Shown: piece after piece, positions 1-64,000 of the stretch
Position numbering within the stretch: the first letter of the stretch is position 1
Layout: each line of letters starts with the position of its first letter
Virus record (IMG/VR): IMGVR_UViG_3300025778_000010
Span: 32,001-96,000 of that record
Length of the DNA: 64,000 bases
Strand: one strand, 5' to 3'
Source of the DNA: a virus
Made by a program: the position numbers and the translations under genes
The notes under the pieces: model-generated
Seen by the model: the letters and a program-made list of their open reading frames with translations, nothing else
Database searches by the model: none
What the model was told of the DNA's origin: nothing

Positions 1-318
1 AGATGGCTCAGCAAGTGTTGCTTCTGGAACTGGGTCTCCTGGTTTATGATCATCTGGTGCAACCCATCCTAGTGGTGGAGGTGGAGTTAATGGTGCTGGG
101 TTTCCTTCATGATCTGTCCAATTAAGTGCTGTATGAATAGCATTAATGTGATCTTGAACTTGAACCTGCTCATCACTAATTCCGTTGTATTTGTCTACAA
201 CTTTTCCATCTTTTAATTCAAAGCGATGTGGGAGAGAGGATTCAAAAGGTGCTTCGTACTCTCCCGACTCACTAAAGCTTCCCGCAAAGCCTTCGCCTGC
301 AAAATGCATTTTTTTCAT
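1..318 (-). CDS. hypothetical tail-cassette protein, 3' end beyond window
   Basis: Read manually: MKKMHFAGEGFAGSFSESGEYEAPF..., open to position 1; ATGA overlap with the stop of 315..1799. Confidence 0.75.
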   Translation of the reverse strand, partial: MKKMHFAGEGFAGSFSESGEYEAPFESSLPHRFELKDGKVVDKYNGISDEQVQVQDHINAIHTALNWTDHEGNPAPLTPPPPLGWVAPDDHKPGDPVPEATLAEPS

Positions 319-1799
319 CGTATTTCTCCTCTTCTCCAGTGTGCTACTGGTACTAAGTGTGGATAGTTTGTGCTTGTATACCAAGTATCAAATAATCCGT
401 ATTGTTGATTTGCTGTTAAGTTAATTGTTCCTCCATTGGTAATTGTACCACTTGTAACACGTCCGTAGGTTTTTGCACCTTCTGGATCAATTACATAAAG
501 TCTCATACCAATGTTACCGTCTGAGTTTTCAATAGAACGGTTAAACATAAATTTGTTTGATTTAAATGGAACTAACTGCTGGCCATTACCAGTGTCGCCA
601 TTTTGTCCAATAAAGTAATTACGTGGGTCACGGGAATCAATAAAATAAACATTCATTCCAGAACCGTAGTAGTAATATGCATTGTATGCTGCTACCCAGT
701 TATTATCCCAAGTAATTTGATGACGCATACCGTATTTGTTTCCATTATCAATTCCATACGATGTTGTTAAAGAAATTGTGTTTAGCTGGGTTAAAGTTGA
801 TGATGATGGTGTGTAGTAAGCATAAGCTGATACGTTTGAAGGCACCATTCTTGCAAGACCAACAATGTTGTTATCACCAGGAATAACACGCATACGATAA
901 CGAGATTCGTTATAGTTTTGAGATGAGTTTGCTTGCCATTGGAAATCATAATAGTTGTAAGATCTTCCAGAACCACCAAGCTTTGCTTGTGAAAGGAAAA
1001 GATTTAAAGTTCCAACGTGATAATTTGCATCATTTAATGAAATAGAAGTGTTTACCCAAATGTGCATACGATAGTTATTGTTACCATCTTTTGCTTCAAG
1101 AGCAACAAGGGTAGAGGTTCTTTCATTATAACCAATCATTCCATAGGTTGTTCCGCCATACCAAGTAGAATAAGAACCGCTGTTAATACCAACTTGTTCC
1201 ATAAATCCAAAAGCACCTCTTGTAGCAACAGCTAAAGTAGTACCATTTAGGTAAAGAGAAATTTTTTGTCTTTTACCTGATGTTCCAACTACAACACCAT
1301 AGAAAGGCATATAAGATTCTTGAGCATCTGGGTTTTTATGATAATAGCCATAGTTAGCGTTTGAAATATTAAACATCCAATGGCCGTCTGCTTGGTTAAA
1401 TGGTGTTGCACCTGCCCAATAGCTTGTCCAGCCATTTGAACCAATATTACCATTTGTATAGTTGTTACCTGTCCAAGTTGAATGCATTTCTGCGTTTGTA
1501 TCATATTCTGCAGAACCAGAATATCTCATATTTGAATCCCAAATAGAAGCATATGGTTGGTTGTTAAAGTTTGAATATGTTCCAAAATATGGATAAGGTT
1601 CTGATGAAGGTAATGCTGAAAGGCTTGCACCAAGTGCAGCAATATTTGTATTTAATGTGGCAGGAGAACCAGCTAAAGCAAAGTTTGAGATAATCTGAGC
1701 AATTGTAGCATTGCTATTAATTGCAGCATTTAAATTTGCTTGTGCGTTGGCATCAATACCTGGTAATACGATTTGAAATGTACTATTAACTACAGCCAT
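315..1799 (-). CDS. virion structural / receptor-binding-like protein
   Basis: 494 aa, rich in N/Y/G/S/T, beta-rich appearance, in tail gene block. Confidence 0.6.
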   Translation of the reverse strand: MAVVNSTFQIVLPGIDANAQANLNAAINSNATIAQIISNFALAGSPATLNTNIAALGASLSALPSSEPYPYFGTYSNFNNQPYASIWDSNMRYSGSAEYDTNAEMHSTWTGNNYTNGNIGSNGWTSYWAGATPFNQADGHWMFNISNANYGYYHKNPDAQESYMPFYGVVVGTSGKRQKISLYLNGTTLAVATRGAFGFMEQVGINSGSYSTWYGGTTYGMIGYNERTSTLVALEAKDGNNNYRMHIWVNTSISLNDANYHVGTLNLFLSQAKLGGSGRSYNYYDFQWQANSSQNYNESRYRMRVIPGDNNIVGLARMVPSNVSAYAYYTPSSSTLTQLNTISLTTSYGIDNGNKYGMRHQITWDNNWVAAYNAYYYYGSGMNVYFIDSRDPRNYFIGQNGDTGNGQQLVPFKSNKFMFNRSIENSDGNIGMRLYVIDPEGAKTYGRVTSGTITNGGTINLTANQQYGLFDTWYTSTNYPHLVPVAHWRRGEIR

Positions 1800-1824
1800 T
1801 TATTTGTTCCCCTTTAAATTAAAA

Positions 1825-2142
1825 TCAAGATGATGTTACTTTTACACCAGAAACAAACACTGTTACTGATGAAGCTGCGGTAGCTGAAAGCTGAATTGAA
1901 TCTCCTGCATTCATTACCTGCTTAAAATCAAGGACCATAATCTGGCGAGGTGCTAGATCAAGATTCTGATAAAAACCAACGCCAGCAATAGACATTGTTG
2001 TCTGAAGTGCTCCGTTAGTTGAATTATTAATTGTTACAGATGTAATAACATCTGTTTCACCTGCTGGTACAGTATAAACTGTTCCGAGTGAAGTTCCGAG
2101 TGTTCCAGCATAAAATCTAGCTGGTAAGCTTACGACTGCCAT
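1825..2142 (-). CDS. small virion structural protein
   Basis: 105 aa beta-sandwich-like (YTVPAG...GDSIQLSA), tail context. Confidence 0.55.
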   Translation of the reverse strand: MAVVSLPARFYAGTLGTSLGTVYTVPAGETDVITSVTINNSTNGALQTTMSIAGVGFYQNLDLAPRQIMVLDFKQVMNAGDSIQLSATAASSVTVFVSGVKVTSS

Positions 2143-2145
2143 TTT

Positions 2146-2478
2146 TTAAAATACCCCCATGTTTGCGTATAGTGTGTAATTTGAAACTGCGGTATTTACA
2201 TTTGAAATAGCTGCAGTACCTGCTGTATTAACAGCAGAAATTTGTGTTGCTCCCGCAGAGGTAACTGCGGTAATTTGACCAGTTCCCGCATTTTGTACAT
2301 TCAGGATTGATGTATTGGTAGCACCAAGTACATCATTAACGCCTAAAAGATTTCCTAATGATTCTAAAGATTTTGCAAGAAACACAATGTCTTGTGCTAC
2401 AAGCGTTGTACTTTGAAGAGCATCAATTTTTGATTTTACAATAGCTACTTCTGAGCCAAGTGTTGAATAGTCTGTCAT
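2146..2478 (-). CDS. tail-fibre anchor/adaptor protein, paralog of the N-terminus of 8257..8928
   Basis: MTDYSTLGSE...IDALQ...LGVNDVLGATN shared with 8257..8928. Confidence 0.6.
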   Translation of the reverse strand: MTDYSTLGSEVAIVKSKIDALQSTTLVAQDIVFLAKSLESLGNLLGVNDVLGATNTSILNVQNAGTGQITAVTSAGATQISAVNTAGTAAISNVNTAVSNYTLYANMGVF

Positions 2479-2568
2479 GTTTGGTCCACCTCTTTGATTA
2501 TTGTATCAGCAAATCTTAAAAAGTAATAATATATAGACCGCTAACTTCATTAATTATAGCATTAAATT

Positions 2569-3480
2569 CTATAAACCAGTAGTTAGGGTGTGGATAAAAC
2601 CAACCATTACTACTACTCCACAAATTGCAGCCAATGTCCTATAATAGTCTTTCCAAACCGCCCCAAAATACCTTTGCCCTAAAAGCATGCATTTATGGAG
2701 TGGTGACAACATATAGCCAGACCAGCCAATTGCAAACAAGACTGGCAAATAGGTGATGCCAAAAATTGATGCTGTAAGAGCCACAACTCCAGTAAATTTT
2801 TCGCTGCTTCCAAAGGCCCAGCTCATAAAAAATACTAAAAGAAGTATTGGGAACAACAGAACGTGCTTATCTGTATTAGCTAACAAATGATCAAAAAACC
2901 CTGAGTTATAATAAATTATATTGCCAATAATATCCAGAGCTAGTACAAAAAGTACTGTAAAAATTCCTTCTTTAAGATATTTGATTCCATCTAAATTTTG
3001 ACGTTCTCTATGGCCTCGAACAACAATATCTACATCTTCTTCTTTAACTACCCAAAAATCATAAACTAAACTACAAATAATTGCTGCTGTAAGAATTGGC
3101 CAAATACGTCCAAAAAAACTCCAATACCCAATATGTAATGCAGCCATAGGTAATATAACTGATGCTTCTAATGGGGACCAAAAATAAAAATGATGTGCAT
3201 TTAGATAATCAACAATAGCAAATTTTTTACGTTTATTTGGATCTTCTGGTGCAATAGTTCTTAGTACCCCGCCAGAAATAACTGTCCTACCGTTAATTGG
3301 CATTACAGCGGTAGTTGCAGAAGTTAATACCATGACCGCTCTTTTTGATTTAATTCTATTTGCTAACCAACCAAAAACTGGTTGAAAGACATCATATTTT
3401 GTAGCATAATATGAAAGTACAAGAACAAACGCTAATGCTGCAACATATTGCCAATCTGTTAATAAATAACTAAGTGTCAT
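2569..3480 (-). CDS. multi-pass membrane permease (DUF401-like, ion-transporter superfamily)
   Basis: About 8-9 hydrophobic segments; HHFYFWSPL and GYMLSPLHKC motifs. Confidence 0.55.
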   Translation of the reverse strand: MTLSYLLTDWQYVAALAFVLVLSYYATKYDVFQPVFGWLANRIKSKRAVMVLTSATTAVMPINGRTVISGGVLRTIAPEDPNKRKKFAIVDYLNAHHFYFWSPLEASVILPMAALHIGYWSFFGRIWPILTAAIICSLVYDFWVVKEEDVDIVVRGHRERQNLDGIKYLKEGIFTVLFVLALDIIGNIIYYNSGFFDHLLANTDKHVLLFPILLLVFFMSWAFGSSEKFTGVVALTASIFGITYLPVLFAIGWSGYMLSPLHKCMLLGQRYFGAVWKDYYRTLAAICGVVVMVGFIHTLTTGL

Positions 3481-5120
3481 TTTTCAACTACCAATACATA
3501 TATGCCATTCCACCAATCTTTTTCAGATTCAGTAGAATTTAGGACTTTCTTTGAATATAAAACCTTAAGGTTAGATTTTACTATTCCTTCATTTGCTCCC
3601 GCCACAACATTAGTTCCGTTAGCATCATCAAATATCATTATAGCGTTTTTAGCAAAAGATTGTGAATAATATAAGACAGCTTTTGCTGTAGTTTCTTGAT
3701 CATGTGGTCCGTCATAAAAAAACAAATCAATATTTTTAATTAAAGATAAATTTACATCAAACAAATCTGTATTACATACAAAAATTTTGTTTTCTCCAGC
3801 ATATGGCTTGATGTTTTTTTTAAATTCTTCTAAACTATTAATATTTGGAGTTAATATATCTAATCTTTCAGGTTGTGGTGCAATTTCCCATTTATCAACA
3901 AAATAAGCATTTAATTTATTATCTTTAAGGGCTGAAGCTGCGGTAGCACCTAAATATGATCCTACCTCTAAATAATTACTTGATTCTTTTGCTAAAGAGT
4001 TAATTAAAGATTGCACTCTTGAACTTGTTAACCCTGGAACATCAATATCAAGGTCCACATTTACAGAATCAACTAATTGATTAATTACAAGAGTAACTTT
4101 ATCATTTTGTTTTTCTGGATATTTAGCTTTAATAATTTTGTCACAAAATCCACAATCCCAGCAATCAAACTTGCAGTTTTTAATTTTATTACGCCATACA
4201 TTAATGGGTTTATCAACAAGATTTGTCTCTTCAATAAAATCGTTAAAGCCATCAAAAAGTATTGGTTCGTTTGCCACATACTTTTTAATAATATCCATAG
4301 TCTCACGAAGCCTTACATGAGACTCTCGCCCATGCATCTTAATTACATCAATTCCTAAATTATCCAAAAATTCCTGCCAATCTTCACGCCATGGTGGAAA
4401 ATTAGCTACCTTAAGGGATGTAGCAGCATCTTCTTTTTGCCATTTAGGGCATGATACACGACTTATTGGATCATTAAAATATTGTGGTCCTTCTGAACGG
4501 GTATTATTAAATTGATAATGCTCATCCATCATAATACAACCGCCATAGCAGCCTTCATTTGCAAGTAAAGATAGTTTAACGCCATATTTTTCTTTAGCTT
4601 TTTTAAATCTTAAAAGCTTTTCATGATCTCTCATAAGATCTCTGTCAAGATTAATATAATCAAATCCTGCTTTAGATAACTTTTCAATATCTCTAGGTTC
4701 TGATACATTTCTAAGAATTGTATTTTTTACAAACAACTTTGGGAATTTAGATTTAATTTGTCCCGTTGACATCCAGTGGGTGTGAGGAATTGTAGCTGAT
4801 CTAATACCTGCATCATATAAAGGCTTAAAGTTTTTAATCCATAGGTCTAAGTTATCTTGTGAGGGCCTTACCTCTATATTGTTAAAAACTGCTGATGCGG
4901 TTACACCAGTAAATTCTTGAATATTTAAAGCTAGATCAATTAAATATTTATGATCTTCTTCTCCACCAATAAAATTATCCCCCATAGCATCTTGTGTAAA
5001 TGGGGGTATTCGGCAGGTAAAATAAAAATCATAGATAACATGATTGTACTCTTTAAGGAATAAGATAAATTCCTCAAGCTTATCTGGAGCAAGCTTGGGG
5101 TTTAAAGGAACACTAAACAT
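3477..5120 (-). CDS. peptidase-U32-like Fe-S protein fused to a class I SAM methyltransferase
   Basis: LLANEGCYGGC...H, IKMHGRE and CKFDCWDCGFC in the N-part; YLEVGSYLGATA, DLFFYDGPH and IFDD in the C-part. Confidence 0.7.
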   Translation of the reverse strand: MFSVPLNPKLAPDKLEEFILFLKEYNHVIYDFYFTCRIPPFTQDAMGDNFIGGEEDHKYLIDLALNIQEFTGVTASAVFNNIEVRPSQDNLDLWIKNFKPLYDAGIRSATIPHTHWMSTGQIKSKFPKLFVKNTILRNVSEPRDIEKLSKAGFDYINLDRDLMRDHEKLLRFKKAKEKYGVKLSLLANEGCYGGCIMMDEHYQFNNTRSEGPQYFNDPISRVSCPKWQKEDAATSLKVANFPPWREDWQEFLDNLGIDVIKMHGRESHVRLRETMDIIKKYVANEPILFDGFNDFIEETNLVDKPINVWRNKIKNCKFDCWDCGFCDKIIKAKYPEKQNDKVTLVINQLVDSVNVDLDIDVPGLTSSRVQSLINSLAKESSNYLEVGSYLGATAASALKDNKLNAYFVDKWEIAPQPERLDILTPNINSLEEFKKNIKPYAGENKIFVCNTDLFDVNLSLIKNIDLFFYDGPHDQETTAKAVLYYSQSFAKNAIMIFDDANGTNVVAGANEGIVKSNLKVLYSKKVLNSTESEKDWWNGIYVLVVEK

Positions 5121-5681
5121 TTATAAATCTATCTTTGCTTCTTTTTCAGGGTACTTTTGAATACCAAAATTATAATGCATTAAATCAGATGTCTCTTCCA
5201 TATCTTTGCACTCGTCAATTCTTTCTTGCATACCTTTTTTTCTTGCATAAAGATCTTCTAAGGAAAGGTATCCCATTTCTGCTTTAAAAATATCTGGAGT
5301 ACCTAAAAACATGTAAAGTTTGTTATTATAATATTTATTTAACATACAATGCATGATAGCTTTTTCAAATAAATGAGCATTATATTTATCTTCTTCTGTA
5401 AGCGTATATCTTAATTTTTCGCCAACTTGCTCTAATTTATCTTTATCTGTTTGATCATATTGATTGGTGTCTGGCCTTACATTAAAATAACCTTTTCTAC
5501 GTCCAGCAAACTTATAAGCTAAAGCTACTTTTTCTGGAATCACCATGCACTCTGGCAGAGTATCTCTGTAAACAATAAATTCTTCTGTTCTTCCAATAAG
5601 AAAACCTGCATATTGACCAATTTCTTCAATAAAACCTTTTCTTTCATTTACTAAAGAATGCTCATAAATAAAATAAATCAT
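5121..5681 (-). CDS. hypothetical protein (U32 cassette)
   Basis: ORF; start moved to MIYFIYE, directly after the upstream stop. Confidence 0.7.
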   Translation of the reverse strand: MIYFIYEHSLVNERKGFIEEIGQYAGFLIGRTEEFIVYRDTLPECMVIPEKVALAYKFAGRRKGYFNVRPDTNQYDQTDKDKLEQVGEKLRYTLTEEDKYNAHLFEKAIMHCMLNKYYNNKLYMFLGTPDIFKAEMGYLSLEDLYARKKGMQERIDECKDMEETSDLMHYNFGIQKYPEKEAKIDL

Positions 5682-5682
5682 T

Positions 5683-6417
5683 TTATAAATCCAATTCTGC
5701 CCAACCAGCTTTATCTGAACTTTCAAGTTCTAACTTATTCATAACATCTTTTTGTACTAATTCAAGTGTTTTTTGAGTAATAATTGTTTTTTCAACAGCA
5801 TTTTCTAATGCTTTCATTCTTACTTCTTCTGGAAGTTGATAGATAGCTTCAAGATTACCACCATTAATTCTTCCATAGAACATTAAATCATAAGCAGCTT
5901 GACCGCCAAGGCGGGTTGCCCAAAGTTCTGCCTCTAAACGCTCTTCTTCATCATAATCACCAATAATGTCTATATAACGTCTGCCATCTGGCATTTTGCC
6001 TTCTTCAGATTCATTAAACTTAGTAATTAAAGCCATATATTTATCACGTTCTTCGTAAACCATTGTAACTAAATTTTTTGTATTGTAAATAGATCTTTCT
6101 TTTTCACGAATTGTAATATTATGAATTTTCTTTTGAGCAGGAGAATCTGTTTTTTCTAATAATTCTTTTTCTAATTCTACTTCTGCTTGCAATTTTTCAA
6201 TTTTAAATTCATATTCAACAATATTATCTTCTCTTGATTTTAATTCAAGAAGAAATTGTCTTAGCTTTCCAAAATTGCTATATTGTGCTCCTCCAACAAA
6301 GTTATCAATCTTAAATGTTGGAACGCCCCAATTTCTATTTACTGCATATAAAAGCATATCTCTTTGTTCTTTTGAATAGCCGTCAACACGACTTGTAATA
6401 TCGTTAATATATCTCAT
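5683..6417 (-). CDS. coiled-coil hypothetical protein (U32 cassette)
   Basis: 244 aa with E/K-rich heptads. Confidence 0.7.
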   Translation of the reverse strand: MRYINDITSRVDGYSKEQRDMLLYAVNRNWGVPTFKIDNFVGGAQYSNFGKLRQFLLELKSREDNIVEYEFKIEKLQAEVELEKELLEKTDSPAQKKIHNITIREKERSIYNTKNLVTMVYEERDKYMALITKFNESEEGKMPDGRRYIDIIGDYDEEERLEAELWATRLGGQAAYDLMFYGRINGGNLEAIYQLPEEVRMKALENAVEKTIITQKTLELVQKDVMNKLELESSDKAGWAELDL

Positions 6418-6432
6418 TAATTTATCTTTCTT

Positions 6433-7350
6433 TTATGATCGTTGTGAGTTGTATGCAGAACTTCTGCCTGCGGGTCCTTGAGGTTGCATTGAAGATCCGC
6501 CCTCGTACCCTGAATCTGTTATATAGCTATAACGCCAAGCTCTTCTGTTTTGTGATCCATCGTAATTACCCATGCAGTATTGATGGTCTTGACCCATATC
6601 AAAGTTTTCTTCTCCGCAGTTACCAATTGGTTTTGAAACGTTACCTACGTTTGTTTCTGTTGCAACTGACCAACGACGTAAATAATAGCCTCCATTATAA
6701 CCTCCTTCATTACCTGCATAAAGGTAATTTAATTTAGAGGAAATACCTTTTTGTTGACCCCAATATCCACAAACGCTTGATTGTGATTGTGTTTCTGTTG
6801 CAAAAACAAATTTCATACCAATATTATTGTCTGCCCATGTATAACCAACATATTCATGATAAAAAGATGAACCACCCGAACCACCAGTAGTGTTTGAATA
6901 AGCATTTGACAAAGATGTTTGCCAAGTTGCATTTATCATATTAAATTTTACGATAGTTGTTGAAACATTTGCATTACCGTAAGCAAATTGTTGTTCTTTT
7001 TGCATAAATACACCTGAATTACCCAGTGAAACTGGAGCTGAAGCAGCAGTTGAGCCAACTTCTGTTCTCATATTAAACTGCATTACTGCTGGATCTGAAC
7101 CACCTACACCATTATTAGCTTTTGTAATCCAAGCTACGTTGTCATTGGCAAATCCTCCTGGATAACCCGTAGCTGCTGTAAGCACATCTCCTAAAGAAAC
7201 TGGAGTATCATTTGAGTGTAAATATCTATTTACATTTTTCCAAGGTGAGCTATTTTGGTATCCAGAGTGAACATACCCTGTTGTGATAACAGTTCTTAAT
7301 AAAAAACTTACTCTTGGATTATTGTGAATAGTACTTTGTGGAAATGGCAT
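6433..7350 (-). CDS. Kelch-like beta-propeller, probable fibre-tip protein
   Basis: About six 40-45 aa repeats ending in F/Y-x-x-x-T-E/D (FNMRTE, FVFATET, WSVATET, YSYITDS). Confidence 0.55.
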   Translation of the reverse strand: MPFPQSTIHNNPRVSFLLRTVITTGYVHSGYQNSSPWKNVNRYLHSNDTPVSLGDVLTAATGYPGGFANDNVAWITKANNGVGGSDPAVMQFNMRTEVGSTAASAPVSLGNSGVFMQKEQQFAYGNANVSTTIVKFNMINATWQTSLSNAYSNTTGGSGGSSFYHEYVGYTWADNNIGMKFVFATETQSQSSVCGYWGQQKGISSKLNYLYAGNEGGYNGGYYLRRWSVATETNVGNVSKPIGNCGEENFDMGQDHQYCMGNYDGSQNRRAWRYSYITDSGYEGGSSMQPQGPAGRSSAYNSQRS

Positions 7351-7859
7351 TATGAACTCACAATGTAGCTTAATTTAACCCCTTGAACGTTAAGAGAAGG
7401 ATATTTTACGTCAAATGGATCAGCAATATTATCTGGCAAATCTCTTAAAGCTTGGCGATATTCAATAATTTTTTGTTGATCTTCTGCAGAAAATTTAGAA
7501 AAATAATCTGAAAGTACAAGATAGTCTGTTTCCTTAATCATATTATTTCTATTATATCTAATAGCATTAATTTGAGTATTAACTGATTCTAATTTTTCAT
7601 CATCAGTCATGTCAACTGCAACAACATGTGATGTTGGAACATTATTTTCAACAACTGTTACATACTCTAATTTTTGATTTTTTGGATCATATCCAGGTAA
7701 TGTTGGGTTAGATACAACTGGTTTCCAATCATCAAAACCAATTACATGTTCTTCATTAATATCTGCTGGAAATAGCGTTGATGGATAAAGAGATCTGAAT
7801 TCATATTCAGAAATAACTTGACCCAAAGAACCATCTGAGTTAATTTTTGCAAAGTTCAT
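7350..7859 (-). CDS. tail fibre assembly chaperone
   Basis: IRYNRNNMIKETDY...YRQALRDLP motif; start at MNFAK by ATGA overlap. Confidence 0.75.
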   Translation of the reverse strand: MNFAKINSDGSLGQVISEYEFRSLYPSTLFPADINEEHVIGFDDWKPVVSNPTLPGYDPKNQKLEYVTVVENNVPTSHVVAVDMTDDEKLESVNTQINAIRYNRNNMIKETDYLVLSDYFSKFSAEDQQKIIEYRQALRDLPDNIADPFDVKYPSLNVQGVKLSYIVSS

Positions 7860-8257
7860 CGTGTATCCTTCATTACTATATTGCCTCTCCAAGTTGTACC
7901 ATTATCATAACTTACAAATGTTAATGTGTCAACTCCTGTGCTTGTTAGTGTTGGTGGGGTTGCTGATGGATATTTTGAACCCGCAAATGTTAATGTATAC
8001 TGTCCTCCATTTGTAATGGATATTGAAAATGATACTGTACCTGAAGATGGAACGTTAATTGGGGTTAATGTAATTGAAGCTCCTGCTGTAAAAGTAAAAT
8101 CATTATATTGAGAAAGATCTAGGTTTGTATTAGTTGTTAAAGTTCCAAGATCTTGTCTCTTTGTATTATAACCAGCAAGTGTAAATGTGTTTGCTGTTAA
8201 ACCTGTAACAGTTGCACCTGTAAAACTGGCATTAATTACATCTGATAAATTTGTCAT
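7856..8257 (-). CDS. tail fibre protein domain
   Basis: PPTLTSTGVDTLTFVSYDNGTTWRG C-terminal motif typical of fibre proteins. Confidence 0.65.
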   Translation of the reverse strand: MTNLSDVINASFTGATVTGLTANTFTLAGYNTKRQDLGTLTTNTNLDLSQYNDFTFTAGASITLTPINVPSSGTVSFSISITNGGQYTLTFAGSKYPSATPPTLTSTGVDTLTFVSYDNGTTWRGNIVMKDTR

Positions 8258-8928
8258 TAGAATACTCTCCATCCATATGTGGAGTTAGAGTAAATAAATC
8301 TTTTACCCGCTCCATTTACGTTAAAGTTAAATGTTGTTATTGAACCTTGAATAATACCACCTGCACCTGCAGTAACAGTAAATGGAGTTGATGCTGATGT
8401 TCCTGCAGCATCTACAATAATAACTTCTGCTCCAATTGATGGGGCAGAAGGTAGAGTAATTGTAAGTCCTGAAGCTGGAACCACAAAATATCTATCTCCA
8501 TTTACAGCAAGTTTATTTGCAGTAATAATTTGCCATGGATTATAGGAAGCTAAAGCTGAAACTGCAGCAGATGCTGAGTTTGCTGTTGCTGCAATATTAG
8601 AAGAAACTGATTCAAGAGAAGCAATGCGACCATTGTGGTTTGTATAAAGAATATTTAAAGCATTGTATTGGCTTGATAGTGATGATACAGCAGAACCATT
8701 TGATGTTCCATTTACAACGTTAATTGTTGAAGCTCCTGCAGCTGCTACTTGAGCAATTCCCGCATTTGTTGCACCAACAACGTCATTAACACCCAAAGAT
8801 GTTCCTAAAATTTGCAAAGCTTCAGAAAGATAAAGAATATCTATAGCAGCAATAGTGCTACCTTGTAAAGCATCAATTCTGTTTTGAATAGTTCTAGTTT
8901 CACTACCCAGCGATGTATAGTCTGTCAC
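8257..8928 (-). CDS. tail fibre protein with anchor domain, coiled coil and T4 gp34-like repeat
   Basis: ITLPSAPSIGAEVIIVD...YSNSTYGWRV repeat; N-terminus paralogous to 2146..2478. Confidence 0.65.
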   Translation of the reverse strand: MTDYTSLGSETRTIQNRIDALQGSTIAAIDILYLSEALQILGTSLGVNDVVGATNAGIAQVAAAGASTINVVNGTSNGSAVSSLSSQYNALNILYTNHNGRIASLESVSSNIAATANSASAAVSALASYNPWQIITANKLAVNGDRYFVVPASGLTITLPSAPSIGAEVIIVDAAGTSASTPFTVTAGAGGIIQGSITTFNFNVNGAGKRFIYSNSTYGWRVF

Positions 8929-8940
8929 TTTATCTCCTTA

Positions 8941-11900
8941 TTATGCTTGTGCTTCAGTCCAAGACAAACGAGCCAAAATATTAGCCGATGTCAAACCAAT
9001 GTTTGTTGCTGTAATTGTAAGAATATCTGGTCCATTAGGAAATGCTGGCCACGCTTGGTTTCCATTACCTGAAAGAATTGATGTTCCTAAATCTCTAACT
9101 TGTGAAAGATCAAATACGGTAGAGTTATAAGCTGTACCACCGCCGTTATCTGAGTAGAAAGCAAACGCCTGATCTCCGCCAGAAACTGTAGTTATTGGGC
9201 TGGTAACTGGAACGCCAGTTACACCCGTATTATCATGGTAAATAACTTGTGCAAGTGAACCTGCACCTACACGAAGTAATTCCCAATCGTTAGGAATTGT
9301 TACGCCTGTTGGAAATGATGCTGGGTTATGAAGTCCCTGAATTAAGAATTGTCCTTGAGCAAGCACACCAACAGATGATAGCTTTAATTGCATGGTATTA
9401 ATAAGTTCACGAATACCATAGTTTCTTCCAATACCATTATCTACTGAAGGAGCAATACGAATTGAAATAAGTGGGTATGCTCTTTGTACGTTACCAAAAC
9501 TTTGTGTTACAACACCTGCAGGTGTAACAATAGAAGAAGGTAATGTAGATGTATTTGAAATTGTATAAGTAATATTTTGACCTGAAGAAGAAATAACGTT
9601 AAATGTTCCGTTATAAGTTGTATTTTCAGTTACAATTGCAGATGTTGAGCTAACTGAAGTAGATACCACGTTAACTGCTGCTTTATTATAAGTAAATGTT
9701 GTAGATGATGGAGCAGATGTAATTGTATATGTTCCATTAAATGTTGTATCAACACCTGAAACTGTTACTGTTTGTCCCGCAACAAGGTTGTGAGCACCAG
9801 AGGTAGTAAGTGTTGCAACTGTTGATGTTAAAGATTTATTTACAATTTGAGCAACTGTATTAACACCAGAAACTGTTATATTGTATCCAGCTTGGATGTT
9901 GTTTGTTCCTGATAATGTTAAAGTTGCAGTTCCTCCTGTTGCAGACTTAGATGCTACAGAACCTGTTACAGAACCAGAACCTGGAACCTGCATAAAGCGT
10001 TGCATACCTGCTGTAAACAAAAAGTTTTTATCGTCATCAAAACGTCCATCCATAATAACAGATGAACCCCAGTGGCTAATTACTGGTGCACAAGTATTTG
10101 TAATTGTTTGTACTGATACTTGAGCGTTACCTGTTCCATTTTGAATAGATGAATCTGGAATAAATGCAACGTTAGCTGATGTAGCAGACAATGTTGTTGC
10201 AACACCAGAAATGTAAGTTGTCATAGGTTGTCTGCGGTTAATATTAACTGCGTACCCACCTGCTGATGATACATAAGATGTATTTGTAATTGTATAAGAA
10301 CAAATTTCAGTATTTTGATCATCTTTAATAATCAAATATCCTGATGTTGGCCAATATTGAATGTTATCTACATACATAACAATTTCTGTAGGGTTAAGTG
10401 TAGAGCCTACAACTGCAGATCCGCCTGAAACTAAACGGGCATTAAAGAATGGTGAGTTAATAGCCTCATAACGTGCAGGTAAGTTACCTGAACGCATATA
10501 AGCTTCTGTATTAATGTTATTGTTAGCCATTTTGTGGCAATAAAGAATATTTCCTTCTGTAGTACGGAAACCAAAACGAATAAATCCTGCACCATACCAT
10601 GTATAGTCAATATAAACCATCTGCATCTTTGATGGGTCAAGTGTATATTGTGATGGACCTGTTCCATCCATTCTATCTACGTTCCACTGAGTTTGTGGGA
10701 CACGAATTTCTTGAGTTAAAATATAACGACAGTTAGCATTTGTTGAACCTTTATATGATGGAGAAATTTTCATTGTTGTATCGTTATTAATTTCAATAAC
10801 AGTATAGTTGGCACCTTTAATAACAATTTGGTTTCCAACCACAAGCTGCTTACGGAATCTTGTTCCTGTTCCTGTTACAACGTTAGAATACTGTGTAACA
10901 GCAACTTGTCCGTAAAGTTCTTTCTTTGAAAAACGACGAACTACATATAAGTATTGTCCATCGTATTCAAAAAAGAATCCATTTTGATCATTATATAGTC
11001 CGCAACGAGTTGCTGCACCTGTCCAAGAAAGAGCGGTAATCTTTGTATCAATACCGCCTGGCTGAGCATCTGTTGCAAGCATATTTTGTGTTAAATTCAT
11101 TACATAAGTAAAAGAATTTGGCCCTGTTACTGTTGCTACAGTAAATGAACCATTCCATGGGTTGTAAGAACCTGCGGTAGTTAAACCTTCAACCAAAATT
11201 GTGGCACCTGGTTGTAATCCGTGTGCTTGAATTGTAGTTGTTGTAACTGTTACGTTACCAGCTAGGTAGTTGGCTGCTTGAATTGAGTCAATATCATATG
11301 TTGGTGTAAATTTAGCACCAGTTGAAAATTGAATTGCTTTACCTGCTTGATAACGGAAATTACGTCGAGTTTGACGAATAACACGGGTTCCACATACGTT
11401 ATCTTGTGTTGAAAGAATTACACCACCATCAAATGGACGGTGTTGAACGAATCCGTTTGGCTTAGCATATAAACCAGTATTTGTTGTAGTAACAGGATTT
11501 GTAATTGTTTGATTTGCATAAAATTTAAACGTTGTTGGATTTGGAACGTTAATAATTCTATATTGACCTTGAATAGTACATGCTGCATTTTGATTACCAA
11601 TAAGAATTGGTTGTCCTGGAAGCAATCCATGTGCTGTTGGAGTAATTACAGTAATTGTAGAATTTGCTGCACCGTCTGAAAATGCTGTCCATGCATTAAG
11701 GCCAGCGGTTGTAGTGCCTCCTGGGATGTGAGCAGAATCATAAATTCCACCACCCGAAACGTTTGTTAAAGTTCCATCTTTAATTGAACCTGAAACAACT
11801 CCAGAGGCTTTGTACGTAAAGGTATATCCATCTGCAGAAACAGATGCTACTGGGTAAGTTCCTTCAGCAAGAGTATTTGTAGCTTCTTGTATAGAGATAA

Positions 11901-12453
11901 TATCTCCTACGTTTAAGTTTGATTGTGGGAAAGAAACAACGCAAGTAATTAATGAATATGGTGCTGAGCCATCTCCAGTAATAGAAACTAAATCAAAAGA
12001 GTTACCACCTGTTGATTTAGCAAAAAATGATGGGTAATTAGCAGCAAGAACTAATGCTTCCCATTTAGAACCTTGAATACCATATTCAAAGTCAGTATCA
12101 ATAAGAGACTGAGGTGCTGCTACACGCAACTTATTAACTGGATCAAGAAGTGTTTCTGTAAATGTCATTACTTCTGCTTCTTCATCAACAATAATGGCAA
12201 GTGAATCAGTTGACGACATAGCAGAACAATTGTATTTAAGATTAATGGTTGTTGTTGGAGTGTTTGTTGAACCACCAGTAATAGTAAAAGAGTTTGCATT
12301 TAATGTATTATCTGCAAAATTATAGATTACTGTGCCACGTGTAGTGTTAGTAATCAACATTAATCTATCTTGTCTAACAATACGAGGAATTACAATCGTA
12401 TTTGTTGCTGGATTAAAGGTGTAGTATACCTTTTCAATCATTCTTCTTGCCAT
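8941..12453 (-). CDS. large virion structural (tail/baseplate) protein
   Basis: 1170 aa; repeated T-x-x-AHGL-x-x-G-x-x-I beta modules. Confidence 0.7.
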   Translation of the reverse strand: MARRMIEKVYYTFNPATNTIVIPRIVRQDRLMLITNTTRGTVIYNFADNTLNANSFTITGGSTNTPTTTINLKYNCSAMSSTDSLAIIVDEEAEVMTFTETLLDPVNKLRVAAPQSLIDTDFEYGIQGSKWEALVLAANYPSFFAKSTGGNSFDLVSITGDGSAPYSLITCVVSFPQSNLNVGDIISIQEATNTLAEGTYPVASVSADGYTFTYKASGVVSGSIKDGTLTNVSGGGIYDSAHIPGGTTTAGLNAWTAFSDGAANSTITVITPTAHGLLPGQPILIGNQNAACTIQGQYRIINVPNPTTFKFYANQTITNPVTTTNTGLYAKPNGFVQHRPFDGGVILSTQDNVCGTRVIRQTRRNFRYQAGKAIQFSTGAKFTPTYDIDSIQAANYLAGNVTVTTTTIQAHGLQPGATILVEGLTTAGSYNPWNGSFTVATVTGPNSFTYVMNLTQNMLATDAQPGGIDTKITALSWTGAATRCGLYNDQNGFFFEYDGQYLYVVRRFSKKELYGQVAVTQYSNVVTGTGTRFRKQLVVGNQIVIKGANYTVIEINNDTTMKISPSYKGSTNANCRYILTQEIRVPQTQWNVDRMDGTGPSQYTLDPSKMQMVYIDYTWYGAGFIRFGFRTTEGNILYCHKMANNNINTEAYMRSGNLPARYEAINSPFFNARLVSGGSAVVGSTLNPTEIVMYVDNIQYWPTSGYLIIKDDQNTEICSYTITNTSYVSSAGGYAVNINRRQPMTTYISGVATTLSATSANVAFIPDSSIQNGTGNAQVSVQTITNTCAPVISHWGSSVIMDGRFDDDKNFLFTAGMQRFMQVPGSGSVTGSVASKSATGGTATLTLSGTNNIQAGYNITVSGVNTVAQIVNKSLTSTVATLTTSGAHNLVAGQTVTVSGVDTTFNGTYTITSAPSSTTFTYNKAAVNVVSTSVSSTSAIVTENTTYNGTFNVISSSGQNITYTISNTSTLPSSIVTPAGVVTQSFGNVQRAYPLISIRIAPSVDNGIGRNYGIRELINTMQLKLSSVGVLAQGQFLIQGLHNPASFPTGVTIPNDWELLRVGAGSLAQVIYHDNTGVTGVPVTSPITTVSGGDQAFAFYSDNGGGTAYNSTVFDLSQVRDLGTSILSGNGNQAWPAFPNGPDILTITATNIGLTSANILARLSWTEAQA

Positions 12454-12465
12454 TTTATATCTCCT

Positions 12466-13083
12466 TTAAAATAAGTAGCTGCTTGCTGCAAACTTACTTG
12501 TTAATTGTGATTGTGTTAAGGTACTTGTGTATTTTGGATACCAAATTCCTAAATTTAATTGTGCATCATTTGCATACAACTGCATTGCTGCATATGTTGA
12601 GTTTGCTAATGCACTTCCTGAAGGTCCCGTTGGGCCAGTCGCACCAGTTGCACCTTGTGAACCTGTTGGTCCTTTAAGATTTCCCTGCAATGTCCATGTA
12701 GGTGTAGGTGTTGCACTATATTGAAAATAATTTCCTGTTGTTGTATTTAAATATGTATCTAATGCTGCTGGCGATGCTGGATTTGTTCCAACTACTGGGT
12801 CAGCGATTCCTGTATAAGCATATGAGCCACGTTGTCCCGCAACACCCTGTGGTCCTTGTGAACCAGCTGCACCCGCTGGAATTGAAAAATTAAGAACTGC
12901 AGCTGAAGCAGTTCCAGAGTTTGTGACTGATGCATTTTGTCCTGATGCAAGAGTTGTTGTTGTTCCAATTGCAATTGTTGCAGAGGAACCCGCTGGTCCT
13001 GTTGGACCTGTTGGGCCTTGTGCACCTGGTTGTGAGCCAGCAACGACTACCCAAGCACTACCGTTCCAATATTTTAAAGACAT
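12466..13083 (-). CDS. collagen-like tail fibre protein
   Basis: Three Gly-X-Y tracts (GAQGPTGPTGPAG, GSQGPQGVAGQRG, GPTGSQGATGATGPTGPSG). Confidence 0.8.
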   Translation of the reverse strand: MSLKYWNGSAWVVVAGSQPGAQGPTGPTGPAGSSATIAIGTTTTLASGQNASVTNSGTASAAVLNFSIPAGAAGSQGPQGVAGQRGSYAYTGIADPVVGTNPASPAALDTYLNTTTGNYFQYSATPTPTWTLQGNLKGPTGSQGATGATGPTGPSGSALANSTYAAMQLYANDAQLNLGIWYPKYTSTLTQSQLTSKFAASSYLF

Positions 13084-13138
13084 TTATTACATCACACTCC
13101 TTTTAGAATTATATCACCTTAAGCTTAAAAACCTAATA

Positions 13139-13942
13139 TTATACTAAACCTGCTGACATCCATTCTAATGCTGAATTATCTAAGTTTTTTAAACTTAGGT
13201 TATATGCAAAATTTGCTGTTTGATTAACTGAATCTAACAAGTAGTTAGCGTCAGAAATTGTTGAAAGTCCCACCCAGTTTCCATTATATGCATAATAAAC
13301 TTTTCCAAACTGTGCTTCTTGAACAATTCTGCCAGGGACTGTTGAAGGGTCTGGAAAATTAGAAAATGTTGTATAAATCTGAGCATATTGAGCTACATTA
13401 GTTGTATCTGTTGGATCTGCCCAAAACTCATAAATAGTAGGATCTGGAGCAGTTGTAGCAATAGTAACAGCATTATTGCTTGTAATATCATTACTTGCCC
13501 AAAACTCTCCAACATATGGATTTGTTGGTGCAACCGATGAAGTATAAAATAATGCTCCACCATAATCTGATGGGTCTGCCCACAATTGATATTGTGTTGG
13601 GTCTGGAGCAGATCCTGCTCCTTGATACAAAAGGTTTGGTGGGATTGTAGATTGATCATCTGTAACAATCCACATATCTCCAACAAGAGGTTGAGCTGGA
13701 GCATTTGTTTTTGACCCTATAACAAAATATTGATTATTAACAATTGAATTACCTTGATAATTAACAAATATTTGTCCAGTTCCACCGCCACCGCCTGAAC
13801 CTGAACCTAAATCTTGCCAATATGTTGTATACCCACGAAATTTATTTGTAGTTGTATTAAAATAAACTTGACCAGGAAGTCCCACAGATGGATCGGTAGT
13901 TAAACGAGCTACTTGCAAAGCTGTTAAATATGATTTAGCCAA
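13139..13942 (-). CDS. tail fibre-like protein with short AP...W repeats
   Basis: Repeats APAQPLVGDMW, APDPTQYQLW, APTNPYVGEFW, APDPTIYEFW. Confidence 0.6.
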   Translation of the reverse strand: MAKSYLTALQVARLTTDPSVGLPGQVYFNTTTNKFRGYTTYWQDLGSGSGGGGGTGQIFVNYQGNSIVNNQYFVIGSKTNAPAQPLVGDMWIVTDDQSTIPPNLLYQGAGSAPDPTQYQLWADPSDYGGALFYTSSVAPTNPYVGEFWASNDITSNNAVTIATTAPDPTIYEFWADPTDTTNVAQYAQIYTTFSNFPDPSTVPGRIVQEAQFGKVYYAYNGNWVGLSTISDANYLLDSVNQTANFAYNLSLKNLDNSALEWMSAGLV

Positions 13943-13956
13943 GTGGGACTCCTAAA

Positions 13957-16371
13957 TTATCCAGTAATTACTACGTTGTAAAGAATTCCTGTTGATGGAG
14001 CAGATGCAAATCCAATTGTTACCGTATTTGTATCTTTGTGAGTAATATCTACTTCAACTTCAGCCCATTGAGTATCTGGTGATGCTGAAGCTTGATAAAC
14101 AGCAACTGTAACATCTCTTGTTGATAAGTTATGAACAATATCAAAGCTAGATGCTGAGTTATTACCCGTAATTGTAGCAGATAGTTTTTGGATTCCATAT
14201 GTTCTTGCTCCACCGCTAACACCTGTTGCAGTTTGTGAAACCGTATCAGATGAAAGAATAATGTTATTGCTTGAAATTGCAAGACCAGTTCCAACATTTA
14301 CCTTTAATCCGCTATTTGTTGTTGACAAACCACCTGCGGGATTAAGATTTAATTGAAGTGTTCCGTTGTAAAGGGAAAGACCTGAATTACTTGTAGGTCC
14401 CGTGCTTGTTGTGTCAGAAGAAGAACCTAATGATACTGAAACTTGTGAACCAACAACCAAAATACCATTTCCAGCTGTAATTGTTCCAGAACCAGAGAAC
14501 TGTGTCCAGTTAATTGGATCAGTTCCAATAACAATAGATTGTTTGTTTCCTGTTCCTTGGGTGTTCATTACCCAACCAGTGTTATTTTGTGTTGGTACTG
14601 TTACATACTCGCTTGTGTTTACAGCAACGAATACTAAGTCTCCAGGTGCTACTTGTCCAGCAATATGGTTATCTGAATCTACTGCACGAGTAAGTACCCA
14701 CTTGCTTGAAGAACTACCAGTATTTGTTACAACATAAATACCGTTCCATGTTGCATTTGTTTCATTCTTAATAAGAACACGATCATATTGATCTGGTGTG
14801 TAATTATCAATTGTAAATACACCGTTAATTCCAGATGTAAGTGTTGCACCTACACCGTAACCTCCGCCATTATCAGCTGTTCCAGCAGTATAAACTACTG
14901 TTCCATAAGTTGATCCTAATGGTGCTGTGGTTGCTGCCTCTACTGCATCGTGTGAGTTAAATCCTGTTCCTAAGTTATCAACATATTGCTTTGTAGCAAC
15001 TTGTAGAGCTTGACTTGGATCTGCAGAAACATATACTTGAGCAAATGTTGGTGTAGCTGTTGATCTAATATCTTGAGCTGTATCAAGAGTAATTGAACCG
15101 CTGCCATTTGTAATTGTTACGCCATTTGTTGCACCTTGTGAAAGTGTAGCAACTGCATAAGTTCCATCTGCTTTACCGATTAAAATCTTTCCTGATGTAG
15201 GAGTTGTTGAGGTACCTGTGCCACCTTGTCCAACTGAAAGAGCTGTTGTTAAACCTGAAAGGCTTGTAATACTTGAGTTAGCTCCAGATTCTGCTGCACC
15301 CAAGTTAGTACGTGCACCAGCTGCTGTTGTTGCTCCAGTACCGCCATTTGTAACACTAAGAGCATTTGTTAAGCTAAGTGTTGGAATTGTTACTGTTCCA
15401 GTAAATGTTGGAGATGCAAGTCTTGCAACAGATGCAGGAATATCAGCATCTACAAGAGACCTAAATGTTGGTGTTGCATCTGAACCAGTTGCTGGGCCAG
15501 CAAAAACTGTATTCTTTGCTTGAGTATTAAGTGTTGCTGTAAGTGTTCCAGTTGTTGTTACTGGTGAATTACTTACTGTAAAGATTGATGGGAGTGACAA
15601 AGCAACGCTTGTAACACCTGTATTAGCAATAGTTAATGTATCGCCAAGATTTGTTGTTACAGTTGATGTACCACCATTTACAGAAATTCCAGTTCCTGGG
15701 GTTACTGTAATTGAAGGGTGTACAAGTGCTGAGTTAGGAATATTTGTAAATGTATTTGTTGATCCTGACAAAGATTTATTTGTAAATGTTTGTGTTGAAT
15801 CAAGATCAGCAATTGTATGTGTTCCTGAGTTGTAATAAGCCTTAAATCCTGCTGTTGAATCTAACCAAATATCACCAGCTACTGGTGCAGTTGGTGCAGA
15901 TGTTGCAACTGGAATATTAATTGATGCTCCACCTGTAGTTGAAGCAGTAAATGTTGACTTACCGCCTGTTACAGTAAGAGTTCCGCCCAATGTTGTTGCT
16001 GAACCGTTTGGTACAGCCAATGATCCTGGTAATGTAAGAGCAGAGGCAAGAGAAATAGTAACTGTATTTGTGGCATTAGATACAACTACTTGATTGCTTG
16101 TTCCTGCTACTGTTACGGCTCCAGTAAAGTTGTTTACAGAGCTTACTGTATTGTAGGTAGAGCTAATTTGCTCCCAAGCATAAGTTGCTGGGGTTGTTGG
16201 GTAGTTTGACCAATATGATTGGTAAAGGGCACCACGATTGTTGTTTGCGGTGGTGCTAAAGTATAGTTGACCTGCATTATAAATTGATGGTGCAGATGAT
16301 GCTGAATGGATTACAGCATTTAATAGCTGATTTCCTTTAAGATTAATATTTGTTAAAAACGTTTTTGCCAT
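13957..16371 (-). CDS. long tail fibre protein
   Basis: 804 aa, T/S/G-rich; GGTGATTAAGARTNLG, VATKQYVD and RVLIKNET...NGIY fibre motifs. Confidence 0.8.
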   Translation of the reverse strand: MAKTFLTNINLKGNQLLNAVIHSASSAPSIYNAGQLYFSTTANNNRGALYQSYWSNYPTTPATYAWEQISSTYNTVSSVNNFTGAVTVAGTSNQVVVSNATNTVTISLASALTLPGSLAVPNGSATTLGGTLTVTGGKSTFTASTTGGASINIPVATSAPTAPVAGDIWLDSTAGFKAYYNSGTHTIADLDSTQTFTNKSLSGSTNTFTNIPNSALVHPSITVTPGTGISVNGGTSTVTTNLGDTLTIANTGVTSVALSLPSIFTVSNSPVTTTGTLTATLNTQAKNTVFAGPATGSDATPTFRSLVDADIPASVARLASPTFTGTVTIPTLSLTNALSVTNGGTGATTAAGARTNLGAAESGANSSITSLSGLTTALSVGQGGTGTSTTPTSGKILIGKADGTYAVATLSQGATNGVTITNGSGSITLDTAQDIRSTATPTFAQVYVSADPSQALQVATKQYVDNLGTGFNSHDAVEAATTAPLGSTYGTVVYTAGTADNGGGYGVGATLTSGINGVFTIDNYTPDQYDRVLIKNETNATWNGIYVVTNTGSSSSKWVLTRAVDSDNHIAGQVAPGDLVFVAVNTSEYVTVPTQNNTGWVMNTQGTGNKQSIVIGTDPINWTQFSGSGTITAGNGILVVGSQVSVSLGSSSDTTSTGPTSNSGLSLYNGTLQLNLNPAGGLSTTNSGLKVNVGTGLAISSNNIILSSDTVSQTATGVSGGARTYGIQKLSATITGNNSASSFDIVHNLSTRDVTVAVYQASASPDTQWAEVEVDITHKDTNTVTIGFASAPSTGILYNVVITG

Positions 16372-16393
16372 GTTTTGTTACTCTCCCTTTTGA

Positions 16394-16948
16394 TTATGAT
16401 AAATACGCATAGCCTGATACAGGTGTATTGAAATCTAATTCAATATTATTTGCATCAATTTGCGTGATATCACATTCTAAATTATTCTGACCATAATCCG
16501 TGACTTGCACATTTGGGCGATAATGCAGGTTATGGTTTATATGCCAGGTCGTGCTGTTTGTTTGCTGCTCGTAAATATAAGAAAAATTTGATGGATTTAC
16601 AAGAACTTGTCCTGCATTCCATGAGTCACCTAGTTTTGTATAAACAGTATTGTTTGACGAATCAATAAAAATATCACTAGGATATCCTATTGTGTTTGAT
16701 GGTGTAGTTGTTCCAATGTAGATCTGTTGTCCACCAATTGGAAAATTTGGTGTTCCCCAGCCATTTTGGGTTTTTGGCCCATAAAATTGTTTTGAAGCAG
16801 AATCAATATAGTAATCACCAACAACTCCTAAAGTTGAGCTTGGTGTACCAACATTACTATAAATAATGCTTCCACGAGGACCTTGGACTCCTGTAGAAGA
16901 AATGTTAGCAATGTTATCTTGTTTGATAACTGTTACATTTTCTGCCAT
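16394..16948 (-). CDS. tail-associated structural protein
   Basis: GDYYID/GPKT repeats and WHINHNL...GYAYLS C-domain. Confidence 0.65.
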   Translation of the reverse strand: MAENVTVIKQDNIANISSTGVQGPRGSIIYSNVGTPSSTLGVVGDYYIDSASKQFYGPKTQNGWGTPNFPIGGQQIYIGTTTPSNTIGYPSDIFIDSSNNTVYTKLGDSWNAGQVLVNPSNFSYIYEQQTNSTTWHINHNLHYRPNVQVTDYGQNNLECDITQIDANNIELDFNTPVSGYAYLS

Positions 16949-17304
16949 TACATAATCACCCCTGGTTCAACTAAAAGCCAACCTTGAAGAATTGTTTGAG
17001 CAATTCCACCACTGCTGGTAAGTTGTATTTGATAAGCACTTCTTGGAAGAACAAAGTTTTTTGTCATTGAAGGTGGTAGATTAATTTGAATGATACCTGA
17101 TTGAAGATTTGGAATTGTAATTCCACTTCCAATTATTCCCGTTGCACAAACAATTTTACCGCCTGGCTTATCTCTTACTTCAATAGTTGCGGTATATCCA
17201 GTTAAATCAATAGGAATATTATTTGAGTCTGTATAGGTAATACTCAAAGTGAATGAATCACCCTGAATAACATTATAGTTGACTTCTTTTTGATTCACGG
17301 ACAC
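16948..17304 (-). CDS. baseplate/fibre attachment beta-sandwich protein
   Basis: QGDSF...PIDLTGYTA...YQIQL pattern. Confidence 0.6.
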   Translation of the reverse strand: MSVNQKEVNYNVIQGDSFTLSITYTDSNNIPIDLTGYTATIEVRDKPGGKIVCATGIIGSGITIPNLQSGIIQINLPPSMTKNFVLPRSAYQIQLTSSGGIAQTILQGWLLVEPGVIM

Positions 17305-17362
17305 ACCTCTATATTAAAGTATTTCAGTATTGATTATAGCATTTTAATTTGTTAATTCATAG

Positions 17363-17401
17363 AAAAACCCCTGCCACGTATTCGCCGTAGAAACAGGGGT
17401 T
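17363..17401 (-). terminator. intrinsic terminator after nrdJ
   Basis: AACCCCTG...CAGGGGTT stem followed by a T-run on the minus strand. Confidence 0.65.
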
Positions 17402-17417
17402 CTTAAATTAAATTATA

Positions 17418-19352
17418 TCAGTTTTGACCAATATCAACAATTTCACATTCTCCAGATACGCAAGCTAATGCTTGTGTCCCTGTAGTACTATCTTCAAGTT
17501 CATACATTGACAAAGCAGCCCAATTAATTGATTTTGGCATCTTTGCAACCATTTCTTCATATGCAGCCTTATTAACTTCTTGATAAGGAGCTTGTACATA
17601 AGTATGTTCTGAATATGGCAAAAATGAAATTCCTGAGCATTCATCAAAATGCTTGTACACCCAAGCACCTACTTCCATCCACTCATCTTCTTTTACAGAA
17701 ATTGTTACAGATGGCTTATGTTCGCACCAATGGCGTTGGTAAACAAGCCAAATTTCAAGTTGTTCTAATGCTGAAACTTTATCTCTTGTAATAGCATTTT
17801 TTGGTGCTTTTACTGGAAATGAAAATACAGTAGTAGCGTCTGGTTTCATTACATCATCTTCTGCAGGAATACCTGAATCTTGTAAGAACTGGGTGATAGG
17901 ATCTTTCTTGTCACCACGAACTGTGCGAATATAATACTCTGAATGCCATGCATGCATTCCTGAAGACACCCCGACCAATTGAGATACTGTGCCCGAAGGC
18001 TTAACGCAAGTAATTGCTGCTGAGGCGGGAATCCCAATTTTCTCTGCCTCTTCAATATTTGTTGTAACTGCATATTCACGAAGTCTGCTTAAAACATCTC
18101 CGAGTTTATCTAATCCTTCTTGTCCAGAAAAGAACTTATGTCCAAACTGTCCAGTAAGAGAAACTCCTAATAAACGCTCTTCTTCTGTATTGTCTTTCCA
18201 AATTTTACGAATGTACTTAAAGTCTGTAAGAGTTGATTGCCATGTCCCAAGAATTGTTGCAAGACGGACTTTATTAGCAACATCTTCAACTGTATCTTTT
18301 TCACGAAGTACGACTTCTGAAAGATTACAAAACTGGTAAGGACGTAAAATAATTTCTGAGCAAGGGTTAGTTCCATAGTGAATATCTGCACTACGTCTTC
18401 CGTACTTTGCTGCTTGAGCTTGGGCTGCTGCCACATTGTAGATACCTCTTTCGCCCGACTTTGAATCATATAAAGACTTCCATTCTGAAATAAATTGTGC
18501 CATCTCTGGTTTGCGAGAATAAGCAACAGAGTTATTTGATAAAGCACGTTGGGCATTTGATTCCCACCAGTTACCAGCTTTTGCTGCTGCCATTTCAATA
18601 TCATTAATATTAGAAAGAGAAATTAATGCTGAACGACGAACTCCTCCAACAACTACAACTTCTCCAATTTTACACATTATGTCATGAGCTTCAATTGGCT
18701 TAAGTTGACGACCAAGTGCTCCTTTAAAAACTTTAATTGTAAAATCAAAAAGATTAACTAATGGTTGTGGTCCTGAAGATCTTCCTCCCATTGTCTTTAA
18801 GCGAGCACCTGAAGGACGAACTTTACTTATATCAACTTGAGGAATATGTCCTGCCCATAAAAGTCCAAGGAGTTCACGATAAGCTTTAGCCCAACCTTCT
18901 TTTGAATCACTAACAATAATTGTTGTGTTTGATTTGTCTAATGTTTCTGGAAGAACGGGGAGTTTATTAACATATTTATATTCAACAGAAAAACCAACAC
19001 CAGTGCCACACATAAGAATATACATTGCTTCATCAAATGATCTAGGATTATCAACTGGAATAAATGAACAATTATATCCAGCAACATTTTCTCTTTCTAG
19101 TGCTGGACCAGCAGTCATAATAGAACGCATAGATGGCATTACATTACGATTAAATACTGCATCACGTAACTCTGCAACAATCTTTGGGTCAGGAGAATAA
19201 TTATTATTTTCTTTTAACTTTGAGACCATAAAGTTAAAGTAACGATCTACTGTTTCACCCCATGTCTCACGACGATTTTCGTGTTCTAACCATCTTGCAT
19301 ATCGAGATAAAGCAATAAAATTTTCATATGGATTTTCGATAGTATTAGACAT
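17418..19352 (-). CDS. nrdJ: class II (adenosylcobalamin-dependent) ribonucleotide reductase
   Basis: YNCSF, GTNPCSEI...FCNLSE, TCVKPSGTVSQL and C-terminal CVSGEC. Confidence 0.92.
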   Translation of the reverse strand: MSNTIENPYENFIALSRYARWLEHENRRETWGETVDRYFNFMVSKLKENNNYSPDPKIVAELRDAVFNRNVMPSMRSIMTAGPALERENVAGYNCSFIPVDNPRSFDEAMYILMCGTGVGFSVEYKYVNKLPVLPETLDKSNTTIIVSDSKEGWAKAYRELLGLLWAGHIPQVDISKVRPSGARLKTMGGRSSGPQPLVNLFDFTIKVFKGALGRQLKPIEAHDIMCKIGEVVVVGGVRRSALISLSNINDIEMAAAKAGNWWESNAQRALSNNSVAYSRKPEMAQFISEWKSLYDSKSGERGIYNVAAAQAQAAKYGRRSADIHYGTNPCSEIILRPYQFCNLSEVVLREKDTVEDVANKVRLATILGTWQSTLTDFKYIRKIWKDNTEEERLLGVSLTGQFGHKFFSGQEGLDKLGDVLSRLREYAVTTNIEEAEKIGIPASAAITCVKPSGTVSQLVGVSSGMHAWHSEYYIRTVRGDKKDPITQFLQDSGIPAEDDVMKPDATTVFSFPVKAPKNAITRDKVSALEQLEIWLVYQRHWCEHKPSVTISVKEDEWMEVGAWVYKHFDECSGISFLPYSEHTYVQAPYQEVNKAAYEEMVAKMPKSINWAALSMYELEDSTTGTQALACVSGECEIVDIGQN

Positions 19353-19401
19353 TGGTTCTCCTAGTTAGATTGAATTTAGAACTTAATTGTAGCACATTTT
19401 T

Positions 19402-20406
19402 TTAATTGAAATATTGCTTTTCAATTTCTTGAAGCCTTTTAATAGCTGGCTTAGAAACTTTTTCCCAGTTGTAATCTTTATGAATTAAAAATGCATTTTT
19501 ATAAGTTTGTTCTGCATATTTTTCATAATTTTTTACAACATCTTTCATGTAAAATTTTAAATCATCATATTTTGGTTTTAACATAGAGCCAGGGTGAGTT
19601 TGTTGCCAAGGAGATGGGTGCCAATCTGAATCTAATGGCATAATGATAAATCTTTTATATGTTGCCCAGCCTTCGGTGCAGATAGTTGGCATTCCTGAAG
19701 CCATTGATTGTAAAGGGTTAAAACCAAAACCTTCTCCCCAAGATGGATAAACAAATACATCACATAAATCGTATAGACCTTTCATTTGTTCTACCGATAA
19801 AAATGATTCAATAATTTTAATATTTTTATAAAATGCATTTGGTGAACCAATTACTGCTTTTGTAACTGGGTCAAAAATTTTTGTTGTATTTAAATTGCTG
19901 CATTTTAAAACAAGCTCGTAATTTGGATCATCGCCATATAGTTCAATAAAAGCGTTGACTACTGATTGAGCATCTTTTCGAACTGCTGGCTCACCAATAT
20001 GTAAAAATCTAAAAGGGCGGGAAGGATCTAAAACTCTTTTCTTAGGAATCCATTCATCTTCAATACCATGCTCATATACAAATACAGGAGTTGTAGTTTT
20101 AGATCTATATATTTGAGCTACCCATTCAGATGTTGCCCAAATTTCATTACACACTTTATTAAAAATATGATCCCAGCCAACATAAAGATCTGTTGATTCC
20201 CATGGGGTGTATCCGATTTTAAATTGATTTAATCCAAATTTATAATCTTGTGGTTGAGAAAATGCTATACCAATATTTGGTTTTGCAGAATTAATTAAAC
20301 ATTCAATTCCATTTTTAGTAAATTCATTATATACGTGAAATGATGCTTCACCATAGCCTACATTGCGATCCATATACTCTGGAGCACCAGTAAAAGATAC
20401 TTTCAT
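19402..20406 (-). CDS. GT-B (GT4-like) glycosyltransferase
   Basis: FVYPSWGEGFGFNPLQSMASGMP motif; start at MKVSF. Confidence 0.85.
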   Translation of the reverse strand: MKVSFTGAPEYMDRNVGYGEASFHVYNEFTKNGIECLINSAKPNIGIAFSQPQDYKFGLNQFKIGYTPWESTDLYVGWDHIFNKVCNEIWATSEWVAQIYRSKTTTPVFVYEHGIEDEWIPKKRVLDPSRPFRFLHIGEPAVRKDAQSVVNAFIELYGDDPNYELVLKCSNLNTTKIFDPVTKAVIGSPNAFYKNIKIIESFLSVEQMKGLYDLCDVFVYPSWGEGFGFNPLQSMASGMPTICTEGWATYKRFIIMPLDSDWHPSPWQQTHPGSMLKPKYDDLKFYMKDVVKNYEKYAEQTYKNAFLIHKDYNWEKVSKPAIKRLQEIEKQYFN

Positions 20407-20481
20407 TGATTTCCTGACTTGTTTTTCCCAGTATATCATGATACGATAGATTTTACTACTCTTTCCTCAAGGAGGTTCAAA

Positions 20482-21165
20482 ATGAACAATGAGAACAAAA
20501 CAAGGATAAGAACAGCATGGGTAATGATTGGTGTGAGTATTATCACAATGATTTTTGGCATCAATCCCGCACATGCAGCACAAATGCAAGAAGCAATAGT
20601 GTATAATAAAAATATATTATATATTAATAAATATACTAATTTAGTTAATATTAAAAATATTATTAATATAGATATATTAAATAATAATAAAGAAAAAAAC
20701 AGTAACACAGATTATTTAATTAATGATCTGTCTTCTGGAAAAACTTTTTTAATGCCCGCTTATAGCATCAAGCTAAATTTAAATCAAAGAGTAGATCAGC
20801 GAGTAATAATTTCAAGACTAGCAAATGCAATCAAGTCAGTGGAAACTGGCGGGGTTAACGCATATTATCGCAAGTCTTATTCCAGTAGTGCATGTGGTGC
20901 CTATCAGTACATGCAAGATACGTGGAACAACTTTATGGGATATAAGAGTGCATGCGATGCACCAGAATGGGTACAGGATCAACGTATGATTGCCGAACTA
21001 AAATCGTCATATAAAACTTACGGTTCTTGGCCCGCTGCCGTCGCAGCCCATCTTTGCCCATCAAGGGCGGGCAATGTAAAGACTTGGTTCAAACCAGTAC
21101 CAGGCAATCCTACTGTCTTCCAATACGTCTCAAGTATTTTTCAACAGGCAAATATCGCATTCTGA
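20482..21165 (+). CDS. secreted lytic-transglycosylase-like protein
   Basis: AGGAGG RBS; signal peptide (AHA); IKSVETGG...GAYQYMQDTW...QD lysozyme-like motif. Confidence 0.75.
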   Translation: MNNENKTRIRTAWVMIGVSIITMIFGINPAHAAQMQEAIVYNKNILYINKYTNLVNIKNIINIDILNNNKEKNSNTDYLINDLSSGKTFLMPAYSIKLNLNQRVDQRVIISRLANAIKSVETGGVNAYYRKSYSSSACGAYQYMQDTWNNFMGYKSACDAPEWVQDQRMIAELKSSYKTYGSWPAAVAAHLCPSRAGNVKTWFKPVPGNPTVFQYVSSIFQQANIAF

Positions 21166-21401
21166 TGAAGATACAAGTCTTTTCTCAGTATTACAATTTG
21201 GCTAGGGCAGGCAAAGTTAAACCTTTGTACTGCCCTAATCATCAAAGTGAGTATGCTCACAACGATGGGTACCTTTATTGGCTAGTTCACAAAATGGTAA
21301 GTGAAGATATCGTGTTATACTGTACAGCATGTGGGTATGAACAAAAAGCAGGCCTACAACTTTACGAAAACATTTTAAAGGAGATAGTCAATGTCACATG
21401 A
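21165..21401 (+). CDS. zinc-ribbon hypothetical protein
   Basis: CPNH and CTAC; start MKIQV by TGATG overlap. Confidence 0.7.
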   Translation: MKIQVFSQYYNLARAGKVKPLYCPNHQSEYAHNDGYLYWLVHKMVSEDIVLYCTACGYEQKAGLQLYENILKEIVNVT

Positions 21402-21870
21402 ACCAGTTGTTGGAGATTACTTTGTAGTACATACTACAGGTTGGGCAGCAAAGTTAATTCAATTAGGTACATGGTCTAAATGGAATCATGCTGGAATCTA
21501 TATTGGCGATGGCAAAATTATTGAGGCCCGTCCGACGGGAGTTTCAATTCAAAATCTTTCAAAGTATGATGGCAAGCCACTTATGTGGAGCGATGAACCA
21601 TCTTTAACAGAAGATCAAAGACATAATATTGTAGAATTTGCAAAACATTTTGAACATTTTAAATATGGCGTTTGGTCAATTATTGCTCTTGGCTTTAAGT
21701 GCCTTGGAATTAGCTTATTTCCTGCTGTAAAGAGAGCTGAAGCTGAGAATAGCGTTATCTGCTCACAACTAGTAGCCTGGACCTATTCGCACGTAGGAAT
21801 TAAGCTTTCAGTTAAACAACATGCTTTAGTAACACCTAAAGATTTGGCCGAACGATTGAGCCGAAAGTAG
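21391..21870 (+). CDS. permuted papain-like NlpC/P60 amidase (YiiX/YebB-like)
   Basis: GD...WNHAGIYIGDGKIIEA...ICSQLVAWTY. Confidence 0.8.
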   Translation: MSHEPVVGDYFVVHTTGWAAKLIQLGTWSKWNHAGIYIGDGKIIEARPTGVSIQNLSKYDGKPLMWSDEPSLTEDQRHNIVEFAKHFEHFKYGVWSIIALGFKCLGISLFPAVKRAEAENSVICSQLVAWTYSHVGIKLSVKQHALVTPKDLAERLSRK

Positions 21871-21876
21871 GATCTC

Positions 21877-22389
21877 ATGGATTTTCTACCTATAGTTGAA
21901 GGTAGGTCCTGCGGGGACTGTACAAAATGCTGTGAAGGGCATTTGAGGGCTGATATCAACCTAAAAGATGGAACCCCTACAGTCTGGATGGGTATAGATG
22001 AGGTTGGTCGTAAACCTTGTGCATTTGTAAAAGTTGGAGAAGGATGCACAGTATATGAAAAGCGTCCTGATAGCCCTTGTGCAATATTTAGATGCGACTG
22101 GTTAACAAATCCCGATATGCCTGAATCATTTAAACCGTCAAGAAGTAATTCTATATTTACTACTCGGTCAGTACGTGGAGTTCAATACACAAAATTGATT
22201 GAGGCGGGACGGAAACTGGATTCAGAAGTACTATCTTGGGCATTTGAGTATTATATGGGCAATGCACTCAATTTTTCTTGGAATGTGCTCGAAAATATTT
22301 TTTGGCTCGGATCAGAAGAATTTAATAATATGATGGAAGAAGATTATCCTTTGCTGGCTAATCCTGGACATGGCAAAGATTCGCATTGA
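21877..22389 (+). CDS. YkgJ-like CxxCxxCC cysteine-cluster protein
   Basis: CGDCTKCC...C...CTVYEKRP...C. Confidence 0.75.
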   Translation: MDFLPIVEGRSCGDCTKCCEGHLRADINLKDGTPTVWMGIDEVGRKPCAFVKVGEGCTVYEKRPDSPCAIFRCDWLTNPDMPESFKPSRSNSIFTTRSVRGVQYTKLIEAGRKLDSEVLSWAFEYYMGNALNFSWNVLENIFWLGSEEFNNMMEEDYPLLANPGHGKDSH

Positions 22390-22615
22390 AAGAGCTTATA
22401 TCGAGCCTCATGACAAGTATGAAGATAATTTTGCCATTACTTTAGAGATAAAAGATGGAAAAGATTTAATTTTGGTGGGGAAGATAGATTTGGATAATCC
22501 CAAGCCTTGGCTATATACTATGAATAACGAAGATAATGATCTAGTGATCAATAATTCGGCGGGAATGGAAGCCAACAAATGGGATTATATAACCAAGGAG
22601 ATATTAGGTGGGTAA
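22370..22615 (+). CDS. hypothetical protein
   Basis: ORF overlapping both neighbours. Confidence 0.6.
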   Translation: MAKIRIERAYIEPHDKYEDNFAITLEIKDGKDLILVGKIDLDNPKPWLYTMNNEDNDLVINNSAGMEANKWDYITKEILGG

Positions 22616-22841
22616 TTTGGGGGAAGAGATTATAAACCAGGAAGCCTTTGATATATTAGTTAATATGAGAGAGCTATTAGGGGCTATATTTATTCAAAGC
22701 CAGAGGAATTATGATATGTTGTCCATTATTGCTGATAAGCTAGGTGCTGATGCTACTGCTTTGACTAAATTGCACGAATCTGGACAGATTCTAGCTCCCG
22801 CCCCATCTTTTGTATTTGAAGAAGATGAAGAAAATGCCTAA
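22608..22841 (+). CDS. hypothetical protein
   Basis: AAGGAG RBS, GTG start. Confidence 0.6.
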   Translation: MGNLGEEIINQEAFDILVNMRELLGAIFIQSQRNYDMLSIIADKLGADATALTKLHESGQILAPAPSFVFEEDEENA

Positions 22842-22997
22842 AAGATATTTTTTAAAACACGCTAAGCAGATACACTATCGTGATCTGCCTCGTTTTCAGA
22901 AGATCTCATCTTTTGAACGCATGATAAACAAAATCGCAAAGTTTTTCCATCTTTAATACTTAAAAATCTAGCTTTAAAATAACCACATCTGTTACAA

Positions 22998-23666
22998 TTA
23001 TTTGTTTCTTGAGATAAAGTCATTTAAGATAGCCTCCGTTGCTGTTAATCCAAATCTTGTAGCTCCTGCATCATATAATTCTAGTAAATAATCTAAACTT
23101 CTGATCTTCCCCGCAGCTTTTACCTCTACTTTTTCAGATACCGACTCTTTCATGAGCTTAATATGCTCAACTTTAGCACCTTCAGGAGCATATCCTGTTG
23201 AAGTTTTCACAAAATTAGCTCCAGCTTGCTCAGATAACCAGCATCCTTGCTCAATTTCTTCATCTGTAAGGTATGCAGTCTCTAAAATTACCTTTAAAGG
23301 TCTCATTTCTACTGCTTGCTTTACAGTTTCAATGTCTTTTACCACCACATCATACTGTTTTGACTTCAATGCAGCGATATTTAAGACCATATCAAACTCA
23401 TCTGCTCCATGCATTACCGCAATTTTAGCTTCTAACATCTTTACTTCATGAGTATTATAGCCAAAAGGAAATCCAATGACTGTTCCAATTTGTAAACTAC
23501 TCGATTGACTGAGATTTTTTGCAAATTGTACATGTGTTGGTCTTACCATTGCTAATTTTACACCATATCTTAAGGCCAAATTAATGCCTTCTGCAATTTC
23601 ATACTCAGTTAAAGTAGGTTGTAGCAATGAATGGTCAATCATATTTGCTAATTGTGTGTAATTCAA
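22998..23666 (-). CDS. deoC: deoxyribose-phosphate aldolase
   Basis: IDHSLL, VIGFPFG, GADEFDMV, LKVILET, FVKTSTG, VKAAG. Confidence 0.93.
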   Translation of the reverse strand: MNYTQLANMIDHSLLQPTLTEYEIAEGINLALRYGVKLAMVRPTHVQFAKNLSQSSSLQIGTVIGFPFGYNTHEVKMLEAKIAVMHGADEFDMVLNIAALKSKQYDVVVKDIETVKQAVEMRPLKVILETAYLTDEEIEQGCWLSEQAGANFVKTSTGYAPEGAKVEHIKLMKESVSEKVEVKAAGKIRSLDYLLELYDAGATRFGLTATEAILNDFISRNK

Positions 23667-24218
23667 TTAATATCTTTCTAATGTAGTAGGATTTAAGTTC
23701 TTAATTTGGTCATTTGACCAACCAGTATAAATCATACCAGCTCGGGGAGCTTCTAATGTAATAACTCCATGTTTCCATCCTTCAGGAATATAGATTACAT
23801 CTCCTGGTTCCATAATATACTTAACTTCCTTGCCATTTTCTATAACTGTCCATAATGCTTTTCCTATGCAATTCCAGTGAATTTGCTTACCAGGATCAAC
23901 ATGCATAAAAAGTCCCGACCCATGCTCTGTTGTTTGAGAATAGATCATTACTGGTTCGTTCCAAAGATAGAGTCCAAAAGCTTTGAGCATTGCATCCTCA
24001 AATTCTTTAAACCCATTAAAGGCATAAAGCATAGGAAGCTTTTCTCCAGTGTAGTAAATTGTCAAAAATTCATTTTCTTTTCTAAGCTTACTTTTTGGTA
24101 CCATCTGACTGCTTTTTACAAAAGTTTCAAAATTAGGCACAACAGGAAAAGCGTTCTTAAAATGAACAACTTTGTCGTCTTCTAATCTTGCTTGTTTCAT
24201 TCTTTCTATAAAACTCAT
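23667..24218 (-). CDS. cupin/JmjC-like oxygenase
   Basis: HVD...PGDVIYIPEGWKHGV facial-triad pattern. Confidence 0.75.
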   Translation of the reverse strand: MSFIERMKQARLEDDKVVHFKNAFPVVPNFETFVKSSQMVPKSKLRKENEFLTIYYTGEKLPMLYAFNGFKEFEDAMLKAFGLYLWNEPVMIYSQTTEHGSGLFMHVDPGKQIHWNCIGKALWTVIENGKEVKYIMEPGDVIYIPEGWKHGVITLEAPRAGMIYTGWSNDQIKNLNPTTLERY

Positions 24219-24397
24219 ATGCTATATTGTAGCACATTTCCACCAATTTTTTACAATGTAACGTGTATCACACTAAATTAGATTTGATCAAAATGTTAAT
24301 GGATTTTTAAAATGCATGATTCACTTTTAAAAACAAAAAATCAAATTTGAATAGTGCGCCCGAAATGTCCAAATTGCCCTGGTATGTACCCTAAAGA

Positions 24398-24413
24398 TGT
24401 GGTCTATCTCACA
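24398..24413. promoter_or_regulatory. CRP/GlxR-type palindrome
   Basis: TGTGG-TCTATC-TCACA. Confidence 0.55.
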
Positions 24414-24454
24414 AAGTTTTTTTAAAAGATGTCCGATTTGTACGCATTTTGGAG

Positions 24455-24483
24455 TTGAAAATGTCAGTGGTGTGTGTTATAGT
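24455..24483 (+). promoter_or_regulatory. SigA promoter with PafBC-type element
   Basis: TTGAAA-17-TATAGT containing TGTCAG-N10-TATAGT. Confidence 0.8.
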
Positions 24484-24539
24484 TACACTATAAGAAATTA
24501 ACAAAGGTTGTTAGTTTAACTTAAAGAAAGGAAGTCAAA

Positions 24540-24764
24540 ATGACTTCACTAAATAACTACTATAATGAAATCCGTATGGATATTGCTAAAGATTTTGGTC
24601 TAGAGGCAGGTGGCTATGCTCCCCGCCCTAAGTTAATGCCTATCACTATCGCTCAGCGTATTAACGCTAAGTATCCTAGTGTAGATAATGGCTCTCGTTG
24701 GGGTCAGCCTAATCCAAAGGCTATCCTAATCGCTAAGCGTTATCACGCTCTGTTTGTGGCGTAA
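24540..24764 (+). CDS. hypothetical early protein
   Basis: AAAGGAAG RBS, first gene after promoter. Confidence 0.7.
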   Translation: MTSLNNYYNEIRMDIAKDFGLEAGGYAPRPKLMPITIAQRINAKYPSVDNGSRWGQPNPKAILIAKRYHALFVA

Positions 24765-24820
24765 GTCACAATCACGGCACGGCGTGTCGAGTTGATTTTG
24801 TCAGCCCTATCTGATAGACT
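24755..24820 (+). promoter_or_regulatory. composite promoter: CRP-type box, GACAC box, -35, PafBC-type element, extended -10
   Basis: TGTGG-N6-TCACA; CGGCGTGTCG; TTGATT-17-TAGACT with TGTCAG-N10-TAGACT. Confidence 0.8.
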
Positions 24821-24850
24821 TCCAGTCATACAAATTAAATAAAGAAAAAT

Positions 24851-24924
24851 CCTAGTTGAGCCTCTGAGCCTTAGCAAATAATCCGAAAGGTGAGCCTAAG
24901 CAAATAAGAGCAAATAACACTAGG
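24851..24924 (+). ncRNA. structured leader RNA with three identical internal loops
   Basis: Nested stems CCUAGU/ACUAGG, CUC/GAG, CUUAG/CUAAG and CC-GAAA-GG separated by UGAGC/CAAAUAA loops. Confidence 0.7.
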
Positions 24925-24975
24925 CAAGGAAAGATAGATAAAAGGTTTATCTATAAAAAAAGAAAGGTGACTAAT

Positions 24976-25122
24976 ATGTCATACTCATTCGATAATAATA
25001 ATAAAGACCGTTGGTCAGAACTAGCAGACAATTATCAATCAATGCTAGATGAACTAGCAGAATCAGAATCAGAATCTGTATTTATCCCCGTACCTGCGTT
25101 TGATGTAGACGAGGTGCTCTAA
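24976..25122 (+). CDS. small acidic early protein (48 aa)
   Basis: Read manually: MSYSFDNNNKDRWSELADNYQSMLDELAESESES...; GAAAGGTG RBS. Confidence 0.65.
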   Translation: MSYSFDNNNKDRWSELADNYQSMLDELAESESESVFIPVPAFDVDEVL

Positions 25123-25215
25123 TGACTATAAATAGTTTAACTCTCATTTCACTATTGCTAGTGTCGTACCTATCTGCTAAACTACTAACCGATAAAGAAT
25201 GGGGAAAGAATAAAA

Positions 25216-25422
25216 ATGAAAACTAAGATTATCGTACTAGGATTAGCACTCGCTCTAATTCCCGCCGTTGCTAACGCTCGTGGCACAAGCCATCATTCTT
25301 ATAGCCTGTCTAGTGTAGGTCGCTACACTTATCACTATCACAAGCCTAGCCATATCTATTGCCCATATCAAGGCTGTAAAAAATCGTTCTCTAGTTTCAC
25401 TAGCACTAGTGGCGGAAACTAA
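25216..25422 (+). CDS. small secreted His-rich protein
   Basis: Signal peptide (ANA-R), His/Tyr-rich, one Cys pair. Confidence 0.55.
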   Translation: MKTKIIVLGLALALIPAVANARGTSHHSYSLSSVGRYTYHYHKPSHIYCPYQGCKKSFSSFTSTSGGN

Positions 25423-25444
25423 TGTCAGTGGTCTATGGTAGACT
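25423..25444 (+). promoter_or_regulatory. PafBC-type promoter without canonical -35
   Basis: TGTCAG-N10-TAGACT. Confidence 0.7.
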
Positions 25445-25479
25445 ACTATTAACAACAACAAGAAAAGGAAAATAAATAA

Positions 25480-25644
25480 ATGACAATCGAAAATCGTACT
25501 TACCAAATCGGTGACCTATTCACCACACAACGCTCAAAGGTAACAGGAACAATTAAGGAAATTGTAAATGTAAAGCCTAACCAATCTCGTGTGAAGTTGG
25601 AAGTTGACGGCAAAGACCGCTGGACAACTGTCACAATCAAGTAA
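25480..25644 (+). CDS. small beta-barrel-like protein, paralog 1
   Basis: MTIENRTYQIGDLFTTQRSKVTG...; AAAGGA RBS. Confidence 0.75.
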   Translation: MTIENRTYQIGDLFTTQRSKVTGTIKEIVNVKPNQSRVKLEVDGKDRWTTVTIK

Positions 25645-25663
25645 AGTTTAGCAAATCGCTAAA

Positions 25664-25691
25664 CGACCTGAGCAAGTCGGAAAAAGGCTCA
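25664..25691 (+). ncRNA. H-type pseudoknot motif, copy 1
   Basis: CGAC-CUGAGCAA-GUCG...GCUCA; same architecture at 48342-48375. Confidence 0.5.
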
Positions 25692-25723
25692 ACTAATACC
25701 CAACAAAGAAAAGGAAAAAAAGA

Positions 25724-25894
25724 ATGACACTACACGGATACACTTATCAAATCGGAGATTTATTCACCACATCAAAGACAGGCGTAACTGGACGAATTAA
25801 CTCGTTCTCTCCTGTATCAAATAAAGTAACTCGTGTTGGTCTAACTTTAGCAAATGGCTCAAAGCGTATTGCTATGGTAAAGACAACGAAGTAA
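25724..25894 (+). CDS. small beta-barrel-like protein, paralog 2
   Basis: MTLHGYTYQIGDLFTTSKTGVTG...; AAAGGA RBS. Confidence 0.75.
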   Translation: MTLHGYTYQIGDLFTTSKTGVTGRINSFSPVSNKVTRVGLTLANGSKRIAMVKTTK

Positions 25895-25975
25895 AAATAA
25901 AATAAGTTTAGGCGGGACTGCACACTAATAACGACACTCCCGCCTAATTCACAAAACACGAAAGGAAAACTAATT

Positions 25976-26158
25976 ATGTCAATGTCACGCAAGGACTATG
26001 TTTCAACCGCTGAAATTATTAATTCTTATGCTTCAGAAATTAAACTCGAAGTGCTAGAAGATCTAGTAAATGATTTCATCGAAATGTTCGCATCAGATAA
26101 CGAGCGATTCAATAGCGATAGATTTTGGGACGAGTGTTTTAAAAACACAAATCACTAA
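25976..26158 (+). CDS. hypothetical early protein
   Basis: GAAAGGA RBS; MSRKDY...DNERFNSDRF. Confidence 0.75.
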   Translation: MSMSRKDYVSTAEIINSYASEIKLEVLEDLVNDFIEMFASDNERFNSDRFWDECFKNTNH

Positions 26159-26172
26159 ATAAAAATAAAAGC

Positions 26173-26205
26173 TTAGGCGTAGCAAAATTGCTACGCCTAA
26201 TTTTA
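26173..26205 (+). terminator. intrinsic terminator
   Basis: TTAGGCGTAGCAA-AA-TTGCTACGCCTAA followed by TTTT. Confidence 0.75.
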
Positions 26206-26314
26206 TTAAAAAATAAAAAAAAATAACGGCGTGTCGGCTTGACAAAGCCGAGCCGAGGGGCTGGCCCAAAAAATCGGACATTTACGGCATTTAAGACATT
26301 CGATATACACAGAT

Positions 26315-26335
26315 TTATCCACAAGCTGTGGATTA
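26315..26335. promoter_or_regulatory. inverted pair of DnaA-box-like sites
   Basis: TTATCCACA (perfect) and TGTGGATTA (1 mismatch). Confidence 0.5.
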
Positions 26336-26364
26336 TTGTTCATCTTAAATTAACCTAAAACTTA

Positions 26365-26404
26365 CGGCGTGTCGCTTGATTTTTTCGATTTTATCTGATA
26401 AACT
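26365..26404 (+). promoter_or_regulatory. GACAC-box promoter, diverged copy of the 24780 promoter
   Basis: CGGCGTGTCG; TTGATT-17-TAAACT. Confidence 0.7.
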
Positions 26405-26437
26405 TCCAGTTATAAAATTAAATAAAGATATAAAAAA

Positions 26438-26453
26438 TGTGATGTACTTCACA
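26438..26453. promoter_or_regulatory. perfect CRP/GlxR-type palindrome
   Basis: AAA-TGTGA-TGTACT-TCACA. Confidence 0.65.
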
Positions 26454-26562
26454 AAGTACACGCTCCAAATATTGAGACTACTCCCCAGTATACTCGATAG
26501 TAGCGAAAAAGTATGTTAAACTAGCGATAGTTAAACAGTTAAAAAAGAAAGGTGGTCATAAA

Positions 26563-26862
26563 ATGGCTACACTAGAAGTAAAAGTAAATGATAGTTTTGT
26601 TCCGCTTGAGTATGCTCCAAGCGATGTAAAGATTTCTCTTGAGTGGGCGTTAATGAATAATGCTCCAATGGTAGTAAAATCCACTACCCCCGCCGTTGTT
26701 CGTGTTTGCAAAGTTTGCGAATATGCACACGAAGGTTTGTATTGCACAAATTGTTTCACGGGTGAGCGTGTAAATTGCTCCCCTGCTGGCAAGTTTAATA
26801 AATGGTCAAAAGTGATGCGAATCACACCAACTACTTGCAACAAATCTCGGCGTGTCGCCTAG
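26563..26862 (+). CDS. Cys-rich hypothetical early protein
   Basis: GAAAGGTGG RBS; CKVC and CTNC. Confidence 0.65.
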   Translation: MATLEVKVNDSFVPLEYAPSDVKISLEWALMNNAPMVVKSTTPAVVRVCKVCEYAHEGLYCTNCFTGERVNCSPAGKFNKWSKVMRITPTTCNKSRRVA

Positions 26863-26888
26863 ATAATGTCAGTATAATCTGATATAAT
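26848..26888 (+). promoter_or_regulatory. GACAC-box plus PafBC-type promoter
   Basis: CGGCGTGTCG; TAGATA-17-TATAAT; TGTCAG-N10-TATAAT. Confidence 0.8.
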
Positions 26889-26922
26889 TCCAACTATCAA
26901 CAAAAAGAAAGGTGGCAACTTA

Positions 26923-27147
26923 ATGCTAATCTCAGAAGCCTTAGAAGGCAAATATGTAAAGTCCTCAAAAGGACAAGGCATAATCCAATATGCAGATTTC
27001 CGAAAGGATATGCACCACTCTACCCCTGAGGGTTATCTTGCTTATGCTTGCAAGGTTCGCCCTACTTATAACCCTGAAGTGCATAAGTTTATTCCAGAAG
27101 ATTTCTGGACAACAATTTATGTCGGATTGGATAGTGAATTACTATGA
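26923..27147 (+). CDS. hypothetical early protein
   Basis: GAAAGGTGG RBS. Confidence 0.7.
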   Translation: MLISEALEGKYVKSSKGQGIIQYADFRKDMHHSTPEGYLAYACKVRPTYNPEVHKFIPEDFWTTIYVGLDSELL

Positions 27148-27350
27148 CAATTAAAATTGGTGGGCTAGGGCAGACAATTTCTGCCTATTGCCCAGTATGC
27201 TCTCAAAAGATGACCCATATGTGTATCGCTACACTTGGAACGGGTAAAACAATTCGCTATGAGTGGCAATGCCAGCCTTGCGAATTATCTCTAAAGTCTG
27301 ACTCAACAGGCTATGCTCATCTACTCACAGAAATGGCTTACTATGTCTGA
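27144..27350 (+). CDS. zinc-ribbon hypothetical protein
   Basis: CPVC and CQPC; ATGA overlap. Confidence 0.65.
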   Translation: MTIKIGGLGQTISAYCPVCSQKMTHMCIATLGTGKTIRYEWQCQPCELSLKSDSTGYAHLLTEMAYYV

Positions 27351-27459
27351 TAAAATTTTCATATGTGATGAATGTGATACCCTTGCCACAATGTCAGTGC
27401 AAGGTGATACAATAACTATAAATAAATGTAAGTGCTTAACTTTAGAATGGAGCAACTAA
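27343..27459 (+). CDS. 38-aa Cys-rich protein with an embedded PafBC-type promoter
   Basis: MSDKIFICDECDTLATMSVQGDTITINKCKC...; TGTCAG-N10-TACAAT at 27392-27413. Confidence 0.5.
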   Translation: MSDKIFICDECDTLATMSVQGDTITINKCKCLTLEWSN

Positions 27460-27665
27460 TGTACAAAATTACAACAACCTATGACGGAAATCCCGTCCCA
27501 CACTCTATTCACTCTTATGCTGATGCACTTGATGCGTTTGACTCGTTTGGTCGTTGCACCGATTGGGGATTTGCAGATGAATATGCAACCTACAATTTAA
27601 CTTTACCTGATGGAAAAATGTACACAAAGATTTTTTATCGTAGCGGAAAAGTTGGTGGAAAGTAA
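27459..27665 (+). CDS. hypothetical early protein
   Basis: GGAG RBS, start MYKITT. Confidence 0.7.
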   Translation: MYKITTTYDGNPVPHSIHSYADALDAFDSFGRCTDWGFADEYATYNLTLPDGKMYTKIFYRSGKVGGK

Positions 27666-27962
27666 TGGCAACAACAATTCACCTTGGCGGAATAGAATCA
27701 GAATGTGAGAAGTGTCGTGAAATTGCGGGAGAAAATAATGAATAAAGTAAATCGTGTTCAAGAGTTGCGGAGATCAAATGCTGCAACTCCAATTCGTAAC
27801 AAGAAAAAATATACACGTAAAAATAAATATAAAAATAAATTTGAATAAATATTTATAACATTGCATAGCTATGCGACACGCCCGAGTGCGGCTGGCCCCT
27901 GTCAACTCGACACGCCGATTACGGGGTGTGATTTTAATCTCCCAAATACTGGCGGGTACAAC

Positions 27963-27991
27963 TAGATAATGTCAGTGGGTTCTGCTATACT
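27963..27991 (+). promoter_or_regulatory. PafBC-type promoter
   Basis: TAGATA-17-TATACT; TGTCAG-N10-TATACT. Confidence 0.8.
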
Positions 27992-28021
27992 TCCGATATC
28001 AAGAAAAGAAAGGGGCATTAA

Positions 28022-28249
28022 ATGTCTACTGTTGCCACATATTGCAAAGATTGCAATAAGCGTTTATCTGATATTTCAGTATATGACGCTCCCTATACTT
28101 CCGATTCTACTTGCTGGGAGTGTATCTTCAAGTCCTGCGATAACTGCTATGGTCAAGGAATTACTGGATGGGTATCTCCAGATGGTGATTTTGATTTTGA
28201 TTATTGCGAGTGCAACCCACTTTGCCTAACACTAGAAGAGGTCAAATAA
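28022..28249 (+). CDS. Cys-rich zinc-finger protein
   Basis: GAAAGGGG RBS; three CxxC and one CxC. Confidence 0.7.
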   Translation: MSTVATYCKDCNKRLSDISVYDAPYTSDSTCWECIFKSCDNCYGQGITGWVSPDGDFDFDYCECNPLCLTLEEVK

Positions 28250-28440
28250 TGACTAATGAAACTATTTTTGAAGTAGCCTGCCTATACTATGAAGTATGCG
28301 GTACAAGCGAAGTATTCTACTCTGAAGAAGAGTATGATATCTATGGCGATGATTATGTCTGCCCTGAGTGCTATTATCAGATGGCGGAAATGGAGTCTGA
28401 TTCCTTCCCGCTATCTTTAGAATATGATGAGGGGGAATAA
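28249..28440 (+). CDS. small acidic zinc-binding protein
   Basis: GAGG RBS, start MTNETI; D/E/Y-rich; CPEC. Confidence 0.65.
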   Translation: MTNETIFEVACLYYEVCGTSEVFYSEEEYDIYGDDYVCPECYYQMAEMESDSFPLSLEYDEGE

Positions 28441-28518
28441 TGTCTGACAAGTCTGCTCAAGATCTATTTAATGAAATGGATACCCTTTGGGATAATTTCA
28501 AGAAAGCCACATGGCAAA

Positions 28519-28540
28519 TGTCAGTGGTGCCTGCTACAAT
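28519..28540 (+). promoter_or_regulatory. PafBC-type promoter
   Basis: TGTCAG-N10-TACAAT. Confidence 0.75.
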
Positions 28541-28563
28541 AACATCCTTAACCCAACCAAAGA

Positions 28564-29049
28564 ATGGAAACTAACATGACAACAACCCTAACCCGTGGCG
28601 AAGCCAAAGATACAATTGATTTCGCAATTGAACAATTTATCAACGAGATTGAAGTCTCTGATGATATGCTATTAACGATTACCTATGCCGTAAATAATGA
28701 CTTGCAGATTCGTGATTACTTCCTTGGGCTCCCGTCCGATTATGGTATGCAGGTATGCGTTGATTTTGTCAACTATCTTTCACGAGTAACTAATGCACGA
28801 GAAGGATATGCATATGACACAATTTCTGCAATGTATCATATTGAACAAGGCAACACAGACTTGGCTAAGTCTCTGCTAGAAATTGCAGAAAAAAATAATC
28901 CTGATTATAATCTCATGAAACTTGCGAAGAGAATTCTTTCAGCAGGTTGGCCAGGTTCCGAATTAACTAGAATGCGTAATGAATTGCATTCTTCAGTTGT
29001 GGATACTATCACCGAAGAGCCAAATATTTTAATTGAAGAGGTGGCGTAA
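28564..29049 (+). CDS. helical hypothetical protein (DUF4192-like)
   Basis: DLQIRDYFLG...PDYNLMKL resembles the actinobacterial DUF4192 C-part. Confidence 0.5.
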   Translation: METNMTTTLTRGEAKDTIDFAIEQFINEIEVSDDMLLTITYAVNNDLQIRDYFLGLPSDYGMQVCVDFVNYLSRVTNAREGYAYDTISAMYHIEQGNTDLAKSLLEIAEKNNPDYNLMKLAKRILSAGWPGSELTRMRNELHSSVVDTITEEPNILIEEVA

Positions 29050-29207
29050 TGTCAGCACCATATGCAACAATTAACGGCGTTGAGGTTCATGAGGACCTCA
29101 ACGGCTATGCCGTGGTCATGAAGAATGGCAAGGTAATTAAAAAGTATACCAACTCAAGAGAAGACGCATTAGGCAAAGCAATGCACTATGCACAGGAGAT
29201 TAAATAA
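29049..29207 (+). CDS. hypothetical 52-aa protein
   Basis: Read manually: MSAPYATINGVEVHED...; GAGGTGG RBS. Confidence 0.6.
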   Translation: MSAPYATINGVEVHEDLNGYAVVMKNGKVIKKYTNSREDALGKAMHYAQEIK

Positions 29208-29423
29208 ATGGCAAAGCATCCACCAGTCAACAGTGCACAATGGCATTCTGTATTTGCAGATGATCAATGCAAAATTTATCAAGACGGTAACGATGATATT
29301 TTTTTCAAGGTCATGATCAAGGGCCAACGTGTTAAATATTTTTATAATGAAACAGCTCATAGCGACGTTGCACGTTACTGCAGCGACGAGCTTGGAATTA
29401 GCTATTGGTCCGTATTAAATTAA
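29208..29423 (+). CDS. hypothetical early protein
   Basis: AGGAG RBS. Confidence 0.7.
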   Translation: MAKHPPVNSAQWHSVFADDQCKIYQDGNDDIFFKVMIKGQRVKYFYNETAHSDVARYCSDELGISYWSVLN

Positions 29424-29684
29424 TTTAACTTGGGTGGGGAATAAAATGCAAGCGGTAGCATATGTATTGGTCTATGGATCTGCATTCGCTATCGCATGCA
29501 TTTTTTATTTTATATTTTCTAAAAAAGATTTTTAAATGCGGTGTGTCGAGTTGACAACCGTTGATTTTTGGGCTGGCCCGTCAAGCCGACACGCCGTTTA
29601 CGGGGCGTGATTTTAATCACATGGAATGGGCGGGGACAAAACGGACATATCAGACAAATCATTATTTAACTTAGGCTTTACGGG

Positions 29685-29714
29685 TAGACAGATGTCAGCC
29701 TTATCTGCTAGAAT
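29685..29714 (+). promoter_or_regulatory. PafBC-type promoter
   Basis: TAGACA-18-TAGAAT; TGTCAG-N10-TAGAAT. Confidence 0.8.
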
Positions 29715-29745
29715 AGGCATACATTAACAGAAAGAAGGAAAAAAT

Positions 29746-30786
29746 ATGACTAACCCAATGTCACAGGTTCATCGCTCAGAAGTTGAGGATGGTTCTGTAT
29801 CTCTTGCTGTATCACTTCGCACAAATCCTGCATGGCACTCTTTTGCTAACAAGGTATTTGCTAAGGATGAGCAAGTCACAACCGCACAAATGCTAGATGC
29901 TGCTAAACTCTCAAATTGGAATGTTTCTCTTGAGTCTGTTTCAGATTTATTGCCAGACAACTATGATTCTGTTAGCGAGAATTTTTTGGTTGTTCGTGAT
30001 AACCCTTACACAGCAGGACAAAAAGATGTTCTCTCAGTTGTAGGCTCACGCTATAAGGCTGTTCAGAATGAAGAACTCTTTTCTTTTGCAGATAACCTAC
30101 ATGATGGAAACCCTGATGTAAATTGGGAAAGTGCAGGTTCTCTAAAGAATGGTCGTGTTGTATTTGGCACAATGTCAATTCCCCGCACTATGGTTCTTGA
30201 CCCTAATGGTGCTAATGACACTACCAATCTTTATCTCGTAGTTTACACTTCACACGATGGTTCAGTTGCGGTTCAATCTGCAATTACCCCTGTTCGTGTT
30301 ATGTGTCAAAACACTCTTAATTTCGCTATGCGTAAGGCTAAGCAATCTTTCAAGATTCGCCACACTCAGACAGTAGATGGAAAAATTGCTGCTGCTCGTG
30401 AGACTCTAGGTCTAACTCTTGCGTACATGGATGAATTCGAAACACAAGCAAAAGAACTTTTCTCTCGTGAAGTGACAAATGCTAAGTTTAGCGAAATCAT
30501 TAACAAGATGTATCCTAAGCCAGAGGCAGATGTTAAGGGTTCAATCAAGAAGTGGGAAAACAAGGTTGTTCTGCTTGATGACCTTTACCATAACTCTCCT
30601 ACTAATGCTAATATCAAGGGTACAGCATGGGGCGTTGTAAATGCTCTAACCGAACGCCTTGATTACTATCGCACAGCCCGCAAGGGAAACAGCGATTCGC
30701 TAATGGCAGGTGCAAGCGGATTTGACCCTGTTATCACAGCAGAAAAAAATAAAATTGTTAAGCAGGTTCTTGCACTTACCGCTTAA
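29746..30786 (+). CDS. DUF932 family phage/plasmid protein
   Basis: PAWH, Y-x-x-VQN, ESAGSLKNGR, SHDGS, TPVRVMCQNTL, GTAWGVVNALTE. Confidence 0.85.
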   Translation: MTNPMSQVHRSEVEDGSVSLAVSLRTNPAWHSFANKVFAKDEQVTTAQMLDAAKLSNWNVSLESVSDLLPDNYDSVSENFLVVRDNPYTAGQKDVLSVVGSRYKAVQNEELFSFADNLHDGNPDVNWESAGSLKNGRVVFGTMSIPRTMVLDPNGANDTTNLYLVVYTSHDGSVAVQSAITPVRVMCQNTLNFAMRKAKQSFKIRHTQTVDGKIAAARETLGLTLAYMDEFETQAKELFSREVTNAKFSEIINKMYPKPEADVKGSIKKWENKVVLLDDLYHNSPTNANIKGTAWGVVNALTERLDYYRTARKGNSDSLMAGASGFDPVITAEKNKIVKQVLALTA

Positions 30787-30792
30787 TAAATT

Positions 30793-30814
30793 GTGAGGGG
30801 CGAAAGCCCCTCAC
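30793..30814 (+). terminator. GC-rich hairpin with GAAA loop (terminator or processing site)
   Basis: GTGAGGGGC-GAAA-GCCCCTCAC. Confidence 0.6.
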
Positions 30815-30821
30815 CTCTCTT

Positions 30822-30895
30822 GATTCCATAGATCAATTGGTTAGATCGCTACCCTGTCACGGTAGAGGTTGCGGGTTCAAGTCCCGTTGGAATCG
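30822..30895 (+). tRNA. tRNA-Asp(GTC)
   Basis: Cloverleaf; anticodon arm CTACC-CTGTCAC-GGTAG; no encoded CCA. Confidence 0.93.
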
Positions 30896-31045
30896 CAAAG
30901 TTTAAATGGTCATCACGGCGTGTCGAGTTGACAAAACAGCTGGGGCGGGCTGGCCCCATAAAATCCATAATGTCAAGTCTTTACGGATGTGATTATAAAC
31001 ACATTTACGGATGACCGATATGTCCGATTTGTCTGCGTGTCTAAA

Positions 31046-31074
31046 TTGATTACTCATGGGTAACTTGCTATAAT
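31046..31074 (+). promoter_or_regulatory. SigA promoter, near-leaderless
   Basis: TTGATT-17-TATAAT with TG extension; ATG 8 nt downstream. Confidence 0.7.
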
Positions 31075-31082
31075 ACTCACCT

Positions 31083-31724
31083 ATGGAAAATGTAAAAGAA
31101 ACTTGGTTCAAATGGGATTATGTATGCCCAAATTGCGATGCACATATTGAGATGACTATTAAATCTAATGGTCATCCACATAGCGAGATTTGTTCTAAAT
31201 GCTATGAGCGTCTAACTCTGATGTCAGTGGTAGATGCTACAATATACCCAACTCAAAAGAAAGAAGAACAAACTATGGAAACAACAATCGCTGAACTTTA
31301 TAACCCAAATATGTTGGTTACATATAAGAAGATTACTGATGGTAATACTGAATATATTACTGATAAGGTAACTGATATTGAGTGGGCTCTTGCTCAATCC
31401 CGCCGTAACTATGAGAGCCTTACAGAGCAACAAAATAATTGGTATCTCAAAGAGTCAAAACTACGCACTTTGCTAAATGATGTATTTCACGATTCAGAAG
31501 ACCAAGACACACTTGAAAAAATTGCTGATATTTTTGATGTTCCACTAACTAAGGAAATCGAAGTAACCGCTTGGGTCAATGTCAATATGACTATCGAAGT
31601 TGATATGCGTGAAGGCGAATATGATGTTGAAGACCTTGTTCGCAATAATCTCACAGTAGATGCCTATGGTGGAGAAATCACAGTTCACGACTTTGATGTA
31701 GACCGAGTAGAGGAGCAATACTAA
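31083..31724 (+). CDS. hypothetical protein: N-terminal Zn ribbon and likely second in-frame start at 31275
   Basis: CPNC and CSKC; internal TGTCAG-N10-TACAAT at 31222-31243 before METT. Confidence 0.7.
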   Translation: MENVKETWFKWDYVCPNCDAHIEMTIKSNGHPHSEICSKCYERLTLMSVVDATIYPTQKKEEQTMETTIAELYNPNMLVTYKKITDGNTEYITDKVTDIEWALAQSRRNYESLTEQQNNWYLKESKLRTLLNDVFHDSEDQDTLEKIADIFDVPLTKEIEVTAWVNVNMTIEVDMREGEYDVEDLVRNNLTVDAYGGEITVHDFDVDRVEEQY

Positions 31725-31996
31725 TGGCAGTAGCAGTTATTGAAGTCCCGTCCCCTGCTCGTATGGCGAACGGGATTAGCAAATGCCTAACCGCTGGAAT
31801 TGAATATGAGATGCTGGGTGGGATGCAGGTAGAGATTACTTGTGCTGATGAGATGAAGTTAGCTAGAATAATTACAGCCTTTGGCGGTAAAATCCTAAGT
31901 GCTTTTAATCATAAACCAATCACACCAGATGCCCCTAAGCACGAAGTCCAATATGCTAGGACACATAGACCAATTCAGACACGCCGAAAGAATTGA
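31724..31996 (+). CDS. hypothetical protein
   Basis: GAGGAG RBS, TAATG overlap. Confidence 0.65.
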   Translation: MAVAVIEVPSPARMANGISKCLTAGIEYEMLGGMQVEITCADEMKLARIITAFGGKILSAFNHKPITPDAPKHEVQYARTHRPIQTRRKN

Positions 31997-32022
31997 CATA
32001 AGCACCCCGCTTGTGTTAGAAT
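31978..32022 (+). promoter_or_regulatory. GACAC box plus SigA promoter
   Basis: GACACGCCG; TTGACA-18-TAGAAT. Confidence 0.7.
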
Positions 32023-32061
32023 ACAACCTCAACCCCTAACAAAGAAAAGGAAAACCCAACA

Positions 32062-32478
32062 ATGGCAAAAGCAATCTCAGTTAAAGTAGCAACACCAAAG
32101 GTAATCGCCGCTTTGGAAACAAAGTTGGAAACAATAAAAACAACTAAGGCAAATGAAAAGCAATTAGAGGCTGCTTTCCAAGAAGAACTAAAGGCTTGGA
32201 ATAAGGCTTTGTTTGATTATGCTCTATCAAAGTTTGACTCTGCTACAAATATCCGCACCAATTATCGTAGTTGGTCAAACTCTCTTAACATTGACTTTGA
32301 TGTTGATACACAAGGCAAGGATTTTCCTGCTCAACCTACTCGTCAATTTGAGCAACTTCACGACCACAACTATCGTGAAATTGTTGATGAAATTGAGAAC
32401 GCAATTCGTATTCTCAAAATGACAGATGAGGAAACAGTTAATGCTTCCACATTTAAGTCAATCGCACAGTATCTCTAA
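32062..32478 (+). CDS. hypothetical early protein
   Basis: AAAAGGA RBS; 138 aa. Confidence 0.75.
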   Translation: MAKAISVKVATPKVIAALETKLETIKTTKANEKQLEAAFQEELKAWNKALFDYALSKFDSATNIRTNYRSWSNSLNIDFDVDTQGKDFPAQPTRQFEQLHDHNYREIVDEIENAIRILKMTDEETVNASTFKSIAQYL

Positions 32479-32607
32479 TTAGTTAATCACTTGGGAGGGA
32501 AGTCTTGACTTCCCTCCCCTTATCTGATAGGATACGCAAATGGCAATCATATTTTTATTAGGCACAATTTTTGTAATCGCAGTAATAGCACTAGGAGGAA
32601 TACTATA

Positions 32608-32976
32608 ATGGGAGCACGAGTTAATTTTGTTTTCAAGACCGAGGAAGACAAGCCAAAGATTGTTTTGTATAGTCATTGGGGAGAATACTCATGGCGTGAA
32701 GATTTGGCTAATGCCTTAGATAAGGCAACACCTAGATTAAAAATGGGTGATAGTTCATATGCTCTCCGTATTATCATTGACCAACTAACAAAAGAAGGTC
32801 GGGATGAAGAAACAGGCTTCGGTCTTTATATTGCGGATGAAGACCAAATGTATTGGGATACCACAGTTGAAGTAGACCTTACAACTCAACAGGTAAATGA
32901 TGAAGGAAACTGGCATTCATTTTCATCATTCATTGAATATCAAGGTGAGGTGTTAGAGTATCATGTTGGGGTATAA
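32608..32976 (+). CDS. hypothetical phage protein
   Basis: AGGAGG RBS; MGAR...LYSHWG motif. Confidence 0.75.
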   Translation: MGARVNFVFKTEEDKPKIVLYSHWGEYSWREDLANALDKATPRLKMGDSSYALRIIIDQLTKEGRDEETGFGLYIADEDQMYWDTTVEVDLTTQQVNDEGNWHSFSSFIEYQGEVLEYHVGV

Positions 32977-33140
32977 ATTAGAGGATTTGAATAAGATGAT
33001 TGATGCTACTTATTTAGCTTTAAATTATCTTCCCCCCGCACAAACAGATCTTGCAGATAATCTAGCCAAAGCAAATGATTTTCTCCAGGGTCTTTGGGCA
33101 GAGGGCTACTTTGAGTAGCCTGAGCCTGACCAGTAATTTG

Positions 33141-33215
33141 GACATTTACGACATTACGGACATTACGGAGGATCGCTTGAACACATTTACGAGGGGCTTG
33201 ACAAAACCTTTTACG
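33141..33215 (+). repeat. CATT(T)ACG direct-repeat cluster
   Basis: GACATTTAC-GACATTACG-GACATTACG, then ACATTTACG and TTTTACG. Confidence 0.65.
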
Positions 33216-33233
33216 ATAGGATAAAATAGGGCT

Positions 33234-33419
33234 ATGAAAGAATACGAGATACTAGCAACCCAATCAATTTACCTATCAAAGAAGGTAATGGCTGAAACAG
33301 AGGCAGAAGCAAATGCTATTGCTGCAAACACACCAGTAGATGAGTGGACAACTGATTCTACTGAATTAATTATTGATTTCCTACGCACAGAACCTGTGCA
33401 GTTACGACTTGACATCTGA
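33234..33419 (+). CDS. leaderless hypothetical protein
   Basis: TTGACA-18-TAAAAT at 33198-33227; ATG 6 nt later. Confidence 0.7.
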   Translation: MKEYEILATQSIYLSKKVMAETEAEANAIAANTPVDEWTTDSTELIIDFLRTEPVQLRLDI

Positions 33420-33472
33420 TATCTTGATGTAGTAGAATACCCATACTGACCAACTAGTAGAAAGAATGACAA

Positions 33473-34195
33473 ATGCCAAACTGGGTGTATAACGGATTAA
33501 CCATTGAAGGTAGTCCTGAATCTGTAGATAAACTTGTATCTCAACTTAATCAACCATTTACTGTGATGCACGAAACATGGGATATTTCTACCAATTCTTT
33601 TATTAAGAAAAATACTCTTTATTCAAACCCTGTTTTTGCATTTTGGAATATAGTTAAACCAACAGACATGGATGCATATTATGGTCCAAGTCCAAAAGTT
33701 GATTTAAATAAGCCTATTAGATTTGATTCAAATCATTGGTACGACTGGAATGTGCGTAACTGGGGAACAAAATGGGATGTAGCCATATCTGTAACTGAAA
33801 GCCATCCAGAAACATATATGGAAGGCCCTATTAATAACGGTGATAATAAAGTAGTTTATTATAACTTTAATACTGCTTGGAGTTATCCTGAGCCTGCTAT
33901 TAAGAATCTTTCTTTACAGTTCTCCGACCTTTTATTTACGTTAGGCTACGAAGAAGAAACAGGCTGGGGTGGCGAAGCAGAATTCCTTAGAGGCGAAATA
34001 ATTAGTCATAATCAATATGACTACAAATGTAAAGACTGTGAATATGCAACTAGTGATGCATTAGAGTTTTGCGAAGACTGCTCAGATTATCCTTGTCCGC
34101 AATGTGGTTGGGCGAGTGCAGTTGACGAATGCCCTGTCCATAGTGTAGAATACGACCAGAAACAAACCCAACTACAGGAGGCAAATAATGTCTGA
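33473..34195 (+). CDS. DUF1281/YubB ferredoxin-like domain protein
   Basis: MPNW, WYDWNVRNWGTKWD, FNTAWS, Cys-rich tail; promoter TTGACA-18-TAGAAT at 33409-33438. Confidence 0.75.
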   Translation: MPNWVYNGLTIEGSPESVDKLVSQLNQPFTVMHETWDISTNSFIKKNTLYSNPVFAFWNIVKPTDMDAYYGPSPKVDLNKPIRFDSNHWYDWNVRNWGTKWDVAISVTESHPETYMEGPINNGDNKVVYYNFNTAWSYPEPAIKNLSLQFSDLLFTLGYEEETGWGGEAEFLRGEIISHNQYDYKCKDCEYATSDALEFCEDCSDYPCPQCGWASAVDECPVHSVEYDQKQTQLQEANNV

Positions 34196-34448
34196 CCAAT
34201 TAACTTTAGACCCATATCTACAACGTATGGTTGAAGCAGGTATGGACGGTGCGGATATCATGCACGGTCATCTTAAGGTCCTAATGGCACGTGCAGAGAG
34301 TGCATTAGCAGACGCCATAGAGGACGAAGAGGCTTCGGGTGAGGCCATGGATAGCATGGAGCGACGGTACTGGGAGGGTGTGGAAGAAGCATACTCAGAA
34401 CTGTATAAATTAACTTATGCTATTGCATTTGCAAAGGCGGGTAAGTAA
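34188..34448 (+). CDS. hypothetical protein
   Basis: AGGAGG RBS. Confidence 0.7.
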   Translation: MSDQLTLDPYLQRMVEAGMDGADIMHGHLKVLMARAESALADAIEDEEASGEAMDSMERRYWEGVEEAYSELYKLTYAIAFAKAGK

Positions 34449-34572
34449 TGAAGACTTATCGTATCACTTTTATCTGTGATGAAAAATGGTTAGAAGCCAT
34501 TAATAAATTTACAGATGTAGATGTATATGACAACGAAATATTATACATAGAGCACTTTGAGGAGATCAACTA

Positions 34573-34887
34573 ATGTCATCATCAATGTTTGTACAAACCA
34601 ATTCATATCTAGATAATCTAAAATGGGAGTTTCCTAATCATGCCCCGTTGGTCCTATTGTACATGTGGGACATCACCCGTGATGTCTTTCAAGATATTGA
34701 ATTATCTGACGGGGATTCTTCTTGGGGAGAACTTATCCCAGTTCCTGGAACTACTTTAGAGGATGTATGGAATAAGTTTATTAAAGATCCTTGGGGCGGA
34801 TTTGACGTAGAAGAATATGATGTAGTACAATGGTTGTCCCGTGAAGACTTTATCCAAGACTATGAGGGCGAGGAAGTAGATGAATAA
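34573..34887 (+). CDS. acidic hypothetical protein
   Basis: GAGGAG RBS; D/E/W-rich. Confidence 0.7.
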   Translation: MSSSMFVQTNSYLDNLKWEFPNHAPLVLLYMWDITRDVFQDIELSDGDSSWGELIPVPGTTLEDVWNKFIKDPWGGFDVEEYDVVQWLSREDFIQDYEGEEVDE

Positions 34888-35176
34888 ACTAGAAGAGCGT
34901 ACATATAAAAAGCTTGTAGAAGGCCTTGGACACAACGATGTCTCACCTGCAGCAATGGCAAGACATATGTTAAATGAATCTCGTTATGTTAACGAATCGT
35001 TCATCCAATTGTTTACAAACTACATAATCCAAATGGGCACCGCACATACGGTCCCACTATATCTAAAAGAATCACACGATTTGTGCAAGTACATGCTTAC
35101 CACCCTGCAGGAGTTGGGCCTAATGGGAGAATATGGAAGAATGGAACTTGACACAAACGAATACCTGTCGGTATAA
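34880..35176 (+). CDS. hypothetical protein
   Basis: Overlapping ORF, last gene of plus-strand island. Confidence 0.7.
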   Translation: MNKLEERTYKKLVEGLGHNDVSPAAMARHMLNESRYVNESFIQLFTNYIIQMGTAHTVPLYLKESHDLCKYMLTTLQELGLMGEYGRMELDTNEYLSV

Positions 35177-35182
35177 TAGGTA

Positions 35183-35271
35183 TTCGAACAAAATCCTAGC
35201 GTTCAGGTGTCAGCCAAGTTAGGTATACAAGGGCAGTTCACGAGTCATTCCGTGAACTGCCTTTCTCTTTT
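35183..35271 (+). ncRNA. candidate ~90-nt sRNA
   Basis: TTGACA-18-TATAAT (35148-35177) followed by an ORF-less stretch ending in a terminator. Confidence 0.5.
35232..35271 (+). terminator. intrinsic terminator
   Basis: GGCAGTTCACG-N8-CGTGAACTGCC-TTTCTCTTTT. Confidence 0.85.
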
Positions 35272-35296
35272 CCCAGAGCCAGAGATCTAAAAACCC

Positions 35297-35820
35297 AGAC
35301 ATTACGAAGGGGCTTAAAATTCACGGGGAGTTTGCTGGTTTAAACTAACACATTAATAAAAATATATCAAAGCCAGTATAAGAAATATACCAGACATTAC
35401 GAAGGCATATACGGTAACATTTGTCAAGAGATATCTGTGTGATCTTGATCATATATTTATATAAAATGTATAATAAAATAAAAACATTACGATTTCGATC
35501 AAAATTCACACGATATTCTATACATTTAGATCAAAATTGTCTAATATTATATCAAAATTGTCAAAAATGTGTGCAAAATCACCCATATTTTTATGTGATA
35601 TATATCATATCGCACGGATTTGACATTACGAAGGGCATTATGGTATGCTCTATAACTTGATACAATCTATCTATATATACTAACTGAGTTTATTTAACAT
35701 AATACTGTGTATATTCTCCACTTTGCTCCACAATGCTCCACATATAGCCCATAAAAAGGGCGGAAACGAGCGTTAGCGAGTCTACTTTATATAGCCAGAT
35801 AGCAACCTATAGCCCTATAG
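35297..35820. repeat. non-coding AT-rich convergence zone with several short direct-repeat families
   Basis: ACATTACGA x4, ATCAAAATT x3, CTCCAC x3 at 10-bp period, ATAGCC x3. Confidence 0.65.
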
Positions 35821-36152
35821 ATTAAATTTCTTTCCATATCTATTCTGCTCTAATCTCATCCATGCCTTGACCATATTGTTGATATCATGATCCTTCTGGA
35901 TAATAGATGCTCCATCTGGAAATGTGATCTTACATGATTCTTGGTCATATTGTTCTATCTTGATATTCTTCTTACCCATTATATTATCCTTATCTATTAT
36001 AGCTATTATAGGCACGTATTTGGACGAGATCCTTTAGGGATTCCCGCCTAATTTTCTCCTACTTTTCCGCTCATTTTACTTCGTATATTTGACCACAATA
36101 ATCGCACTTCATTTGCTGTGCAACTAGTGTCCATTTATGCTTACATTCTTCT

Positions 36153-36644
36153 TTATTCTTCAAAATTCTCCATAGATTCAAATAGGTCTGGTTGATTATC
36201 TATATCCAGTGTAGTCTTAATTGATCTTTCTTCTGCTGGAAATACATTATTGGCAATCCCCGCCCATTGTGAAGATTCATATTGAATTGGCATGGCATTG
36301 CGAAGGGCAGAATTTTCCGTCTTTAATGCCTTAACCTGAGCTTTTAAGGCCTGATTATCCACATCTAGGATTTCGTTGATCTCCAACTGATAATGTATGG
36401 CACTATGCTCTGATTCATAGGCATTTTCATATAAACCTGCCTTATCCTCTGCTTTTCTCGCTAGATCGTTATATTGACTGGCAAGTTCAGATACATTACA
36501 ATATGCGTTATATGTCTCAATAAAATCTTCTTCTAACTCTTTATAATCTATATTTAATTTGGTAACCTTATCTTCATAATAGTATAATAAACCTATTGTA
36601 AATAAGGCTTCAAATCCCATTGTTGTAAGTATTAAGGCTATCAC
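36153..36644 (-). CDS. membrane-anchored coiled-coil protein
   Basis: N-terminal hydrophobic helix followed by heptads. Confidence 0.6.
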   Translation of the reverse strand: MIALILTTMGFEALFTIGLLYYYEDKVTKLNIDYKELEEDFIETYNAYCNVSELASQYNDLARKAEDKAGLYENAYESEHSAIHYQLEINEILDVDNQALKAQVKALKTENSALRNAMPIQYESSQWAGIANNVFPAEERSIKTTLDIDNQPDLFESMENFEE

Positions 36645-36800
36645 TTTTGCTCTTCCGCTGCCTTATTTTGAGCTTCTACCATTGCTTGCATAGCCTTGAC
36701 TCTATATGCAAGGTCATTAAACTTCTTAAGTTCCTCAGATCGTTTCTTTCGTGCCACATTCTTCATATGACGCTTATGTCCACGTGCTGAAACTTCCTTA

Positions 36801-36989
36801 TTATTCTTTCTCATTTTTCCCCCTTTTTTGCCTCAATATCTCGTGCGTTTCATAACACTGATTACATGCATAATGCAATATTGCACCATCTGCTACCAAC
36901 TGCGTTTTACCCTTTTTCTTACAGTAATAACAGGTAGATTGTTTAATCTTATTTATTTCTCTAAAGGCTTCTTTATATATCTCTGACAT
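36801..36989 (-). CDS. zinc-finger hypothetical protein
   Basis: CYYC and CNQC. Confidence 0.55.
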   Translation of the reverse strand: MSEIYKEAFREINKIKQSTCYYCKKKGKTQLVADGAILHYACNQCYETHEILRQKRGKNEKE

Positions 36990-37109
36990 CTGTTAGCCTT
37001 TTTAATTGCTCCCGCAAATTATCATTAATCTGTTTTTCTTGTCTAAGTTCAAATTGCTCCAGCTTTAATCTAAAGAATAAGATTAAACATAATGGAATAA
37101 GACAGTAAA

Positions 37110-37433
37110 TCAAACTTGTGCCTGCTTCCACTCATCCGCATCTTTGTATCCTAATAATAATTGATCTTCGTCTAGTTCAAACCTGTAATCTTCTTTTTCT
37201 GGCTTGTACTTTGAGATGATGTTTGTAATCTCTTTAAACTGAGATAGATAGGCAAATGCTTTTGCTTCCGCCTCTTCAACTGTACGTGCTTCGCCTTGAT
37301 CAATATTGCCATTGAACTCTGCCCAGTACAGCCACGCTGTTGAACCCTCTGTAAACTTATCTAAAGAGAATAATGCTACTGCTTCTGTGTTACTTGTCAT
37401 CTTTGCTATCCGCCTAACTTGCGACTTGCTCAT
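37110..37433 (-). CDS. hypothetical protein
   Basis: ORF co-oriented with neighbours. Confidence 0.6.
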   Translation of the reverse strand: MSKSQVRRIAKMTSNTEAVALFSLDKFTEGSTAWLYWAEFNGNIDQGEARTVEEAEAKAFAYLSQFKEITNIISKYKPEKEDYRFELDEDQLLLGYKDADEWKQAQV

Positions 37434-37776
37434 AGTTATATGGTACCATTTTTCCGCCTTTTAGTCTATAGAAATCCATATCTAAGGCTTGTGCTACTAT
37501 TGCTTCTAACTTTGCCCCTCTTGATTCCCGCCAACCATCCAACAATAAAATGCTATCAGCCATCATAAGCATTTTTAAATCTTCACGCATATACTTGCCC
37601 CAAGAATGACCACTGATTTTAGCGTGTTTAACTGCTTCTTCAAGAGTATAACCATCTTGCCATGCTGGGTTCAATGCTACGTAACCCAAGCTTCTTATAA
37701 ATTCCTCTGCATCAAAGAATGCTTTAAAGTTGTAGTTTGTATGCCCTGTCATTGGACCTGAAATATAGATTTTCAC
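37414..37776 (-). CDS. DUF4406 / nucleoside-deoxyribosyltransferase-like protein
   Basis: KIYISGPMTG...LNPA...GWRESRGAKLE. Confidence 0.8.
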   Translation of the reverse strand: MKIYISGPMTGHTNYNFKAFFDAEEFIRSLGYVALNPAWQDGYTLEEAVKHAKISGHSWGKYMREDLKMLMMADSILLLDGWRESRGAKLEAIVAQALDMDFYRLKGGKMVPYNYEQVAS

Positions 37777-37927
37777 TCTGGGTTGTATCCTGGACCTTTA
37801 TAGTTTCCAAACAATACATTTACAAAAAAATTAAAATCTTCATCTGTTACAGGTTCATATGTAATGCCTTTTTGCTGATCCAGCAACTCTTGCATCTTTT
37901 GCTTATCCTGTTTTTCGCTCAATTTTG

Positions 37928-38302
37928 TTACCATAACTGCTTTCTTTTTGGTAGGGGTATTCTAGGAAAGTTTATTTTAATAAACTTCATAAACTGAAAG
38001 TGCCAACATAGCCACCATTTTTTGTTTTCATCCCACATATAAGTACGATAAAAGCCTATTCGCCTATCTTCTTTTTTACGCCAATCTTTTGCAAAGTTAG
38101 CCAAATCTGTGTCACATATCTCGCAGGACATATCACCAATTTTAGAGTCTGCACAATCGCAAAAATCTTCTTTCATAATGTCTTCAAGTGATAAGTTAAA
38201 TCTTTCAAGTGTTTTAACGTATACAAGCCCCACCAAAAAAGCAATATAACCTAAAACTGTTGCAGATATGATTATAACCAAGAGAATGTAAGCAAAGATC
38301 AT
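37928..38302 (-). CDS. membrane-anchored hypothetical protein
   Basis: N-terminal TM helix; CDC and CEIC. Confidence 0.5.
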   Translation of the reverse strand: MIFAYILLVIIISATVLGYIAFLVGLVYVKTLERFNLSLEDIMKEDFCDCADSKIGDMSCEICDTDLANFAKDWRKKEDRRIGFYRTYMWDENKKWWLCWHFQFMKFIKINFPRIPLPKRKQLW

Positions 38303-39215
38303 TTGCGTTTAGATTCCTTTAACTTTTTATTTCTGTTAGACCAAGCAAGCTTTTGTAGTTTTTCAAGCTTTCTATACTCATCTAATGGTGGACATTCATT
38401 ACACCAGTGAAAACTAGTTGCTTGCCAATGCCCCCGCTTTACCGCACACATTTCATAAGTCATTACTTATGCTCCTTTGATATATGATTATTTAAAGTAT
38501 GATGTGCAAACCCAGAGCGTACTTCTACCTCCCGTTTGCATTCAGGACATATTACTATCCTAGCCATTTTCTTTTTGCTCCTTTACCCAAGCATCTCCTG
38601 CCATCTCTTCATAGCAATCGCCACATATCTTTTGATCACCCAGCATCATATAACGCTTTCTGAGGCTTTTGCAATATGGGCATCTATTATAAGTCCCGCT
38701 CATTTTTTAGTCGCTATCGCCCAAATTGCAGTAGCAATCATTGCAATTACTCCAGTTCCCCAAATTCCAAGAACAATTCTATACCACACAATTCCTTGCA
38801 GGAACCCTTTATCTCTTGTGTCGTAACCCATTAGTAACCACCTAAACAATTAATAGATTTAGTATGTCTTGTGTATTGCATCAGATATTCTGATTTACTT
38901 GGAGCATAAAAGTCTTTACCACAAGCCCCGCAATTACCTGACCATTCTTCTTCAAAGAAGTTATATGTCATGATCTTAATGCGTGGATTTGTAGTTACTG
39001 GCGATGTCTTTTTTTGTTTCCGTATTTGTTCTCTACGTCTTGTTTGCATTTGTCTACAATCGCTTTCGTTAGTAGTTCAATACGACGGGAAGATTCAAGA
39101 GCACGTATATCATCCCAGTCCATAGGATCTTCTTGTTGGTTCATACTGTATTATATCAATCAGTGTTGTGTTTTGTCAATAGGGTATTCATCATCAAACT
39201 CTTTTTCATTTATCA

Positions 39216-39650
39216 TTAATTAATCCATTCATCAAACAATGTATATTCTACATCATCATCTTCTAATTGTAAATATCTAATTTCATCAATAAAATTATAT
39301 TTTAAAGCAGCTTTTAACATTTTGTCTGACGAGCTACCTTCAACTGGATAAGATGAAAAATAAACAATGTAATATGCGTTAGCGTTTACTTTTTTTAATA
39401 ATGCTCCATTAGCAATTGCTTTTTTAACATTATCTGTTCTCTTAGCCCCTGGACGCTTTTTATCGCCTTCTGCCCCGCCTTTTGCTTCAATATAATGGCC
39501 ATAGTCGCCAAAAAAATCAACTTGAATGCCAATTTCAGGAATATCAAAATTCTTTTTTAAATCAATATATTCACGATTAATTAAATCTTTATATACTAAG
39601 TCTTCAAACTTATCGCCAGATCTTTTAGATTCGGCTTGAAAGTCAATCAT
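39216..39650 (-). CDS. PD-(D/E)XK endonuclease-like protein
   Basis: GDKFE...QVDF...YIEAKG; start MIDFQ. Confidence 0.65.
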   Translation of the reverse strand: MIDFQAESKRSGDKFEDLVYKDLINREYIDLKKNFDIPEIGIQVDFFGDYGHYIEAKGGAEGDKKRPGAKRTDNVKKAIANGALLKKVNANAYYIVYFSSYPVEGSSSDKMLKAALKYNFIDEIRYLQLEDDDVEYTLFDEWIN

Positions 39651-39948
39651 TCTTCTCCCAGTAAGGTATCCCGTTTTCATCATAATCAGAACCAAGTTTA
39701 TCAAACAATTCTGCATTTTCGTACATTACTTTTTGTATACTAGCTTTCATTAAATCCATTTTTTTAATATGCCAATTATCCTCAACTGGAGGCTTAGGGT
39801 ATATTTTTGGGTTGATTTCATATAGTAACTGCCATAGTACTAAACAATCGTCGTGCTTCCACCATAAGTCGCAGGTGTAATCTTTAATCTGTGGACACAA
39901 CAAATATCTGTCCAAAATTAACTGAACAATATCTTCTTGATCTTTCAT
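39643..39948 (-). CDS. hypothetical protein
   Basis: ORF overlapping downstream gene. Confidence 0.55.
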   Translation of the reverse strand: MKDQEDIVQLILDRYLLCPQIKDYTCDLWWKHDDCLVLWQLLYEINPKIYPKPPVEDNWHIKKMDLMKASIQKVMYENAELFDKLGSDYDENGIPYWEKND

Positions 39949-40070
39949 TAGGCTATCCTATCAGATAGGTGACAATTTTGTCAATTATTTCTTATGTTTA
40001 TTAGCATTATGACATTTAAAAGATAAAGCCATAATAACAAGCATACTAAAATACATTAATAAGCATTGCA

Positions 40071-40445
40071 TTAGATTTCCCCCTCATCTTCTTCTTTGAG
40101 GACTCTAATGTCTTCTCGAAGATCCCTTACGGCTTCTAGAATTTCTTCCGTCATCCAGTTGGTCTCTTTTGTATTGCTTAATGTTTTTCTAGATATTTTC
40201 TTTTCTGCTTCGCCTTCACGATTACTTGAAGACAAAATAAGTGCTGACAATATAATAGCTTCTAAACTTAAAATCATAGTTAAAAGCCCATATGGAAAGG
40301 GTTCTACTTTAAACCCTATCCAACAACCCCACCAAACAGCGTGAATAATAAGAAACCAAGGGCTTGCGGACGTTTCTGCTGTCCAGTCTGCCAGTTCCTC
40401 TATTCTTTTTTCAAATATTCTAAAAGAGTGCTTGATTTTTTTCAT
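40071..40445 (-). CDS. DUF1003 family membrane protein
   Basis: SPWFLIIH...EPFPYGLLTMILSLEAI...NR. Confidence 0.8.
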   Translation of the reverse strand: MKKIKHSFRIFEKRIEELADWTAETSASPWFLIIHAVWWGCWIGFKVEPFPYGLLTMILSLEAIILSALILSSSNREGEAEKKISRKTLSNTKETNWMTEEILEAVRDLREDIRVLKEEDEGEI

Positions 40446-40474
40446 GATATAGCAATTATATCATGTTTAGTTAA

Positions 40475-41206
40475 TTAATTATAATTCTTTTTGTTCCAAA
40501 AACTTTTTTTATAATTATCTTCAGTTAATTTTGTTGCTTCATACCCCGATGAATCGTACTGACTATATTCTCTTGTAACAGATTTCCAATCTTTTCTTTT
40601 AAACGGAATGATTTGTATAAGAGGTGTACCAATTTCAAGCTTACCAGTAAATCCTTTTTTCATTAAAAATGGAAAATTGATTGGCATAGGATGAGTATCA
40701 GTATCAACAACTCCCGACATAGTTGTAAATGGCAAATCAAATCTATTTAATGGATGTGTAAATAAACAAGACCACCCAGGAGCTGTACGAATTATATTTA
40801 AATTACGCCATTTATAAGCCATTGGAACATACTCTGGTCCTGCTGCAAATCCTTGAACTTGTCTACCATCATGACCTTGGATCATATCAATATCTGAGTT
40901 ATGGCCAAATGTAAAGGTTTCTTCATCATAAGCTAATTCAATAGGAAGAGAGTAAATATAACCAACACTCAATGCATCTAAAACTGGAATACACTTTTTA
41001 ATTGTACCCATCGGCACTGAATTTAATTTAGGGCTTTTTTGTTTTTCTTCTTGAGTCACATCCACATTTCTAGCAATATTTTTATACCACTCGGGAATAC
41101 TTTTTACTGCTGGTTTTGGTTGAGAATCAGAAAAAAAAGATGAAGGTGCAATTGGCTGAAAATGAATTTCGCCTTCTTTAATTTTATTTTGTTTGAATTT
41201 GAACAT
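40475..41206 (-). CDS. conserved phage beta-fold protein
   Basis: PEWYK, TIKKCIPVLD, GVVDTD, GTPLIQIIPFKR motifs. Confidence 0.6.
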   Translation of the reverse strand: MFKFKQNKIKEGEIHFQPIAPSSFFSDSQPKPAVKSIPEWYKNIARNVDVTQEEKQKSPKLNSVPMGTIKKCIPVLDALSVGYIYSLPIELAYDEETFTFGHNSDIDMIQGHDGRQVQGFAAGPEYVPMAYKWRNLNIIRTAPGWSCLFTHPLNRFDLPFTTMSGVVDTDTHPMPINFPFLMKKGFTGKLEIGTPLIQIIPFKRKDWKSVTREYSQYDSSGYEATKLTEDNYKKSFWNKKNYN

Positions 41207-41426
41207 TGCTCTTTGCTGATTCCGCTAGTGCAACTAATTCATTAAATTTAATCATGTATGCATTAATAACATATACTGTGTCATCAATAGCATTTTGAGC
41301 AGCCTTATCTTGCTCTGCTTCTTCGTAACGACCATTAATTGCCCAATGCTCTAAAAGCTCACCTGCAACCTGTGTTACTAAATCTTCTAATTGTTTAAAA
41401 TGTAATGGAACTGAACCGTCTGACAT
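41184..41426 (-). CDS. hypothetical protein
   Basis: Translationally coupled ORF. Confidence 0.65.
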   Translation of the reverse strand: MSDGSVPLHFKQLEDLVTQVAGELLEHWAINGRYEEAEQDKAAQNAIDDTVYVINAYMIKFNELVALAESAKSNVQIQTK

Positions 41427-41707
41427 TATTTACTCTTTCTATAATTATGGAATGGGTTAAATGTAAACATGCTTTTAACCCTTGCTTTCTTTTCATCTGA
41501 TAGCCATTTATTTATATTTAATGAATAAACTGCAATATAAATTGTTGATCCAAAAATAAATCCCCATTGCTTAGTGTTAATAGAATATGCTACCCATGCA
41601 CACTCGTTTGCAATTCCCACCGCAAATCCGTACCATTTCTTTTTACCTGTAAGCCAAATTCCAATAACACCTAATATTGAAAGTGCCCACGATACCCACC
41701 ATGCCAT
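41426..41707 (-). CDS. small PnuC-like membrane protein
   Basis: Three TM helices; GIWLTGKKKWYG. Confidence 0.5.
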   Translation of the reverse strand: MAWWVSWALSILGVIGIWLTGKKKWYGFAVGIANECAWVAYSINTKQWGFIFGSTIYIAVYSLNINKWLSDEKKARVKSMFTFNPFHNYRKSK

Positions 41708-41772
41708 TTATATCACCTATTCTATTATACCAAAGAGGGTAGACTTTTGTCTACCCTCCCCAGTTGTAATAC

Positions 41773-42801
41773 TTACTTAGTAAGTAATGGCTGACGAAAA
41801 CGCTTAGCCAAAACATTATACTTGGCAAAAAGTGCCTTGTATGACTTATTTACTGCAGCAATTGCTGCGGTGTTTGTAGCATTATCTGCAGCGTGTGCTG
41901 CCTTTTCAACTGTAAGTGCAGTTGTTGCTGCATCCGACGCAGACTTTGCTGATTCAATCTGTGCATTAAGTGATGCAATTTGTGCATTCAAAAATGTAAT
42001 CTGACCACTTAAATCTGATACTGAAAATGTTGCAATAGCAGACTTAACTGCTGTTGGTAGGCCAACAGATGTTGCTGCAATTGATGAATCAGTTGCAAGG
42101 ACTGTAACTGTACCCGCTGCTACTGCAGAAAGTGTACCTGTTGCTGAACCAAGAACTGTTACTGGTGTTACACCTGCTGCAGAAGTAACTGCAGAAGTTG
42201 TAAGAGTCTTTGTGATTGATGCATCAGAGAAAGTTGCACCAACAAGTGTTACAGAAATGGCCTCAGACGCTACTGGATTACCAAATACGTCAGTTGCTAA
42301 AACTGAAATTGTAGGAGCAGTATTAACTGCTGCCGATGCTGGAACTGAAACTGCAACGTTTGCTGCAACTCCTGCTGTTCCTTGAATATAGACAATTGTT
42401 GAATATGAACCGTTTGTAATGGTTACTGATCCAACAGTTGTGCTTGTTGTATAAGCATATACTGTTACGGCAACACCTTGAGATGTTAGTGAAAGTGATG
42501 ATACCCCAGATGCTGAATTTACTGGAGCATTTGTTGTGTTAAGTGCTGAAACAAGCTTAACGCCTGAAGCAACATATGTTACAACAGTACCTGTATCTGC
42601 TGTAGAAGCAAGTGCTACTGTATTTGACGAATCAATTACATTTGATACTGGAACTGCTACTGTCTTTGGTGCTGCAGAAGTTGTTACGTTTGTTACTCCT
42701 GCTACTGTTACCGCAAGCGGTGTAGCGTGAGCAACGGTTGATACGCCTACGATTGCAAGGGCTGCAGCAGTTGCAATAGCGATCTTCTTTGTTACCTTCA
42801 T
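41773..42801 (-). CDS. secreted Ig-like, A/T/S/V-rich surface protein
   Basis: Signal peptide (AHA), TDVFGNPV Ig-like motif, C-terminal coiled coil. Confidence 0.65.
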   Translation of the reverse strand: MKVTKKIAIATAAALAIVGVSTVAHATPLAVTVAGVTNVTTSAAPKTVAVPVSNVIDSSNTVALASTADTGTVVTYVASGVKLVSALNTTNAPVNSASGVSSLSLTSQGVAVTVYAYTTSTTVGSVTITNGSYSTIVYIQGTAGVAANVAVSVPASAAVNTAPTISVLATDVFGNPVASEAISVTLVGATFSDASITKTLTTSAVTSAAGVTPVTVLGSATGTLSAVAAGTVTVLATDSSIAATSVGLPTAVKSAIATFSVSDLSGQITFLNAQIASLNAQIESAKSASDAATTALTVEKAAHAADNATNTAAIAAVNKSYKALFAKYNVLAKRFRQPLLTK

Positions 42802-42859
42802 GTTTTTCCTATCTATTTAGTATCCCTGTACAGGATAATGGTTGATTATACAACCAATT

Positions 42860-43033
42860 CTATTTGTCAATTGGAGTGGGTGCTGTTAATAAAGTGCCAC
42901 ACTCTGAGCACTGTGCACTTAGCTTATAGAATACCAGCTCGTAAGTATCCTTGTCAAATTTTGCAGTAATATTAAATAAATCTGAAGAACATTCTGGACA
43001 TTCTGCAGTTGGTATTCCTCTAACATCTAGCAT
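42860..43033 (-). CDS. zinc-ribbon protein (57 aa)
   Basis: Read manually: MLDVRGIPTAECPEC...CSECGTLLTAPTPID. Confidence 0.7.
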   Translation of the reverse strand: MLDVRGIPTAECPECSSDLFNITAKFDKDTYELVFYKLSAQCSECGTLLTAPTPIDK

Positions 43034-43575
43034 TATTTTTTAACTTGTTTCTGTTGTTTAACAATCTGAAAAGGTCCAGACGTATAAATATCATTGTTAG
43101 CAGCAATTTCTAGAGCTTTTTCTACACTTGCTCCAGCGTACAACGCACCAATAGCGATTTGTGAACCTGATCCTACACCATAAATGCCGTCGCTATTCAG
43201 CAAAACACTAAAATCATTTCCTATATCAAATATCTCTCCGTCAAATGCAAAGAGCATATTAAACCCTGAATCTTTTTCTTCTTTATCTTCTTTCCACCCG
43301 TACTCTTCTAAGCATTCTTTCATGGCTGGAATAAATTTAACAACCATAAAACGATAAAGATTTTCTCTTTCCTTTACGGTAGGAACTGGTGGTACAAAAA
43401 CATGTTGCAATATATCACAAGGTTGTGAGTCACCGCTACCAGCAATCATCCAACCATTATTTTTGGTAATCTTCTGCATGCTGGCATGCATATTTGGACG
43501 GGCACCATCGGTAACTTGAGAGTCAGCTCCCATTGTGACATTACCATTTTTACATACTGCAACAATAGTTGTCAT
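43033..43575 (-). CDS. HslV/proteasome-beta-like Ntn protease
   Basis: N-terminal M-T-T-I, GADSQVT, GSGS. Confidence 0.85.
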   Translation of the reverse strand: MTTIVAVCKNGNVTMGADSQVTDGARPNMHASMQKITKNNGWMIAGSGDSQPCDILQHVFVPPVPTVKERENLYRFMVVKFIPAMKECLEEYGWKEDKEEKDSGFNMLFAFDGEIFDIGNDFSVLLNSDGIYGVGSGSQIAIGALYAGASVEKALEIAANNDIYTSGPFQIVKQQKQVKK

Positions 43576-43868
43576 TTACCTAGCTCCTCCAAAATTGCTT
43601 CAGCAGTACGTGATTCAATACGATCAACAATCTCTCCTCGCTTCATTGTAAAAATTTGAGGAATACTCTTGATTCCATAATATTCTACAGTAGATGAGTC
43701 AATTTTGTCAACATCTACCAAATAATAATTAGTTTCAGCATCAATTACGGATACTTTGCCGTAATGTGGTTTTAACTGTTTGCAGGGATTACACCAGTCT
43801 GCTGTAAAATAAACTACACATTCATCTTCAGCAATAAATTCGTTTACATCATTTGTAATTTTAAGCAA
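43572..43868 (-). CDS. thioredoxin
   Basis: WCNPC and SIP motifs. Confidence 0.9.
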   Translation of the reverse strand: MLKITNDVNEFIAEDECVVYFTADWCNPCKQLKPHYGKVSVIDAETNYYLVDVDKIDSSTVEYYGIKSIPQIFTMKRGEIVDRIESRTAEAILEELGK

Positions 43869-44091
43869 TTAATTCCTCCGCTGAAATTGTTTTACCAACA
43901 TAACGATGCTTAAGTATATAATCTCTTACAGACTCAGGACCATTTTGTCTTCCGCCAAGGATAATAACCCATCGTGGCTCAAATTTTTGATCAATACAGA
44001 CCTGACACATATAGAGCATTACTCCATTAATTATATCGGATTTTTGTGGATGTAGCTCATTTTTTGATTTTCCACAGCTAAAGCACAGCAT
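43861..44091 (-). CDS. zinc-finger hypothetical protein
   Basis: CFSC and CQVC. Confidence 0.7.
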   Translation of the reverse strand: MLCFSCGKSKNELHPQKSDIINGVMLYMCQVCIDQKFEPRWVIILGGRQNGPESVRDYILKHRYVGKTISAEELIA

Positions 44092-44315
44092 TATAGACCT
44101 TCCGTCTCATCAATATAACCTATTCCTATTTCATCTACTATATTAAACTCATCATTTGGCACTTCTACCAAATATTGAACACCGCCTTCAAAATATTCAA
44201 TTAAAGATACCCAAGCACCATGTCTTTTTACAGTTCCATAGACATCTTCGTATGGAAGATATACGTAGGTGATTGAATCTTCAGCGTTGTCCCCGTCTTG
44301 CCCTTGCTTGCTCAT
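44091..44315 (-). CDS. hypothetical protein
   Basis: Coupled ORF. Confidence 0.65.
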   Translation of the reverse strand: MSKQGQDGDNAEDSITYVYLPYEDVYGTVKRHGAWVSLIEYFEGGVQYLVEVPNDEFNIVDEIGIGYIDETEGL

Positions 44316-44559
44316 CAGTGTATTTCATCCCTTCTATTTCGCATGGAGTCCCAAATGCTTGAATTAATTCACGAACATGAAGTAAGTATTCCATGATCTG
44401 CATTCTTTGACTTTCGTTGTATTCCATAACATTACTTTCATAAACAGTTAAAGCAAGGTAGTTTGGTCTTGCTCTGACATCTAATATAAGATTTTTAACA
44501 GGACATTTAATTGCCCTAATCCTTTTAGCCATTTCAACTGTGTAAGATATTTTTGCCAT
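44281..44559 (-). CDS. hypothetical protein
   Basis: Coupled ORF. Confidence 0.65.
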   Translation of the reverse strand: MAKISYTVEMAKRIRAIKCPVKNLILDVRARPNYLALTVYESNVMEYNESQRMQIMEYLLHVRELIQAFGTPCEIEGMKYTDEQARARRGQR

Positions 44560-44860
44560 GAATTTTCTTTAACTGACTCCATATTTCTGGGTCTTTGTGT
44601 GAGTTATTTTGTTTATCTATACGACCTAAGTCCATAAAAATACCGCCTCGTACACCAAACTCTTTATTTGCTACACCTTCTTTATGACATTGTTTAATTA
44701 CTGGACAATGTAAACAAACTTGATCAATTTGTTTGGCAAGCTCTTTATCTGATTCATAATCATCATAAAACCAATTAATTGACATATTTGTGCATGCTGC
44801 AAGGTGATACCATTTGATATCAACTTCATCAATTCCTAAATGACTAAATAAACCTGGCAT
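44534..44860 (-). CDS. whiB: WhiB family Fe-S transcription factor
   Basis: W...AAC...VCLHCPVIKQC...FGVRGG (four Cys plus a GVWGG-like turn). Confidence 0.85.
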   Translation of the reverse strand: MPGLFSHLGIDEVDIKWYHLAACTNMSINWFYDDYESDKELAKQIDQVCLHCPVIKQCHKEGVANKEFGVRGGIFMDLGRIDKQNNSHKDPEIWSQLKKIHGKNILHS

Positions 44861-45074
44861 ACTTATCGCTAACCTTCCAAGTACCACGGTTAGTCATTTT
44901 ATAATAAGTTGCGTATCCCCACTTACCTTTTCTAAACAAACCATTTGTTGCCATGTAACCATCAGGGTTTTGATTCCACTTTACTAAAGTATAACCGTCC
45001 CAAAAAAAATTGTTTTTAATATTTTTTTCTACAAAAGCATGTGCTTCTTCGTAGTTTAATTCAAAAGATGGCAT
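44844..45074 (-). CDS. hypothetical protein
   Basis: Coupled ORF. Confidence 0.7.
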   Translation of the reverse strand: MPSFELNYEEAHAFVEKNIKNNFFWDGYTLVKWNQNPDGYMATNGLFRKGKWGYATYYKMTNRGTWKVSDKYARFI

Positions 45075-45382
45075 TAGTTGTTTTCCTTTACAACTCCAAG
45101 GAGATTTCTCCAGTTAATAAATTGATATTTTTCGCTATCATCATCTTCAACTTCTGTTGCATGATTATGAGAATAAATTACAGTGTCGCCTGGCTGTAAA
45201 GGGATATCATAATGATTGCCTGCATTATCATTATCCCCTGGACCTACTTTAACAACTACGCCACGAGACAAATTTGATTCAGCTACAGTTGCAGCAATAA
45301 CCAAACCTGATTTTGTTGTTCTATCTTCTTGTTTGTTTTCTTTGACAAGTACGAGACTACCTAGCGGTTGAATCTGTGTCAT
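45074..45382 (-). CDS. groES: co-chaperonin GroES
   Basis: IQPLGSLVLV, TKSGLVI, GVVVKVGPG, GDTVIY. Confidence 0.9.
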   Translation of the reverse strand: MTQIQPLGSLVLVKENKQEDRTTKSGLVIAATVAESNLSRGVVVKVGPGDNDNAGNHYDIPLQPGDTVIYSHNHATEVEDDDSEKYQFINWRNLLGVVKENN

Positions 45383-45446
45383 ATTTTTCCTTTGTTAGTA
45401 GGGACCTTATATTTATTGTATCATTTATAAAGATGGTTTGTCAAGC

Positions 45447-45815
45447 CTATTCTTTAATAAATCTATAGGGAATTGCATATTCTTTTAAAAATTTTTCACA
45501 CGTGTAAGTTCTTTCTGATGTTCCAAAAAGCAATACAAAATCAGCACCTTTTTCAATTAATGTTAAATCATTTAAAGATGATTTAAGTTTAACTAATTCT
45601 TCTTTAATTGAATAACCTTTTTGACGCATGTATTTTTCTACTTTACCGATATACTCAGTAACCATGTTATCAGCACCTTGATGCCCGCCATGAACAAAAA
45701 CGTGGGACTTATCATCTGGATAAAAATGTTTACGATCATCAAGCAATACTGTTATTTGACGCATTAGCTCGTTATAATCTGTATAGTTTTTACTACCAAA
45801 TACTATTACTTTCAT
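45447..45815 (-). CDS. SLOG/YspA-like protein
   Basis: KVIVFGSKNY...VHGG..GAD. Confidence 0.7.
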   Translation of the reverse strand: MKVIVFGSKNYTDYNELMRQITVLLDDRKHFYPDDKSHVFVHGGHQGADNMVTEYIGKVEKYMRQKGYSIKEELVKLKSSLNDLTLIEKGADFVLLFGTSERTYTCEKFLKEYAIPYRFIKE

Positions 45816-45835
45816 AATCTACCTTTCTGAAACAC

Positions 45836-45859
45836 ACAAGGACGGTTTCCCGTCCTTGT
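45836..45859. terminator. hairpin terminator
   Basis: ACAAGGACGG-TTTC-CCGTCCTTGT. Confidence 0.6.
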
Positions 45860-45883
45860 TTGAATATATACGTATATATTAGT

Positions 45884-46714
45884 TTACTTTGTAAATGGGC
45901 TAAATGCTCCACCCCAAAGTGATTTCTTCATTTCAGCCTTCTCATCTGCAGCAGTTTCCTTGGAATCTTCTTCCTTAGACTCTACTTCATCTGCAGCCTT
46001 TGTTACAGCTTGATCATCAGCATTATCTTCTGTGACCTCATCTGCTGATGCAGCCTTTTCGACCTTATCATCTTCTTCTGAAGCGTCAGCTTTGTCCATG
46101 TTGCACATATGAACTGCAGGCTTACCGCAATCTGGGCACATATCAGCCTTGTAGACTCCTGCTCCGCCTGTTGAAACATCTGGGTTGATGTGTTCAGCTG
46201 CTGATGGGGTTACATCGCCTTCTGGACGTGTTTCTTGTGCAATTGTTGTAACTGCATCTGGACGTGTTGCATTAGGAAGATCCTTTTGTACAGCGATATC
46301 GCCTTGTGGATCTGGTTCTGTTGTATTTGACACTATATTACCTCCTGTCCCATTAGTAGGGGTGTTTGTATTAAAATTCCCTCTAACATAATTTTCGACA
46401 GATCTTTCATCTGCCTCTTGATTTGCTGAAGATGATGTTCCAATTGCTTTTTCAATAGCATCTTTAACATCATCAATAAACTTGGTTACCTTCCAATCTT
46501 TTGGAAGTAACTTTGCTGCATTTAATGCTTTAGCCCTGGCAATGATATGCTTTTTAGCTTCAGCATAATTTGATGCACGACCTATAGACTGGATAGCATT
46601 ATGAAGATCGGTAGTATTTTCGATTGGAAAAGAACCGTCTGGAAGTGCATGACCTTTGTCTGCCAATTCCTTACGCTTCTTATCAGAGAATTCTCTTTTT
46701 TCTACTAATTCCAT
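45884..46714 (-). CDS. probable internal head protein
   Basis: ALPDGSFPI...NAIQSIGRA domain, low-complexity acidic linker, repeated x-x-K-A/S motifs; start MELVEK. Confidence 0.55.
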   Translation of the reverse strand: MELVEKREFSDKKRKELADKGHALPDGSFPIENTTDLHNAIQSIGRASNYAEAKKHIIARAKALNAAKLLPKDWKVTKFIDDVKDAIEKAIGTSSSANQEADERSVENYVRGNFNTNTPTNGTGGNIVSNTTEPDPQGDIAVQKDLPNATRPDAVTTIAQETRPEGDVTPSAAEHINPDVSTGGAGVYKADMCPDCGKPAVHMCNMDKADASEEDDKVEKAASADEVTEDNADDQAVTKAADEVESKEEDSKETAADEKAEMKKSLWGGAFSPFTK

Positions 46715-46715
46715 T

Positions 46716-46952
46716 TTACTTTGATCCCGCCTCTGTTGTGGTGATGTTTCCTCCAGCATACTGTGGAGTGGTCATTGAAACATCACTTCCCTTAAAAGGA
46801 GATGCTACGCTCATAGAGCCAGGGTTATTAACTCCGAGATCTGTTTTTGCATCTGAACGAAGGCCTGCCTCTGGACCTGCCTGCTCTGTAACTGGTGTTG
46901 CTGCAGCAGGTTGCTGCACTCCACCTTCCTTACCTTGTTGATTGTTATCCAT
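46716..46952 (-). CDS. low-complexity hypothetical protein
   Basis: GGTGGTG RBS; Q/P/G/T-rich. Confidence 0.6.
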   Translation of the reverse strand: MDNNQQGKEGGVQQPAAATPVTEQAGPEAGLRSDAKTDLGVNNPGSMSVASPFKGSDVSMTTPQYAGGNITTTEAGSK

Positions 46953-46974
46953 ATTTAAATCACCACCTTATAGG

Positions 46975-47307
46975 TTAATTGTCTGGAATTTCTTCTTCAT
47001 CAAAAGAAAATCCTTGTCTAATTAATTCCTCTTTAGCTTTTTCTGTTAAGCTAAATTGGGCATTTAGATTTTCATCATAAGATACTTCTAGTAAATCTCT
47101 TTGATATAAATCAATTAATGTTTGATCCATATCATCCATCATTACTTGGTGTAGTTCTGGCATAACTTCTTCCAAAACATCCATGTCAAACTTATAAAAT
47201 GGCTCACCGTCTTCATCAATTCCGTCAATTTCTGCAGCACCTTCTGAAACAAGGTACTCCATAATCTCTACGTGATCTTCATCAGATGGATCGTATTCCA
47301 TTTTCAC
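46975..47307 (-). CDS. acidic hypothetical protein
   Basis: Promoter -10 and GAGG RBS upstream; very D/E-rich. Confidence 0.7.
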   Translation of the reverse strand: MKMEYDPSDEDHVEIMEYLVSEGAAEIDGIDEDGEPFYKFDMDVLEEVMPELHQVMMDDMDQTLIDLYQRDLLEVSYDENLNAQFSLTEKAKEELIRQGFSFDEEEIPDN

Positions 47308-47351
47308 TTCCTCATAACCTATTATACCTTATTTATTATTTATTACTTACG

Positions 47352-47424
47352 TGCCCTTGGCAGGAATCGAACCTGCGACGCAGACCTTAGAAGAGTCTCG
47401 CTCTATCCCCTGAGCTACAAAGGC
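47352..47424 (-). tRNA. tRNA-Arg(TCT)
   Basis: Cloverleaf; AGACT-CTTCTAA-GGTCT. Confidence 0.92.
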
Positions 47425-47425
47425 G

Positions 47426-47498
47426 TACCCCAAGACAGATTCGAACTGTCGCTGTATGGATTTTAAGTCCACTATCTCTACCGCTGGATTACTGGGGC
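47426..47498 (-). tRNA. tRNA-Leu(TAA), short variable loop
   Basis: Cloverleaf; GTGGA-CTTAAAA-TCCAT; 5-nt variable region. Confidence 0.85.
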
Positions 47499-47572
47499 AA
47501 ATAGAAAAGGACCTATTTCTAGATCCTTTTGTAACATTTTTACGAAAGAAAAGAGATGAAAGACCTTTGTAG

Positions 47573-48043
47573 TTACATTATAGTAGGCTTTAAAGTGCTT
47601 GTCAACTGCCATTGCCAGAATTTGTGTGCTTCTTGTCTTCCTGCAATAAAATTACAAATACCTTGCTCATCTAATTCATTTGCTACATCATATGTATGTT
47701 TAAGTTGGTCCATAACAATAATGTTTGTGTTAACTAATTCTTGAAGCATTTCACGAGCATTAAGATCAATTGAATCATTAATTTCTAATTCAGGGCTTAA
47801 TTCTGTCCATGACTTTAATCCAAATGGAGCTTTTGCACCCAGCTTACGAATATTTTCTGCAATAGGATCAATTGACTCATATAAATCTTCATAAATCTTT
47901 AAGAAAAACTTATGATATTGTGGAAAGTTTGATCCTTCTACATTCCAATGATAACCGTGGGCTTGCACATAATGCTTAACCACCATTGATTTTAAAATTT
48001 TTAGTTCTTTAATTAAATCTTCATTAGTTGCCATGATTTCCAT
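47573..48043 (-). CDS. dps: Dps / ferritin-like DNA-protection protein
   Basis: HGYHWNVEG..F..YH..F...D.IAE.IR. Confidence 0.9.
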   Translation of the reverse strand: MEIMATNEDLIKELKILKSMVVKHYVQAHGYHWNVEGSNFPQYHKFFLKIYEDLYESIDPIAENIRKLGAKAPFGLKSWTELSPELEINDSIDLNAREMLQELVNTNIIVMDQLKHTYDVANELDEQGICNFIAGRQEAHKFWQWQLTSTLKPTIM

Positions 48044-48320
48044 CCTTTTTATGTAATTCTGCTACCATATCCAACAAAATATCAGCGTCTGGTTTTTCTT
48101 TGTCATTATCTGTATACAAAGCTTTCAAAGTCTTTTCATCTTCTTTTCTTTGTGATCCCTCGCCCATCATAATAAGCAACATTGCAACTGGAATAAATAA
48201 TCCAATTGGAAAACTTGCCCACATGTGCGATACATTAAGAATTATTGCTGACATATATCCAGACATTCTGGCTGGGTACTTGTCTACATAAAAAGATATA
48301 TGGTTAATGACTTTTTTCAT
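48024..48320 (-). CDS. small membrane protein, leaderless
   Basis: Two hydrophobic segments; TATAAT 7 nt before ATG. Confidence 0.6.
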   Translation of the reverse strand: MKKVINHISFYVDKYPARMSGYMSAIILNVSHMWASFPIGLFIPVAMLLIMMGEGSQRKEDEKTLKALYTDNDKEKPDADILLDMVAELHKKDGNHGN

Positions 48321-48341
48321 ATATCTAATTATACATTAATA

Positions 48342-48375
48342 TGAGCAGTTTTGAAAAGGACATGCTCAGGTCCTT
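48342..48375 (-). ncRNA. H-type pseudoknot motif, copy 2
   Basis: AAGGAC-CUGAGCAU-GUCCUU-UUCAAAAC-UGCUCA (6 bp + 6 bp). Confidence 0.6.
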
Positions 48376-48422
48376 ACCCTGCGACTCCCCGATGAAAGGG
48401 TGCAGTGATTATTATTATATCA

Positions 48423-48881
48423 TTACTTAATTCGGATTGTTTTTGGTTTTGCTTCCTCTGGAACTTCCCGTTCAATCTTGACGGTTAAAATTCCATTTTC
48501 AAGTGAAGCAGATTTAACAATCATATACTCACCAAGAGTGAAGGTCTGTGTAAACTTGCGACCAGCGATTCCTCTGTAAAAGAATTCTGATTTGTCTTCA
48601 TTTTCACGATCACTTTTGATAATTAATGTATCTTTATCTACAGTAATATCAAGATCTTCACGATCATATCCTGCAACAGCTAATTCAACAACATAAGTAT
48701 CATCATCAATCTTCTTAACATTATATGGTGGAAATGAAGATGATGTTGTTTTATTTGTTGTCCAACGATGGAATTGATCACCAAATCCTAAGAAAAACGG
48801 ATCATTAAATACCGTTTCTAATGTTGCAAATGGATTTTGAGTGTAGAGATAATTGCTATTTTGTGTTCTTAGATGTGTCAT
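48423..48881 (-). CDS. small heat-shock protein (Hsp20/IbpA-like)
   Basis: FPPYNV, ELAVAG, RGIAGRKF, LENGILTV, PKTIRI. Confidence 0.92.
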   Translation of the reverse strand: MTHLRTQNSNYLYTQNPFATLETVFNDPFFLGFGDQFHRWTTNKTTSSSFPPYNVKKIDDDTYVVELAVAGYDREDLDITVDKDTLIIKSDRENEDKSEFFYRGIAGRKFTQTFTLGEYMIVKSASLENGILTVKIEREVPEEAKPKTIRIK

Positions 48882-48957
48882 TATTACTTGCTCCTTTTCA
48901 GCGAGTTAGTTAGATTTTTGAACCCCCAAAGGCAGTTCATATATATTATATCAGATT

Positions 48958-49848
48958 TTATGAATTAGATCTACCGTGTTTGTCTGATCGGTTTCCGTAC
49001 CCCGCTGATGGCTTTCCATCTTTCTGTGGTGGGCTATTGTATGTCGAGTTGTATCTCGCATCTTGCATTACTGAACCCATCACGGGTGCAAAGGATCCTG
49101 ACCAAAAACTAAACGAACCAATACCTTCTTGCTCATCTTGCTTTGTTTGATCAGACTTAGTTAAATCTGGTTCATTTACTGCTATGGCGTCCATGGCTTC
49201 CTGTGCATGTTCTTTAGTTGTATAACAACCAATTACTTGTCCAGTTCCCGCCTTTGTAATGGCATAACCACCTAAACAATCTGGAACATTGTATTCTAAT
49301 TTAAATCCTACACCACCAGAAATTCTTCCAGCACCTGCAGATTCTTTTTCAATTTTATTTTCTTTATTTACAATGGCACGAGACCAAGCATATCCTGCAT
49401 CCCCGCCCCAAGCATTCCACATAATTTTTCCGTGAGATGGCTTATCCCAATCTTTTCCTTGCTTATCAACTTCATGACGTGAGAAGAAAGAATACATACG
49501 CTTTACTGTATCAAGAGACATTGATCTTCCCGCAACGATATCACTTGCACGTCCCCAGCCAACTGGTGTACCTGCTCCGTTTGCTAATCCATCTTCTTTC
49601 CATTTTAACGCACGACGTGCTGCTGCTTTCATTCCTGCATTTGGCTGGTAACCATCTGATTTTTTGACGGGAACGCAATTAGGAACAGTCTTGCCATCTT
49701 TTTCTTTAGTTCCAGCATATTCGTAGCCATCCCAACATGGGCCTTGACCTTTATCAATGCATGATGCACATTTTTCTGTATCTGAAATATAATGATGATC
49801 ATTACCTAGATCATCACATCCGCAAGTCATGCATTTATTTGTTGACAT
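48958..49848 (-). CDS. multi-domain probable head-associated protein
   Basis: PCWDGY...VPNCVP and KRMYSFFSRH...WNAWGGDAG modules. Confidence 0.55.
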   Translation of the reverse strand: MSTNKCMTCGCDDLGNDHHYISDTEKCASCIDKGQGPCWDGYEYAGTKEKDGKTVPNCVPVKKSDGYQPNAGMKAAARRALKWKEDGLANGAGTPVGWGRASDIVAGRSMSLDTVKRMYSFFSRHEVDKQGKDWDKPSHGKIMWNAWGGDAGYAWSRAIVNKENKIEKESAGAGRISGGVGFKLEYNVPDCLGGYAITKAGTGQVIGCYTTKEHAQEAMDAIAVNEPDLTKSDQTKQDEQEGIGSFSFWSGSFAPVMGSVMQDARYNSTYNSPPQKDGKPSAGYGNRSDKHGRSNS

Positions 49849-49855
49849 TTTTATC

Positions 49856-50353
49856 CTATCCTACGTTATAAATTGTTAGATTAGCACTTGGTGATGCTGG
49901 TCTTGCTGGATTTGTTCCTGCTGCTGTAGCCAATAATGACATTCCCGCTGCACCTGACCACCAGTGAAATTGAATATAATCTCCTGCATTAACAATAATT
50001 GGTGATTCAATATTTGCCAATACCTGTGAACCTTGAGCACTTGTAGTTGTAAATGTAAATGCGGATGAAGGTACATTTACTCCATTTTTAGAAAACCAAG
50101 TTGTAATATTGTAATTAGATGCTCCACCAGTAAAGTTAAATTGACCTAAAAAGTTAAGGTTGTATGTACCTGGAACTTGAAAAGTAATTTTTGTGGCATC
50201 AGTATTACTAATTGACATACCTTTTGAAAGATTTGTTGTGTCCCAAGTTATAACGTTATCTGTTGTTGTACCGCCAGATGACATATTTGTTGAACGTGCA
50301 AAGTTTCCGTAATAAAGAATTTGAGCGGGAACTGTTGAAACTTTAATGCTCAT
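49856..50353 (-). CDS. beta-sandwich virion/decoration-like protein
   Basis: ITFQVPGTYNLNF...GDYIQF (C1q/BclA-like). Confidence 0.55.
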   Translation of the reverse strand: MSIKVSTVPAQILYYGNFARSTNMSSGGTTTDNVITWDTTNLSKGMSISNTDATKITFQVPGTYNLNFLGQFNFTGGASNYNITTWFSKNGVNVPSSAFTFTTTSAQGSQVLANIESPIIVNAGDYIQFHWWSGAAGMSLLATAAGTNPARPASPSANLTIYNVG

Positions 50354-50354
50354 A

Positions 50355-50642
50355 TTAAACCTCTGCTGCTAATACTGCGACATTTGGAGTTCCAGATGAT
50401 GCAATAGCATAAAGTTGATCGGAAGCAAGAAGATCTACTGTGTATGTTTGACCTGCTAAAAGAGCAAAACCATAAGATGATGTAGTAACTAAAGAAGATC
50501 CTAGATATACAGTAATTACTGGATCTAAATTTTGAACAGAAAGTGAAACTCTGCTTTCATATACAGCTTCATTTGCTGATGGAATACTTACTAATGTTGC
50601 TGTAGAAGCATTAAGAGCTACTACTTGGTGTGTTATTGCCAT
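50355..50642 (-). CDS. small virion structural protein
   Basis: VQN...VYLG...G..L...LYAI beta pattern. Confidence 0.55.
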   Translation of the reverse strand: MAITHQVVALNASTATLVSIPSANEAVYESRVSLSVQNLDPVITVYLGSSLVTTSSYGFALLAGQTYTVDLLASDQLYAIASSGTPNVAVLAAEV

Positions 50643-51141
50643 TTATTTCTCCTTGTTTTTCTTTATTTGTACTAATTATATCATTAATCTTGCGAGATTT
50701 CATTTTATTTGGATTTGCCACTACCTCTGCTGCTGGTAGTGTTCCATTTTTTCTAAATCGCATGGTTTCCCATAAAGCGTGTGGGAGCGTATGAATACCG
50801 TAATGTGTTCTGTGATGGTTTGTACACAAAACCTCTAGATTTCCTGGACTCTCTAACCATTGTTGAAATTCCCCGTCATCTTTAAAATTTAAACCAAAAT
50901 AAGATTCTATCTTTTTAACATCAGCATTTGGTATTTGTGAGAATTCTACATGGGTATGATGCAATTCTGGTTCTCCACCACATAAATCGTCATTAATGAC
51001 ACATCTCCACATACCCGCATCTTTAATTTTCTTTTTAGCAGCGATAAAATACTTGTAATTTGGATCGTGCTCTCGTGGGTCATGTTCTGGAATATGTGCC
51101 AAAATATGTAAAGTCATATTTTGATCGTGTTCATCTGTCAT
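50611..51141 (-). CDS. HNH-like protein
   Basis: ELHH...NLEVLCTNHH...GIH. Confidence 0.55.
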   Translation of the reverse strand: MTDEHDQNMTLHILAHIPEHDPREHDPNYKYFIAAKKKIKDAGMWRCVINDDLCGGEPELHHTHVEFSQIPNADVKKIESYFGLNFKDDGEFQQWLESPGNLEVLCTNHHRTHYGIHTLPHALWETMRFRKNGTLPAAEVVANPNKMKSRKINDIISTNKEKQGEINGNNTPSSSS

Positions 51142-51165
51142 AATAGTTTAATTATACATTGTTTG

Positions 51166-51236
51166 AGCGAATAGCGGGAATTGAACCCGCACATTAACCT
51201 TGGCAAGGTTACGCACTACCACTATGCAATATTCGC
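51166..51236 (-). tRNA. tRNA-Gly(GCC)
   Basis: Cloverleaf; TAACC-TTGCCAA-GGTTA. Confidence 0.92.
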
Positions 51237-51243
51237 AAATAGG

Positions 51244-51358
51244 GGCTATATGTGAGTATTCCAGCACCGAATGACGCTGCCCTATCTCCCCGAACTCTTA
51301 TACTCGGGTACATGTTTATGTGTAACTATATCCATACTAAGGTGTGTCACATATAGCC
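51244..51358 (-). ncRNA. unknown structured RNA between tRNA-Gln and tRNA-Gly
   Basis: 12-bp closing stem GGCTATATGTGA/TCACATATAGCC with internal hairpins. Confidence 0.55.
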
Positions 51359-51361
51359 TTG

Positions 51362-51432
51362 CTCTCAGACCTGGACTCGAACCAAGATACTTGCCTCCAA
51401 AGGGCAATGTCCTACCATTAGACGATCTGAGA
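51362..51432 (-). tRNA. tRNA-Gln(TTG)
   Basis: Cloverleaf; TTGCC-CTTTGGA-GGCAA. Confidence 0.9.
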
Positions 51433-51439
51433 AAAGTTA

Positions 51440-52027
51440 TTACCTCTTAGAAGTTTTTACCTTTTTTGCCTTTGTTATTTTTGTTGTAGAAGGAAATGAA
51501 AACGTATTTATAATGTTTTTAGGAATACCAGCTGAAAAATCAGGTAACAAGAACCCAGAAGGGGTTGGGGTTGGAGTATGCGTAACAGCAAAACCTGTTG
51601 GTTCAGTTGCAATCACATTTGAAGCTGTTGTAGCACTATTATCAGGAAGAACAACTGGAATTGATTGTGATGTCGTATTAATTGGAACAACATTGTTTTG
51701 AACAACTGGTGTAATCAAATTATTTACAACAGGAGTTACAATTTCAACTAAAGTTTGCTGAACAATTGTTGGTGAAATTGCTGGTGTTGGTTGCTGAACA
51801 ATTGCTGGTGTTTCAACTGATACAGCAGGAACAGGCCTTCCATCAGCTGGAGGAATAATAAAAGTTGGTGAAACTGAAGATGAAGCAGGTGGCAAAGTAT
51901 ATCCGTATTGAGCTGCGTTTGCTGCTGCTCTTGCTGCTACTTCTGCGGGGCTATCTGCTAATGCCGATGAAGTTGAATAAAATAATGATAATACGACAAT
52001 TGGAAAGATCAATTTCTTGAGCTTCAT
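51440..52027 (-). CDS. secreted Pro/Thr/Val-rich protein
   Basis: Signal peptide (ALA-D), mucin-like body, basic C-terminus. Confidence 0.65.
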   Translation of the reverse strand: MKLKKLIFPIVVLSLFYSTSSALADSPAEVAARAAANAAQYGYTLPPASSSVSPTFIIPPADGRPVPAVSVETPAIVQQPTPAISPTIVQQTLVEIVTPVVNNLITPVVQNNVVPINTTSQSIPVVLPDNSATTASNVIATEPTGFAVTHTPTPTPSGFLLPDFSAGIPKNIINTFSFPSTTKITKAKKVKTSKR

Positions 52028-52050
52028 TGTTTATCCTTTGTTAGTAGTTG

Positions 52051-52290
52051 TTAGTATGATTTGCCAATTAGGCGATTTTCTTGAATTTTTTCCCGCTCAT
52101 CAATTGTTTCATAAGCAAACTTTGATAAAGCAGATTCATTTTTAGCATAGTGATGACCGCAAAACATAAGTTCTCCCGTCACACCCTTTACAATAACCAA
52201 AGCAGAAGCACTGCATTGATCACATCTATCATTAAGAGTAAGAATATATTCTTTTTTATCTTCTAAAACTTCTTCTTTAGTCATTATCAT
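52051..52290 (-). CDS. actinobacterial-type zinc-finger protein
   Basis: DRCDQC...LMFCGHH. Confidence 0.7.
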   Translation of the reverse strand: MIMTKEEVLEDKKEYILTLNDRCDQCSASALVIVKGVTGELMFCGHHYAKNESALSKFAYETIDEREKIQENRLIGKSY

Positions 52291-52324
52291 AAGTATATCT
52301 CTTTCTCTAATTAGTTAATAATCG

Positions 52325-52397
52325 CTGCCCCAAGTGGACTCGAACCAATAACCTGCCGATTAACAGTCGGCTGCTCTGCCAATTGAGCTATGGGGCA
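52325..52397 (-). tRNA. tRNA-Asn(GTT)
   Basis: Cloverleaf; GCCGA-CTGTTAA-TCGGC. Confidence 0.92.
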
Positions 52398-52403
52398 ATA
52401 GCG

Positions 52404-52691
52404 TTATTTTACATTACCAAATGGGTTTTTGTCAACCATCTTTAGTAAATCTTCTGGAGTATCAATCATGCGTCTTTGTGCTTCAAATTTACCAAGCTCA
52501 ACCATTTCTTGAGCAATTGTAAACATCATGTCAACTAAACCAGCGGCGTAACGTTGGTCTTTAAGGTCAACACTTTCAATTTCTTTTCGCATGTTGATTG
52601 ATGATTGTGTAAAATAATCACACAATGATGTTAAAGATATATAAATATCTTTTTCGTCTTCTATTGTTTTAATTGTTCCGTTTGCTATCAT
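52404..52691 (-). CDS. hypothetical protein
   Basis: ORF after terminase. Confidence 0.7.
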   Translation of the reverse strand: MIANGTIKTIEDEKDIYISLTSLCDYFTQSSINMRKEIESVDLKDQRYAAGLVDMMFTIAQEMVELGKFEAQRRMIDTPEDLLKMVDKNPFGNVK

Positions 52692-52703
52692 GTCTGTATT
52701 CTA

Positions 52704-54551
52704 TCAAAGTATTCTAAAGCTGTCAATACGCATTCGCTCATCATCTTCATCTTCTTCAATATTCATAAACTCTCTTAAGTTAGCTGGAATAGACTTTCTT
52801 TCTGGCATCTTAATTGTATGCTTAAGTCTTTCATCAGACTCTTTTCTTAATTGCTCTAACTCGTTTGCAAAAACTCCATCATAAGAATAAATTTCTACTT
52901 CCCTATCAAGATCAGGGGGAGTTAAAGCAATAGCGTTATAAATAGACCCACATACTGCATCTGAAAGGTCTTTTGATCCTTTTCTAGGGTGATCTACTTT
53001 GTCTTTAACAATTCTTAATTGTAATAACTCATCAACAAGCAATTGAATTCTTGGCCCGTGTAATCTTTCTTCAGTTAAAGTAAGAGACATATCTTCATAA
53101 TGTTTTTTGGCTACTGAAAGAATTTCTGTTTTAATCCCGTGTACACCGAGTTGTTGCATCATGTCGTGTGAGTTCCATCGGTCAAATGTAACAAGTTTAA
53201 GATTAAACCCACGTTCTCTGACGCTTGTAATGTAGTCTTTAACTTCTGTAAAATCAACAGATTTTGATGCGGTAGGTGTCCAATATCTTACTGCATCTAC
53301 TACAACTCTAGGTGCTGCTTCCTTATATTGCTCACCAATTTTCATTGTTACCCAGCCTTCCACGTGAGCTAATGATACTGCACAGTGGTCATGTTTTTGT
53401 GCCAAGTCAACGTGCATAAAATATGTACGATCTGGGTTTGGCTTAAAATCATCATCAAATCTTCCATATGAATCTACATTTAATTTAGGATTACTAAATG
53501 CTTTTTCAATTACTGCACGATTTTTAAAGAATGCATCTGTTGCATCTGGAGGCATACATGCAAAACGAGATAATGCATCTGTTGGGTCTGTGTAAAAATC
53601 AATTGTAAAATCTTCAATTTTACGTGTTGGATTTACGTCCCAAGTAGGTCTTTTTAATGCAAATACTCTTGGTACTTTGTATGAAATAATATGATCTTCT
53701 TCCCACTCAATTTCAAATTCATTACCTTCAGTGCCGTCTGGCAGTTCTGGATCTACTTTAAATCTACTATGTCTAAGAACAACTTCTTTTTCAGCAACAA
53801 CTTCATTATATCTTTGTTGAATATAATCGTTTTTAAATCTTGGGAATGAAAGTAAAATTACTTTACCAAAATCTGGAAAACGTGAGTTGACTGATGCACG
53901 ATACATCTTGTAAATTGATGATGCAGTTTTAGCTTGATCATGCCCAGAGGTTGATTCAAGTTCAAAACCTGAGATCTCATCAAGAATAACTACAAGTACG
54001 TTATAACCTTCCCAAGCTTCTCTTTCTGAGTGGCCTGAGTGAACTGTTACACCTTTATCAAATTCAACCATATTGGCTTTAGCAACATATCTTCCTTGAA
54101 ACCAAGGTGACTTTTCAATACGTTGGTTAAAACCTTTAAAGAAAACTCGATTAGCTTGAATAGCGTTAATAGCAATATTGATAATATCAATTGCATCCCC
54201 TGGAGGTTTTCCAAAATATGCTGCTGGATCTTGTAAGCATAAAAGAAGATATACCATGTAAGCACAAGCAATTGTAGAGGTATAATCTTTTCCAGAGCCT
54301 TTACCTAATTGCAAAATAACTTCATTACATGTTTGTTTAAATATCTTGTTACCCTCATCTTCTCCGTAGATTTTGATGAGTGTTTCTTTTTTATAAATTT
54401 GAGTTGATGCACGGATCATCGTGTATTGATTTTCTGATAAAGGTGGCAATCCAAGATACGCTTTATCTGTAACAAATTGTTCTAGTGTTACTGGAGTTTC
54501 TGAAAATTCATCCCCACTTAATGCATCTAAGAATACGTTAAAGTCACTCAT
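52704..54551 (-). CDS. terL: terminase large subunit
   Basis: Walker A LGKGSGKD, Walker B VVILDE, nuclease HVDLA...DH...KDLSDA. Confidence 0.9.
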   Translation of the reverse strand: MSDFNVFLDALSGDEFSETPVTLEQFVTDKAYLGLPPLSENQYTMIRASTQIYKKETLIKIYGEDEGNKIFKQTCNEVILQLGKGSGKDYTSTIACAYMVYLLLCLQDPAAYFGKPPGDAIDIINIAINAIQANRVFFKGFNQRIEKSPWFQGRYVAKANMVEFDKGVTVHSGHSEREAWEGYNVLVVILDEISGFELESTSGHDQAKTASSIYKMYRASVNSRFPDFGKVILLSFPRFKNDYIQQRYNEVVAEKEVVLRHSRFKVDPELPDGTEGNEFEIEWEEDHIISYKVPRVFALKRPTWDVNPTRKIEDFTIDFYTDPTDALSRFACMPPDATDAFFKNRAVIEKAFSNPKLNVDSYGRFDDDFKPNPDRTYFMHVDLAQKHDHCAVSLAHVEGWVTMKIGEQYKEAAPRVVVDAVRYWTPTASKSVDFTEVKDYITSVRERGFNLKLVTFDRWNSHDMMQQLGVHGIKTEILSVAKKHYEDMSLTLTEERLHGPRIQLLVDELLQLRIVKDKVDHPRKGSKDLSDAVCGSIYNAIALTPPDLDREVEIYSYDGVFANELEQLRKESDERLKHTIKMPERKSIPANLREFMNIEEDEDDERMRIDSFRIL

Positions 54552-55071
54552 TTACAATTACAGCCTCAACTTGGCCAGTAACTTGAGATAGCCTTCTTGA
54601 TACTTCCCACTTACAATGATCACAATTTGCTGTAACTTCTTTAAGAATCCCGACCAAAACTTCTTGTTTACGCTCTGATTCTAAAAGTTGATCCGTCATA
54701 TCATTATTTTCAAGAACGCCAGCTTTGTTAAGCATTTCAATACGCTTTGCTTCAATATCAGCAATTAGCTTTAAAGATTGTGCTTTAACATTAAGTGCAT
54801 CTTGCATGTCTGCTTGCTCTACTGTACGCCAAGCTTCTTTGATAAGCATGCTGTAATGCTCATCTGCTCCCGCTAAAGCTTCTTTGGCTCTAGATTTAAT
54901 TGCTGTATTGTCGTGCACTAAATCTTTCCAAGTATTAATATGTGCTTCAACCTGAACACGTGTTAAATCTAAACTACGTGCGATTTGGGCGGAAGTATTA
55001 CCTTTTAGTAATTCTTCAACCACCTTGTTCATTTGATCAAATTTTCCTGCAACTTCTAATTCATTATCCAT
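54544..55071 (-). CDS. HTH protein, possible terminase small subunit
   Basis: TSAQIARSLDLTR HTH plus helical body directly upstream of terL. Confidence 0.55.
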   Translation of the reverse strand: MDNELEVAGKFDQMNKVVEELLKGNTSAQIARSLDLTRVQVEAHINTWKDLVHDNTAIKSRAKEALAGADEHYSMLIKEAWRTVEQADMQDALNVKAQSLKLIADIEAKRIEMLNKAGVLENNDMTDQLLESERKQEVLVGILKEVTANCDHCKWEVSRRLSQVTGQVEAVIVNE

Positions 55072-55243
55072 TGTCTGTTTTATAAAACCCTGATCCTTTA
55101 AATTGAATGCCTGCAGGAGAATAAACCCTAGTCATTTTATAGCCACAACTTGAACATGGGGGTACGTTTTCAGGTTCATTAAAGCCTCTGACTACATCTA
55201 GGCTTTCATCACATTCAATGCATGCATATTCATAAGTTGGCAT
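55064..55243 (-). CDS. FmdB family zinc-ribbon protein, leaderless
   Basis: Read manually: MPTYEYACIEC...CSSC...FKGSGFYKTD. Confidence 0.85.
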   Translation of the reverse strand: MPTYEYACIECDESLDVVRGFNEPENVPPCSSCGYKMTRVYSPAGIQFKGSGFYKTDNG

Positions 55244-55264
55244 ACTTAATTATACCTCTTTATA

Positions 55265-55591
55265 TTACTTCTTGTCAATTGCAATTTTAAGTAAGATTAA
55301 ATAACCAATCAAATCATCAATGTCGTTATCTCCAGCAAAACCTTGATTATTTTTTACACGATTTAATTTATCATCAATTCTTACTTTCAACTGTTCAATA
55401 TTGTCAGATTGTGCAAATATTCTGTTTGGCGATAAAGCTGAATCTCCATATGAAATGTTTTTTTCTATAAGAAGTTGTGCAATTTCGTGGCAAGCATCCC
55501 AAATTCTTTTGCCAGAAGGGGCACTGGTTGAGTGTAAATATAAATCATTACAACTAAATTGTCTAACATCTTGAAATACTGGTTTAAGCAT
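55265..55591 (-). CDS. MazG-like / DUF1599-type nucleotide-modification-associated protein
   Basis: KNISYGDS...RIDDKLNR...DDLIGY. Confidence 0.65.
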   Translation of the reverse strand: MLKPVFQDVRQFSCNDLYLHSTSAPSGKRIWDACHEIAQLLIEKNISYGDSALSPNRIFAQSDNIEQLKVRIDDKLNRVKNNQGFAGDNDIDDLIGYLILLKIAIDKK

Positions 55592-56595
55592 TACATTAAC
55601 CTTTCTGACCAAGTTTTAGGAGTTTTTTCTGTAACAAACTCAAGTGGCAAATGATAATCAAATGGCTTTGTACCCTTTATTTTAATCCATTCTACCAATT
55701 CTGTCAAGCCCTCATCAAGAGTTTTAGATGTTTTATAATTTAATAATTGTCTTGCTTTATCTGCAGAACAATTAGCATGTTTTACTTCTTGGGGTCTGCC
55801 TGGCATATACTTAATATTAAGATCAAATCCAATAATTTTAGCTAATTTTTGAGCCAATTCATTGATTGTAATAAATTCTTCGTCTGGTCCAATATTAACA
55901 ACTTGACCATCAACTACATCTGATTCACATGCAATCATTAATGGATTTGCTACATCTTCCCAAAAAGAAAAACAACGCATTTGATTTCCATCTCCATAAA
56001 CTATAGGCTGTTCACCTTTAAGCATACGGTTAATCATAATTGATGCTACATTTCTAAATGGGTCGTCATATTTTTGACGTGGGCCAATAATATTATGAGG
56101 AACAAGAATAACATATTTCATTCCGTGTGTTTCACAAATGTTTTTAATTAAAAGCTCTGCCCCATATTTTGCAATGCCGTAAGGATCTTGAGGTTTTGGA
56201 ATCATGTCTTCTTTAAATGGAACTGTATCTTGTGTGCCGTATCTAGCCATTGATGACATATGAACAAATTTTTTAACCCCGCCCCTAATAGATGCTGAAA
56301 GAGCAACTGTTGTAATGTGTGAGGTGTTGCGAGTTACAAGTGCAGGACTAAACACTGATAAGCCTTCGTAAGCAGTGCATGCTGTATGAACAACTAAATC
56401 TATTCCTTTAAAATGTTCTTTAACGGAATCAAAATCTCCAAGATCTTTTGAATAAAATTCAACACCAGTGGGTACATTTTCATAATAACCGCCAATTAAA
56501 TTATCAATACCAACCACAGAATGTCCACGTTTTAAAAACTCATCAGCCAAATGGCTACCCATAAATCCAGCAACGCCTGTGATTAAAACCTTCAT
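55591..56595 (-). CDS. NAD-dependent nucleotide-sugar epimerase/dehydratase
   Basis: TGVAGFMG, SSMARYG, YGIAK. Confidence 0.9.
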   Translation of the reverse strand: MKVLITGVAGFMGSHLADEFLKRGHSVVGIDNLIGGYYENVPTGVEFYSKDLGDFDSVKEHFKGIDLVVHTACTAYEGLSVFSPALVTRNTSHITTVALSASIRGGVKKFVHMSSMARYGTQDTVPFKEDMIPKPQDPYGIAKYGAELLIKNICETHGMKYVILVPHNIIGPRQKYDDPFRNVASIMINRMLKGEQPIVYGDGNQMRCFSFWEDVANPLMIACESDVVDGQVVNIGPDEEFITINELAQKLAKIIGFDLNIKYMPGRPQEVKHANCSADKARQLLNYKTSKTLDEGLTELVEWIKIKGTKPFDYHLPLEFVTEKTPKTWSERLM

Positions 56596-56596
56596 G

Positions 56597-57250
56597 TTAT
56601 CCTCTTAACCATTCATTTTCACGTCTTCTTGTAAGATCCCAGCCTTTAACTGTATAATCGCCTGATCTTTTCTTTTCTCTGTAATATTCTCCATTTTTAT
56701 TAAATGTTTCATGATTTCTATTCATTAATTTTGCATCGCTTTTAATTGTTTGTGAGCCACCGTGATCATCAACTTGTATTCCTGGACAAATAATACTGTC
56801 AGATAATCCTGATAATACCATCCTGTCATCATAATCGTTATCTTCAAAATAGGCTGGATAAATATATTCATCAAACAAACCAACTTTTGCCACTATGTTT
56901 TCTCCAATAGAAAAACAACTATAGTGTGCGTTGCTTTTTACAAACTTATTGGGGGAACTAAACGAATGCATCTTTTCTAATTCACCAGATCTAAAACTTG
57001 TATCTGCAGAAGAAATAAGCCAATAAGGAACATGGGGGTAAAGCTTGATGCCTAAATTCCATGAGCCTGCTATCCCTTGATTTGAAGGAAGATTTAAAAC
57101 TCTAAAGTTTAAATCAAATCTTTTAGGAACGTATTCTTCAATTCCATTATTAATAATTAATATCTCATTAATTGGATAATCAATTTCTTCAAGAGATTCA
57201 TCAAGCAAATCATATCTGTTTAAAACAGGAATAATTAATACTGGTACCAC
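56597..57250 (-). CDS. GT2-like glycosyltransferase
   Basis: IIPVLNR, SWNLG, VGLFDE...YFEDND. Confidence 0.8.
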   Translation of the reverse strand: MVPVLIIPVLNRYDLLDESLEEIDYPINEILIINNGIEEYVPKRFDLNFRVLNLPSNQGIAGSWNLGIKLYPHVPYWLISSADTSFRSGELEKMHSFSSPNKFVKSNAHYSCFSIGENIVAKVGLFDEYIYPAYFEDNDYDDRMVLSGLSDSIICPGIQVDDHGGSQTIKSDAKLMNRNHETFNKNGEYYREKKRSGDYTVKGWDLTRRRENEWLRG

Positions 57251-57423
57251 TACTTAGTCCACTTTCTAGGTTTCTTAATCAATTCAAATCTTTCTAAAGC
57301 CCGCTGAATTGTCATATGAGAGCATTTTGCTTCCATAGCCATATCCAAAACACTTTTCTTTTCAACTACGTATCTTTTGTATACCCAGTCTTTATTTTCC
57401 CAAGGTTTAAAATTTTTAGCCAT
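57250..57423 (-). CDS. small HTH DNA-binding protein
   Basis: Read manually: MAKNFKPWENKDWVYKRY...SHMTIQRAL. Confidence 0.7.
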   Translation of the reverse strand: MAKNFKPWENKDWVYKRYVVEKKSVLDMAMEAKCSHMTIQRALERFELIKKPRKWTK

Positions 57424-57432
57424 TATACCTCC

Positions 57433-57990
57433 TCACACGATTTCGTTGATTGCATACCAGGCGATCCCCGCAGCATCTGCAACATTGTCGGATTCAGTCT
57501 GGATGCCAAGCGTTCGCACAAAATCAATAGTACGCTGTTTTCTGCGTTCTCTGATTTTTCCTTTGATCCAGTTGTCGGATTTGTTTGGAAATTCAAGTTT
57601 GATAGCCTCTTTTTCAGCCTTAGTGTAGTTCTTGTTTCCAAGATATGATTGCCAAGTTATTGGATGAACTTCAACAACTTCCATATTATCACTAAGTAAC
57701 TCTCCCATTATAGCACCAAATACGTAAGCCATCTTCATTCCCGTTGCTACGGATTTGACTGAAATAGCTGCTTCAATTACAACAAAATCTGCATCAAGTT
57801 CTTTTTTAAAAGATTTAATTTTTCTTTTGGCATCAAGAATTCTTTCGTATACGTCTGAGCCTTCAAAATTAATTTCTCCCCATTTAACAGCTTTATCATG
57901 ATGCATAAGGCAAAATGCAAGACTATTTGTACTTGCATCAATACCCAATACTTTGTTAGATTTTGGTTTAACTAATTTTGCCAGAGACAC
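57433..57990 (-). CDS. RuvC-like Holliday junction resolvase
   Basis: VLGIDAS, VVIE, NVADAAGI. Confidence 0.8.
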   Translation of the reverse strand: MSLAKLVKPKSNKVLGIDASTNSLAFCLMHHDKAVKWGEINFEGSDVYERILDAKRKIKSFKKELDADFVVIEAAISVKSVATGMKMAYVFGAIMGELLSDNMEVVEVHPITWQSYLGNKNYTKAEKEAIKLEFPNKSDNWIKGKIRERRKQRTIDFVRTLGIQTESDNVADAAGIAWYAINEIV

Positions 57991-58270
57991 TTTGTACCAT
58001 TCTTAAAAGTTCTTGACGTTCTTTTTCTTTTTCTTCTCCTACGCATTTATCACAAATATTTGTAGTATTGTATCTACTTAAAACAACATTGCAATTTTTA
58101 TTTTTACAAATTCTTTTTGCTCCTGCAAGCCTAGCTTTTTTTTCGTAATATGCTTGTTTTAATTTTTCATTTGTTGCGATTCTACAACACTCATCAGAAC
58201 AATATTTTTGATTATGTGTTTTAGGAGTAAAATTTATACCGCTTGTACATTTTTTATAAGCACATTTCAT
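57968..58270 (-). CDS. Cys-rich hypothetical protein
   Basis: QKYCSDECC and additional Cys pairs. Confidence 0.7.
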   Translation of the reverse strand: MKCAYKKCTSGINFTPKTHNQKYCSDECCRIATNEKLKQAYYEKKARLAGAKRICKNKNCNVVLSRYNTTNICDKCVGEEKEKERQELLRMVQSVSGKIS

Positions 58271-59055
58271 TTTTCAAGTACCAAAGGTTCAATATAAACA
58301 TCGCCTTCTTCTGCTTTCATATCTTTCCAACACACTGTTTTTACAGGACAACCTTTACATGCCCACTGCGATTTTGTAAAAGTCCTCTCTGGCAAAGTAC
58401 CTGATTCATAAGCAGCATAAACTTTACGCATCCAATCCCAAACGTCATTAATAAGCTTTGTATTACGCTCATCCATATTAATTGGAATAATTAAAAAGCT
58501 GTTATCATTTTTGTTTTCATAAAAGAAAAATCCTTGATCTGCACCACGGATCTTCATGTATGTTAAAAGCTGTACTTTATGATAAGGGAGACCTTGCATC
58601 TCTGCTTGTCTAATTGCAAATACTTCTTCTTTAGCAGACTTGATTTCTCCTACTACTTCTTTTCCATTCCATTCAATAAATGTGTCTGCAAAGCCTCGAA
58701 TTGGTGGATCATCATGGGTAACTTCTGTTTCATTTGCTCTGAAGACTGATGTTTTAGCAAGGACTTTCTGAATGCGTTCATGAACATACGTACCGTTATC
58801 CATATTAACGACACCCATAGCATCGGTTTCATTTTCAAACTCAGCACCAGTAAAAGCAATGAACCAATATCTAGGGCAGTTACCATTACCATAGCCAATA
58901 CTACTAGGACTAAAAGTTTTCTTTTGAGTAAATTCATTTGGTCTCTTTCCAGCTAAAACAGCTTCTTCATACATATTTGCAAAAGCAATTGGATCAAATC
59001 CTTCTGGGTTAGACATTTTTTGAAATCTTAAGTTAGCTATTAAATCTCTTCCCAT
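58267..59055 (-). CDS. Cas4-like PD-(D/E)XK exonuclease
   Basis: CPR, GTYVH, D...EIKS, Q...Y, CKGCPVKTVC. Confidence 0.85.
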   Translation of the reverse strand: MGRDLIANLRFQKMSNPEGFDPIAFANMYEEAVLAGKRPNEFTQKKTFSPSSIGYGNGNCPRYWFIAFTGAEFENETDAMGVVNMDNGTYVHERIQKVLAKTSVFRANETEVTHDDPPIRGFADTFIEWNGKEVVGEIKSAKEEVFAIRQAEMQGLPYHKVQLLTYMKIRGADQGFFFYENKNDNSFLIIPINMDERNTKLINDVWDWMRKVYAAYESGTLPERTFTKSQWACKGCPVKTVCWKDMKAEEGDVYIEPLVLEK

Positions 59056-59382
59056 TTATGCCCCATATCTTGCTGAATACTTTAACGCATCCACCAATCT
59101 GTTAATTGCTTCTTCTGCTGTGTAATATACATTTTTCTTTTTGCTATTCTCCCCACCTTTTTCAAAGGTTGTGTAATAGCGTGACATTACTGCAAACTTA
59201 GCAGACAAAGCTTGCATCTTTACAATAAGGTCTGGAGCTTTAGATGACGGAACATCGGGCTTAGCAATAAGCTTAATGATTAGATCTAGGGCATAGTCAA
59301 GATCAGCATCATTCATATAAGCTTTAATATCATTAAACTCTGTTAGCTCACTGATTAATTCAATTACTGGTTTATCTGTCAT
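59056..59382 (-). CDS. hypothetical protein
   Basis: ORF in recombination block. Confidence 0.7.
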   Translation of the reverse strand: MTDKPVIELISELTEFNDIKAYMNDADLDYALDLIIKLIAKPDVPSSKAPDLIVKMQALSAKFAVMSRYYTTFEKGGENSKKKNVYYTAEEAINRLVDALKYSARYGA

Positions 59383-59385
59383 TTA

Positions 59386-59853
59386 TTACCTTAGATTCTG
59401 TTCAATAAAAATCTCTAATTGCTCTGGCTTAATTTGTGGATTAAAGTTTAAAACAGAACCATCTTTTAAAATCAAAAATTTTTCAAAATTCCATTCTATA
59501 TCAGCATTATTCTTTGAAACAGATTTTAAGTATTTATAGATTGGATGAGCATTTTCACCATTAACTTCAATTTTAGAAGCAAGATCAAAAGTAATATTAT
59601 AGTTCAAATTGCAAAAACTCTTAATATCTTCATCACTGCCTGGCTCTTGTTCATTAAACTGATTACATGGAAAACCTATAACCTCAAATCCCTGACTATT
59701 AAACTTTTTGTAAAGACTTTCTAGTCCAGCATATTGCGGAGTAAAACCACAATAACTTGCTACGTTTACAATTAATAAAACTTTGTTTTTAAAATCAGAC
59801 AAAGAGATTTCTTTGCCAGAGTTACTTAAATAACTATAATCATAAATATCCAT
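59386..59853 (-). CDS. glutathione-peroxidase family peroxidase (Cys type)
   Basis: NVASYCGFT, GFPCNQF, WNFEKFLI. Confidence 0.92.
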   Translation of the reverse strand: MDIYDYSYLSNSGKEISLSDFKNKVLLIVNVASYCGFTPQYAGLESLYKKFNSQGFEVIGFPCNQFNEQEPGSDEDIKSFCNLNYNITFDLASKIEVNGENAHPIYKYLKSVSKNNADIEWNFEKFLILKDGSVLNFNPQIKPEQLEIFIEQNLR

Positions 59854-60036
59854 TTATTCTAACTCCAGCACCTTAATGCAAAAAACACAAGGATCTCCGC
59901 CATCATCAAACTCTTGCATTTGCTCATCATTAAGCGGTGGGCCTTCATGAGTATCGCAGAACACATCACTAATCCAGCCCTGTTGGTAACCGTATTGCAT
60001 CCATTCATTAAAATCTAAGTTCTTATATTTGCTCAT
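59854..60036 (-). CDS. hypothetical protein
   Basis: CDTHEG...DPC motif. Confidence 0.65.
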   Translation of the reverse strand: MSKYKNLDFNEWMQYGYQQGWISDVFCDTHEGPPLNDEQMQEFDDGGDPCVFCIKVLELE

Positions 60037-60337
60037 TATGTGTCTCCCAACACTCTACTAATTGCTCTAATAACGCCCATTCGATAACAGCCAATCTAGT
60101 TTTTTGACCCTCTCCTCCAAGGATAAGCTTAAGAACTGGGTATTTATCCCTAGAGACCTTAAACGTATCCGTGCAAATTTTAGCCCAAATTTCCTTACTA
60201 ATTGAAATTGACTTTGCATACTCTTTATAGTCAACCACGAAATTATTCCAGATAGCATCACCTTTTTGATAATCCCCACGCCCAGAATTTTTTTGTGCTT
60301 TAGCACCATCTCTTTTTACTTCTCCACGTTCTGACAT
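60023..60337 (-). CDS. Hjc-like resolvase/nuclease
   Basis: SG...KGD...VDYK pattern. Confidence 0.65.
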   Translation of the reverse strand: MSERGEVKRDGAKAQKNSGRGDYQKGDAIWNNFVVDYKEYAKSISISKEIWAKICTDTFKVSRDKYPVLKLILGGEGQKTRLAVIEWALLEQLVECWETHNEQI

Positions 60338-60531
60338 TAAAGCTTAATCTCCGATTCATGATTTTTGCTACAATACCATACGACTGTATTTGTAACAACA
60401 TCATACTTGGCTTCTAATACTATCTCCATACATTCGTCATTTTGACAAGTAAATGTTCCAGACATATTTTCAAGATCTGCAAGAATTCTTTTTCTTTTAT
60501 GGCGATTTAAAAAATCATCAAGACTTGTCAT
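60337..60531 (-). CDS. zinc-ribbon hypothetical protein
   Basis: CQNDEC...CSKNH. Confidence 0.6.
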   Translation of the reverse strand: MTSLDDFLNRHKRKRILADLENMSGTFTCQNDECMEIVLEAKYDVVTNTVVWYCSKNHESEIKL

Positions 60532-61522
60532 AAATCTCCTGCTTAATTTTATTTGCTACATCTAAATTGTCACGCAAATATTCAACAGCTTTAGCACGAC
60601 CTTGTAATCTTTCTTCATTTACTGTATACCAAGCTCCGCCTTTTTGAACAATACCCATCATCTCCGCTGTATCTAGGATTTCTCCTATTGTATCAACTCC
60701 GATTTTATCCCCTTGGAAGTAAAAATCATATTGACCGCTGAGGCCCATTGGTCCAGTTTTATTGTAGTCAACGATCCAGTTAACGGGCCTGCCAACTTTT
60801 TGTTCAATGATCTTGTCACCAACTTGGACTCCAGACTTAATAGCATTTGCATCGGCTTCGGATGCCCAAAGCTTGATGACGGTGCTGGAGAAAAACTTAA
60901 CTGCCATGCCCCCTGTCGGGATATGCGACGCATGCATAGAACCAAATTGGTTTCTCTGCTGAGAAATAAGAACGAGTAGCGTATTTTTGTTAGCGTAGTT
61001 AAGCATTTTGACTGCATGTGTCATGTCCTTTGCTTCTGCACCAATCTGTTTGGTGTCTTCTAGTTTCTTAAGGTCAGAGCTGTCTTTTTCAAAATAGATA
61101 GCGGGTAGTAGTGCTGAGATAGAATCTACAACAATAATATCTACTCCCGCTTCCATTAATTGTTGTGCAACGTCCACCATATCATTAATTGATTTAGCTG
61201 GTGAATAGATAAGTGATTCTGAGTCAACACCTAAGCGAGCAGCCCACGCTGGATCATATGAAGCTTCTGCATCAATCCATGCACATGTCTTGCCTTCTTT
61301 TTGTGCTTGACCAATCATTTGTAAGCAAAAAGACGATTTACCAGCAGACTTATTTCCCCAAATAAGAACTTGACGACCAAACCCCAAACCACCCTTAAGG
61401 CCCATTGTTAAACCAATGCTAGGAGTCTTTTGTTTTTCTACGTTTACTGTTGTTGCTAATTGCAGCCTTGCTCTTGTTTTTGGGTCTAGCTTCGCTAGAA
61501 TTTCTTCTGTTACCATCGTCAT
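60518..61522 (-). CDS. recA: RecA/UvsX recombinase
   Basis: GNKSAGKS, WIDAE, IVVDSI, GGMAVKF, GAWY. Confidence 0.9.
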   Translation of the reverse strand: MTMVTEEILAKLDPKTRARLQLATTVNVEKQKTPSIGLTMGLKGGLGFGRQVLIWGNKSAGKSSFCLQMIGQAQKEGKTCAWIDAEASYDPAWAARLGVDSESLIYSPAKSINDMVDVAQQLMEAGVDIIVVDSISALLPAIYFEKDSSDLKKLEDTKQIGAEAKDMTHAVKMLNYANKNTLLVLISQQRNQFGSMHASHIPTGGMAVKFFSSTVIKLWASEADANAIKSGVQVGDKIIEQKVGRPVNWIVDYNKTGPMGLSGQYDFYFQGDKIGVDTIGEILDTAEMMGIVQKGGAWYTVNEERLQGRAKAVEYLRDNLDVANKIKQEIYDKS

Positions 61523-61679
61523 GCAAACTCTTTTCTAATTCAATAGCAAGTTCTTGTATAAAAAGAACTTTACTTTCAGATAACTCATCAATAATTTTGT
61601 AGACTGATTTTTTATCTTCTATTCTAATCACAAGAAGATATTCATTTTCTGTTCCTGCCAGTATGTACGCTTGGGACAT
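61419..61679 (-). CDS. hypothetical protein, near-leaderless
   Basis: TATAAT 9 nt before ATG. Confidence 0.55.
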   Translation of the reverse strand: MSQAYILAGTENEYLLVIRIEDKKSVYKIIDELSESKVLFIQELAIELEKSLHDDGNRRNSSEARPKNKSKAAISNNSKRRKTKDS

Positions 61680-61700
61680 AATATATCTATTATACCTTGT

Positions 61701-61967
61701 TTAAGCGTTTTCTGCTGGAGTTTCAGTTGCTGGAAGGTCTACCAATGCAAAAACAAGAACATTCTTCTCATCATCATGCTGAATTTGGATTGTCTTTCCA
61801 GAATAATTCTTGAGAACGTCTGCTACTGGAATCTCAGTAGTGCCGATCTGGTTAAGAATTGATGCACAAATCTGCTCAAGAGTAATCTGAACGTTTGTTA
61901 ACTCTTCATTTACTGTTGCAGCTGGTGTGCCTTCTGGTGCTGTACCTGTTACTTCTACATCTGCCAT
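61701..61967 (-). CDS. hypothetical protein
   Basis: GGAGGTG RBS. Confidence 0.7.
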   Translation of the reverse strand: MADVEVTGTAPEGTPAATVNEELTNVQITLEQICASILNQIGTTEIPVADVLKNYSGKTIQIQHDDEKNVLVFALVDLPATETPAENA

Positions 61968-61968
61968 A

Positions 61969-64000
61969 TTAAATCACCTCCTTAACATATAGGGTTCCGT
62001 CGTCCATTCTCGCAATTGCTGGATCACAAACAGTTCCTGGTTTCATTTTACCAAGTGCTGTTGTGTACATTTTTGGGAATGCAATGACTCTTTCTAAATT
62101 CTTATCAGAATCAGAAAGAATAATGTGTGCCATCATCTTGTTGGCTTTTGTTTTATAATGTGTAAAATCTAACACTAATCTTTTGCCACTATCTATCTTT
62201 AACTTATCTTTGTAAAGCCATGTAACAAATGGGTCATCTAACTTTTCAACCACTTCGTTAATTGTAACATACTTATGAATTCTATTGTCACCAACTAAAA
62301 AGAAATACATCATTCCTGTTTCAATTTCTGTATTTTCGGCATGGAATATACCAATAGACCCAGTATCATCTACAAGCTCTACACGGCTCCAACCTTGACC
62401 TTTTTTGATTGATTTAACCATAGCAAGCAATACGTAGCAACCTTCTTCTAAAAATTCTTCAAGCGGATTAACTTGAGATTTAATTGCGGGACTTAATTTA
62501 CCTGTATCAAATTTTGGTATACCAAGATATTCGTAAAGATTTTCATTTTCATTTCCCTTGCGTTTGTTATCTGGAAATGCAGCAGCACCAATTGTGTTAA
62601 GGGAGTCAACAGCACGAGAATTAATACCGCTGCCTTTTTCCATAGCGTGAGAGAGGAAAGATTTATAGTCAGCATAAGGTCTTGCACCGATAATTTTGCT
62701 ACCAATACCATCTGAAATATATTTAATATTAGATAAACCAAATCTTAATGCGTTTCCTTGTATGCTGAAGTCAAGGCTAGATTCATTAACATGAGGTAGC
62801 AATACTTTGATTCCCAATCGCTTAGCTTCAAGCAAATAGTCAGTACGTGCATCTTTATCTTTTTCATTTTTAAGAATGGCAAACATAAATTCAATAGGGT
62901 AATAATGCTTAAGCCAAGCAGTATAATAACTGAGCATAGAATAAGCAATTGCGTGAGAACGGTTGAACGAATATCCCGCATGAGCTTCAAAGTCATGCCA
63001 TAACTTTGTGGCATCCTCAACAGTAATATGTTGTGAAGCACCCGTGATAAATTGGTCTTTATACGCATCAAACTCACTCGCATCCTTTTTCTTTCCGATA
63101 ATCTTTCTAACCTTATCAGCATCAGCCCATGACATCCCGCCCAAATACACACAAGCCTGCATAACCTGCTCTTGATAAATAATTACACCATAGGTACGCT
63201 TTGTAAACTCCTGCATAATTGGATGTGCATACGTAATCATTTCATCGCCACGCTTACGCTTAATATACGAAGCACCTACAGTATTCATTGCACCTGGACG
63301 AACAAGAGCGTTAGATGCTGCAAGGTCTTCAAATGTACTGACACCCATCTTCATAAGTAGATTTGTGTATGGTGTTGCTTCTGCTTGGAATACACCCTTT
63401 GTAAAACCGCTTGATAAATCAGCAAATACATTCTTATCATCTAGCGGTATGTCTTTTAAAATTATATCTTTTTTCTTGTTTGTCTTAATAATATTAACTG
63501 CATCATCAATAACAGAAAGTGTTTTAAGACCAAGTACGTCAAGCTTAATTAGTCCCAGGTCAGCAGTCTGCTCCATATCATAAGCAACTACAGGTATACG
63601 TCCAGATACAGAGTCGTCTGGATCTTTGCGAGTTTCAATAGGGACATACTTGCTGATATCATCTTTTGCAACTACAACTCCAGCTGCATGCATACCATTT
63701 CCACGAATTTTACCACGTAGCATAGAGGCATACTTAGTTACCTCTGGATATTTTGCTCTAAACTCTGATGTGCTTTGAGATGACTCATATTCCTCAAATG
63801 TTTCAACACCTTTTAGGGCTTTATTAACTTCTCCTAGCGGTATTAAAAATGCACGAGCAACGTCACGAATTACGCCCTTATCTTTAAAATATGTATATGT
63901 AGAAATAGAGGCAACATGCTTAAACTTTTTACGCAAATATTCTTTTACTTCTCCACGACGACGGTCCATGAAGTCCGTATCAATATCTGGGAAGTCATTA
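61969..64000 (-). CDS. dnaE: DNA polymerase III alpha subunit, 5' part beyond window
   Basis: FPDIDTDF at the window edge, HAAGVV, KLDVLGL, YQEQVM, YSFNRSH. Confidence 0.95.
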   Translation of the reverse strand, partial: NDFPDIDTDFMDRRRGEVKEYLRKKFKHVASISTYTYFKDKGVIRDVARAFLIPLGEVNKALKGVETFEEYESSQSTSEFRAKYPEVTKYASMLRGKIRGNGMHAAGVVVAKDDISKYVPIETRKDPDDSVSGRIPVVAYDMEQTADLGLIKLDVLGLKTLSVIDDAVNIIKTNKKKDIILKDIPLDDKNVFADLSSGFTKGVFQAEATPYTNLLMKMGVSTFEDLAASNALVRPGAMNTVGASYIKRKRGDEMITYAHPIMQEFTKRTYGVIIYQEQVMQACVYLGGMSWADADKVRKIIGKKKDASEFDAYKDQFITGASQHITVEDATKLWHDFEAHAGYSFNRSHAIAYSMLSYYTAWLKHYYPIEFMFAILKNEKDKDARTDYLLEAKRLGIKVLLPHVNESSLDFSIQGNALRFGLSNIKYISDGIGSKIIGARPYADYKSFLSHAMEKGSGINSRAVDSLNTIGAAAFPDNKRKGNENENLYEYLGIPKFDTGKLSPAIKSQVNPLEEFLEEGCYVLLAMVKSIKKGQGWSRVELVDDTGSIGIFHAENTEIETGMMYFFLVGDNRIHKYVTINEVVEKLDDPFVTWLYKDKLKIDSGKRLVLDFTHYKTKANKMMAHIILSDSDKNLERVIAFPKMYTTALGKMKPGTVCDPAIARMDDGTLYVKEVI

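Follow-up and report, generated by a model that had tools for sequence, protein, structure and literature searches.

The window analysed here is a stretch of 64,000 nucleotides of viral DNA, whose minus strand carries at positions 2569-8928 a block of eight closely packed genes flanked by two paralogous "anchor" genes. All coordinates below refer to this strand. The eight tightly coupled genes proposed in an earlier sequence-only reading were all recovered, and their junctions either overlap or are spaced by 0-15 nt. The first gene encodes a 223-aa fibre-like protein (8257-8928) that matches phrog_31104 (E 6e-13) and, weakly, a tail-fibre proximal subunit; its N-terminal ~100 aa form the anchor domain. 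It is followed by a 138-aa tail-fibre domain protein (7856-8272; phrog_9017 tail fiber protein, E 2e-9) and a 180-aa tail-fibre assembly chaperone (7350-7892) matching Pfam PF16778 Phage_tail_APC (39.7 bits, cut-off 26.6) and several PHROG tail-fibre assembly families. A 90-nt intergenic gap (2479-2568), containing a strong ribosome-binding site, AAAGAGGTGG, closes the cassette downstream of the last gene. The next anchor gene (2146-2478) then repeats the anchor domain, with 45% identity to the 223-aa protein over ~100 aa. A search for promoters or terminators within the cassette yielded no convincing candidate.

Three partner proteins precede the enzyme that is the focus of this work. The 305-aa Gly/Ser/Asn-rich protein (6433-7350) belongs to the T4-GC351 "sericin-like" family, matching phrog_1417 (E 8e-44) as well as cyanophage GC351 genes, and has neither a Pfam nor a PDB profile match. 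It consists of six repeats of ~46 aa starting at residues 40, 91, 135, 180, 225 and 272 (hhalign against itself, 93.8%). Its previous description as a beta-propeller is kept here as a "propeller-like" label. Next comes a 244-aa acidic helical protein (5683-6417) of the T4-GC353 family (phrog_1409, E 5e-27); in cyanophages and in Ralstonia phage RP12 (ORF140) its homologues immediately precede the enzyme gene. The 201-aa ORF (5121-5726), formerly listed as an unknown protein, can now be assigned to the T4-GC352 family: a profile built on related loci matches PHM2_099 (GC352) with E 3e-17. Its true start is probably the ATG at 5681, one base past the stop of the 244-aa gene, which would give 186 aa (5681-5121) instead of 201. 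The last two genes, joined by an ATGA overlap, encode a 547-aa fusion enzyme (3477-5120) and a 303-aa polytopic membrane protein (2569-3480).

Fold, profile and bridging sequences bear out that the 547-aa protein is a U32-like protein fused to a SAM methyltransferase. Residues 1-345 (4086-5120) belong, as a strongly diverged member, to the U32 Fe-S superfamily and are predicted to form a TIM barrel. The AlphaFold model of this domain (pLDDT 92.8) gave as its top Foldseek match the U32 protein Mk0906 (PDB 5d88; E 4e-7, TM 0.70 on the target). In the VIA comparison Mk0906 was again the best solved match, with Z 16.8 and rmsd 3.1 over 223 of 247 residues, the runner-up reaching Z 13.1. Global hhalign against E. 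coli U32 proteins scored 78.8% (E 1.9e-6), and language-model neighbours of the domain carry the Peptidase U32 label (0.93). Pfam PF01136, on the other hand, matches neither the domain, even at E<=10, nor any other part of the phage genome, and among 61 homologues it detected a single one (E 0.033). Its homology becomes visible to PF01136 only through intermediate proteins from Dehalococcoidia: the phage-family profile matches six paralogues (1e-26 to 1e-31) plus a seventh protein (3e-18). Against PF01136 the six reach 3e-7 to 0.056, with 1.2e-4 or better for five of them and three exceeding the cut-off, and the seventh reaches 1.4e-13, the bridging proteins scoring 24-51 bits. The U32 fold, on which the sequence-only reading had staked its argument in advance, is thus upheld by the Mk0906 match, hhalign and the PF01136 bridge.

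Conserved positions also connect the domain to UbiU/UbiV, to TrhP (YegQ) and RlhA (YdcP) and to Mk0906, with which it shares the TIM barrel, the N/R/EG-C/C193/KIEGR motif positions and a cysteine-rich loop following the same strand. hhalign pairs N80, P127, R160, E189-G190, C224 and K261/G264/R265 with U32 positions; across the phage family N80 (the N of LNT), R160 (the R of RELS) and K261, G264 and R265 hardly vary. The last three lie in the motif KMHGRE (4323-4340), which aligns to KIEGR of UbiU, TrhP and RlhA. Seven cysteines are invariant across the 61 homologues. Two of them, C191 and C195 in NEGCYGGC (4536-4559), may form the first part of an Fe-S site; E189-G190-C191 aligns to UbiU E173-G174-(R)-C176, C191 being one position off C176. 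The [4Fe-4S] ligands of UbiU are C169, C176, C193 and C232. C224 (codon at 4449-4451) pairs Cys-to-Cys with C193, whereas C169 and C232 have no counterpart, so that two of the four ligand positions are kept by alignment. The other four invariant cysteines lie in CKFDCWDCGFC (Cx3Cx2Cx2C, 4143-4175), a candidate second cluster or Zn site that is found in all 61 homologues and in the Dehalococcoidia paralogues and is absent from the canonical E. coli U32 proteins compared. Together with C195 these four could complete the putative Fe-S site, and the pattern suggests that the domain may bind an Fe-S cluster. The phage enzyme further diverges from canonical U32 proteins in lacking their C-terminal domains, in its fusion to a methyltransferase, and in being phage-encoded within fibre cassettes.

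The C-terminal domain (residues 346-547; 3477-4085) is, from its profile and its predicted structure (pLDDT 95.5), a class I SAM-dependent O-methyltransferase of the COMT/CCoAOMT/TrmR type. It matches Pfam Methyltransf_24 above the cut-off (E 5e-9) and harbours two candidate metal-site motifs, YDGPH (residue 470) and FDDAN (residue 497). Its closest folds are near-tied small cation-dependent O-methyltransferases, namely 5x7f (Z 17.1), 6g7d (MeT1, 16.9), 8c9v (16.6), 3tr6 (16.3) and TrmR 5zw3 (15.6), TrmR being only one among many. The enzymes with the nearest of these folds have small molecules, sugars or RNA as substrates, not proteins.

The membrane protein encoded by the last gene has about 6-7 hydrophobic segments and matches phrog_14035 and Pfam DUF401 (40.6 bits, cut-off 24), the best stretch covering only profile positions 307-389 of 393. 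Its TIGR00529 score of 38.8 bits falls below the cut-off (378), and it is ~90 aa shorter than the DUF401/TIGR00529 family; we therefore refer to it as DUF401-like. This permease adjoins the enzyme gene in locus L008, in RP12 and in S-H25 (one gene between).

The gene set with the divergent U32-like enzyme is common to hundreds of other phages. Linkage was counted in 80 related viral loci from IMG/VR, with denominators that differ per gene. The six-repeat GC351-like gene was found upstream of the enzyme in 60/60 loci and the helical GC353-like gene in 73/73. The permease is frequent and optional: it occurs in 47/66 loci (about 70%), and is missing from the remaining ~30% and from most cyanophage isolates (present in 12/126 records). 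Consequently, the anticipated linkage to fibre genes in other genomes holds for the enzyme, which accompanies its partners or fibre genes in many of them, but only part of the time for the permease, and the suggestion that the permease supplies metal or substrate is unsupported. Matching gene order was observed in P-HM2, P-RSM1, S-H25, S-ShM2 and RP12 (ORF142-138). A 23%-identical homologue in locus L053 is again flanked by large ORFs of fibre type (1222 and 604 aa, without a family match), by a Gly-rich protein and by a gene resembling a chaperone. One distant homologue adjoins regA/gp44/gp45, a replication block, rather than fibre genes, and other phage loci carry an additional halogenase and 2OG oxygenases.

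In T4-like cyanophages the corresponding clusters, T4-GC351-354, have been annotated as hypothetical or "sericin-like" since 2010 (Sullivan et al. 2010, PMC3037559). They follow the tail-fibre genes, directly in P-HM2 and after inserts in others such as S-ShM2. P-HM2 possesses a homologous four-gene set, PHM2_098-101, all of late class (PMC5082946 supplement), with an enzyme 44-45% identical to that of the window. These isolates differ from the window in the swapped order of GC352 and GC353, in mostly lacking the permease and in their backbone, the window's source phage having an actinophage-like DnaE polymerase and representing a third type besides T4-like cyanophages and RP12. The latter and RP31, jumbo phages of a betaproteobacterium, encode in ORF142-ORF138 a weakly GC351-like protein, a small ORF, a GC353-like protein (E 3e-33), a barrel with 40% identity and a permease (E 6e-78). 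Their barrel stands alone, without a methyltransferase domain; methylation is therefore not essential to the module. The enzyme is the centre of a mobile cassette that is expressed late and sits inside the tail-fibre regions of unrelated phage lineages, comprising the GC351 six-repeat protein, the GC352 and GC353 partners, the enzyme and often the DUF401-like membrane protein. We found no paper on this U32-like/O-methyltransferase cassette.

Operons of cellular relatives contain aromatic-ring redox enzymes: xanthine-dehydrogenase-family Mo hydroxylases (three operons), rdhA and URO-D. In Dehalococcoidia a Mo hydroxylase (2Fe-2S, Moco and FAD subunits) is paired with a seven-Cys U32-like protein of the same clade as the phage's, a new observation. 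These proteins are cellular and anaerobic, and lack methyltransferase, propeller or permease partners.

Altogether, the 547-aa protein probably adds a methoxy group to its target. By analogy with RlhA, TrhP and UbiU/V, the U32 barrel would hydroxylate an aromatic or heteroaromatic carbon without O2, with prephenate as the likely oxygen donor and the cysteine clusters passing electrons; the fused C-terminal domain would then O-methylate the new hydroxyl. The same logic operates in B. subtilis, where TrhP1/TrhP2 (YrrO/YrrN) and TrmR (YrrM) convert tRNA U34 to ho5U and then mo5U with a U32-type protein and a COMT-like O-methyltransferase; there the genes are separate, whereas the phage has a single polypeptide with fibre-type partners and a permease. 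The earlier proposal of a hydroxylate-then-methylate enzyme fits the domain pair, its chemistry being drawn from these analogues; the virion protein or receptor that it named is a possible target. Since the enzyme is accompanied by its partners in phages of cyanobacteria, of Ralstonia and of the DnaE type, the target is most likely encoded in or beside the cassette, and a propeller or fibre-tip protein is our leading guess; this step, suggested by synteny, is the least secure of the scheme. We consider a two-domain tailoring enzyme serving fibre decoration a tentative reading that falls slightly short of an even call.

A different kind of target is conceivable. The enzyme could hydroxylate and O-methylate a free or membrane-bound aromatic metabolite (quinone, phenolic or benzimidazole-type), the permease importing its precursor or exporting its product and the propeller and partners binding or using it, while the fibre location would reflect only late timing and a gene-insertion hotspot. 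We regard this as rather unlikely, though several observations lean its way. The permease is frequent, translationally coupled to the enzyme by the ATGA overlap and found beside it in three lineages, RP12 among them, as would be expected for a small-molecule substrate more than for a protein, and the closest methyltransferase folds are catechol and sugar O-methyltransferases. Membrane quinone precursors are the substrates of UbiU/V (PMC10990095), cellular homologues neighbour Mo hydroxylases, rdhA and URO-D methyltransferases, and halogenase and 2OG oxygenase genes are added in other phage loci. However, the permease is dispensable in the proportions given above, the cassette has no other biosynthetic genes, its invariant partners are non-enzymatic, fibre-type proteins, and the host range is too diverse for a single host-specific metabolite. 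Modification of nucleic acid, whether as a phage TrhP+TrmR (ho5U/mo5U), an RlhA-like activity (rRNA ho5C) or 5-hydroxy/5-methoxy pyrimidines on phage DNA, seems improbable. Genetic evidence connects the two RNA-linked U32 subfamilies with C5 hydroxylation of pyrimidines (PMC6599085, PMC5727448), U32 proteins are paired with TrmR in B. subtilis (PMC6158493), the TrmR fold comes near the top match (Z 15.6 and 17.1, respectively), and the distant homologue in the replication/regA block would agree with such a role. Yet none of the seven phage tRNAs (Asp-GUC, Arg-UCU, Leu-UAA, Gly-GCC, Gln-UUG, Asn-GUU and one odd tRNA-like gene) has an xo5U-type anticodon, and the protein has a Cys knuckle in place of the TrhP/RlhA C-terminal extensions, which weakens the tRNA alternative raised previously. 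Moreover, the gene is expressed late, always in fibre cassettes with non-RNA partners, and has no adjacent nucleotide-metabolism genes.

The barrel might not be a hydroxylase at all. U32 was historically first described as a collagenase family, and the neighbouring fibre proteins are Gly-rich, so a peptidase processing them, or a redox-inactive scaffold leaving the methyltransferase to act alone, could be envisaged; this we judge very improbable. Seven invariant cysteines with Fe-S-like spacing are hard to explain in a protease, and to our knowledge every U32 protein characterised genetically has been linked to hydroxylation. Nonetheless, no U32 protein has an in vitro hydroxylation assay, the activity never having been reconstituted (PMC10990095). 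Fusion to an O-methyltransferase, for its part, would be chemically pointless unless a hydroxyl were created. Returning to the reading we favour, hydroxylation followed by O-methylation within the cassette, should the target be the propeller or a fibre-tip protein, the cassette would be a fibre-decoration system.

The 547-aa enzyme encoded at 3477-5120 (T4-GC354) had been described by the sequence-only reading as a U32-like domain fused to a SAM methyltransferase. Direct searches with its N-domain (residues 1-345) against Pfam (E≤10), NCBIfam and the PDB (single sequence and profiles) returned neither a named family nor a solved structure, and a Pfam scan over all 61 homologues returned only noise. 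An exhaustive phmmer search with the N-domain yielded 281 cluster representatives, and seven cysteines (C191, C195, C224 and C316/320/323/326) are invariant among the 61 homologues aligned. The AlphaFold model generated from the homologue alignment is a TIM barrel (pLDDT 92.8, pTM 0.91). Its best solved match by Foldseek is the U32 protein Mk0906 (5d88; E 4e-7, rmsd 4.2, most other barrels lying at about 8 or higher), and an independent all-against-all aligner also ranked 5d88 first (Z 16.8, rmsd 3.1, 223/247 residues), followed by MTHFR (13.1). Profile-profile alignment with the four E. coli U32 paralogues gave a probability of 49% in local mode and 78.8% in global mode (E 1.9e-6). This alignment pairs the N of 'LNT', P127, the R of 'RELS', E189-G190 and K261/G264/R265, the latter corresponding to 'KIEGR'; C224 is aligned with UbiU C193 while C191 is offset by one residue from UbiU C176. 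The nearest clusters in the language-model Atlas carry the label Peptidase U32 (0.93).

The strongest support for the U32 assignment comes from intermediate sequences. The family profile finds six seven-Cys paralogues in a single Dehalococcoidia genome and, besides these, one remoter protein. When the profile included the window's enzyme, the six were recovered at E 1e-26 to 1e-31 and the seventh at 3e-18 (Z set to 1e6); a profile built solely from phage fusions recovered them at 2e-7 to 1e-15 (5/6 at 3e-12 or better) and the seventh at 5e-6. Against Pfam PF01136 the same six score between 3e-7 and 0.056, with five at 1.2e-4 or better and three above the gathering score; the remoter protein reaches 1.4e-13 (51 bits). 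Since these intermediates match both the phage profile and PF01136, the N-domain is a divergent member of the U32 superfamily, too remote for the Pfam model to detect. An extra invariant Cx3Cx2Cx2C motif sets it apart from canonical U32 proteins, which lack it. RNA-binding and other U32 proteins could not be told apart by isoelectric point. The C-domain (residues 346-547) matches Pfam Methyltransf_24, and its model (pLDDT 95.5) is nearest to small O-methyltransferases of the COMT/CCoAOMT type, with near-tied scores for 5x7f (Z 17.1), the sugar O-methyltransferase MeT1 (16.9) and TrmR (15.6). O-methylation would be compatible with these fold matches, which do not name a substrate. The predicted fusion is consequently borne out by the fold match to 5d88, the profile alignment, the bridging sequences and Methyltransf_24.

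The minus strand of the window carries a single long series of structural and fibre genes, within which the eight cassette ORFs occupy 8928-2569 with junctions that overlap or are spaced by at most 15 nt. An ATGA overlap joins the enzyme and permease genes, and the start of the '201-aa' ORF is probably at 5681 (186 aa), because an ATG lies one base past the stop of the 244-aa ORF. Among the minus-strand fibre genes, 7350-7892 encodes a 180-aa tail-fibre assembly chaperone (PF16778, above cut-off), 7856-8272 a 138-aa protein whose best PHROG family, phrog_9017, is annotated as tail fibre, and 8257-8928 a 223-aa protein whose best family, phrog_31104, is without an assigned function and whose weak second match is a tail fibre. 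An 804-aa protein encoded upstream of the cassette has matches among the annotated tail fibres of numerous phages. Downstream of the permease gene, a 90-nt gap and a strong ribosome-binding site precede gene 2146-2478, the 110-aa product of which is 45% identical to the first cassette protein (8257-8928) over the first ~100 aa. Because these products share their N-terminus, two copies of this anchor domain flank the eight genes. The fibre region is made up of duplicated pieces. A 494-aa protein (315-1799) also shares 45% identity with a 511-aa paralogue encoded just beyond the window (29913-31448 of the phage record). G+C content is 0.32-0.34 with negative GC skew over the cassette (2001-8000), against 0.37 with positive skew over the large fibre genes upstream (8001-16000), a step that could reflect horizontal acquisition or merely amino-acid content. 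Scans of the cassette for T4 late promoters, sigma-70 promoters and terminators gave nothing above chance, and a near-DNA search against the phage collection gave zero matches.

The fusion is matched in 126 isolate phage records, from cyanomyoviruses and Ralstonia phages RP12 and RP31 (the RP12 protein being the barrel only), and is present in at least 543 IMG/VR stretches. To count linkage, we used the best 80 loci of these stretches (57 clusters at 90% identity), taking as denominators the loci with enough flank. Upstream of the enzyme gene, a GC353-like gene is found within 2 kb in 73/73 loci and a GC351-like one within 5 kb in 60/60; a chaperone gene was found upstream in 18/60. Linkage of the enzyme to partner genes and fibre regions in other genomes therefore holds, while that of the permease holds in part: its gene is often downstream (within 4 kb in 47/66 loci, immediately adjacent in 36/75), not in every locus. 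In isolates, tail-fibre genes are followed by GC351-352-353-354, directly in P-HM2 and after intervening genes in P-RSM1 and S-ShM2. These clusters were listed as hypothetical in 5/16 genomes by Sullivan et al. 2010 (PMC3037559), and PHM2_098-101 belong to the late class by published RNA-seq (PMC5082946, supplementary file 3). RP12 shows the same order: ORF142 (weakly GC351-like, 1e-4), ORF141, ORF140 (GC353-like, 3e-33), ORF139 (barrel alone, 40% identity) and ORF138 (permease, 6e-78).

On another phage contig (L053), a 23%-identical homologue is again set among large upstream ORFs, presumed to encode fibre proteins without family match, a Gly-rich 309-aa protein and a chaperone-like gene. 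Another distant homologue, on a T4-like contig (L035), instead adjoins regA, gp44 and gp45. Close to it (L035:9501-14328) are genes for a flavin-dependent tryptophan halogenase and two 2OG-Fe(II) oxygenases, a group with the look of a ring-tailoring island. Tandem U32-like paralogue pairs, reminiscent of the UbiU/UbiV and TrhP1/TrhP2 heterodimer pairs, were seen at L029:4613-6602 and L050:788-3354, on one viral and one Arcobacteraceae contig. No homologues of the partner genes were found beside distant viral or cellular U32-like genes.

The 305-aa partner belongs to phrog_1417, the cyanophage 'sericin-like' T4-GC351, and contains six ~46-aa repeats (self-hhalign 93.8%) that would be compatible with a propeller; the GC351 profile had no match in the PDB. 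The 201-aa protein is a T4-GC352 member and the helical, acidic 244-aa protein a T4-GC353 member, for which Atlas and PDB searches gave nothing informative. The 303-aa membrane protein scores above the Pfam DUF401 cut-off across only part of the model; literature matches to DUF401 were discarded as word-start coincidences with DUF4012 and DUF4015.

Identity of the window's phage as a T4-like cyanomyovirus was dropped, its polymerase being of DnaE type: 61969-63969 (minus strand) encodes a DnaE-like DNA polymerase III alpha that shares 59% identity with its counterparts in Streptomyces phages BillNye, Circinus and Wakanda. The backbone (108-kb genome, complete by CheckV) thus resembles large actinophages and not T4-like cyanophages, and consequently the cassette is common to a minimum of three phage backbones, unrelated to one another and differing widely in their hosts. 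A close enzyme homologue was binned in a Micrococcales MAG. Beyond the window (102188-102281 of the record), ARAGORN calls a tRNA-like gene whose anticodon has four bases (ctaa) and whose identity is unassigned; it could be a tRNA for frameshifting or suppression, or else an artefact.

In cells the enzyme family is sporadic, occurring in 5/151 sampled Dehalococcoidia genomes. Dehalogenimonas has three copies, two adjoining reductive dehalogenase genes and two adjoining B12-radical-SAM/PqqD proteins. The latter, in CP139473.1, are ~715-aa proteins with B12-binding, radical SAM and PqqD domains, a peptide-maturase-like architecture and possibly a clue that the cellular substrates are peptides. 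A copy from Phycisphaerae has URO-D-family genes on its flanks. In one Dehalococcoidia genome (G018), three operons place a seven-Cys U32-like gene after those for the 2Fe-2S, molybdopterin and FAD subunits, in this order, of a xanthine-dehydrogenase-family enzyme. Each operon has genes for a histidine kinase and a response regulator next to it, and one copy adds a second U32-like gene and a 388-439-aa protein without known function. All these cellular contexts are of aromatic-ring redox. U32 chemistry is thought to require an electron sink (PMC10990095), and the Mo/FAD/Fe-S partner could provide it.

The two domains of the phage enzyme would act in turn, a hydroxyl being created and then capped as a methoxy group. 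TrhP and TrmR provide a precedent on tRNA (PMC6599085, PMC6158493), and the UbiU/V hydroxylations come before the O-methylation steps of ubiquinone synthesis (PMC10990095). Modification of tRNA, the alternative raised by the sequence-only reading, is weakened by the phage's own tRNAs, 0/7 of which are of xo5U type, by the absence of RNA-enzyme extensions from the protein and by late expression; host RNA or phage DNA would be possible targets. A small-molecule substrate is a live alternative in view of the coupled permease, the methyltransferase fold neighbours and the cellular gene contexts.

Non-enzymatic partners always accompany the enzyme across unrelated hosts, which argues for a cassette-encoded target, propeller or fibre tip, and with modest confidence we favour a protein over the other models. 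Our tentative proposal, possible rather than probable, is a self-contained virion-decoration system. Without needing O2, the U32-type Fe-S enzyme would add a hydroxyl to an aromatic side chain, Tyr, Trp or His, on a propeller or fibre-tip protein encoded by the phage itself, and the fused domain would O-methylate the product. Phages infecting cyanobacteria, betaproteobacteria and other hosts would exchange the module among themselves.

As hydroxylases that work independently of oxygen, U32 proteins form a class only now emerging, with functions known for only a minority of subfamilies, and our literature search found no paper tying them to cyanophages or phage fibres. The present analysis itself supplied the sequence bridge to PF01136, the operons with Mo hydroxylases, the placing of the 201-aa protein in GC352, the counts of linkage and the finding that the backbone is not T4-like. 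The clade adds to U32 a new architecture, seven cysteines and an O-methyltransferase fusion, and extends it to a new habitat, with phage genomes by the hundred as carriers, some of them of phages that infect oxygen-producing hosts. The Dehalococcoidia operons combining the clade with molybdenum hydroxylases may give a lead to the electron acceptor still missing from the picture of U32 chemistry. The defined gene context makes the substrate question directly testable in the culturable P-HM2, S-ShM2 and RP12. Virion decoration, if true, would give U32 enzymes their first protein substrate and would be a novel post-translational modification by which receptor binding is tuned, and a fibre-tip target would be a hitherto unknown phage means of tuning adsorption; a metabolite or nucleic acid target would represent a new auxiliary metabolic or epigenetic function.

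Follow-up and report, generated by a model that had tools for sequence, protein, structure and literature searches.

An array of putative PafBC-type promoters in the small-gene block of a predicted freshwater actinophage

A block of small genes on the plus strand of a freshwater phage carries nine copies of the composite motif TGTCAG-N10-TAnnnT. Judging from their sequence, these sites are real promoters for which the phage appears to encode no reader of its own, and they most likely make use of PafBC of the host. PafBC is a WYL-domain heterodimer that, when bound to single-stranded DNA, wedges between sigma region 4 and the DNA and reads a -26 element, a mechanism named sigma adaptation (PMC8635444, PMC11804915, PMC8223512). 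Since PafBC activates such promoters in mycobacteria, the phage probably borrows an alarm switch of its host.

The phage is represented by a circularly assembled IMG/VR record of 108,356 bp (36% GC, from a freshwater lake), and its sequence was found solely in DNA contigs from freshwater metagenomes. The window, i.e., the whole stretch of DNA analysed here (64,000 nucleotides), is part of this record. The ribonucleotide reductase, terminase and DUF932 genes are closest to those of Streptomyces Stanwilliamsviridae phages; together with a WhiB-like gene, which points to an actinobacterial host, these nearest isolates support in silico the assignment as an actinophage. No integrase was found in the whole phage genome, as a preliminary description of this DNA had noted for the window in arguing against prophage induction, and no LexA box within the window. 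With neither an integrase nor any sign of lysogeny, the phage is, as read from its genome, lytic.

The Promoter Array

Twelve matches to TGTCAG-N10-TAnnnT were found in the window versus 0.69 expected, the maximum in 100 shuffles being three. Nine of them lie on the plus strand between 24462 and 31243, one per 0.75 kb, and their positions agree exactly with those given previously (Table 1). The remaining three matches (15749 and 48232 on the minus strand, 55402 on the plus strand) have neither the TG nor the flanks and are likely due to chance. TGTCAG by itself is not enriched in the window (25 found versus 28.9 expected) and, therefore, the signal resides in the composite with its fixed spacing.

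The prevailing sequence, TGTCAGTG, is shared by six of the nine sites, as had been described, while TGTCAGTA is found at one and TGTCAGCC at two. An extended -10, with TG one base ahead of the hexamer (TGn), is present at all nine. Several copies had been said to lack a -35, and this holds more widely than claimed: a usable -35 is missing from every one of the nine sites, where the best hexamers 17-18 nt away match just 3-4 of the six TTGACA positions. A start codon with a ribosome-binding site follows 23-56 nt 3' of the site in eight of nine cases. When scored with a matrix derived from 819 sites in related phages, the nine sites reach 22-34 bits and stand out from the rest of the 108-kb genome, which scores at most 20 bits throughout. 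Of two degenerate copies proposed earlier, the one at 29050 is plausible, whereas that at 35208 was rejected, as it scores below 9 bits, has TATACA as its -10, lacks the TG and lies directly 5' of a terminator hairpin. An additional weak copy at 25162 was absent from the preliminary description.

In most of the nine units, a terminator precedes the promoter, and a short leader containing a ribosome-binding site links the promoter to the gene. A Pfam match is absent for most proteins encoded in the block. From synteny and gene content, its small genes probably act early or in host takeover. In its downstream half, this plus-strand block contains six canonical TTGACA-N17/18-TAnAAT promoters that had been missed before, and promoters of this canonical class also head the replication genes of the phage.

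Table 1. Promoter sites and accompanying features, in coordinates of the window.
Feature	Positions	Strand	Score (bits)	Remarks
Promoter 1, TGTCAGTGGTGTGTGTTATAGT	24462..24483	+	25.2	opens block after 240-nt non-coding gap; ATG 24540
Promoter 2, TGTCAGCCCTATCTGATAGACT (CCC sub-variant)	24799..24820	+	23.2	hairpin terminator 24775-24789 upstream; 155-nt leader, then ATG 24976
Weak copy, TGTCGTACCTATCTGCTAAACT	25162..25183	+	14.7	
Promoter 3, TGTCAGTGGTCTATGGTAGACT	25423..25444	+	31.1	ATG 25480
Promoter 4, TGTCAGTATAATCTGATATAAT	26867..26888	+	22.3	ATG 26923
Promoter 5, TGTCAGTGCAAGGTGATACAAT	27392..27413	+	28.2	ORF 27432-27665
Promoter 6, TGTCAGTGGGTTCTGCTATACT	27970..27991	+	32.6	hairpin 27911-27930 upstream; ATG 28022
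Promoter 7, TGTCAGTGGTGCCTGCTACAAT	28519..28540	+	34.0	ATG 28564
Weak copy, TGTCAGCACCATATGCAACAAT	29050..29071	+	19.1	-10 AACAAT; overlaps start codon of ORF 29049-29207
Promoter 8, TGTCAGCCTTATCTGCTAGAAT	29693..29714	+	22.8	hairpin 29590-29609 upstream; DUF932 gene downstream
DUF932 gene (phrog_1221)	29746..30786	+		homologue of gp3 in the left-end small-gene block of Streptomyces phage Wofford
tRNA-Asp	30822..30896	+		within gene block
Promoter 9, TGTCAGTGGTAGATGCTACAAT	31222..31243	+	28.5	ATG 31275 in frame; gene start ambiguous because the site falls within the long reading frame 31083-31724
Second promoter class, TTGACA/TTGACT-N17/18-TAnnnT	31993..35649	+		starts 31993, 32505, 33198, 33409, 35148, 35620
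Strong intrinsic terminator	35229..35264	+		end of plus-strand block
WhiB-like gene	44534..44887	-		

Conservation in Related Phages

The motif scan was extended to 80 relatives, fetched with the DUF932 gene as a marker. In all 80, the motif lies on the gene strand and keeps its spacing unchanged, with 2-18 copies per fetched locus (5-18 in 78 of them), and one complete relative genome contains up to 21. Among 884 unique gene-strand TGTCAG hexamers, 727 are followed by TAnnnT at a spacer of 10, four at a spacer of 9 and one at a spacer of 11. When the count starts from the -10, TGTCRG accompanies 379 of 648 TGnTAnAAT sites, always at the same offset and never at another. The opposite strand carries almost no sites and, in six complete relatives, the sites cluster on one strand within a single region of 7-14 kb. 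Position 5 of the box is A in 91% and G in 9% of cases across the phage family. The box is conserved at least as well as the -10, and the -35 position holds almost no information across the 819 sites. Orthologous genes have a TGTCAG promoter in some relatives and a canonical TTGACA promoter in others; together with the six TTGACA promoters in the window, this implies that DNA-damage coupling is not obligatory for these genes.

The Same Motif in Small Actinobacterial Genomes

TGTC[AG]G-N10-TAnnnT was found upstream of recA in 22 of 22 loci from actinobacterial genomes of 1.3-1.9 Mb. In the complete genomes of 1.3-1.5 Mb, this site is TGTCAGTGGCGCCTGCTACCTT with a LexA box behind it, and promoter 7 of the phage shares 19 of its 22 bases; moreover, the CCC variant of the phage recurs at recA of one small genome. 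The motif at these recA loci and its phage-like sequence are new here, and a literature search found no paper describing the motif on such phages. Across 14 small genomes, TGTCAGTG-N8-TAnnnT has 53 matches versus 3 in the reversed control.

In a complete genome of 1.44 Mb (G141), the phage-derived matrix gives seven matches of at least 12 bits versus one in a shuffle. A gene for a UvrD+PD-(D/E)XK protein (AdnAB-like helicase-nuclease), recA and rmuC hold the top ranks, with carD also among the top, and each of the ten best matches lies just 5' of an ORF, several of these being apparently leaderless. This genome prefers TGTCAG (11 sites) over TGTCGG (4 sites; controls 1-2) and, thus, favours A at position 5 as the phage family does. 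The host-lineage sites have a weak -10 (TACCTT, TTGAAT, CACGAT), whereas that of the phage is near-consensus and TG-extended. Among the genes headed by host-lineage sites are also some from an island encoding a DrmD-like helicase and a C5 methylase.

The motif obtained by ChIP-seq for PafBC is tGTCgg(N10)tA(N3)T, an element at -26 without a -35 (PMC8635444), and the phage sites share its geometry in having the box near -26, a 10-nt spacer to TAnnnT and no -35, as the preliminary description had recognised. This promoter type, known as RecA-NDp, spans Actinobacteria, and RecA-NDp and an SOS box both occur at recA (PMC8223512). Tandem WYL genes were present in five of five complete small genomes checked. 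Pfam resolved one pair into a PafB-like (WYL+WCX) and a PafC-like (HTH_PafC+WYL) protein, and in a second genome a TatC gene lies directly 3' of the pair. The WYL domain occurs in 299 of 301 genomes of the class (8 of these unpublished). Thus, pafB-pafC are present in the lineages from which the host probably comes. Against this reading, the best-matching complete genome has 48.8% GC and the phage 36%. The whole phage genome contains no WYL, Sigma70_r2 or Sigma70_r4 domain, and BLASTP with host PafB/C found no homologue in the phage (best E 0.078).

Proposed Mechanism and Alternative Readers

The phage sites would be hybrid promoters, in which a near-consensus extended -10 (TGnTAnAAT) is read by host RNA polymerase with the housekeeping sigma factor, while the -35 gives way to TGTCAG, which is invariant, is separated from the -10 by exactly 10 nt and would span about -28 to -23, the architecture of actinobacterial PafBC-dependent promoters. 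Expression of the small genes, probably early or used in host takeover, would then start once the cell senses single-stranded DNA, the source of which could be the incoming phage genome, its resection or the replication of the phage. The earlier proposal that the phage wires its early genes to the host single-stranded DNA sensor is partly supported, namely by the motif geometry, the repair-gene promoters and pafB-pafC of the host lineage, the actinophage assignment and the lack of WYL, sigma or PafB/C-like proteins in the phage; beyond this, we infer that PafBC binds the phage sites, that infection itself would activate them and that the genes of the block would act early.

It is unlikely that host RNA polymerase with SigA alone serves these promoters through the extended -10, with TGTCAG acting as a shut-off operator or as a decoy whose high-affinity sites would soak up PafBC and dampen the host damage or defence response. 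Extended -10 promoters can do without a -35, TGnTAnnnT is present at nine of nine sites, and such a near-consensus element could work without any activator. A decoy is further favoured by the helicase-methylase island and by the density of sites, one per 0.75 kb versus about one per 100 kb in the host-lineage genome, so that replicating phage DNA would outnumber the chromosome in sites. However, every box lies at a fixed distance from a -10 and 5' of a gene, with none elsewhere or on the other strand, as expected of an activator site and not of a free decoy. Moreover, the box is non-palindromic, whereas most repressor operators are palindromic, and its conservation among relatives, at least equal to that of the -10, argues against SigA acting alone.

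Rather improbable is a phage-encoded factor outside recognisable families, comparable to MotA/AsiA of T4, the likeness to the host box being mimicry or convergence. Such a factor, expressed from the canonical TTGACA promoters or brought in with the virion, would replace -35 recognition and define a delayed-early or middle class. The genome does combine two promoter classes, as phages with temporal classes do, with TTGACA promoters in the downstream part of the block and at the replication genes. The box is missing from the Streptomyces relative, and most of the small proteins have no Pfam family, which leaves room for a novel DNA binder. Nevertheless, the identical box, with its spacing, position-5 A, TGG/CCC continuation and TG extension, stands at repair genes, recA included, in chromosomes of the host lineage that are phage-free, and the domain and BLASTP searches of the phage gave no candidate. 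In addition, the first promoter of the block already belongs to the TGTCAG class, and the class swaps among orthologues argue against a strict temporal separation.

A host factor other than PafBC, either a WhiB-like protein on sigma region 4 or an uncharacterised regulator, is very improbable, and we know of no WhiB-like protein that reads a specific hexamer at -26. The phage does encode a WhiB protein, and PafBC dependence of the motif is established in mycobacteria alone (PMC8635444, PMC11804915), but the motif-headed host-lineage genes are those of DNA repair (recA with its SOS box, AdnAB-like, rmuC), the pairing of RecA-NDp with an SOS box at recA is the arrangement described for mycobacteria, and pafB-pafC are conserved in the host lineages.

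Comparison with Known Systems

Reading by host PafBC would place the phage sites beside the promoters of the recA P1 type of Mycobacterium and other Actinobacteria, with which they share TGTC(A/G)G at about -26, N10, TAnnnT and the missing -35 (PMC8635444, PMC11804915, PMC8223512). They differ from known PafBC promoters in being borne by a (lytic) phage in nine copies within 6.8 kb, in a -10 that is near-consensus and TG-extended instead of weak, in A instead of G at position 5, in leaders with a ribosome-binding site where PafBC transcripts are often leaderless, and in having no LexA box beside them.

In the middle promoters of T4 (MotA box at -30 plus AsiA), an activator box stands in for the -35 alongside a normal -10, as it would here, and in both the hybrid architecture marks a class of phage genes. 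The T4 mechanism is termed sigma appropriation. However, T4 itself encodes both factors, which remodel sigma region 4, whereas the search of the present phage for WYL, sigma and PafB/C-like proteins found none and the box is that of a host regulon.

In its layout, with many unidirectional small genes that mostly have their own promoter and terminator, the block also resembles the terminal-repeat arrays of early or host-takeover genes of SPO1, T5 and Streptomyces cluster BE phages such as Wofford. Wofford shares the DUF932 gene (gp3) and the adjoining glycosyltransferase and ribonucleotide reductase genes in the same order. Its promoters differ in combining a -35-like TTGMC with TAGACT and, therefore, the box would be a lineage-specific innovation.

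Phage genes coupled to SOS (LexA/RecA), as in prophage induction, likewise tie phage expression to a DNA-damage signal of the host. Here, however, there is no LexA box, integrase or sign of lysogeny, and the link would run through an activator and not through the loss of a repressor. The logic of sensing single-stranded DNA is common to the WYL defence regulators BrxR and CapW. In these, and in PafBC-linked phage resistance as cited in PMC12848934 (Rafique et al. 2025), the sensor serves the host against phages, whereas here the phage would be its user. If true, a lytic phage exploits the single-stranded DNA alarm of its host to run its own genes.

A composite promoter motif in the small-gene block

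Shuffling predicts 0.69 matches of the motif TGTCAG-N10-TAnnnT (the TGTCAG box) in the window; 12 are found, and nine of these lie on the + strand from 24462 to 31222, within a block of small genes. All nine copies listed in the preliminary description, with their invariant spacing, were recovered. Bare TGTCAG is seen 25 times in the window against 28.9 expected and is not enriched, so the signal is a composite with fixed spacing. The earlier statement that most copies read one sequence and that all have a TG-extended -10 holds as well: six read TGTCAGTG, two TGTCAGCC, and one TGTCAGTA, and a TG stands one base 5' of the -10 in 9/9. Downstream of eight of the nine, a start codon with a purine-rich ribosome-binding site is reached within 23-56 nt. 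Promoter 2 (24799) is followed by a 155-nt leader, devoid of ORFs, before the start codon; a structured RNA in this leader is unsupported by the fold test, since the stretch 24828-24975 gave z = -0.25, and Rfam matched only tRNA and nothing in the leader. Promoter 9 (31222), together with a good ribosome-binding site and an ATG (31275), sits inside a frame of 213 codons (31083-31724) whose first 83 residues give a DpnI-like match below threshold (24.2 bits, cut-off 26.7). Either these are an internal promoter and start, or else the upstream part of the frame is non-coding.

A position matrix built from 819 unique sites in phage relatives, scanned over the whole 108-kb genome, places the nine sites at the top of the ranking (22-34 bits), followed by 29050 (19 bits) and 25162 (15 bits), both within the block. 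Of the two degenerate copies proposed earlier, 29050 is plausible, whereas 35208 scores below 9 bits. The box was also considered as a displaced -35, since ATGTCA equals TTGACA at 4/6 positions, yet its distance of 11 nt from the -10 is too close for sigma region 4, which removes this reading. No SOS/LexA box was found in the window with two mismatches allowed.

Terminators and a second promoter class

Terminator hairpins punctuate the block and a strong one ends it. The CGGCGTGTCG and CACGCC...GGCGTG strings form the arms of terminator-like hairpins, with T-runs after them and promoters directly downstream, which rules out CGGCGTGTCG as WhiA GACAC boxes, that is, as a separate regulator site.

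Terminators and terminator-like hairpins of the small-gene block (window coordinates)
Feature	Position	Location
Terminator hairpin	24775-24789	just 5' of promoter
Terminator-like hairpin string	26850	just 5' of promoter
Terminator hairpin	27911-27930	just 5' of promoter
Terminator hairpin	29590-29609	just 5' of promoter
Strong terminator	35229-35264	end of block

Six canonical TTGACA-N17/18-TAnAAT promoters carry the + strand block on from 31993 to 35649, and about a dozen further canonical TTGACA promoters serve the minus-strand replication genes. A separate repeat, ACATTACGR, has 9 copies against 0.69 expected. Six lie on the + strand within the block or after its end, comprising a tandem pair (33151/33160) and four copies (35299, 35394, 35484, and 35623) in a 600-nt non-coding stretch past the terminator, and copies on the - strand lie at 43759 and 50798. 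Iterons, an origin, or protein-binding sites close to a genome end would each account for these copies.

The phage and its relatives

The IMG/VR virus record of which the window covers bases 32001-96000 comprises 108,356 bp with 36% GC and a CheckV completeness of 100%, and its overlapping ends indicate assembly as a circle. The phage encodes a WhiB-like protein and, as anticipated, neither a tyrosine nor a serine integrase was found in its genome. By ribonucleotide reductase (66% identity) and terminase (65%), the phage is nearest to Streptomyces phages of the Stanwilliamsviridae, with genomes of 127-134 kb, and gene order follows Streptomyces phage Wofford, namely ribonucleotide reductase, glycosyltransferase, a few genes, and then the small-gene run. 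This long one-directional run, which in Wofford lies at the left genome end, includes a DUF932 gene equivalent to Wofford gp3. The left end of Streptomyces phage Gilson lacks a comparable small-gene block, and the isolated Planktophila phages (PMC10202952) are unrelated 39-kb phages. The sequence is contained in 24 public runs, all of them freshwater DNA metagenomes (contigs), with no RNA run listed.

Through the DUF932 protein, 80 IMG/VR loci were fetched as relatives (53-92% identity, 36-41% GC). The motif occurs in 80/80, with 2-18 copies on the gene strand (5-18 in 78 of them) and 0-1 on the other, and in six complete relatives the sites are grouped in one single-strand cluster of 7-14 kb. 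Spacing was counted in two ways without conditioning on the full motif. Among 884 unique gene-strand TGTCAG occurrences, TAnnnT follows at spacer 10 in 727, against four at spacer 9 and one at spacer 11; among 648 TGnTAnAAT sites, TGTCRG is found at one single offset in 379 and at other offsets in none. The 819 unique sites yield the consensus AA-TGTCAG-T-S-S-N4-TG-n-TAtAAT, with essentially zero information at the -35 position, and comprise the sub-variants TGTCAG-TGG/TGC (54%) and TGTCAG-(A/T/C)CC (38%).

The class of promoter in front of an orthologous gene can differ from one relative to the next. For the gene at 32062 it is TTGACA in the window phage and TGTCAG in 49/60 relatives' contexts, and the gene at 33473 has a TGTCAG promoter in 32 relatives' contexts, so the box is no marker of a strictly separate gene set. 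The homologous block of Wofford contains zero TGTCAG sites; its promoters combine a -35-like TTGMC with TAGACT and are placed after terminators. Therefore, the box is an innovation of the freshwater lineage.

The motif and its probable regulator in candidate hosts

The element corresponds to the promoter motif of PafBC, a WYL-domain activator, as the preliminary description had recognized: it shares the geometry of tGTCgg(N10)tA(N3)T, an element at -26 without a -35 (PMC8635444). RNA polymerase-SigA recognizes this motif through PafBC, which is lodged between sigma region 4 and the DNA (PMC8635444) and enters the complex only once it has single-stranded DNA bound (PMC11804915). The motif, RecA-NDp, is also present in other Actinobacteria, and recA has both RecA-NDp and an SOS box (PMC8223512).

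A search of genome contigs with the ribonucleotide reductase returned mostly phage-family contigs (77-86% identity) in unrelated MAGs labelled as cyanobacterium, Saccharibacteria, Bacteroidia, and Brevundimonas, which are probably binning errors and not hosts. The only usable entry points were an Aquiluna MAG and a Solirubrobacter genome, and candidate host lineages were sampled starting from the former and its class. A WYL domain is present in 299/301 genomes sampled from this class, a tally that takes in eight unpublished genomes (G008, G016, G025, G031, G033, G037, G044, and G264) used for it only. Tandem WYL genes, read as pafB-pafC, occur in 5/5 complete genomes checked; by Pfam, one pair is PafB-like (WYL+WCX) and PafC-like (HTH_PafC+WYL), and in another of these genomes a TatC gene follows the pair. 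In mycobacteria, the gene order is likewise pafB-pafC-tat.

TGTC[AG]G-N10-TAnnnT lies 5' of recA in 22/22 loci recovered from 25 small genomes. In complete genomes of 1.3-1.5 Mb it reads TGTCAGTGGCGCCTGCTACCTT, which differs from phage site 28519 at 3/22 positions, and is followed by tcgaacagatgttcg, a LexA box; in one genome it reads TGTCAGCCC, the second variant of the phage. TGTCAGTG-N8-TAnnnT gives 53 matches across 14 such genomes against 3 with a reversed control. In the complete genome G141 (1,440,005 bp, 48.8% GC), the phage-derived matrix finds 7 matches of at least 12 bits against 1 in the shuffle, the best lying 5' of a UvrD+PD-(D/E)XK (AdnAB-like) helicase-nuclease gene, recA, rmuC, carD, and island genes. 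The ten best matches all stand directly 5' of an ORF, several with leaderless spacing. Exact counts in this genome are 11 for TGTCAG-N10-TAnnnT, 4 for TGTCGG, and 1-2 for controls, and its site density is about 1 per 100 kb, whereas the phage block has 1 every 0.75 kb.

In four small actinobacterial genomes the carD promoter is PafBC-type with an extended -10, TGTCAG(T/C)GATGGCTGGTAGAAT, at G250:C1:74767, G296:C1:80926, G096:C1:101229, and G141:C1:81501. A 30-kb island (G141:C1:440001-470000) holds a cluster of seven PafBC-type promoters and encodes a DrmD-like SNF2 helicase (PADLOC E 2e-127), a C5 DNA methylase, an OGG-like glycosylase, TPR proteins, a subtilase, and a trypsin-like peptidase. 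In 13 related genomes, comparable clusters are seen in the 380-500 kb region, and in the candidate host lineage the DNA-damage activator may therefore drive a defence island too.

Which factor reads the box

The most economical explanation, and in our judgement a reasonably probable one from sequence comparison, is that RNA polymerase-SigA of the host, once adapted by the host's own PafBC, reads the phage promoters. The proposed wiring of the phage to this host sensor is favoured by sequence identity with the host regulon, by the occurrence of the regulator in genomes of the host lineage, and by the lack of a detectable phage reader. Strict dependence on PafBC is disfavoured, because the -10 is near-consensus and TG-extended and because orthologues freely exchange these promoters for TTGACA ones. 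The extended -10 would suit SigA driving the promoters alone, with the box as a decoy or operator, a reading that we consider unlikely. A novel phage-encoded factor is similarly unlikely: the phage lacks WYL and Sigma70 r2/r4 domains, and BLASTP finds nothing in it that resembles host PafB/C. Least likely is another host factor reading the box, since the repair genes behind the motif and the pafB-pafC genes of the host lineage point to PafBC.

Under host PafBC, the activator would bind the TGTCAG sites on the phage promoters, and infection would supply the activating single-stranded DNA, e.g., from resected ends of the entering linear genome or from phage replication. The block genes are presumed early because of synteny with the small-gene block of Wofford and because they are small genes of unknown function.

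Implications and comparison with known systems

To our knowledge, PafBC and sigma adaptation are known solely as a bacterial DNA-damage response. In a full-text literature search, no paper was found in which promoters of lytic phages are connected with PafBC or RecA-NDp, and the nearest published link is that PafBC reportedly affects mycobacteriophage resistance (Rafique et al. 2025, as cited in PMC12848934). A lytic phage family, one described as globally abundant, may have found a new use for a known type of promoter and regulator. This would be a new phage route to transcription takeover, with viral early promoters built on the host damage switch, and, in the freshwater actinobacteria that are most abundant, the timing of phage genes would be tied to single-stranded-DNA sensing and to the induction of defence islands. 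Moreover, the 819 unique sites provide hundreds of natural variants for dissecting what PafBC reads, directly testable in Mycobacterium smegmatis, where assays exist.

A wider and rather doubtful reading is that this family of lytic lake phages shifted most of their early programme to PafBC, that takeover or anti-defence genes answer the host-arming signal, and that the sites titrate PafBC. If so, the early programme left the -35/-10 promoters kept by Streptomyces relatives for the host single-stranded-DNA alarm, and the signal arming the defence island (DISARM-like helicase, methylase) would also fire the phage takeover or anti-defence genes. Dozens to thousands of high-affinity sites during replication could then pull PafBC off host repair and defence promoters, and silencing the phage would cost the host its own DNA-damage response.

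Whereas the homologous block of Wofford is transcribed from -35-like/-10 promoters, the freshwater phage uses TGTCAG boxes. The proposed use of a host activator differs from T4, which relies on a phage-made factor, and activation would take the place that repressor loss holds in SOS-coupled phages.

Follow-up and report, generated by a model that had tools for sequence, protein, structure and literature searches.

The phage DNA analysed here (the window, a stretch of 64,000 nucleotides) raises the question of which factor reads a GC-rich box that recurs beside -35 elements over a few kilobases, and what the box does there. The original prediction held that these were about eleven WhiA-type GACAC boxes through which host WhiA, with a host or phage WhiB, controls the adjoining promoters.

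Sequence and clustering of the box

The box is CGGCGTGTCG, with the reverse complement CGACACGCCG. Searching for CGACACGCCG with up to one mismatch returned 10 matches compared with 0.18 expected (the mean of shuffled sequences, whose maximum was 3), starting at 24780, 26227, 26365, 26848, 27874, 27908, 29539, 29587, 30916 and 31977. An eleventh copy, CTGCGTGTCT at 31033-31042, agrees at 8 of 10 positions. The predicted number of boxes was thereby borne out, and the ten starts agree or nearly so, with the last box at 31977 rather than 31978 and the site listed as partial at 31035 corresponding to the 8/10 copy. Seven of the eleven boxes score 10/10 and three 9/10; GACAC is intact in every one, with all five substitutions in the four variant boxes falling outside it. 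The cluster occupies 7.2 kb of the 108-kb genome, and the 8-mer GGCGTGTC occurs nine times in the whole 108,356-bp genome, each time inside 24781-31985 of the window. The GACAC pentamer alone is not enriched (77 occurrences compared with ~130 expected from a rough base-composition estimate). Chance or base composition as the source of the boxes is ruled out by the shuffles, the genome-wide clustering and the controls in relatives given below.

The Mycobacterium tuberculosis WhiA motif, GACACGCC, comes from ChIP-seq and from in vitro IDAP-seq with purified WhiA (PMC13473873); the same paper cites CGACACGCCGn, the top motif in a previous M. tuberculosis WhiA ChIP-seq study, and gives cGACACGc for M. 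smegmatis. The phage box matches CGACACGCCGn at 10 of 10 positions. The WhiA-site reading thus gains in that the whole 10-mer, and not just GACAC, equals the mycobacterial consensus, with binding predicted from sequence. The best reading, and probably the correct one, is that the box is a putative host WhiA binding site. In M. tuberculosis, additionally, WhiA shows a peak 42 bp upstream of the LexA-independent recA promoter P1, and the phage likewise combines a box near -42 with a TGTCAG-type promoter. Literature searches returned primers only for the 10-mer itself and nothing relevant for WhiA with bacteriophage promoters.

Position of the box relative to promoters

A -35-like hexamer lies 1-2 nt from eight boxes, in agreement with the predicted spacing of most boxes from TTGAC, TTGAT or TAGAT: on the plus strand at 24780, 26227, 26365, 26848, 29539 and 30916, and in the minus-strand reading at 27908 and 29587. 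The exceptions are 31033 (3 nt), 27874 (no hexamer) and 31977, which has the opposite orientation and TTGACA 6 nt downstream. A -10 hexamer at 17-18 nt is present only for 24780, 26365, 26848, 31033 and 31977. Control of promoters at all sites, as first proposed, is not supported: a usable promoter, of sigma-70 type, adjoins just 5 of the 11 boxes, and the remaining 6 of 11 lie in promoter-less composite modules.

Four of the five promoters carry the box on the minus strand. The inverted-type box at 24780-24789 (CGACACGCCG on the minus strand, GACAC centre about -41) is followed after 2 nt by -35 TTGATT (24792-24797), with -10 TAGACT at 24815-24820. The box at 26365-26374 is followed after 1 nt by TTGATT (26376-26381) and TAAACT (26399-26404), and that at 26848-26857, which overlaps the 3' end of an ORF at 26563-26862, after 2 nt by the -35-like TAGATA (26860-26865) and TATAAT (26883-26888). 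The degenerate box at 31033 precedes TTGATT (31046-31051) and TATAAT (31069-31074). The forward-type box AGACACGCCG at 31977-31986, on the plus strand, has its GACAC centre at about -49, with TTGACA at 31993-31998 and TAGAAT at 32017-32022.

The composite modules consist of the box, TTGACA and GGGCTGGCCC, and some form hairpins; four modules stand 45-130 nt upstream of promoters. At 26227-26236 (minus strand) the box is followed by gc, TTGACA, N13 and GGGCTGGCCC, with a plus-strand hairpin (z -2.8). The box at 30916-30925 (minus strand), in a module directly past tRNA-Asp (30822-30896), is followed by ag and then the same series, as is the variant CGGTGTGTCG at 29539-29548 (minus strand), in which GACAC is retained. 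A large palindrome at 29539-29596 (z -4.1) has the latter box as its left arm and the plus-strand box at 29587-29596 as its right arm; a CRP-like palindrome (29606-29621) comes next. The variant CGACACGCCC at 27874-27883 (plus strand) belongs to a module upstream of the plus-strand promoter at 27963-27991, and the plus-strand box at 27908-27917, which on the minus strand reads ag and then TTGACA with no -10, lies 45 nt upstream of that promoter. The promoter-less boxes (6 of 11) count against a promoter-control reading.

The box is a family trait, conserved family-wide and in phased geometry. The arrangement box-NN-TTGAC was found in at least 119 IMG/VR contigs, which are related freshwater phage contigs, and five near-complete relatives hold 3-9 clustered copies each, with zero control matches. 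TTGA[CT] stands exactly 2 nt past the box in 172 of 183 cases, whereas on the other side of the box it never occurs at 0-3 nt and falls within 12 nt at only 6 of 455 sites. Anchored 10-mers are bimodal: 167 are perfect, compared with 41 variants, and matches at 6-9 of 10 positions are few. This fidelity to consensus is above that of usual host transcription-factor sites; a dedicated phage factor would fit it too.

With T[GT]TC[AGC][GAT]-N10-TAnnnT promoters (the TGTCRG-type family) as the phasing reference, inverted boxes lie at an offset of 8-10 (52 sites, 36 of them exactly 9), which centres GACAC at -41, and forward boxes at 16-17 (58 sites, 51 exactly 16), which centres it at -51. The two positions in the relatives thus differ by 10 bp, one helical turn, and the claim of a WhiA-type box is strengthened accordingly. 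The far-upstream forward boxes of the window (GACAC about -87, -121 and -131) showed no helical phasing with promoters. The -35 of inverted-type promoters is TTGACT, TTGATA or TTGATT, separated from TAnnnT by a 17-nt spacer; judged by these hexamers, they appear to lack the weak core promoter that is a trait of WhiA/WhiB promoters.

Phage genes and candidate hosts

The boxes lie in a block of ~30 small plus-strand ORFs (24540-36040) with no recognised DNA-binding domain, which we take to be the early or hyperplastic region. On one side it is flanked by minus-strand structural, ribonucleotide reductase and glycosyltransferase genes, and on the other by minus-strand tRNA, whiB, terminase and replication genes. 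The predicted whiB at 44534-44860 was confirmed by a Pfam Whib match above the curated cut-off (E 4e-9; 108 aa, minus strand). The predicted part of the phage WhiB at the boxes gains no support: its gene is 12.5 kb away from them, lies on the opposite strand and carries no box of its own. Compared with PDB sequences the phage WhiB is weakly similar to every Wbl type (E 1e-3 to 0.1), such that a subfamily assignment is not decisive; in the Atlas it falls into viral WhiB clusters. The expected co-occurrence of motif and whiB across actinophages did not materialise, as five cultured actinophages had no box enrichment, and the link between box and whiB is consequently not general. Megablast of the region against cultured phages gave no match, and Rfam over 24000-36500 returned tRNA and no other RNA family.

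No Pfam DNA-binding domain was detected among 25 early ORFs and no phage-encoded WhiA HTH or sigma region 4 was found, suggesting that the early-promoter factor is most simply a host protein. Regarding the host itself, the stretch occurs in freshwater metagenomes, with no RNA run listed as containing it, and the DUF932 protein of the phage has its closest counterparts in Streptomyces, Mycobacterium, Arthrobacter and Microbacterium phages. A host search via the phage ribonucleotide reductase was rejected, having recovered mostly phage contigs mis-binned into unrelated MAGs. An Aquiluna-labelled freshwater MAG has only four perfect 10-mers, one of them ~40 nt upstream of the rapZ-whiA operon; in the order of this MAG a WhiA HTH is present in 40 of 41 genomes, and a box stands at the expected place upstream of the whiA operon in 4 of 38. 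A box upstream of the whiA operon is thus not general and offers modest support at most. The high-GC genome of a Solirubrobacter contains 218 10-mers compared with 74 for the control, an excess that is uninformative since many inspected sites lie in coding repeats (Asp-Thr-Pro codons).

Proposed role of the box and alternative readings

We propose that host WhiA, the HTH-bearing cell-division regulator of Actinobacteria, would read the 10-bp box, and that the phage family would have set this box into the regions that control its early genes. At the five window promoters, box-bound WhiA would adjoin sigma-A region 4 and modulate initiation, the most probable effect being activation with a WhiB-type protein, either the host WhiB2 orthologue or the phage WhiB, and early-gene output would then track the state of the host WhiA/WhiB switch. 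In the common inverted arrangement, GTGTCG-NN-TTGAC gives TGTC-N5-GACA; as GACA is the core recognised both by the C-terminal HTH of WhiA and by sigma region 4, the two would occupy neighbouring major grooves, head to head. As for the six boxes without a promoter, they would be parts of composite punctuation modules between transcription units. The presence of the boxes in the early block suggests that the phage may couple its early genes to the host cell-cycle switch.

Few regulatory genes are as common in actinobacterial phages as those for WhiB, whose targets are largely unknown, and the exact-consensus regulon provides a concrete promoter set for assays of host WhiA, host WhiB2 and phage WhiB. 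If true, this would be a case of a phage reading a host cell-cycle switch, and as the phage family is common in lakes, the coupling could affect the timing of lysis of freshwater Actinobacteria.

Known sigma-A promoters co-activated by WhiA and WhiB (WhiB2) include sepX of S. venezuelae (PMC10243135) and dnaE1, dnaB and ftsZ of M. tuberculosis (PMC13473873), and the system is specific to Actinobacteria. The phage boxes resemble these in the GACAC word, extended to GACACGCC or CGACACGCCG, in lying, where a promoter is present, upstream of the -35 in either orientation, and in the presence of a WhiB-family protein. They differ in being sites in a phage genome, concentrated 11-fold in 7 kb, and in that over half of the window boxes have no promoter. 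The sepX motif occupies the non-template strand, upstream of WhiB-contacted DNA, and the sepX -35 is weak, whereas the commonest phage arrangement has GACAC on the template strand and a near-consensus -35 only 3 nt away. GACAC at -39 to -43 overlaps the DNA contacted by WhiB in the solved sepX complex, and the geometry is therefore unlike that structure. Moreover, with -35 and -10 both near-consensus at inverted-type promoters, the need for an activator is not obvious, and WhiA may instead repress.

Class II activator sites, at which the activator touches sigma region 4, include those of lambda cI at PRM and of CRP and FNR at -41.5. The phage box is similar in being centred at about -42.5, at a fixed distance from an abutting -35. 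Unlike class II sites it is an asymmetric 10-bp element, suggesting a monomeric HTH; the proposed reader is the sigma-4-like domain of WhiA rather than a dimeric activator.

An alternative that we consider improbable is that a regulator encoded by the phage, one of its small unannotated early or middle proteins, uses the box as its operator to shut off or time the early promoters, with the resemblance to WhiA sites due to coincidence or mimicry. Near-perfect and numerous sites in one regulon are what phage repressor operators look like, the inverted-type promoters look strong unaided, and many early ORFs have no known function. The stoperators of cluster A mycobacteriophages (the L5 gp71 sites) are comparable in being numerous asymmetric sites of 10-14 bp that show an orientation bias, one class of which overlaps an early promoter. 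Stoperators, however, are genome-wide and read by the repressor of a temperate phage, whereas the phage boxes are confined to one block, all within 7.2 kb, 25 scanned early ORFs yielded no DNA-binding domain, and the phage genes scanned include no temperate-lifestyle marker. The absence of a detected HTH, sigma region 4 or WhiA-like domain in the phage also speaks against such a regulator, chance is an unlikely source of a 10/10 match to a host-factor motif that was determined independently, and orientation-dependent positions 10 bp apart suit a factor facing RNA polymerase.

We likewise think it unlikely that the repeats are mainly mobile regulatory cassettes, stem-loop and early promoter in each, that punctuate small early genes and shuffle them by recombination, with the box kept because it supplies the 5' arm of a hairpin in RNA or DNA and not because of a protein reader. 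The precedent is the PeSL (promoter-early stem-loop) cassette of T4-type phages (PMC2839356), which offers a comparable repeated intergenic arrangement of a stem-loop and a strong sigma-70-type early promoter amid small non-essential ORFs. Hairpins are general in the relatives: in a set of 101 unique box-NN-TTGACA elements a downstream arm is complementary to the box, NN covaries with its partner (GC/GC, AT/AT, CC/GG, AC/GT, AG/CT), and the top strand is better folded in 94 of 101 (-15.7 compared with -11.0 kcal/mol); the modules lie between transcription units amid small ORFans, as PeSLs do, and folds were significant in two of the four window modules (z -2.8 and -4.1). The other two, however, fold no better than shuffles, and canonical terminators (26173-26200 and 30793-30814) are already present upstream of two modules. 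A hairpin leaves unexplained the invariant 10-mer, since the arms would be free to covary as NN does, as well as the invariant loop TTGACA and the promoter boxes that have no complementary arm. In addition, PeSLs contain no host transcription-factor word, whereas the phage stem-loop holds a WhiA box and a -35 hexamer, often has no U-tract, and lies beside CRP-like, DnaA-box-like and other repeated words. The cassette reading can coexist with WhiA binding.

The broadest form of the WhiA reading is speculative: the whole early hyperplastic block of this large family of abundant freshwater actinophages might be wired to the host WhiA/WhiB division switch through perfect boxes at two phased positions. 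Combined with these, CRP-like and PafBC-type elements would let early expression sense the cell-cycle, metabolic and DNA-damage state of the host. The promoter-less box-TTGACA modules would then be sinks that do not melt, take up WhiA and sigma region 4 and, on replicating phage DNA, turn off host division, with phage WhiB taking the place of host WhiB2 in the complex. We consider this combination as a whole doubtful. Least probable is that the promoter-less modules act as non-melting decoy promoters, where closed complexes would trap WhiA, WhiB and sigma-A holoenzyme, and WhiA would be drained from host division genes once phage DNA has replicated: all three plus-strand modules have TTGACA, exactly 13 unrelated bases and GGGCTGGCCC, which puts TGGCCC precisely at the -10 position, and the four copies of GGCTGGCC in the genome are all on the plus strand and all in these modules, but the two minus-strand window modules lack the N13-GGGCTGGCCC arrangement, and the relatives have, in place of N13, GCTGGCCC ~7 nt past TTGACA, where it pairs with the box.

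Boxes in the early block

The original prediction that WhiA-type boxes cluster in this stretch was borne out, with CGACACGCCG matching the window 10 times at no more than one mismatch, against an average of 0.18 matches (maximum 3) in shuffled sequence. Their positions were right in all but two details: the last site begins at 31977, and the site described as partial is an 8/10 match at 31033-31042. The core GGCGTGTC has nine copies in the entire record (108,356 bp, 36% G+C; the window spans its bases 32001-96000), every one of them at window 24781-31985. GACAC alone is not enriched, because 77 pentamers were observed in the whole record vs. the roughly 130 that we estimate from composition. 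All eleven boxes keep GACAC, and the five substitutions, found in four variant boxes, fall outside it.

The boxes sit within about 30 small plus-strand ORFs (window 24.5-36 kb), a block which we infer to be an early, hyperplastic region. Minus-strand genes flank it, with virion proteins, ribonucleotide reductase and a glycosyltransferase on one side and tRNAs, whiB, terminase, exonuclease, recombinase and DNA polymerase on the other; a Pfam match (E 4e-9) confirmed the predicted whiB gene at 44534-44860 on the minus strand. A scan of 25 early-block ORFs revealed no DNA-binding domain, and its sole clear match was DUF932 at 29746-30786, a protein whose closest cultured relatives are from Streptomyces phages (53% identity). 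The block also holds a single tRNA gene, tRNA-Asp at 30822-30896, immediately before a box module, with five further tRNAs on the minus strand at 47351-52397. At least half of the words sampled from the stretch are present in each of 17 freshwater metagenome runs.

Promoter geometry in the window and in relatives

The block's promoters form a sigma-70-type family whose spacer contains TGTCAG(TGG) and whose -10 is extended. Genome-wide there are 13 matches to TGTCAG-N10-TAnnnT, nine of which lie in the block on the plus strand (window 24455-31246) and start at 24462, 24799, 25423, 26867, 27392, 27970, 28519, 29693 and 31222. They resemble the PafBC-dependent RecA-NDp motif of mycobacteria, whose consensus we take to be tTGTCRgtg-N8-TAnnnT. 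The boxes had been predicted to stand mostly beside -35 elements. Five do adjoin full promoters, while the other six are without one, which counts against the reading that host WhiA controls early promoters through the boxes. At 24780, 26365, 26848 and 31033 the box has GTGTC on the coding strand and precedes TTGATT or TAGATA by 1-3 nt, the -10 being TAGACT, TAAACT or TATAAT after a spacer of 17 nt; the 31977 box is reversed relative to these promoter-linked sites, and 6 nt separate it from a downstream TTGACA-N18-TAGAAT.

A search of IMG/VR found box-NN-TTGAC in at least 119 contigs and, among the matches listed, most were 34-41% G+C, many were 100-116 kb long and many carried two to four copies. 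Each of five near-complete relatives, all of which encode WhiB, has 3-9 copies of GGCGTGTCG grouped in a region of a few kb, and control matches numbered zero. The box was not enriched in five cultured actinophages (Evy, Gilson, Trina, Mufasa8 and Zemanar; 0-2 copies each), and thus, as judged by sequence comparison, it is a trait of the freshwater phage family and not peculiar to the window. Streptomyces phage Evy (BE-cluster; comparison contig L120) has a lone copy of the 9-mer in each terminal repeat, at record 4134-4142 and 125863-125871, adjoining an Lsr2-like gene and lacking the clustering of the freshwater family.

Box geometry was tallied over approximately 455 unique sites from relatives. 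TTGA[CT] lay exactly 2 nt beyond the box in 172 of 183 cases and never occurred 0-3 nt from the other side of the box at any of these sites. Scores of 10-mers anchored 2 nt upstream of TTGA[CT] were bimodal, 167 being perfect and 41 matching at 7-9 positions, with the background peaking at 2. Measured against TGTCRG-type promoters (scan pattern T[GT]TC[AGC][GAT]-N10-TAnnnT), inverted boxes (GACAC on the template strand) lie at an offset of 8-10 (n=52; exactly 9 in 36) and forward boxes at 16-17 (n=58; exactly 16 in 51). If the first T of the -10 is numbered -12, the GACAC centres fall at -41 and -51, respectively, one helical turn apart, which places both box positions on the same face of the helix; both classes are oriented like the downstream genes. 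Additionally, 101 unique box-NN-TTGACA elements fold as a hairpin whose 5' arm is the box, the NN covarying with its partner positions (GC/GC, AT/AT, CC/GG, AC/GT, AG/CT) and the top strand being the more stable in 94.

CRP/GlxR-like palindromes (TGTGA-N6-TCACA and near variants) occur at window 24398, 24755, 26438 and 29606. In relatives (contigs L004-L117) such a palindrome precedes the box by about 10 nt, with its centre near -65, so that the upstream region has three parts: palindrome, WhiA box and -35.

The box as a candidate host WhiA site

For M. tuberculosis WhiA, ChIP-seq and in-vitro IDAP-seq with the purified protein both yield GACACGCC (PMC13473873, 2026); the same paper quotes CGACACGCCGn as the top WhiA motif of an earlier large ChIP-seq study and cGACACGc from an M. 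smegmatis one-hybrid screen. The phage box is identical, letter for letter, to the top WhiA ChIP-seq 10-mer. The C-terminal HTH of WhiA recognises GACAC as sigma region 4 recognises the GACA of TTGACA, and the orientation and spacing of its targets vary owing to a long linker (PMC10243135). Since the inverted arrangement GTGTCG-NN-TTGAC includes TGTC-N5-GACA, two HTH domains, those of WhiA and sigma region 4, would sit head to head on it; neither domain was found encoded in the phage. The LexA-independent promoter of M. tuberculosis recA, P1, also has WhiA bound 42 bp upstream, and so pairs a box near -42 with a TGTCAG-type promoter, as the phage promoters do. We therefore lean, on motif and geometry, toward the box being a host WhiA site by which the phage family would control its early promoters. 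Our literature search found no description of WhiA boxes on phage promoters.

Host-side boxes lend this reading modest, post-hoc support. An Aquiluna-labelled freshwater MAG (1.9 Mb), found via a mis-binned phage contig, carries four perfect 10-mers, one about 40 nt upstream of the rapZ-whiA operon and another 3 nt from the DnaA-box-like TGTGGATAA, upstream of a MerR-type regulator pair that adjoins an FHA gene. In that MAG's order, just 4 of 38 genomes carry the box where it would be expected ahead of the whiA operon, three of them as a perfect copy. Contigs L125-L141, which encode close relatives (55-86% identity) of the phage ribonucleotide reductase, fall in MAGs labelled cyanobacterium, Saccharibacteria, Bacteroidia, Brevundimonas and others; these contigs probably come from phages and were placed in unrelated genomes by mis-binning.

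Some observations count against this reading, or against control by WhiA together with WhiB, as originally predicted. The inverted-type promoters look strong unaided, unlike sepX, the WhiA/WhiB-activated S. venezuelae promoter with a solved complex. In that complex WhiB contacts the DNA stretch that the phage GACAC (-39 to -43) overlaps, so that here the complex must differ, or WhiA may work without WhiB or as a repressor. Nothing was found connecting the phage WhiB to the boxes, and the protein is only weakly similar to each solved Wbl type.

Promoter-less modules

The six boxes without a promoter make up four composite modules (26227, 27874/27908, 29539/29587 and 30916), every one 45-130 nt upstream of the next promoter and containing box-NN-TTGACA without a -10, GGCTGGCC and the words TTACGG and CGGACAT. 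The polar word GGCTGGCC has four copies genome-wide, all on the plus strand (window 26259, 27890, 29571 and 30948), one per module whichever way the neighbouring box points, the modules being spaced 1.4-1.7 kb apart. In the three plus-strand modules exactly 13 unrelated bases separate TTGACA from a downstream GGGCTGGCCC, which puts TGGCCC at the -10 position. The modules may be punctuation hairpins, decoys or both. Hairpin folding was significant vs. shuffles in two (z -2.8 and -4.1) and not in the other two, and canonical terminators lie upstream of two. They are similar to the PeSL (promoter-early stem-loop) cassettes of T4-type phages (PMC2839356), but differ in containing the WhiA word and a -35.

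A perfect 12-bp stem flanked on either side by T-runs (26173-26200), immediately ahead of the 26227 module, looks like a bidirectional intrinsic terminator. The word AA(T/A)CGGACAT and its complement occur in modules at window 24429, 26272, 29639 and 31020, and in relatives this word is the 3' arm of a second box-hairpin type (TGTCGATTTG / CAAATCGGACA). DnaA-box-like words, TTATCCACA-AGC-TGTGGATTA, are present at window 26315-26335, and many relatives (e.g., contigs L018, L053 and L076) have GTTATCCACAGG arrays straight after their box modules.

Follow-up and report, generated by a model that had tools for sequence, protein, structure and literature searches.

A 74-base RNA hairpin at the head of an operon of an uncultivated freshwater phage (24851–24924) belongs, judging from the comparison of its homologues, to a structured RNA family that is absent from Rfam and recurs in at least 117 related IMG/VR stretches. 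The conserved unit of this family is predicted to be a dyad-symmetric duplex of two 17-mers, UGAGCCUNAGCAAAUAA, with a 5-bp helix between the loops. The explanation preferred here, tentatively and at somewhat less than even confidence, is that the hairpin is a leader module on which a dimeric protein, probably of the host, docks. Coordinates refer to the window, which is the whole 64,000-nucleotide stretch of DNA that was analyzed.

Read directly, the element runs CCUAGU-[UGAGC]-CUC-[UGAGC]-CUUAG-[CAAAUAA]-UCC GAAA GG-[UGAGC]-CUAAG-[CAAAUAA]-GAG-[CAAAUAA]-C-ACUAGG, where square brackets mark the loop strands. This agrees to the letter with the leader drawn in the earlier note, and RNAfold recovers the same nesting of four stems (CCUAGU/ACUAGG, CUC/GAG, CUUAG/CUAAG and CC/GG, with GAAA closing the innermost). 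UGAGC begins at 24857, 24865 and 24891, and CAAAUAA at 24875, 24901 and 24911. All parts lie on the plus strand. The 5' side of an accessory outer layer (24851–24864) is composed of a P0 strand (CCUAGU, 24851–24856), UGAGC (24857–24861) and a P1 strand (CUC, 24862–24864); its 3' side (24908–24924) is composed of the P1 strand GAG (24908–24910), CAAAUAA (24911–24917), a single C and the P0 strand ACUAGG (24919–24924). The first copy of the core 17-mer (24865–24881) contains UGAGC (24865–24869), the 5' strand of P2 (CUUAG, 24870–24874) and CAAAUAA (24875–24881), while the second (24891–24907) contains UGAGC (24891–24895), the 3' strand of P2 (CUAAG, 24896–24900) and CAAAUAA (24901–24907). The two copies are joined by the P3 cap (24882–24890), in which a U is followed by CC, the GAAA tetraloop and GG.

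Three copies of AGCAAAUAA fall inside 45 nt of the element, compared to an expectation of 2.3 for the whole 64-kb window. The folding energy tells less. With RNAfold, the element has a minimum free energy of -11.3 kcal/mol (z = 0.12), a value that 109 of 200 shuffled sequences equalled or bettered, and the whole leader has a z of -0.96. Thus, the fold of the element is not thermodynamically special and its energy is uninformative; it is the comparison of homologues that places the pattern beyond chance.

An exact-pattern scan of IMG/VR with the 17-mer identified the stretches counted above, most of which have two copies. The copies are spaced 26–35 nt apart and, among the IMG/VR matches listed, mostly 26, 28, 29 or 35 nt apart. 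A second IMG/VR scan for short spacings contributed 20 additional loci, and a metagenome scan with the 17-mer pair returned at least 120 contigs. After removal of duplicates, there were 125 distinct cores among the matches listed, and 79 distinct homologues were placed in an alignment, A1. From 5' to 3', A1 presents a variable outer stem P1, usually an A, UGAGC, CUNAG, CAAAUAA, a purine and a variable capped stem P3, and continues with a purine, UGAGC, CUN'AG, CAAAUAA, usually a G, and the 3' strand of P1. Since the CUNAG segments pair with each other, the UGAGC/CAAAUAA loop flanks the 5-bp helix on both sides in inverted orientation, making the RNA dyad-symmetric. RNAalifold adds a pair between the C of CAAAUAA and the second G of UGAGC, with one C bulged per side. 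Ahead of the element, a conserved A-rich 5' leader block, AAUUAAAUAA (24833–24842, plus strand), has a TAAATA core that is at least 90% conserved in A1; the block is missing from some short-form relatives.

The earlier note had described a single asymmetric loop that is built three times. While this is true of the window, the conserved unit is the dyad-symmetric pair of loops, and the third UGAGC/CAAAUAA layer, located outside a 3-bp stem in the window form, is present in approximately 17 of the approximately 125 distinct forms among the matches listed. The stem inside the third loop covaries in these three-loop relatives (CUC/GAG, CUGU/ACAG, CUA/UAG and CUG/CAG) and attains 7–8 bp in relative L042. 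Two individual contigs may be mentioned. IMGVR_UViG_3300028025_002046 (94.6 kb) carries two elements (L164:1701–1746 and L168:986–1031) that differ in P1 and in the P2 centre pair, each directly before the SD of a different early cassette. On a 1.8-kb contig binned as Saccharibacteria (L127:477–519), the outer stem is 10 bp in length (GCCACCGACA/UGUCGGUGGC) and its 3' strand is also the TGTCGGTG box of the next promoter, so that RNA stem and promoter element overlap.

Selection on the fold is apparent from the stems of A1. Across the 79 distinct homologues, 93.1% of stem cells pair, compared with 78.9% when partners are shuffled and 26–41% in slid-column controls. None of 500 shuffles matched the observed pairing values, double changes were found at 10 of the 15 stem pairs, and both P1 and P2 were recovered de novo by RNAalifold. 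The centre bases of P2 are complementary in all 125 distinct cores among the matches listed, and all four Watson-Crick pairs are used (UA 59, AU 45, CG 12, GC 9). Within A1, no change is seen at the remaining four P2 pairs or at any loop base, leaving the pair on the dyad as the only position of the core that varies. Rare exceptions in copies were CGAAUAA (about a dozen), CGAGC and UGCGC. A pattern scan for P2 helices that begin with a base other than C gave four matches, all of them false, and a scan for gaps of 20–49 nt between the copies was also negative.

The outer and apical stems are far more diverse in sequence. P1 is represented by 42 distinct complementary helices of 3–11 bp among the matches listed, with a mean length of 4.4 bp compared to 2.4 bp with shuffled partners, and 11 of its 549 pairs are G-U when read on the plus strand only. 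P3 also covaries (CC/GG, CCA/UGG, CCC/GGG, CGA/UCG, CCGC/GCGG and UGUGA/UCACA), ranging from CC/GG to UCGAAC/GUUCGA, and its caps among the short forms are GAAA, GCAA, UUCG or GAUA. Taken together, the RNA-type caps, the G-U pairs of P1 and the upstream promoters indicate that it is the plus-strand RNA that folds, rather than duplex DNA or the other strand. With the loops invariant and the stems covarying in metagenomic homologues, both in A1 and in the 125 cores, the selection on RNA structure that the earlier note had argued from one sequence is well supported.

The same bases can also be read as codons. When preceded by A or G, the 17-mer becomes AUG/GUG-AGC-CUN-AGC-AAA-UAA (MSLSK-stop), and the copies may then be tandem mini-ORFs that are either translated into a pentapeptide or serve as start-stop regulatory ORFs. 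This frame is present in nearly all copies, A or G precedes UGAGC in most of them, and the sole variable base occupies the third position of the Leu codon. However, the other synonymous positions (AGC, AAA, UAA) are constant in 79 sequences, and the rare changes are either non-synonymous or destroy the start (AAA to GAA, AGC to CGC, UG to CG). There is also no consistent SD, and copy 1 of the window would have to start at CUG. The third bases of the two CUN codons are mutually complementary in 125 of 125 cores among the matches listed, which coding cannot explain. A coding role is considered extremely improbable. In some three-loop relatives, the outer copy is fused in frame, an example being MSLLSLSK in L001.

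A role at the level of DNA deserves equally little credence. Here, the repeats would be operators or iterons located between two promoters, or would form a single-stranded DNA hairpin that acts as an origin or hairpin promoter. In the commonest form of the family, in which the copies are 35 nt apart, the element does sit between two promoters, and its apical stem TGTGA-N6-TCACA is also a CRP/GlxR-type DNA box (e.g., L010:10364–10415 and L060:4697–4748). In contrast, repeats in duplex DNA give no reason for complementary centre bases, nor for P1 and P3, and with the complementarity of the centre bases the reading as a duplex-DNA operator fails. Furthermore, the CRP-like stem is replaced elsewhere by short stems with the RNA-type caps GAAA, GCAA and UUCG, and the G-U pairs are restricted to the plus strand. 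In the 35-nt form, a second promoter, TGTCAG-N10-TAnnnT, is found between the element and the first gene, within approximately 35 nt past the CRP/GlxR-type box. On the basis of these motifs, the TGTGA-N6-TCACA bases may double as RNA stem and DNA operator.

In the window, the element is preceded by a terminator-like hairpin, CGGCACGGCGTGTCG followed by AGTTGATTTT (24775–24789, plus strand), that closes an upstream unit of small ORFs (24540–24764). A GGCGTGTCG-AGTTGATTTT block is found upstream of the elements of relatives as well. Next is a promoter-like site (24792–24820, plus strand) that reads directly as TTGATT (24792–24797), a 17-nt spacer and a -10 hexamer of TAGACT (24815–24820), with TG at 24812–24813 and an overlapping TGTCAG at 24799–24804. 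The element starts approximately 30 nt past the -10 hexamer. The earlier note had assigned a promoter here. The site in the window scores under the threshold of a generic promoter scan, but the hexamers of relatives are stronger: the closest relative, L039, has TTGACT-17-TATAAT at the equivalent position, and L060 has a consensus-like TTGACT-17-TAGGAT. Promoter-like sites of the form TGTCAG-N10-TAnnnT recur before the early cassettes of the window (24462–31243), and similar sites flank the element in most relatives.

A second hairpin, AUAGAUAAA-AGG-UUUAUCUAU (24934–24954, plus strand), lies between the element and the SD, as the earlier note had described. Its AU-rich arms (24934–24942 and 24946–24954) form 9 bp. 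The hairpin is maintained with a differing sequence in three-loop relatives (GAUUAGA/UCUAAUC, GGUUAGA/UCUAACC, AGUUAGA/UCUAACU, GAUAAC/GUUAUC and GUUAGC/GCUAAC) and is facultative among relatives in general, with L057, L093, L165 and L171 being devoid of it. The SD GAAAGGUGA (24962–24970) and the first ORF of the operon follow (24962–25122 in all, plus strand; ATG at 24976), the latter encoding an acidic protein of 48 aa that belongs to no family. Altogether, seven small ORFs stand behind the element in a unit that ends at a strong terminator-like hairpin of 12 bp followed by TTTTATT (26173–26200, plus strand). This hairpin is G+C-rich with T-runs on both strands and has the look of a bidirectional terminator. 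More terminator-like sites were noted at 27911–27930, 29590–29609 and 35229–35264.

Some of the operon's products recur near other elements. Two paralogous proteins of approximately 55 aa (25480–25644 and 25724–25894) share a KOW-like GDxFTTxKSGVTGxI motif without a Pfam match; this family is found in 47 of 109 element loci among the matches listed, often in multiple copies. A 60-aa acidic protein of an MMTRKDYV family (25976–26158) has only a weak match to PHROG 2922. From ORF clustering, which covered element loci only, its family is the commonest neighbour (82 of 109 loci among the matches listed). The protein is unlikely to be an RNA binder.

The earlier note had not recognized the RNA as a member of a known family, and the searches concur. 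Against Rfam 15, only tRNAs reached the gathering score in the whole window and only tRNAs were identified in twelve relatives. Relaxing the search of 24700–25050 to an E of up to 10 produced chance matches of at most 18 bits, and nothing above 13 bits was found in L060 4640–4820. The tRNA genes of the window are six in number (Rfam RF00005, 55–69 bits) and are located at 30822–30895, 47352–47498, 51166–51432 and 52325–52397.

Individual motifs were also considered. In a kink-turn, tandem sheared G-A and A-G pairs come after a bulge of 3 nt, and GA is needed on both strands. Since the long loop strand CAAAUAA contains no G, and the 1b position would be a U, the element is not a kink-turn; a gene of the L7Ae family is absent from the phage and from an actinobacterial control genome. 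Type III antitoxin RNAs (ToxI-like) are tandem direct repeats of approximately 34–45 nt that are followed by the gene of a toxin endoribonuclease. The repeat here is limited to the 17-nt core, its copies pair within one hairpin, and no downstream gene is conserved, so a ToxI-like RNA was discarded.

Riboswitches in general are associated with a defined set of genes and possess an expression platform. Membership in such a class was rejected, as the downstream ORFs are unrelated and neither a terminator nor an SD-sequestering alternative was seen. A looser version, in which the symmetric loops would be pockets for a small ligand, such as a symmetric dinucleotide or an ion, and would tune early expression to the state of the host, is very unlikely. 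It would account for loop bases that are invariant while stems vary, as is typical of aptamers, and the RNA is pseudo-two-fold symmetric; but neither an expression platform nor an alternative pairing is conserved, no association with a gene family and no Rfam similarity was found, and the RNA offers only about 50 nt with short helices. A lead on the shape of the loops is provided by the UAA/GAN internal-loop module, a recurrent three-dimensional module in which 5'-UAA-3' lies opposite 5'-GAN-3' (PMC2615604). CAAAUAA opposite UGAGC, near an A-rich bulge, matches the sequence signature of this and the related UA_handle modules (PMC2615604). As the match is one of sequence signature and the module is a building block rather than a functional family, it is to be taken as a lead on shape and not as a functional assignment.

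The source record is a single contig of 108,356 bp with structural, replication and packaging genes, a G+C content of approximately 36% and one copy of the element. Since it encodes a WhiB protein (44534–44887, minus strand; PF02467, 37 bits) and its terminase shares 65% identity with the terminases of Gilson and other cultured Streptomyces phages, the host is likely an actinobacterium. The carriers as a group encode WhiB and are probably actinophages of fresh and brackish water. Terminases of other carriers are 55–58% identical to that of the source phage, or 83% for the closest, and nonetheless the 17-mer is identical, while flanks and downstream genes differ between carriers. An element that is more conserved than its carriers favors a conserved partner, probably one of the host.

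A blastn search of the region and the element against 50,697 GenBank phage records gave no true match; a 38-nt match of 85% to Kolesnikvirus phages adjoins a tRNA-Pro, lacks the motif and was attributed to chance. In 185,579 species genomes, the two-copy pattern had five true matches, all on MAG contigs resembling binned phage, and the other 25 matches were unrelated tandem repeats. A literature search for the loop sequences found nothing relevant, and one for surveys of phage RNA motifs yielded no papers.

With respect to its neighbours, the element invariably has the same orientation as the ORFs that follow it, and it has no terminator of its own. In short forms, it ends 4–25 nt before the SD. 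In L060, it is the first feature past the TTGACT-17-TAGGAT promoter of a divergent regulatory region. The first downstream ORFs represent many unrelated small-protein families, and no universal neighbour gene was found when all ORFs in 109 loci among the matches listed were clustered. An element that is always sense, lies directly upstream of ORFs and lacks a terminator is no less consistent with a cis-acting leader than with a free decoy.

The earlier note had suggested that the RNA is made very early and may be a decoy or anti-defence sponge. Neither suggestion gained support here, and the decoy was considered in two versions. In the first, an abundant early RNA with two or three identical loops would sequester an RNA-binding protein of the host, a nuclease or toxin of a defence system, or an immune signalling molecule. 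Its appeal lies in the multivalent loops, in an invariance over divergent phages that suggests a host target, in the irrelevance of the downstream gene, and in the commonest form, where a strong consensus-like promoter apparently serves this RNA alone and the second promoter drives the genes. However, downstream of the element there is neither a terminator nor another defined 3' end, the short-form element is a plain 5' UTR of the next gene, and no host RNA with the module was found in the 185,579 species genomes, where the matches were the five phage-like MAG contigs only. This version is rather unlikely. The second version is less likely again and would have the symmetric invariant loops of an abundant immediate-early decoy trap or mimic a dimeric factor conserved in hosts, such as a defence nuclease, a toxin or a housekeeping RNase, or act as a sink for a small symmetric signalling molecule, with no protein counterpart.

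In the preferred explanation, the docking of a dimeric protein, transcription would begin at the 24792–24820 promoter and place the element within the first 100 nt or so of the early mRNA. The variable outer stem and the variable capped apical stem would hold the core together, and the invariant loops with the four invariant P2 pairs would form the site at which a protein with two-fold symmetry, a homodimer, docks. A phage protein is a less likely partner than a conserved factor of the host, for example a dimer of the RNase III type or another that binds RNA. Its docking would set the fate of the early transcript through processing, stability or translation of the following cistrons, and the third loop of the window variant may be an extra half-site. 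An enzyme of the RNase III type is among the candidates for the partner, given the analogy of the T7 early leader.

Four observations point toward a two-fold symmetric macromolecule that is conserved in hosts: the dyad symmetry of the RNA, the restriction of variation to the dyad, an invariance that reaches beyond that of the carriers, and the lack of a linked phage gene. A phage-encoded partner was sought. The phage has no gene of the RNase III family, the small ORFs near the element gave no match in PHROGs or Pfam scans, and the operon's small proteins are acidic and without family. Several features weigh against docking by a dimer. Between the third loop and the core lies a stem of variable length (3–8 bp), the orientation of this loop is not the one that a second dimer would need, and the predicted helices are short in a fold that folding energy does not single out. 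In addition, the second promoter of the commonest form means that many gene transcripts would not contain the element, which weakens a purely cis role.

To our knowledge, structured RNAs this conserved are few. Comparably conserved RNAs have repeatedly proved to be riboswitches, ribozymes, or elements on which a polymerase or protein docks. The element repeats 17 invariant nucleotides twice in phages whose terminases are only about 55% identical, it is abundant in lake metagenomes, and it stands at the start of early operons in phages whose hosts are probably actinobacteria; the 50,697 records searched contain no cultured model of this group. A simple dyad-symmetric duplex of two identical strands is an unusual design, and its simplicity and symmetry lead to clear predictions that can be checked cheaply by mutagenesis, pull-down and crystallography. 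Knowing the partner would reveal how these phages take over their host in the first minutes of infection, in a phylum whose RNA-based regulation is poorly known.

Among known leader RNAs, three provide useful comparisons. The RAT hairpin, a short leader structure whose two internal loops are quasi-symmetric, is bound by dimers of the LicT/SacY/BglG antiterminators and overlaps a terminator. The element is likewise a short leader hairpin with two symmetric internal loops, but it has a different sequence, occurs in a different phylum and overlaps no terminator. The RNase III hairpins of the T7 early region (R0.3 and others) are found in the leader and between cistrons, have conserved internal loops and are recognized by a homodimeric host enzyme. 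The likeness is that of an internal-loop hairpin in an early phage leader. RNase III sites normally have a helix of about 20 bp and are not invariant in sequence across distant phages, whereas the element has helices of 3–5 bp and 17 invariant nucleotides.

The closest comparison is with the put RNAs of phage HK022, and from it arises another explanation, which is possible but unlikely: the nascent element may be a processive antiterminator that binds the transcribing host RNA polymerase and allows early terminators to be resisted without a protein factor. The put RNA is approximately 70 nt in length, is located just downstream of an early phage promoter and works by its fold rather than by coding (PMC9378689). 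Its two stem-loops are arranged as a V, and stem I contains a minor-groove triplex; the RNA binds the zinc-binding domain of the β' subunit of RNA polymerase and, with no protein factor involved, suppresses termination (PMC9378689). Terminator-like hairpins do follow the element in the early region (26173–26200, 27911, 29590 and 35229), extreme conservation would suit a conserved host target such as RNA polymerase, and the element is present once in the source genome. In contrast, the early region is split into cassettes with promoters of their own, the commonest form has its second promoter directly after the element, and on the two-copy contig both elements sit just before an SD inside cassettes. 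RNA polymerase also lacks two-fold symmetry. No sequence similarity between put and the element is apparent by eye. From covariation, the element is one continuous hairpin of P1, P2 and P3, a single rod with dyad-symmetric identical loops, rather than two stems in a V with a triplex. What the element shares with HK022 putL and putR is a length of approximately 70 nt, an indifference to the identity of the downstream genes, and a location directly past an early promoter, as for putL (PMC9378689).
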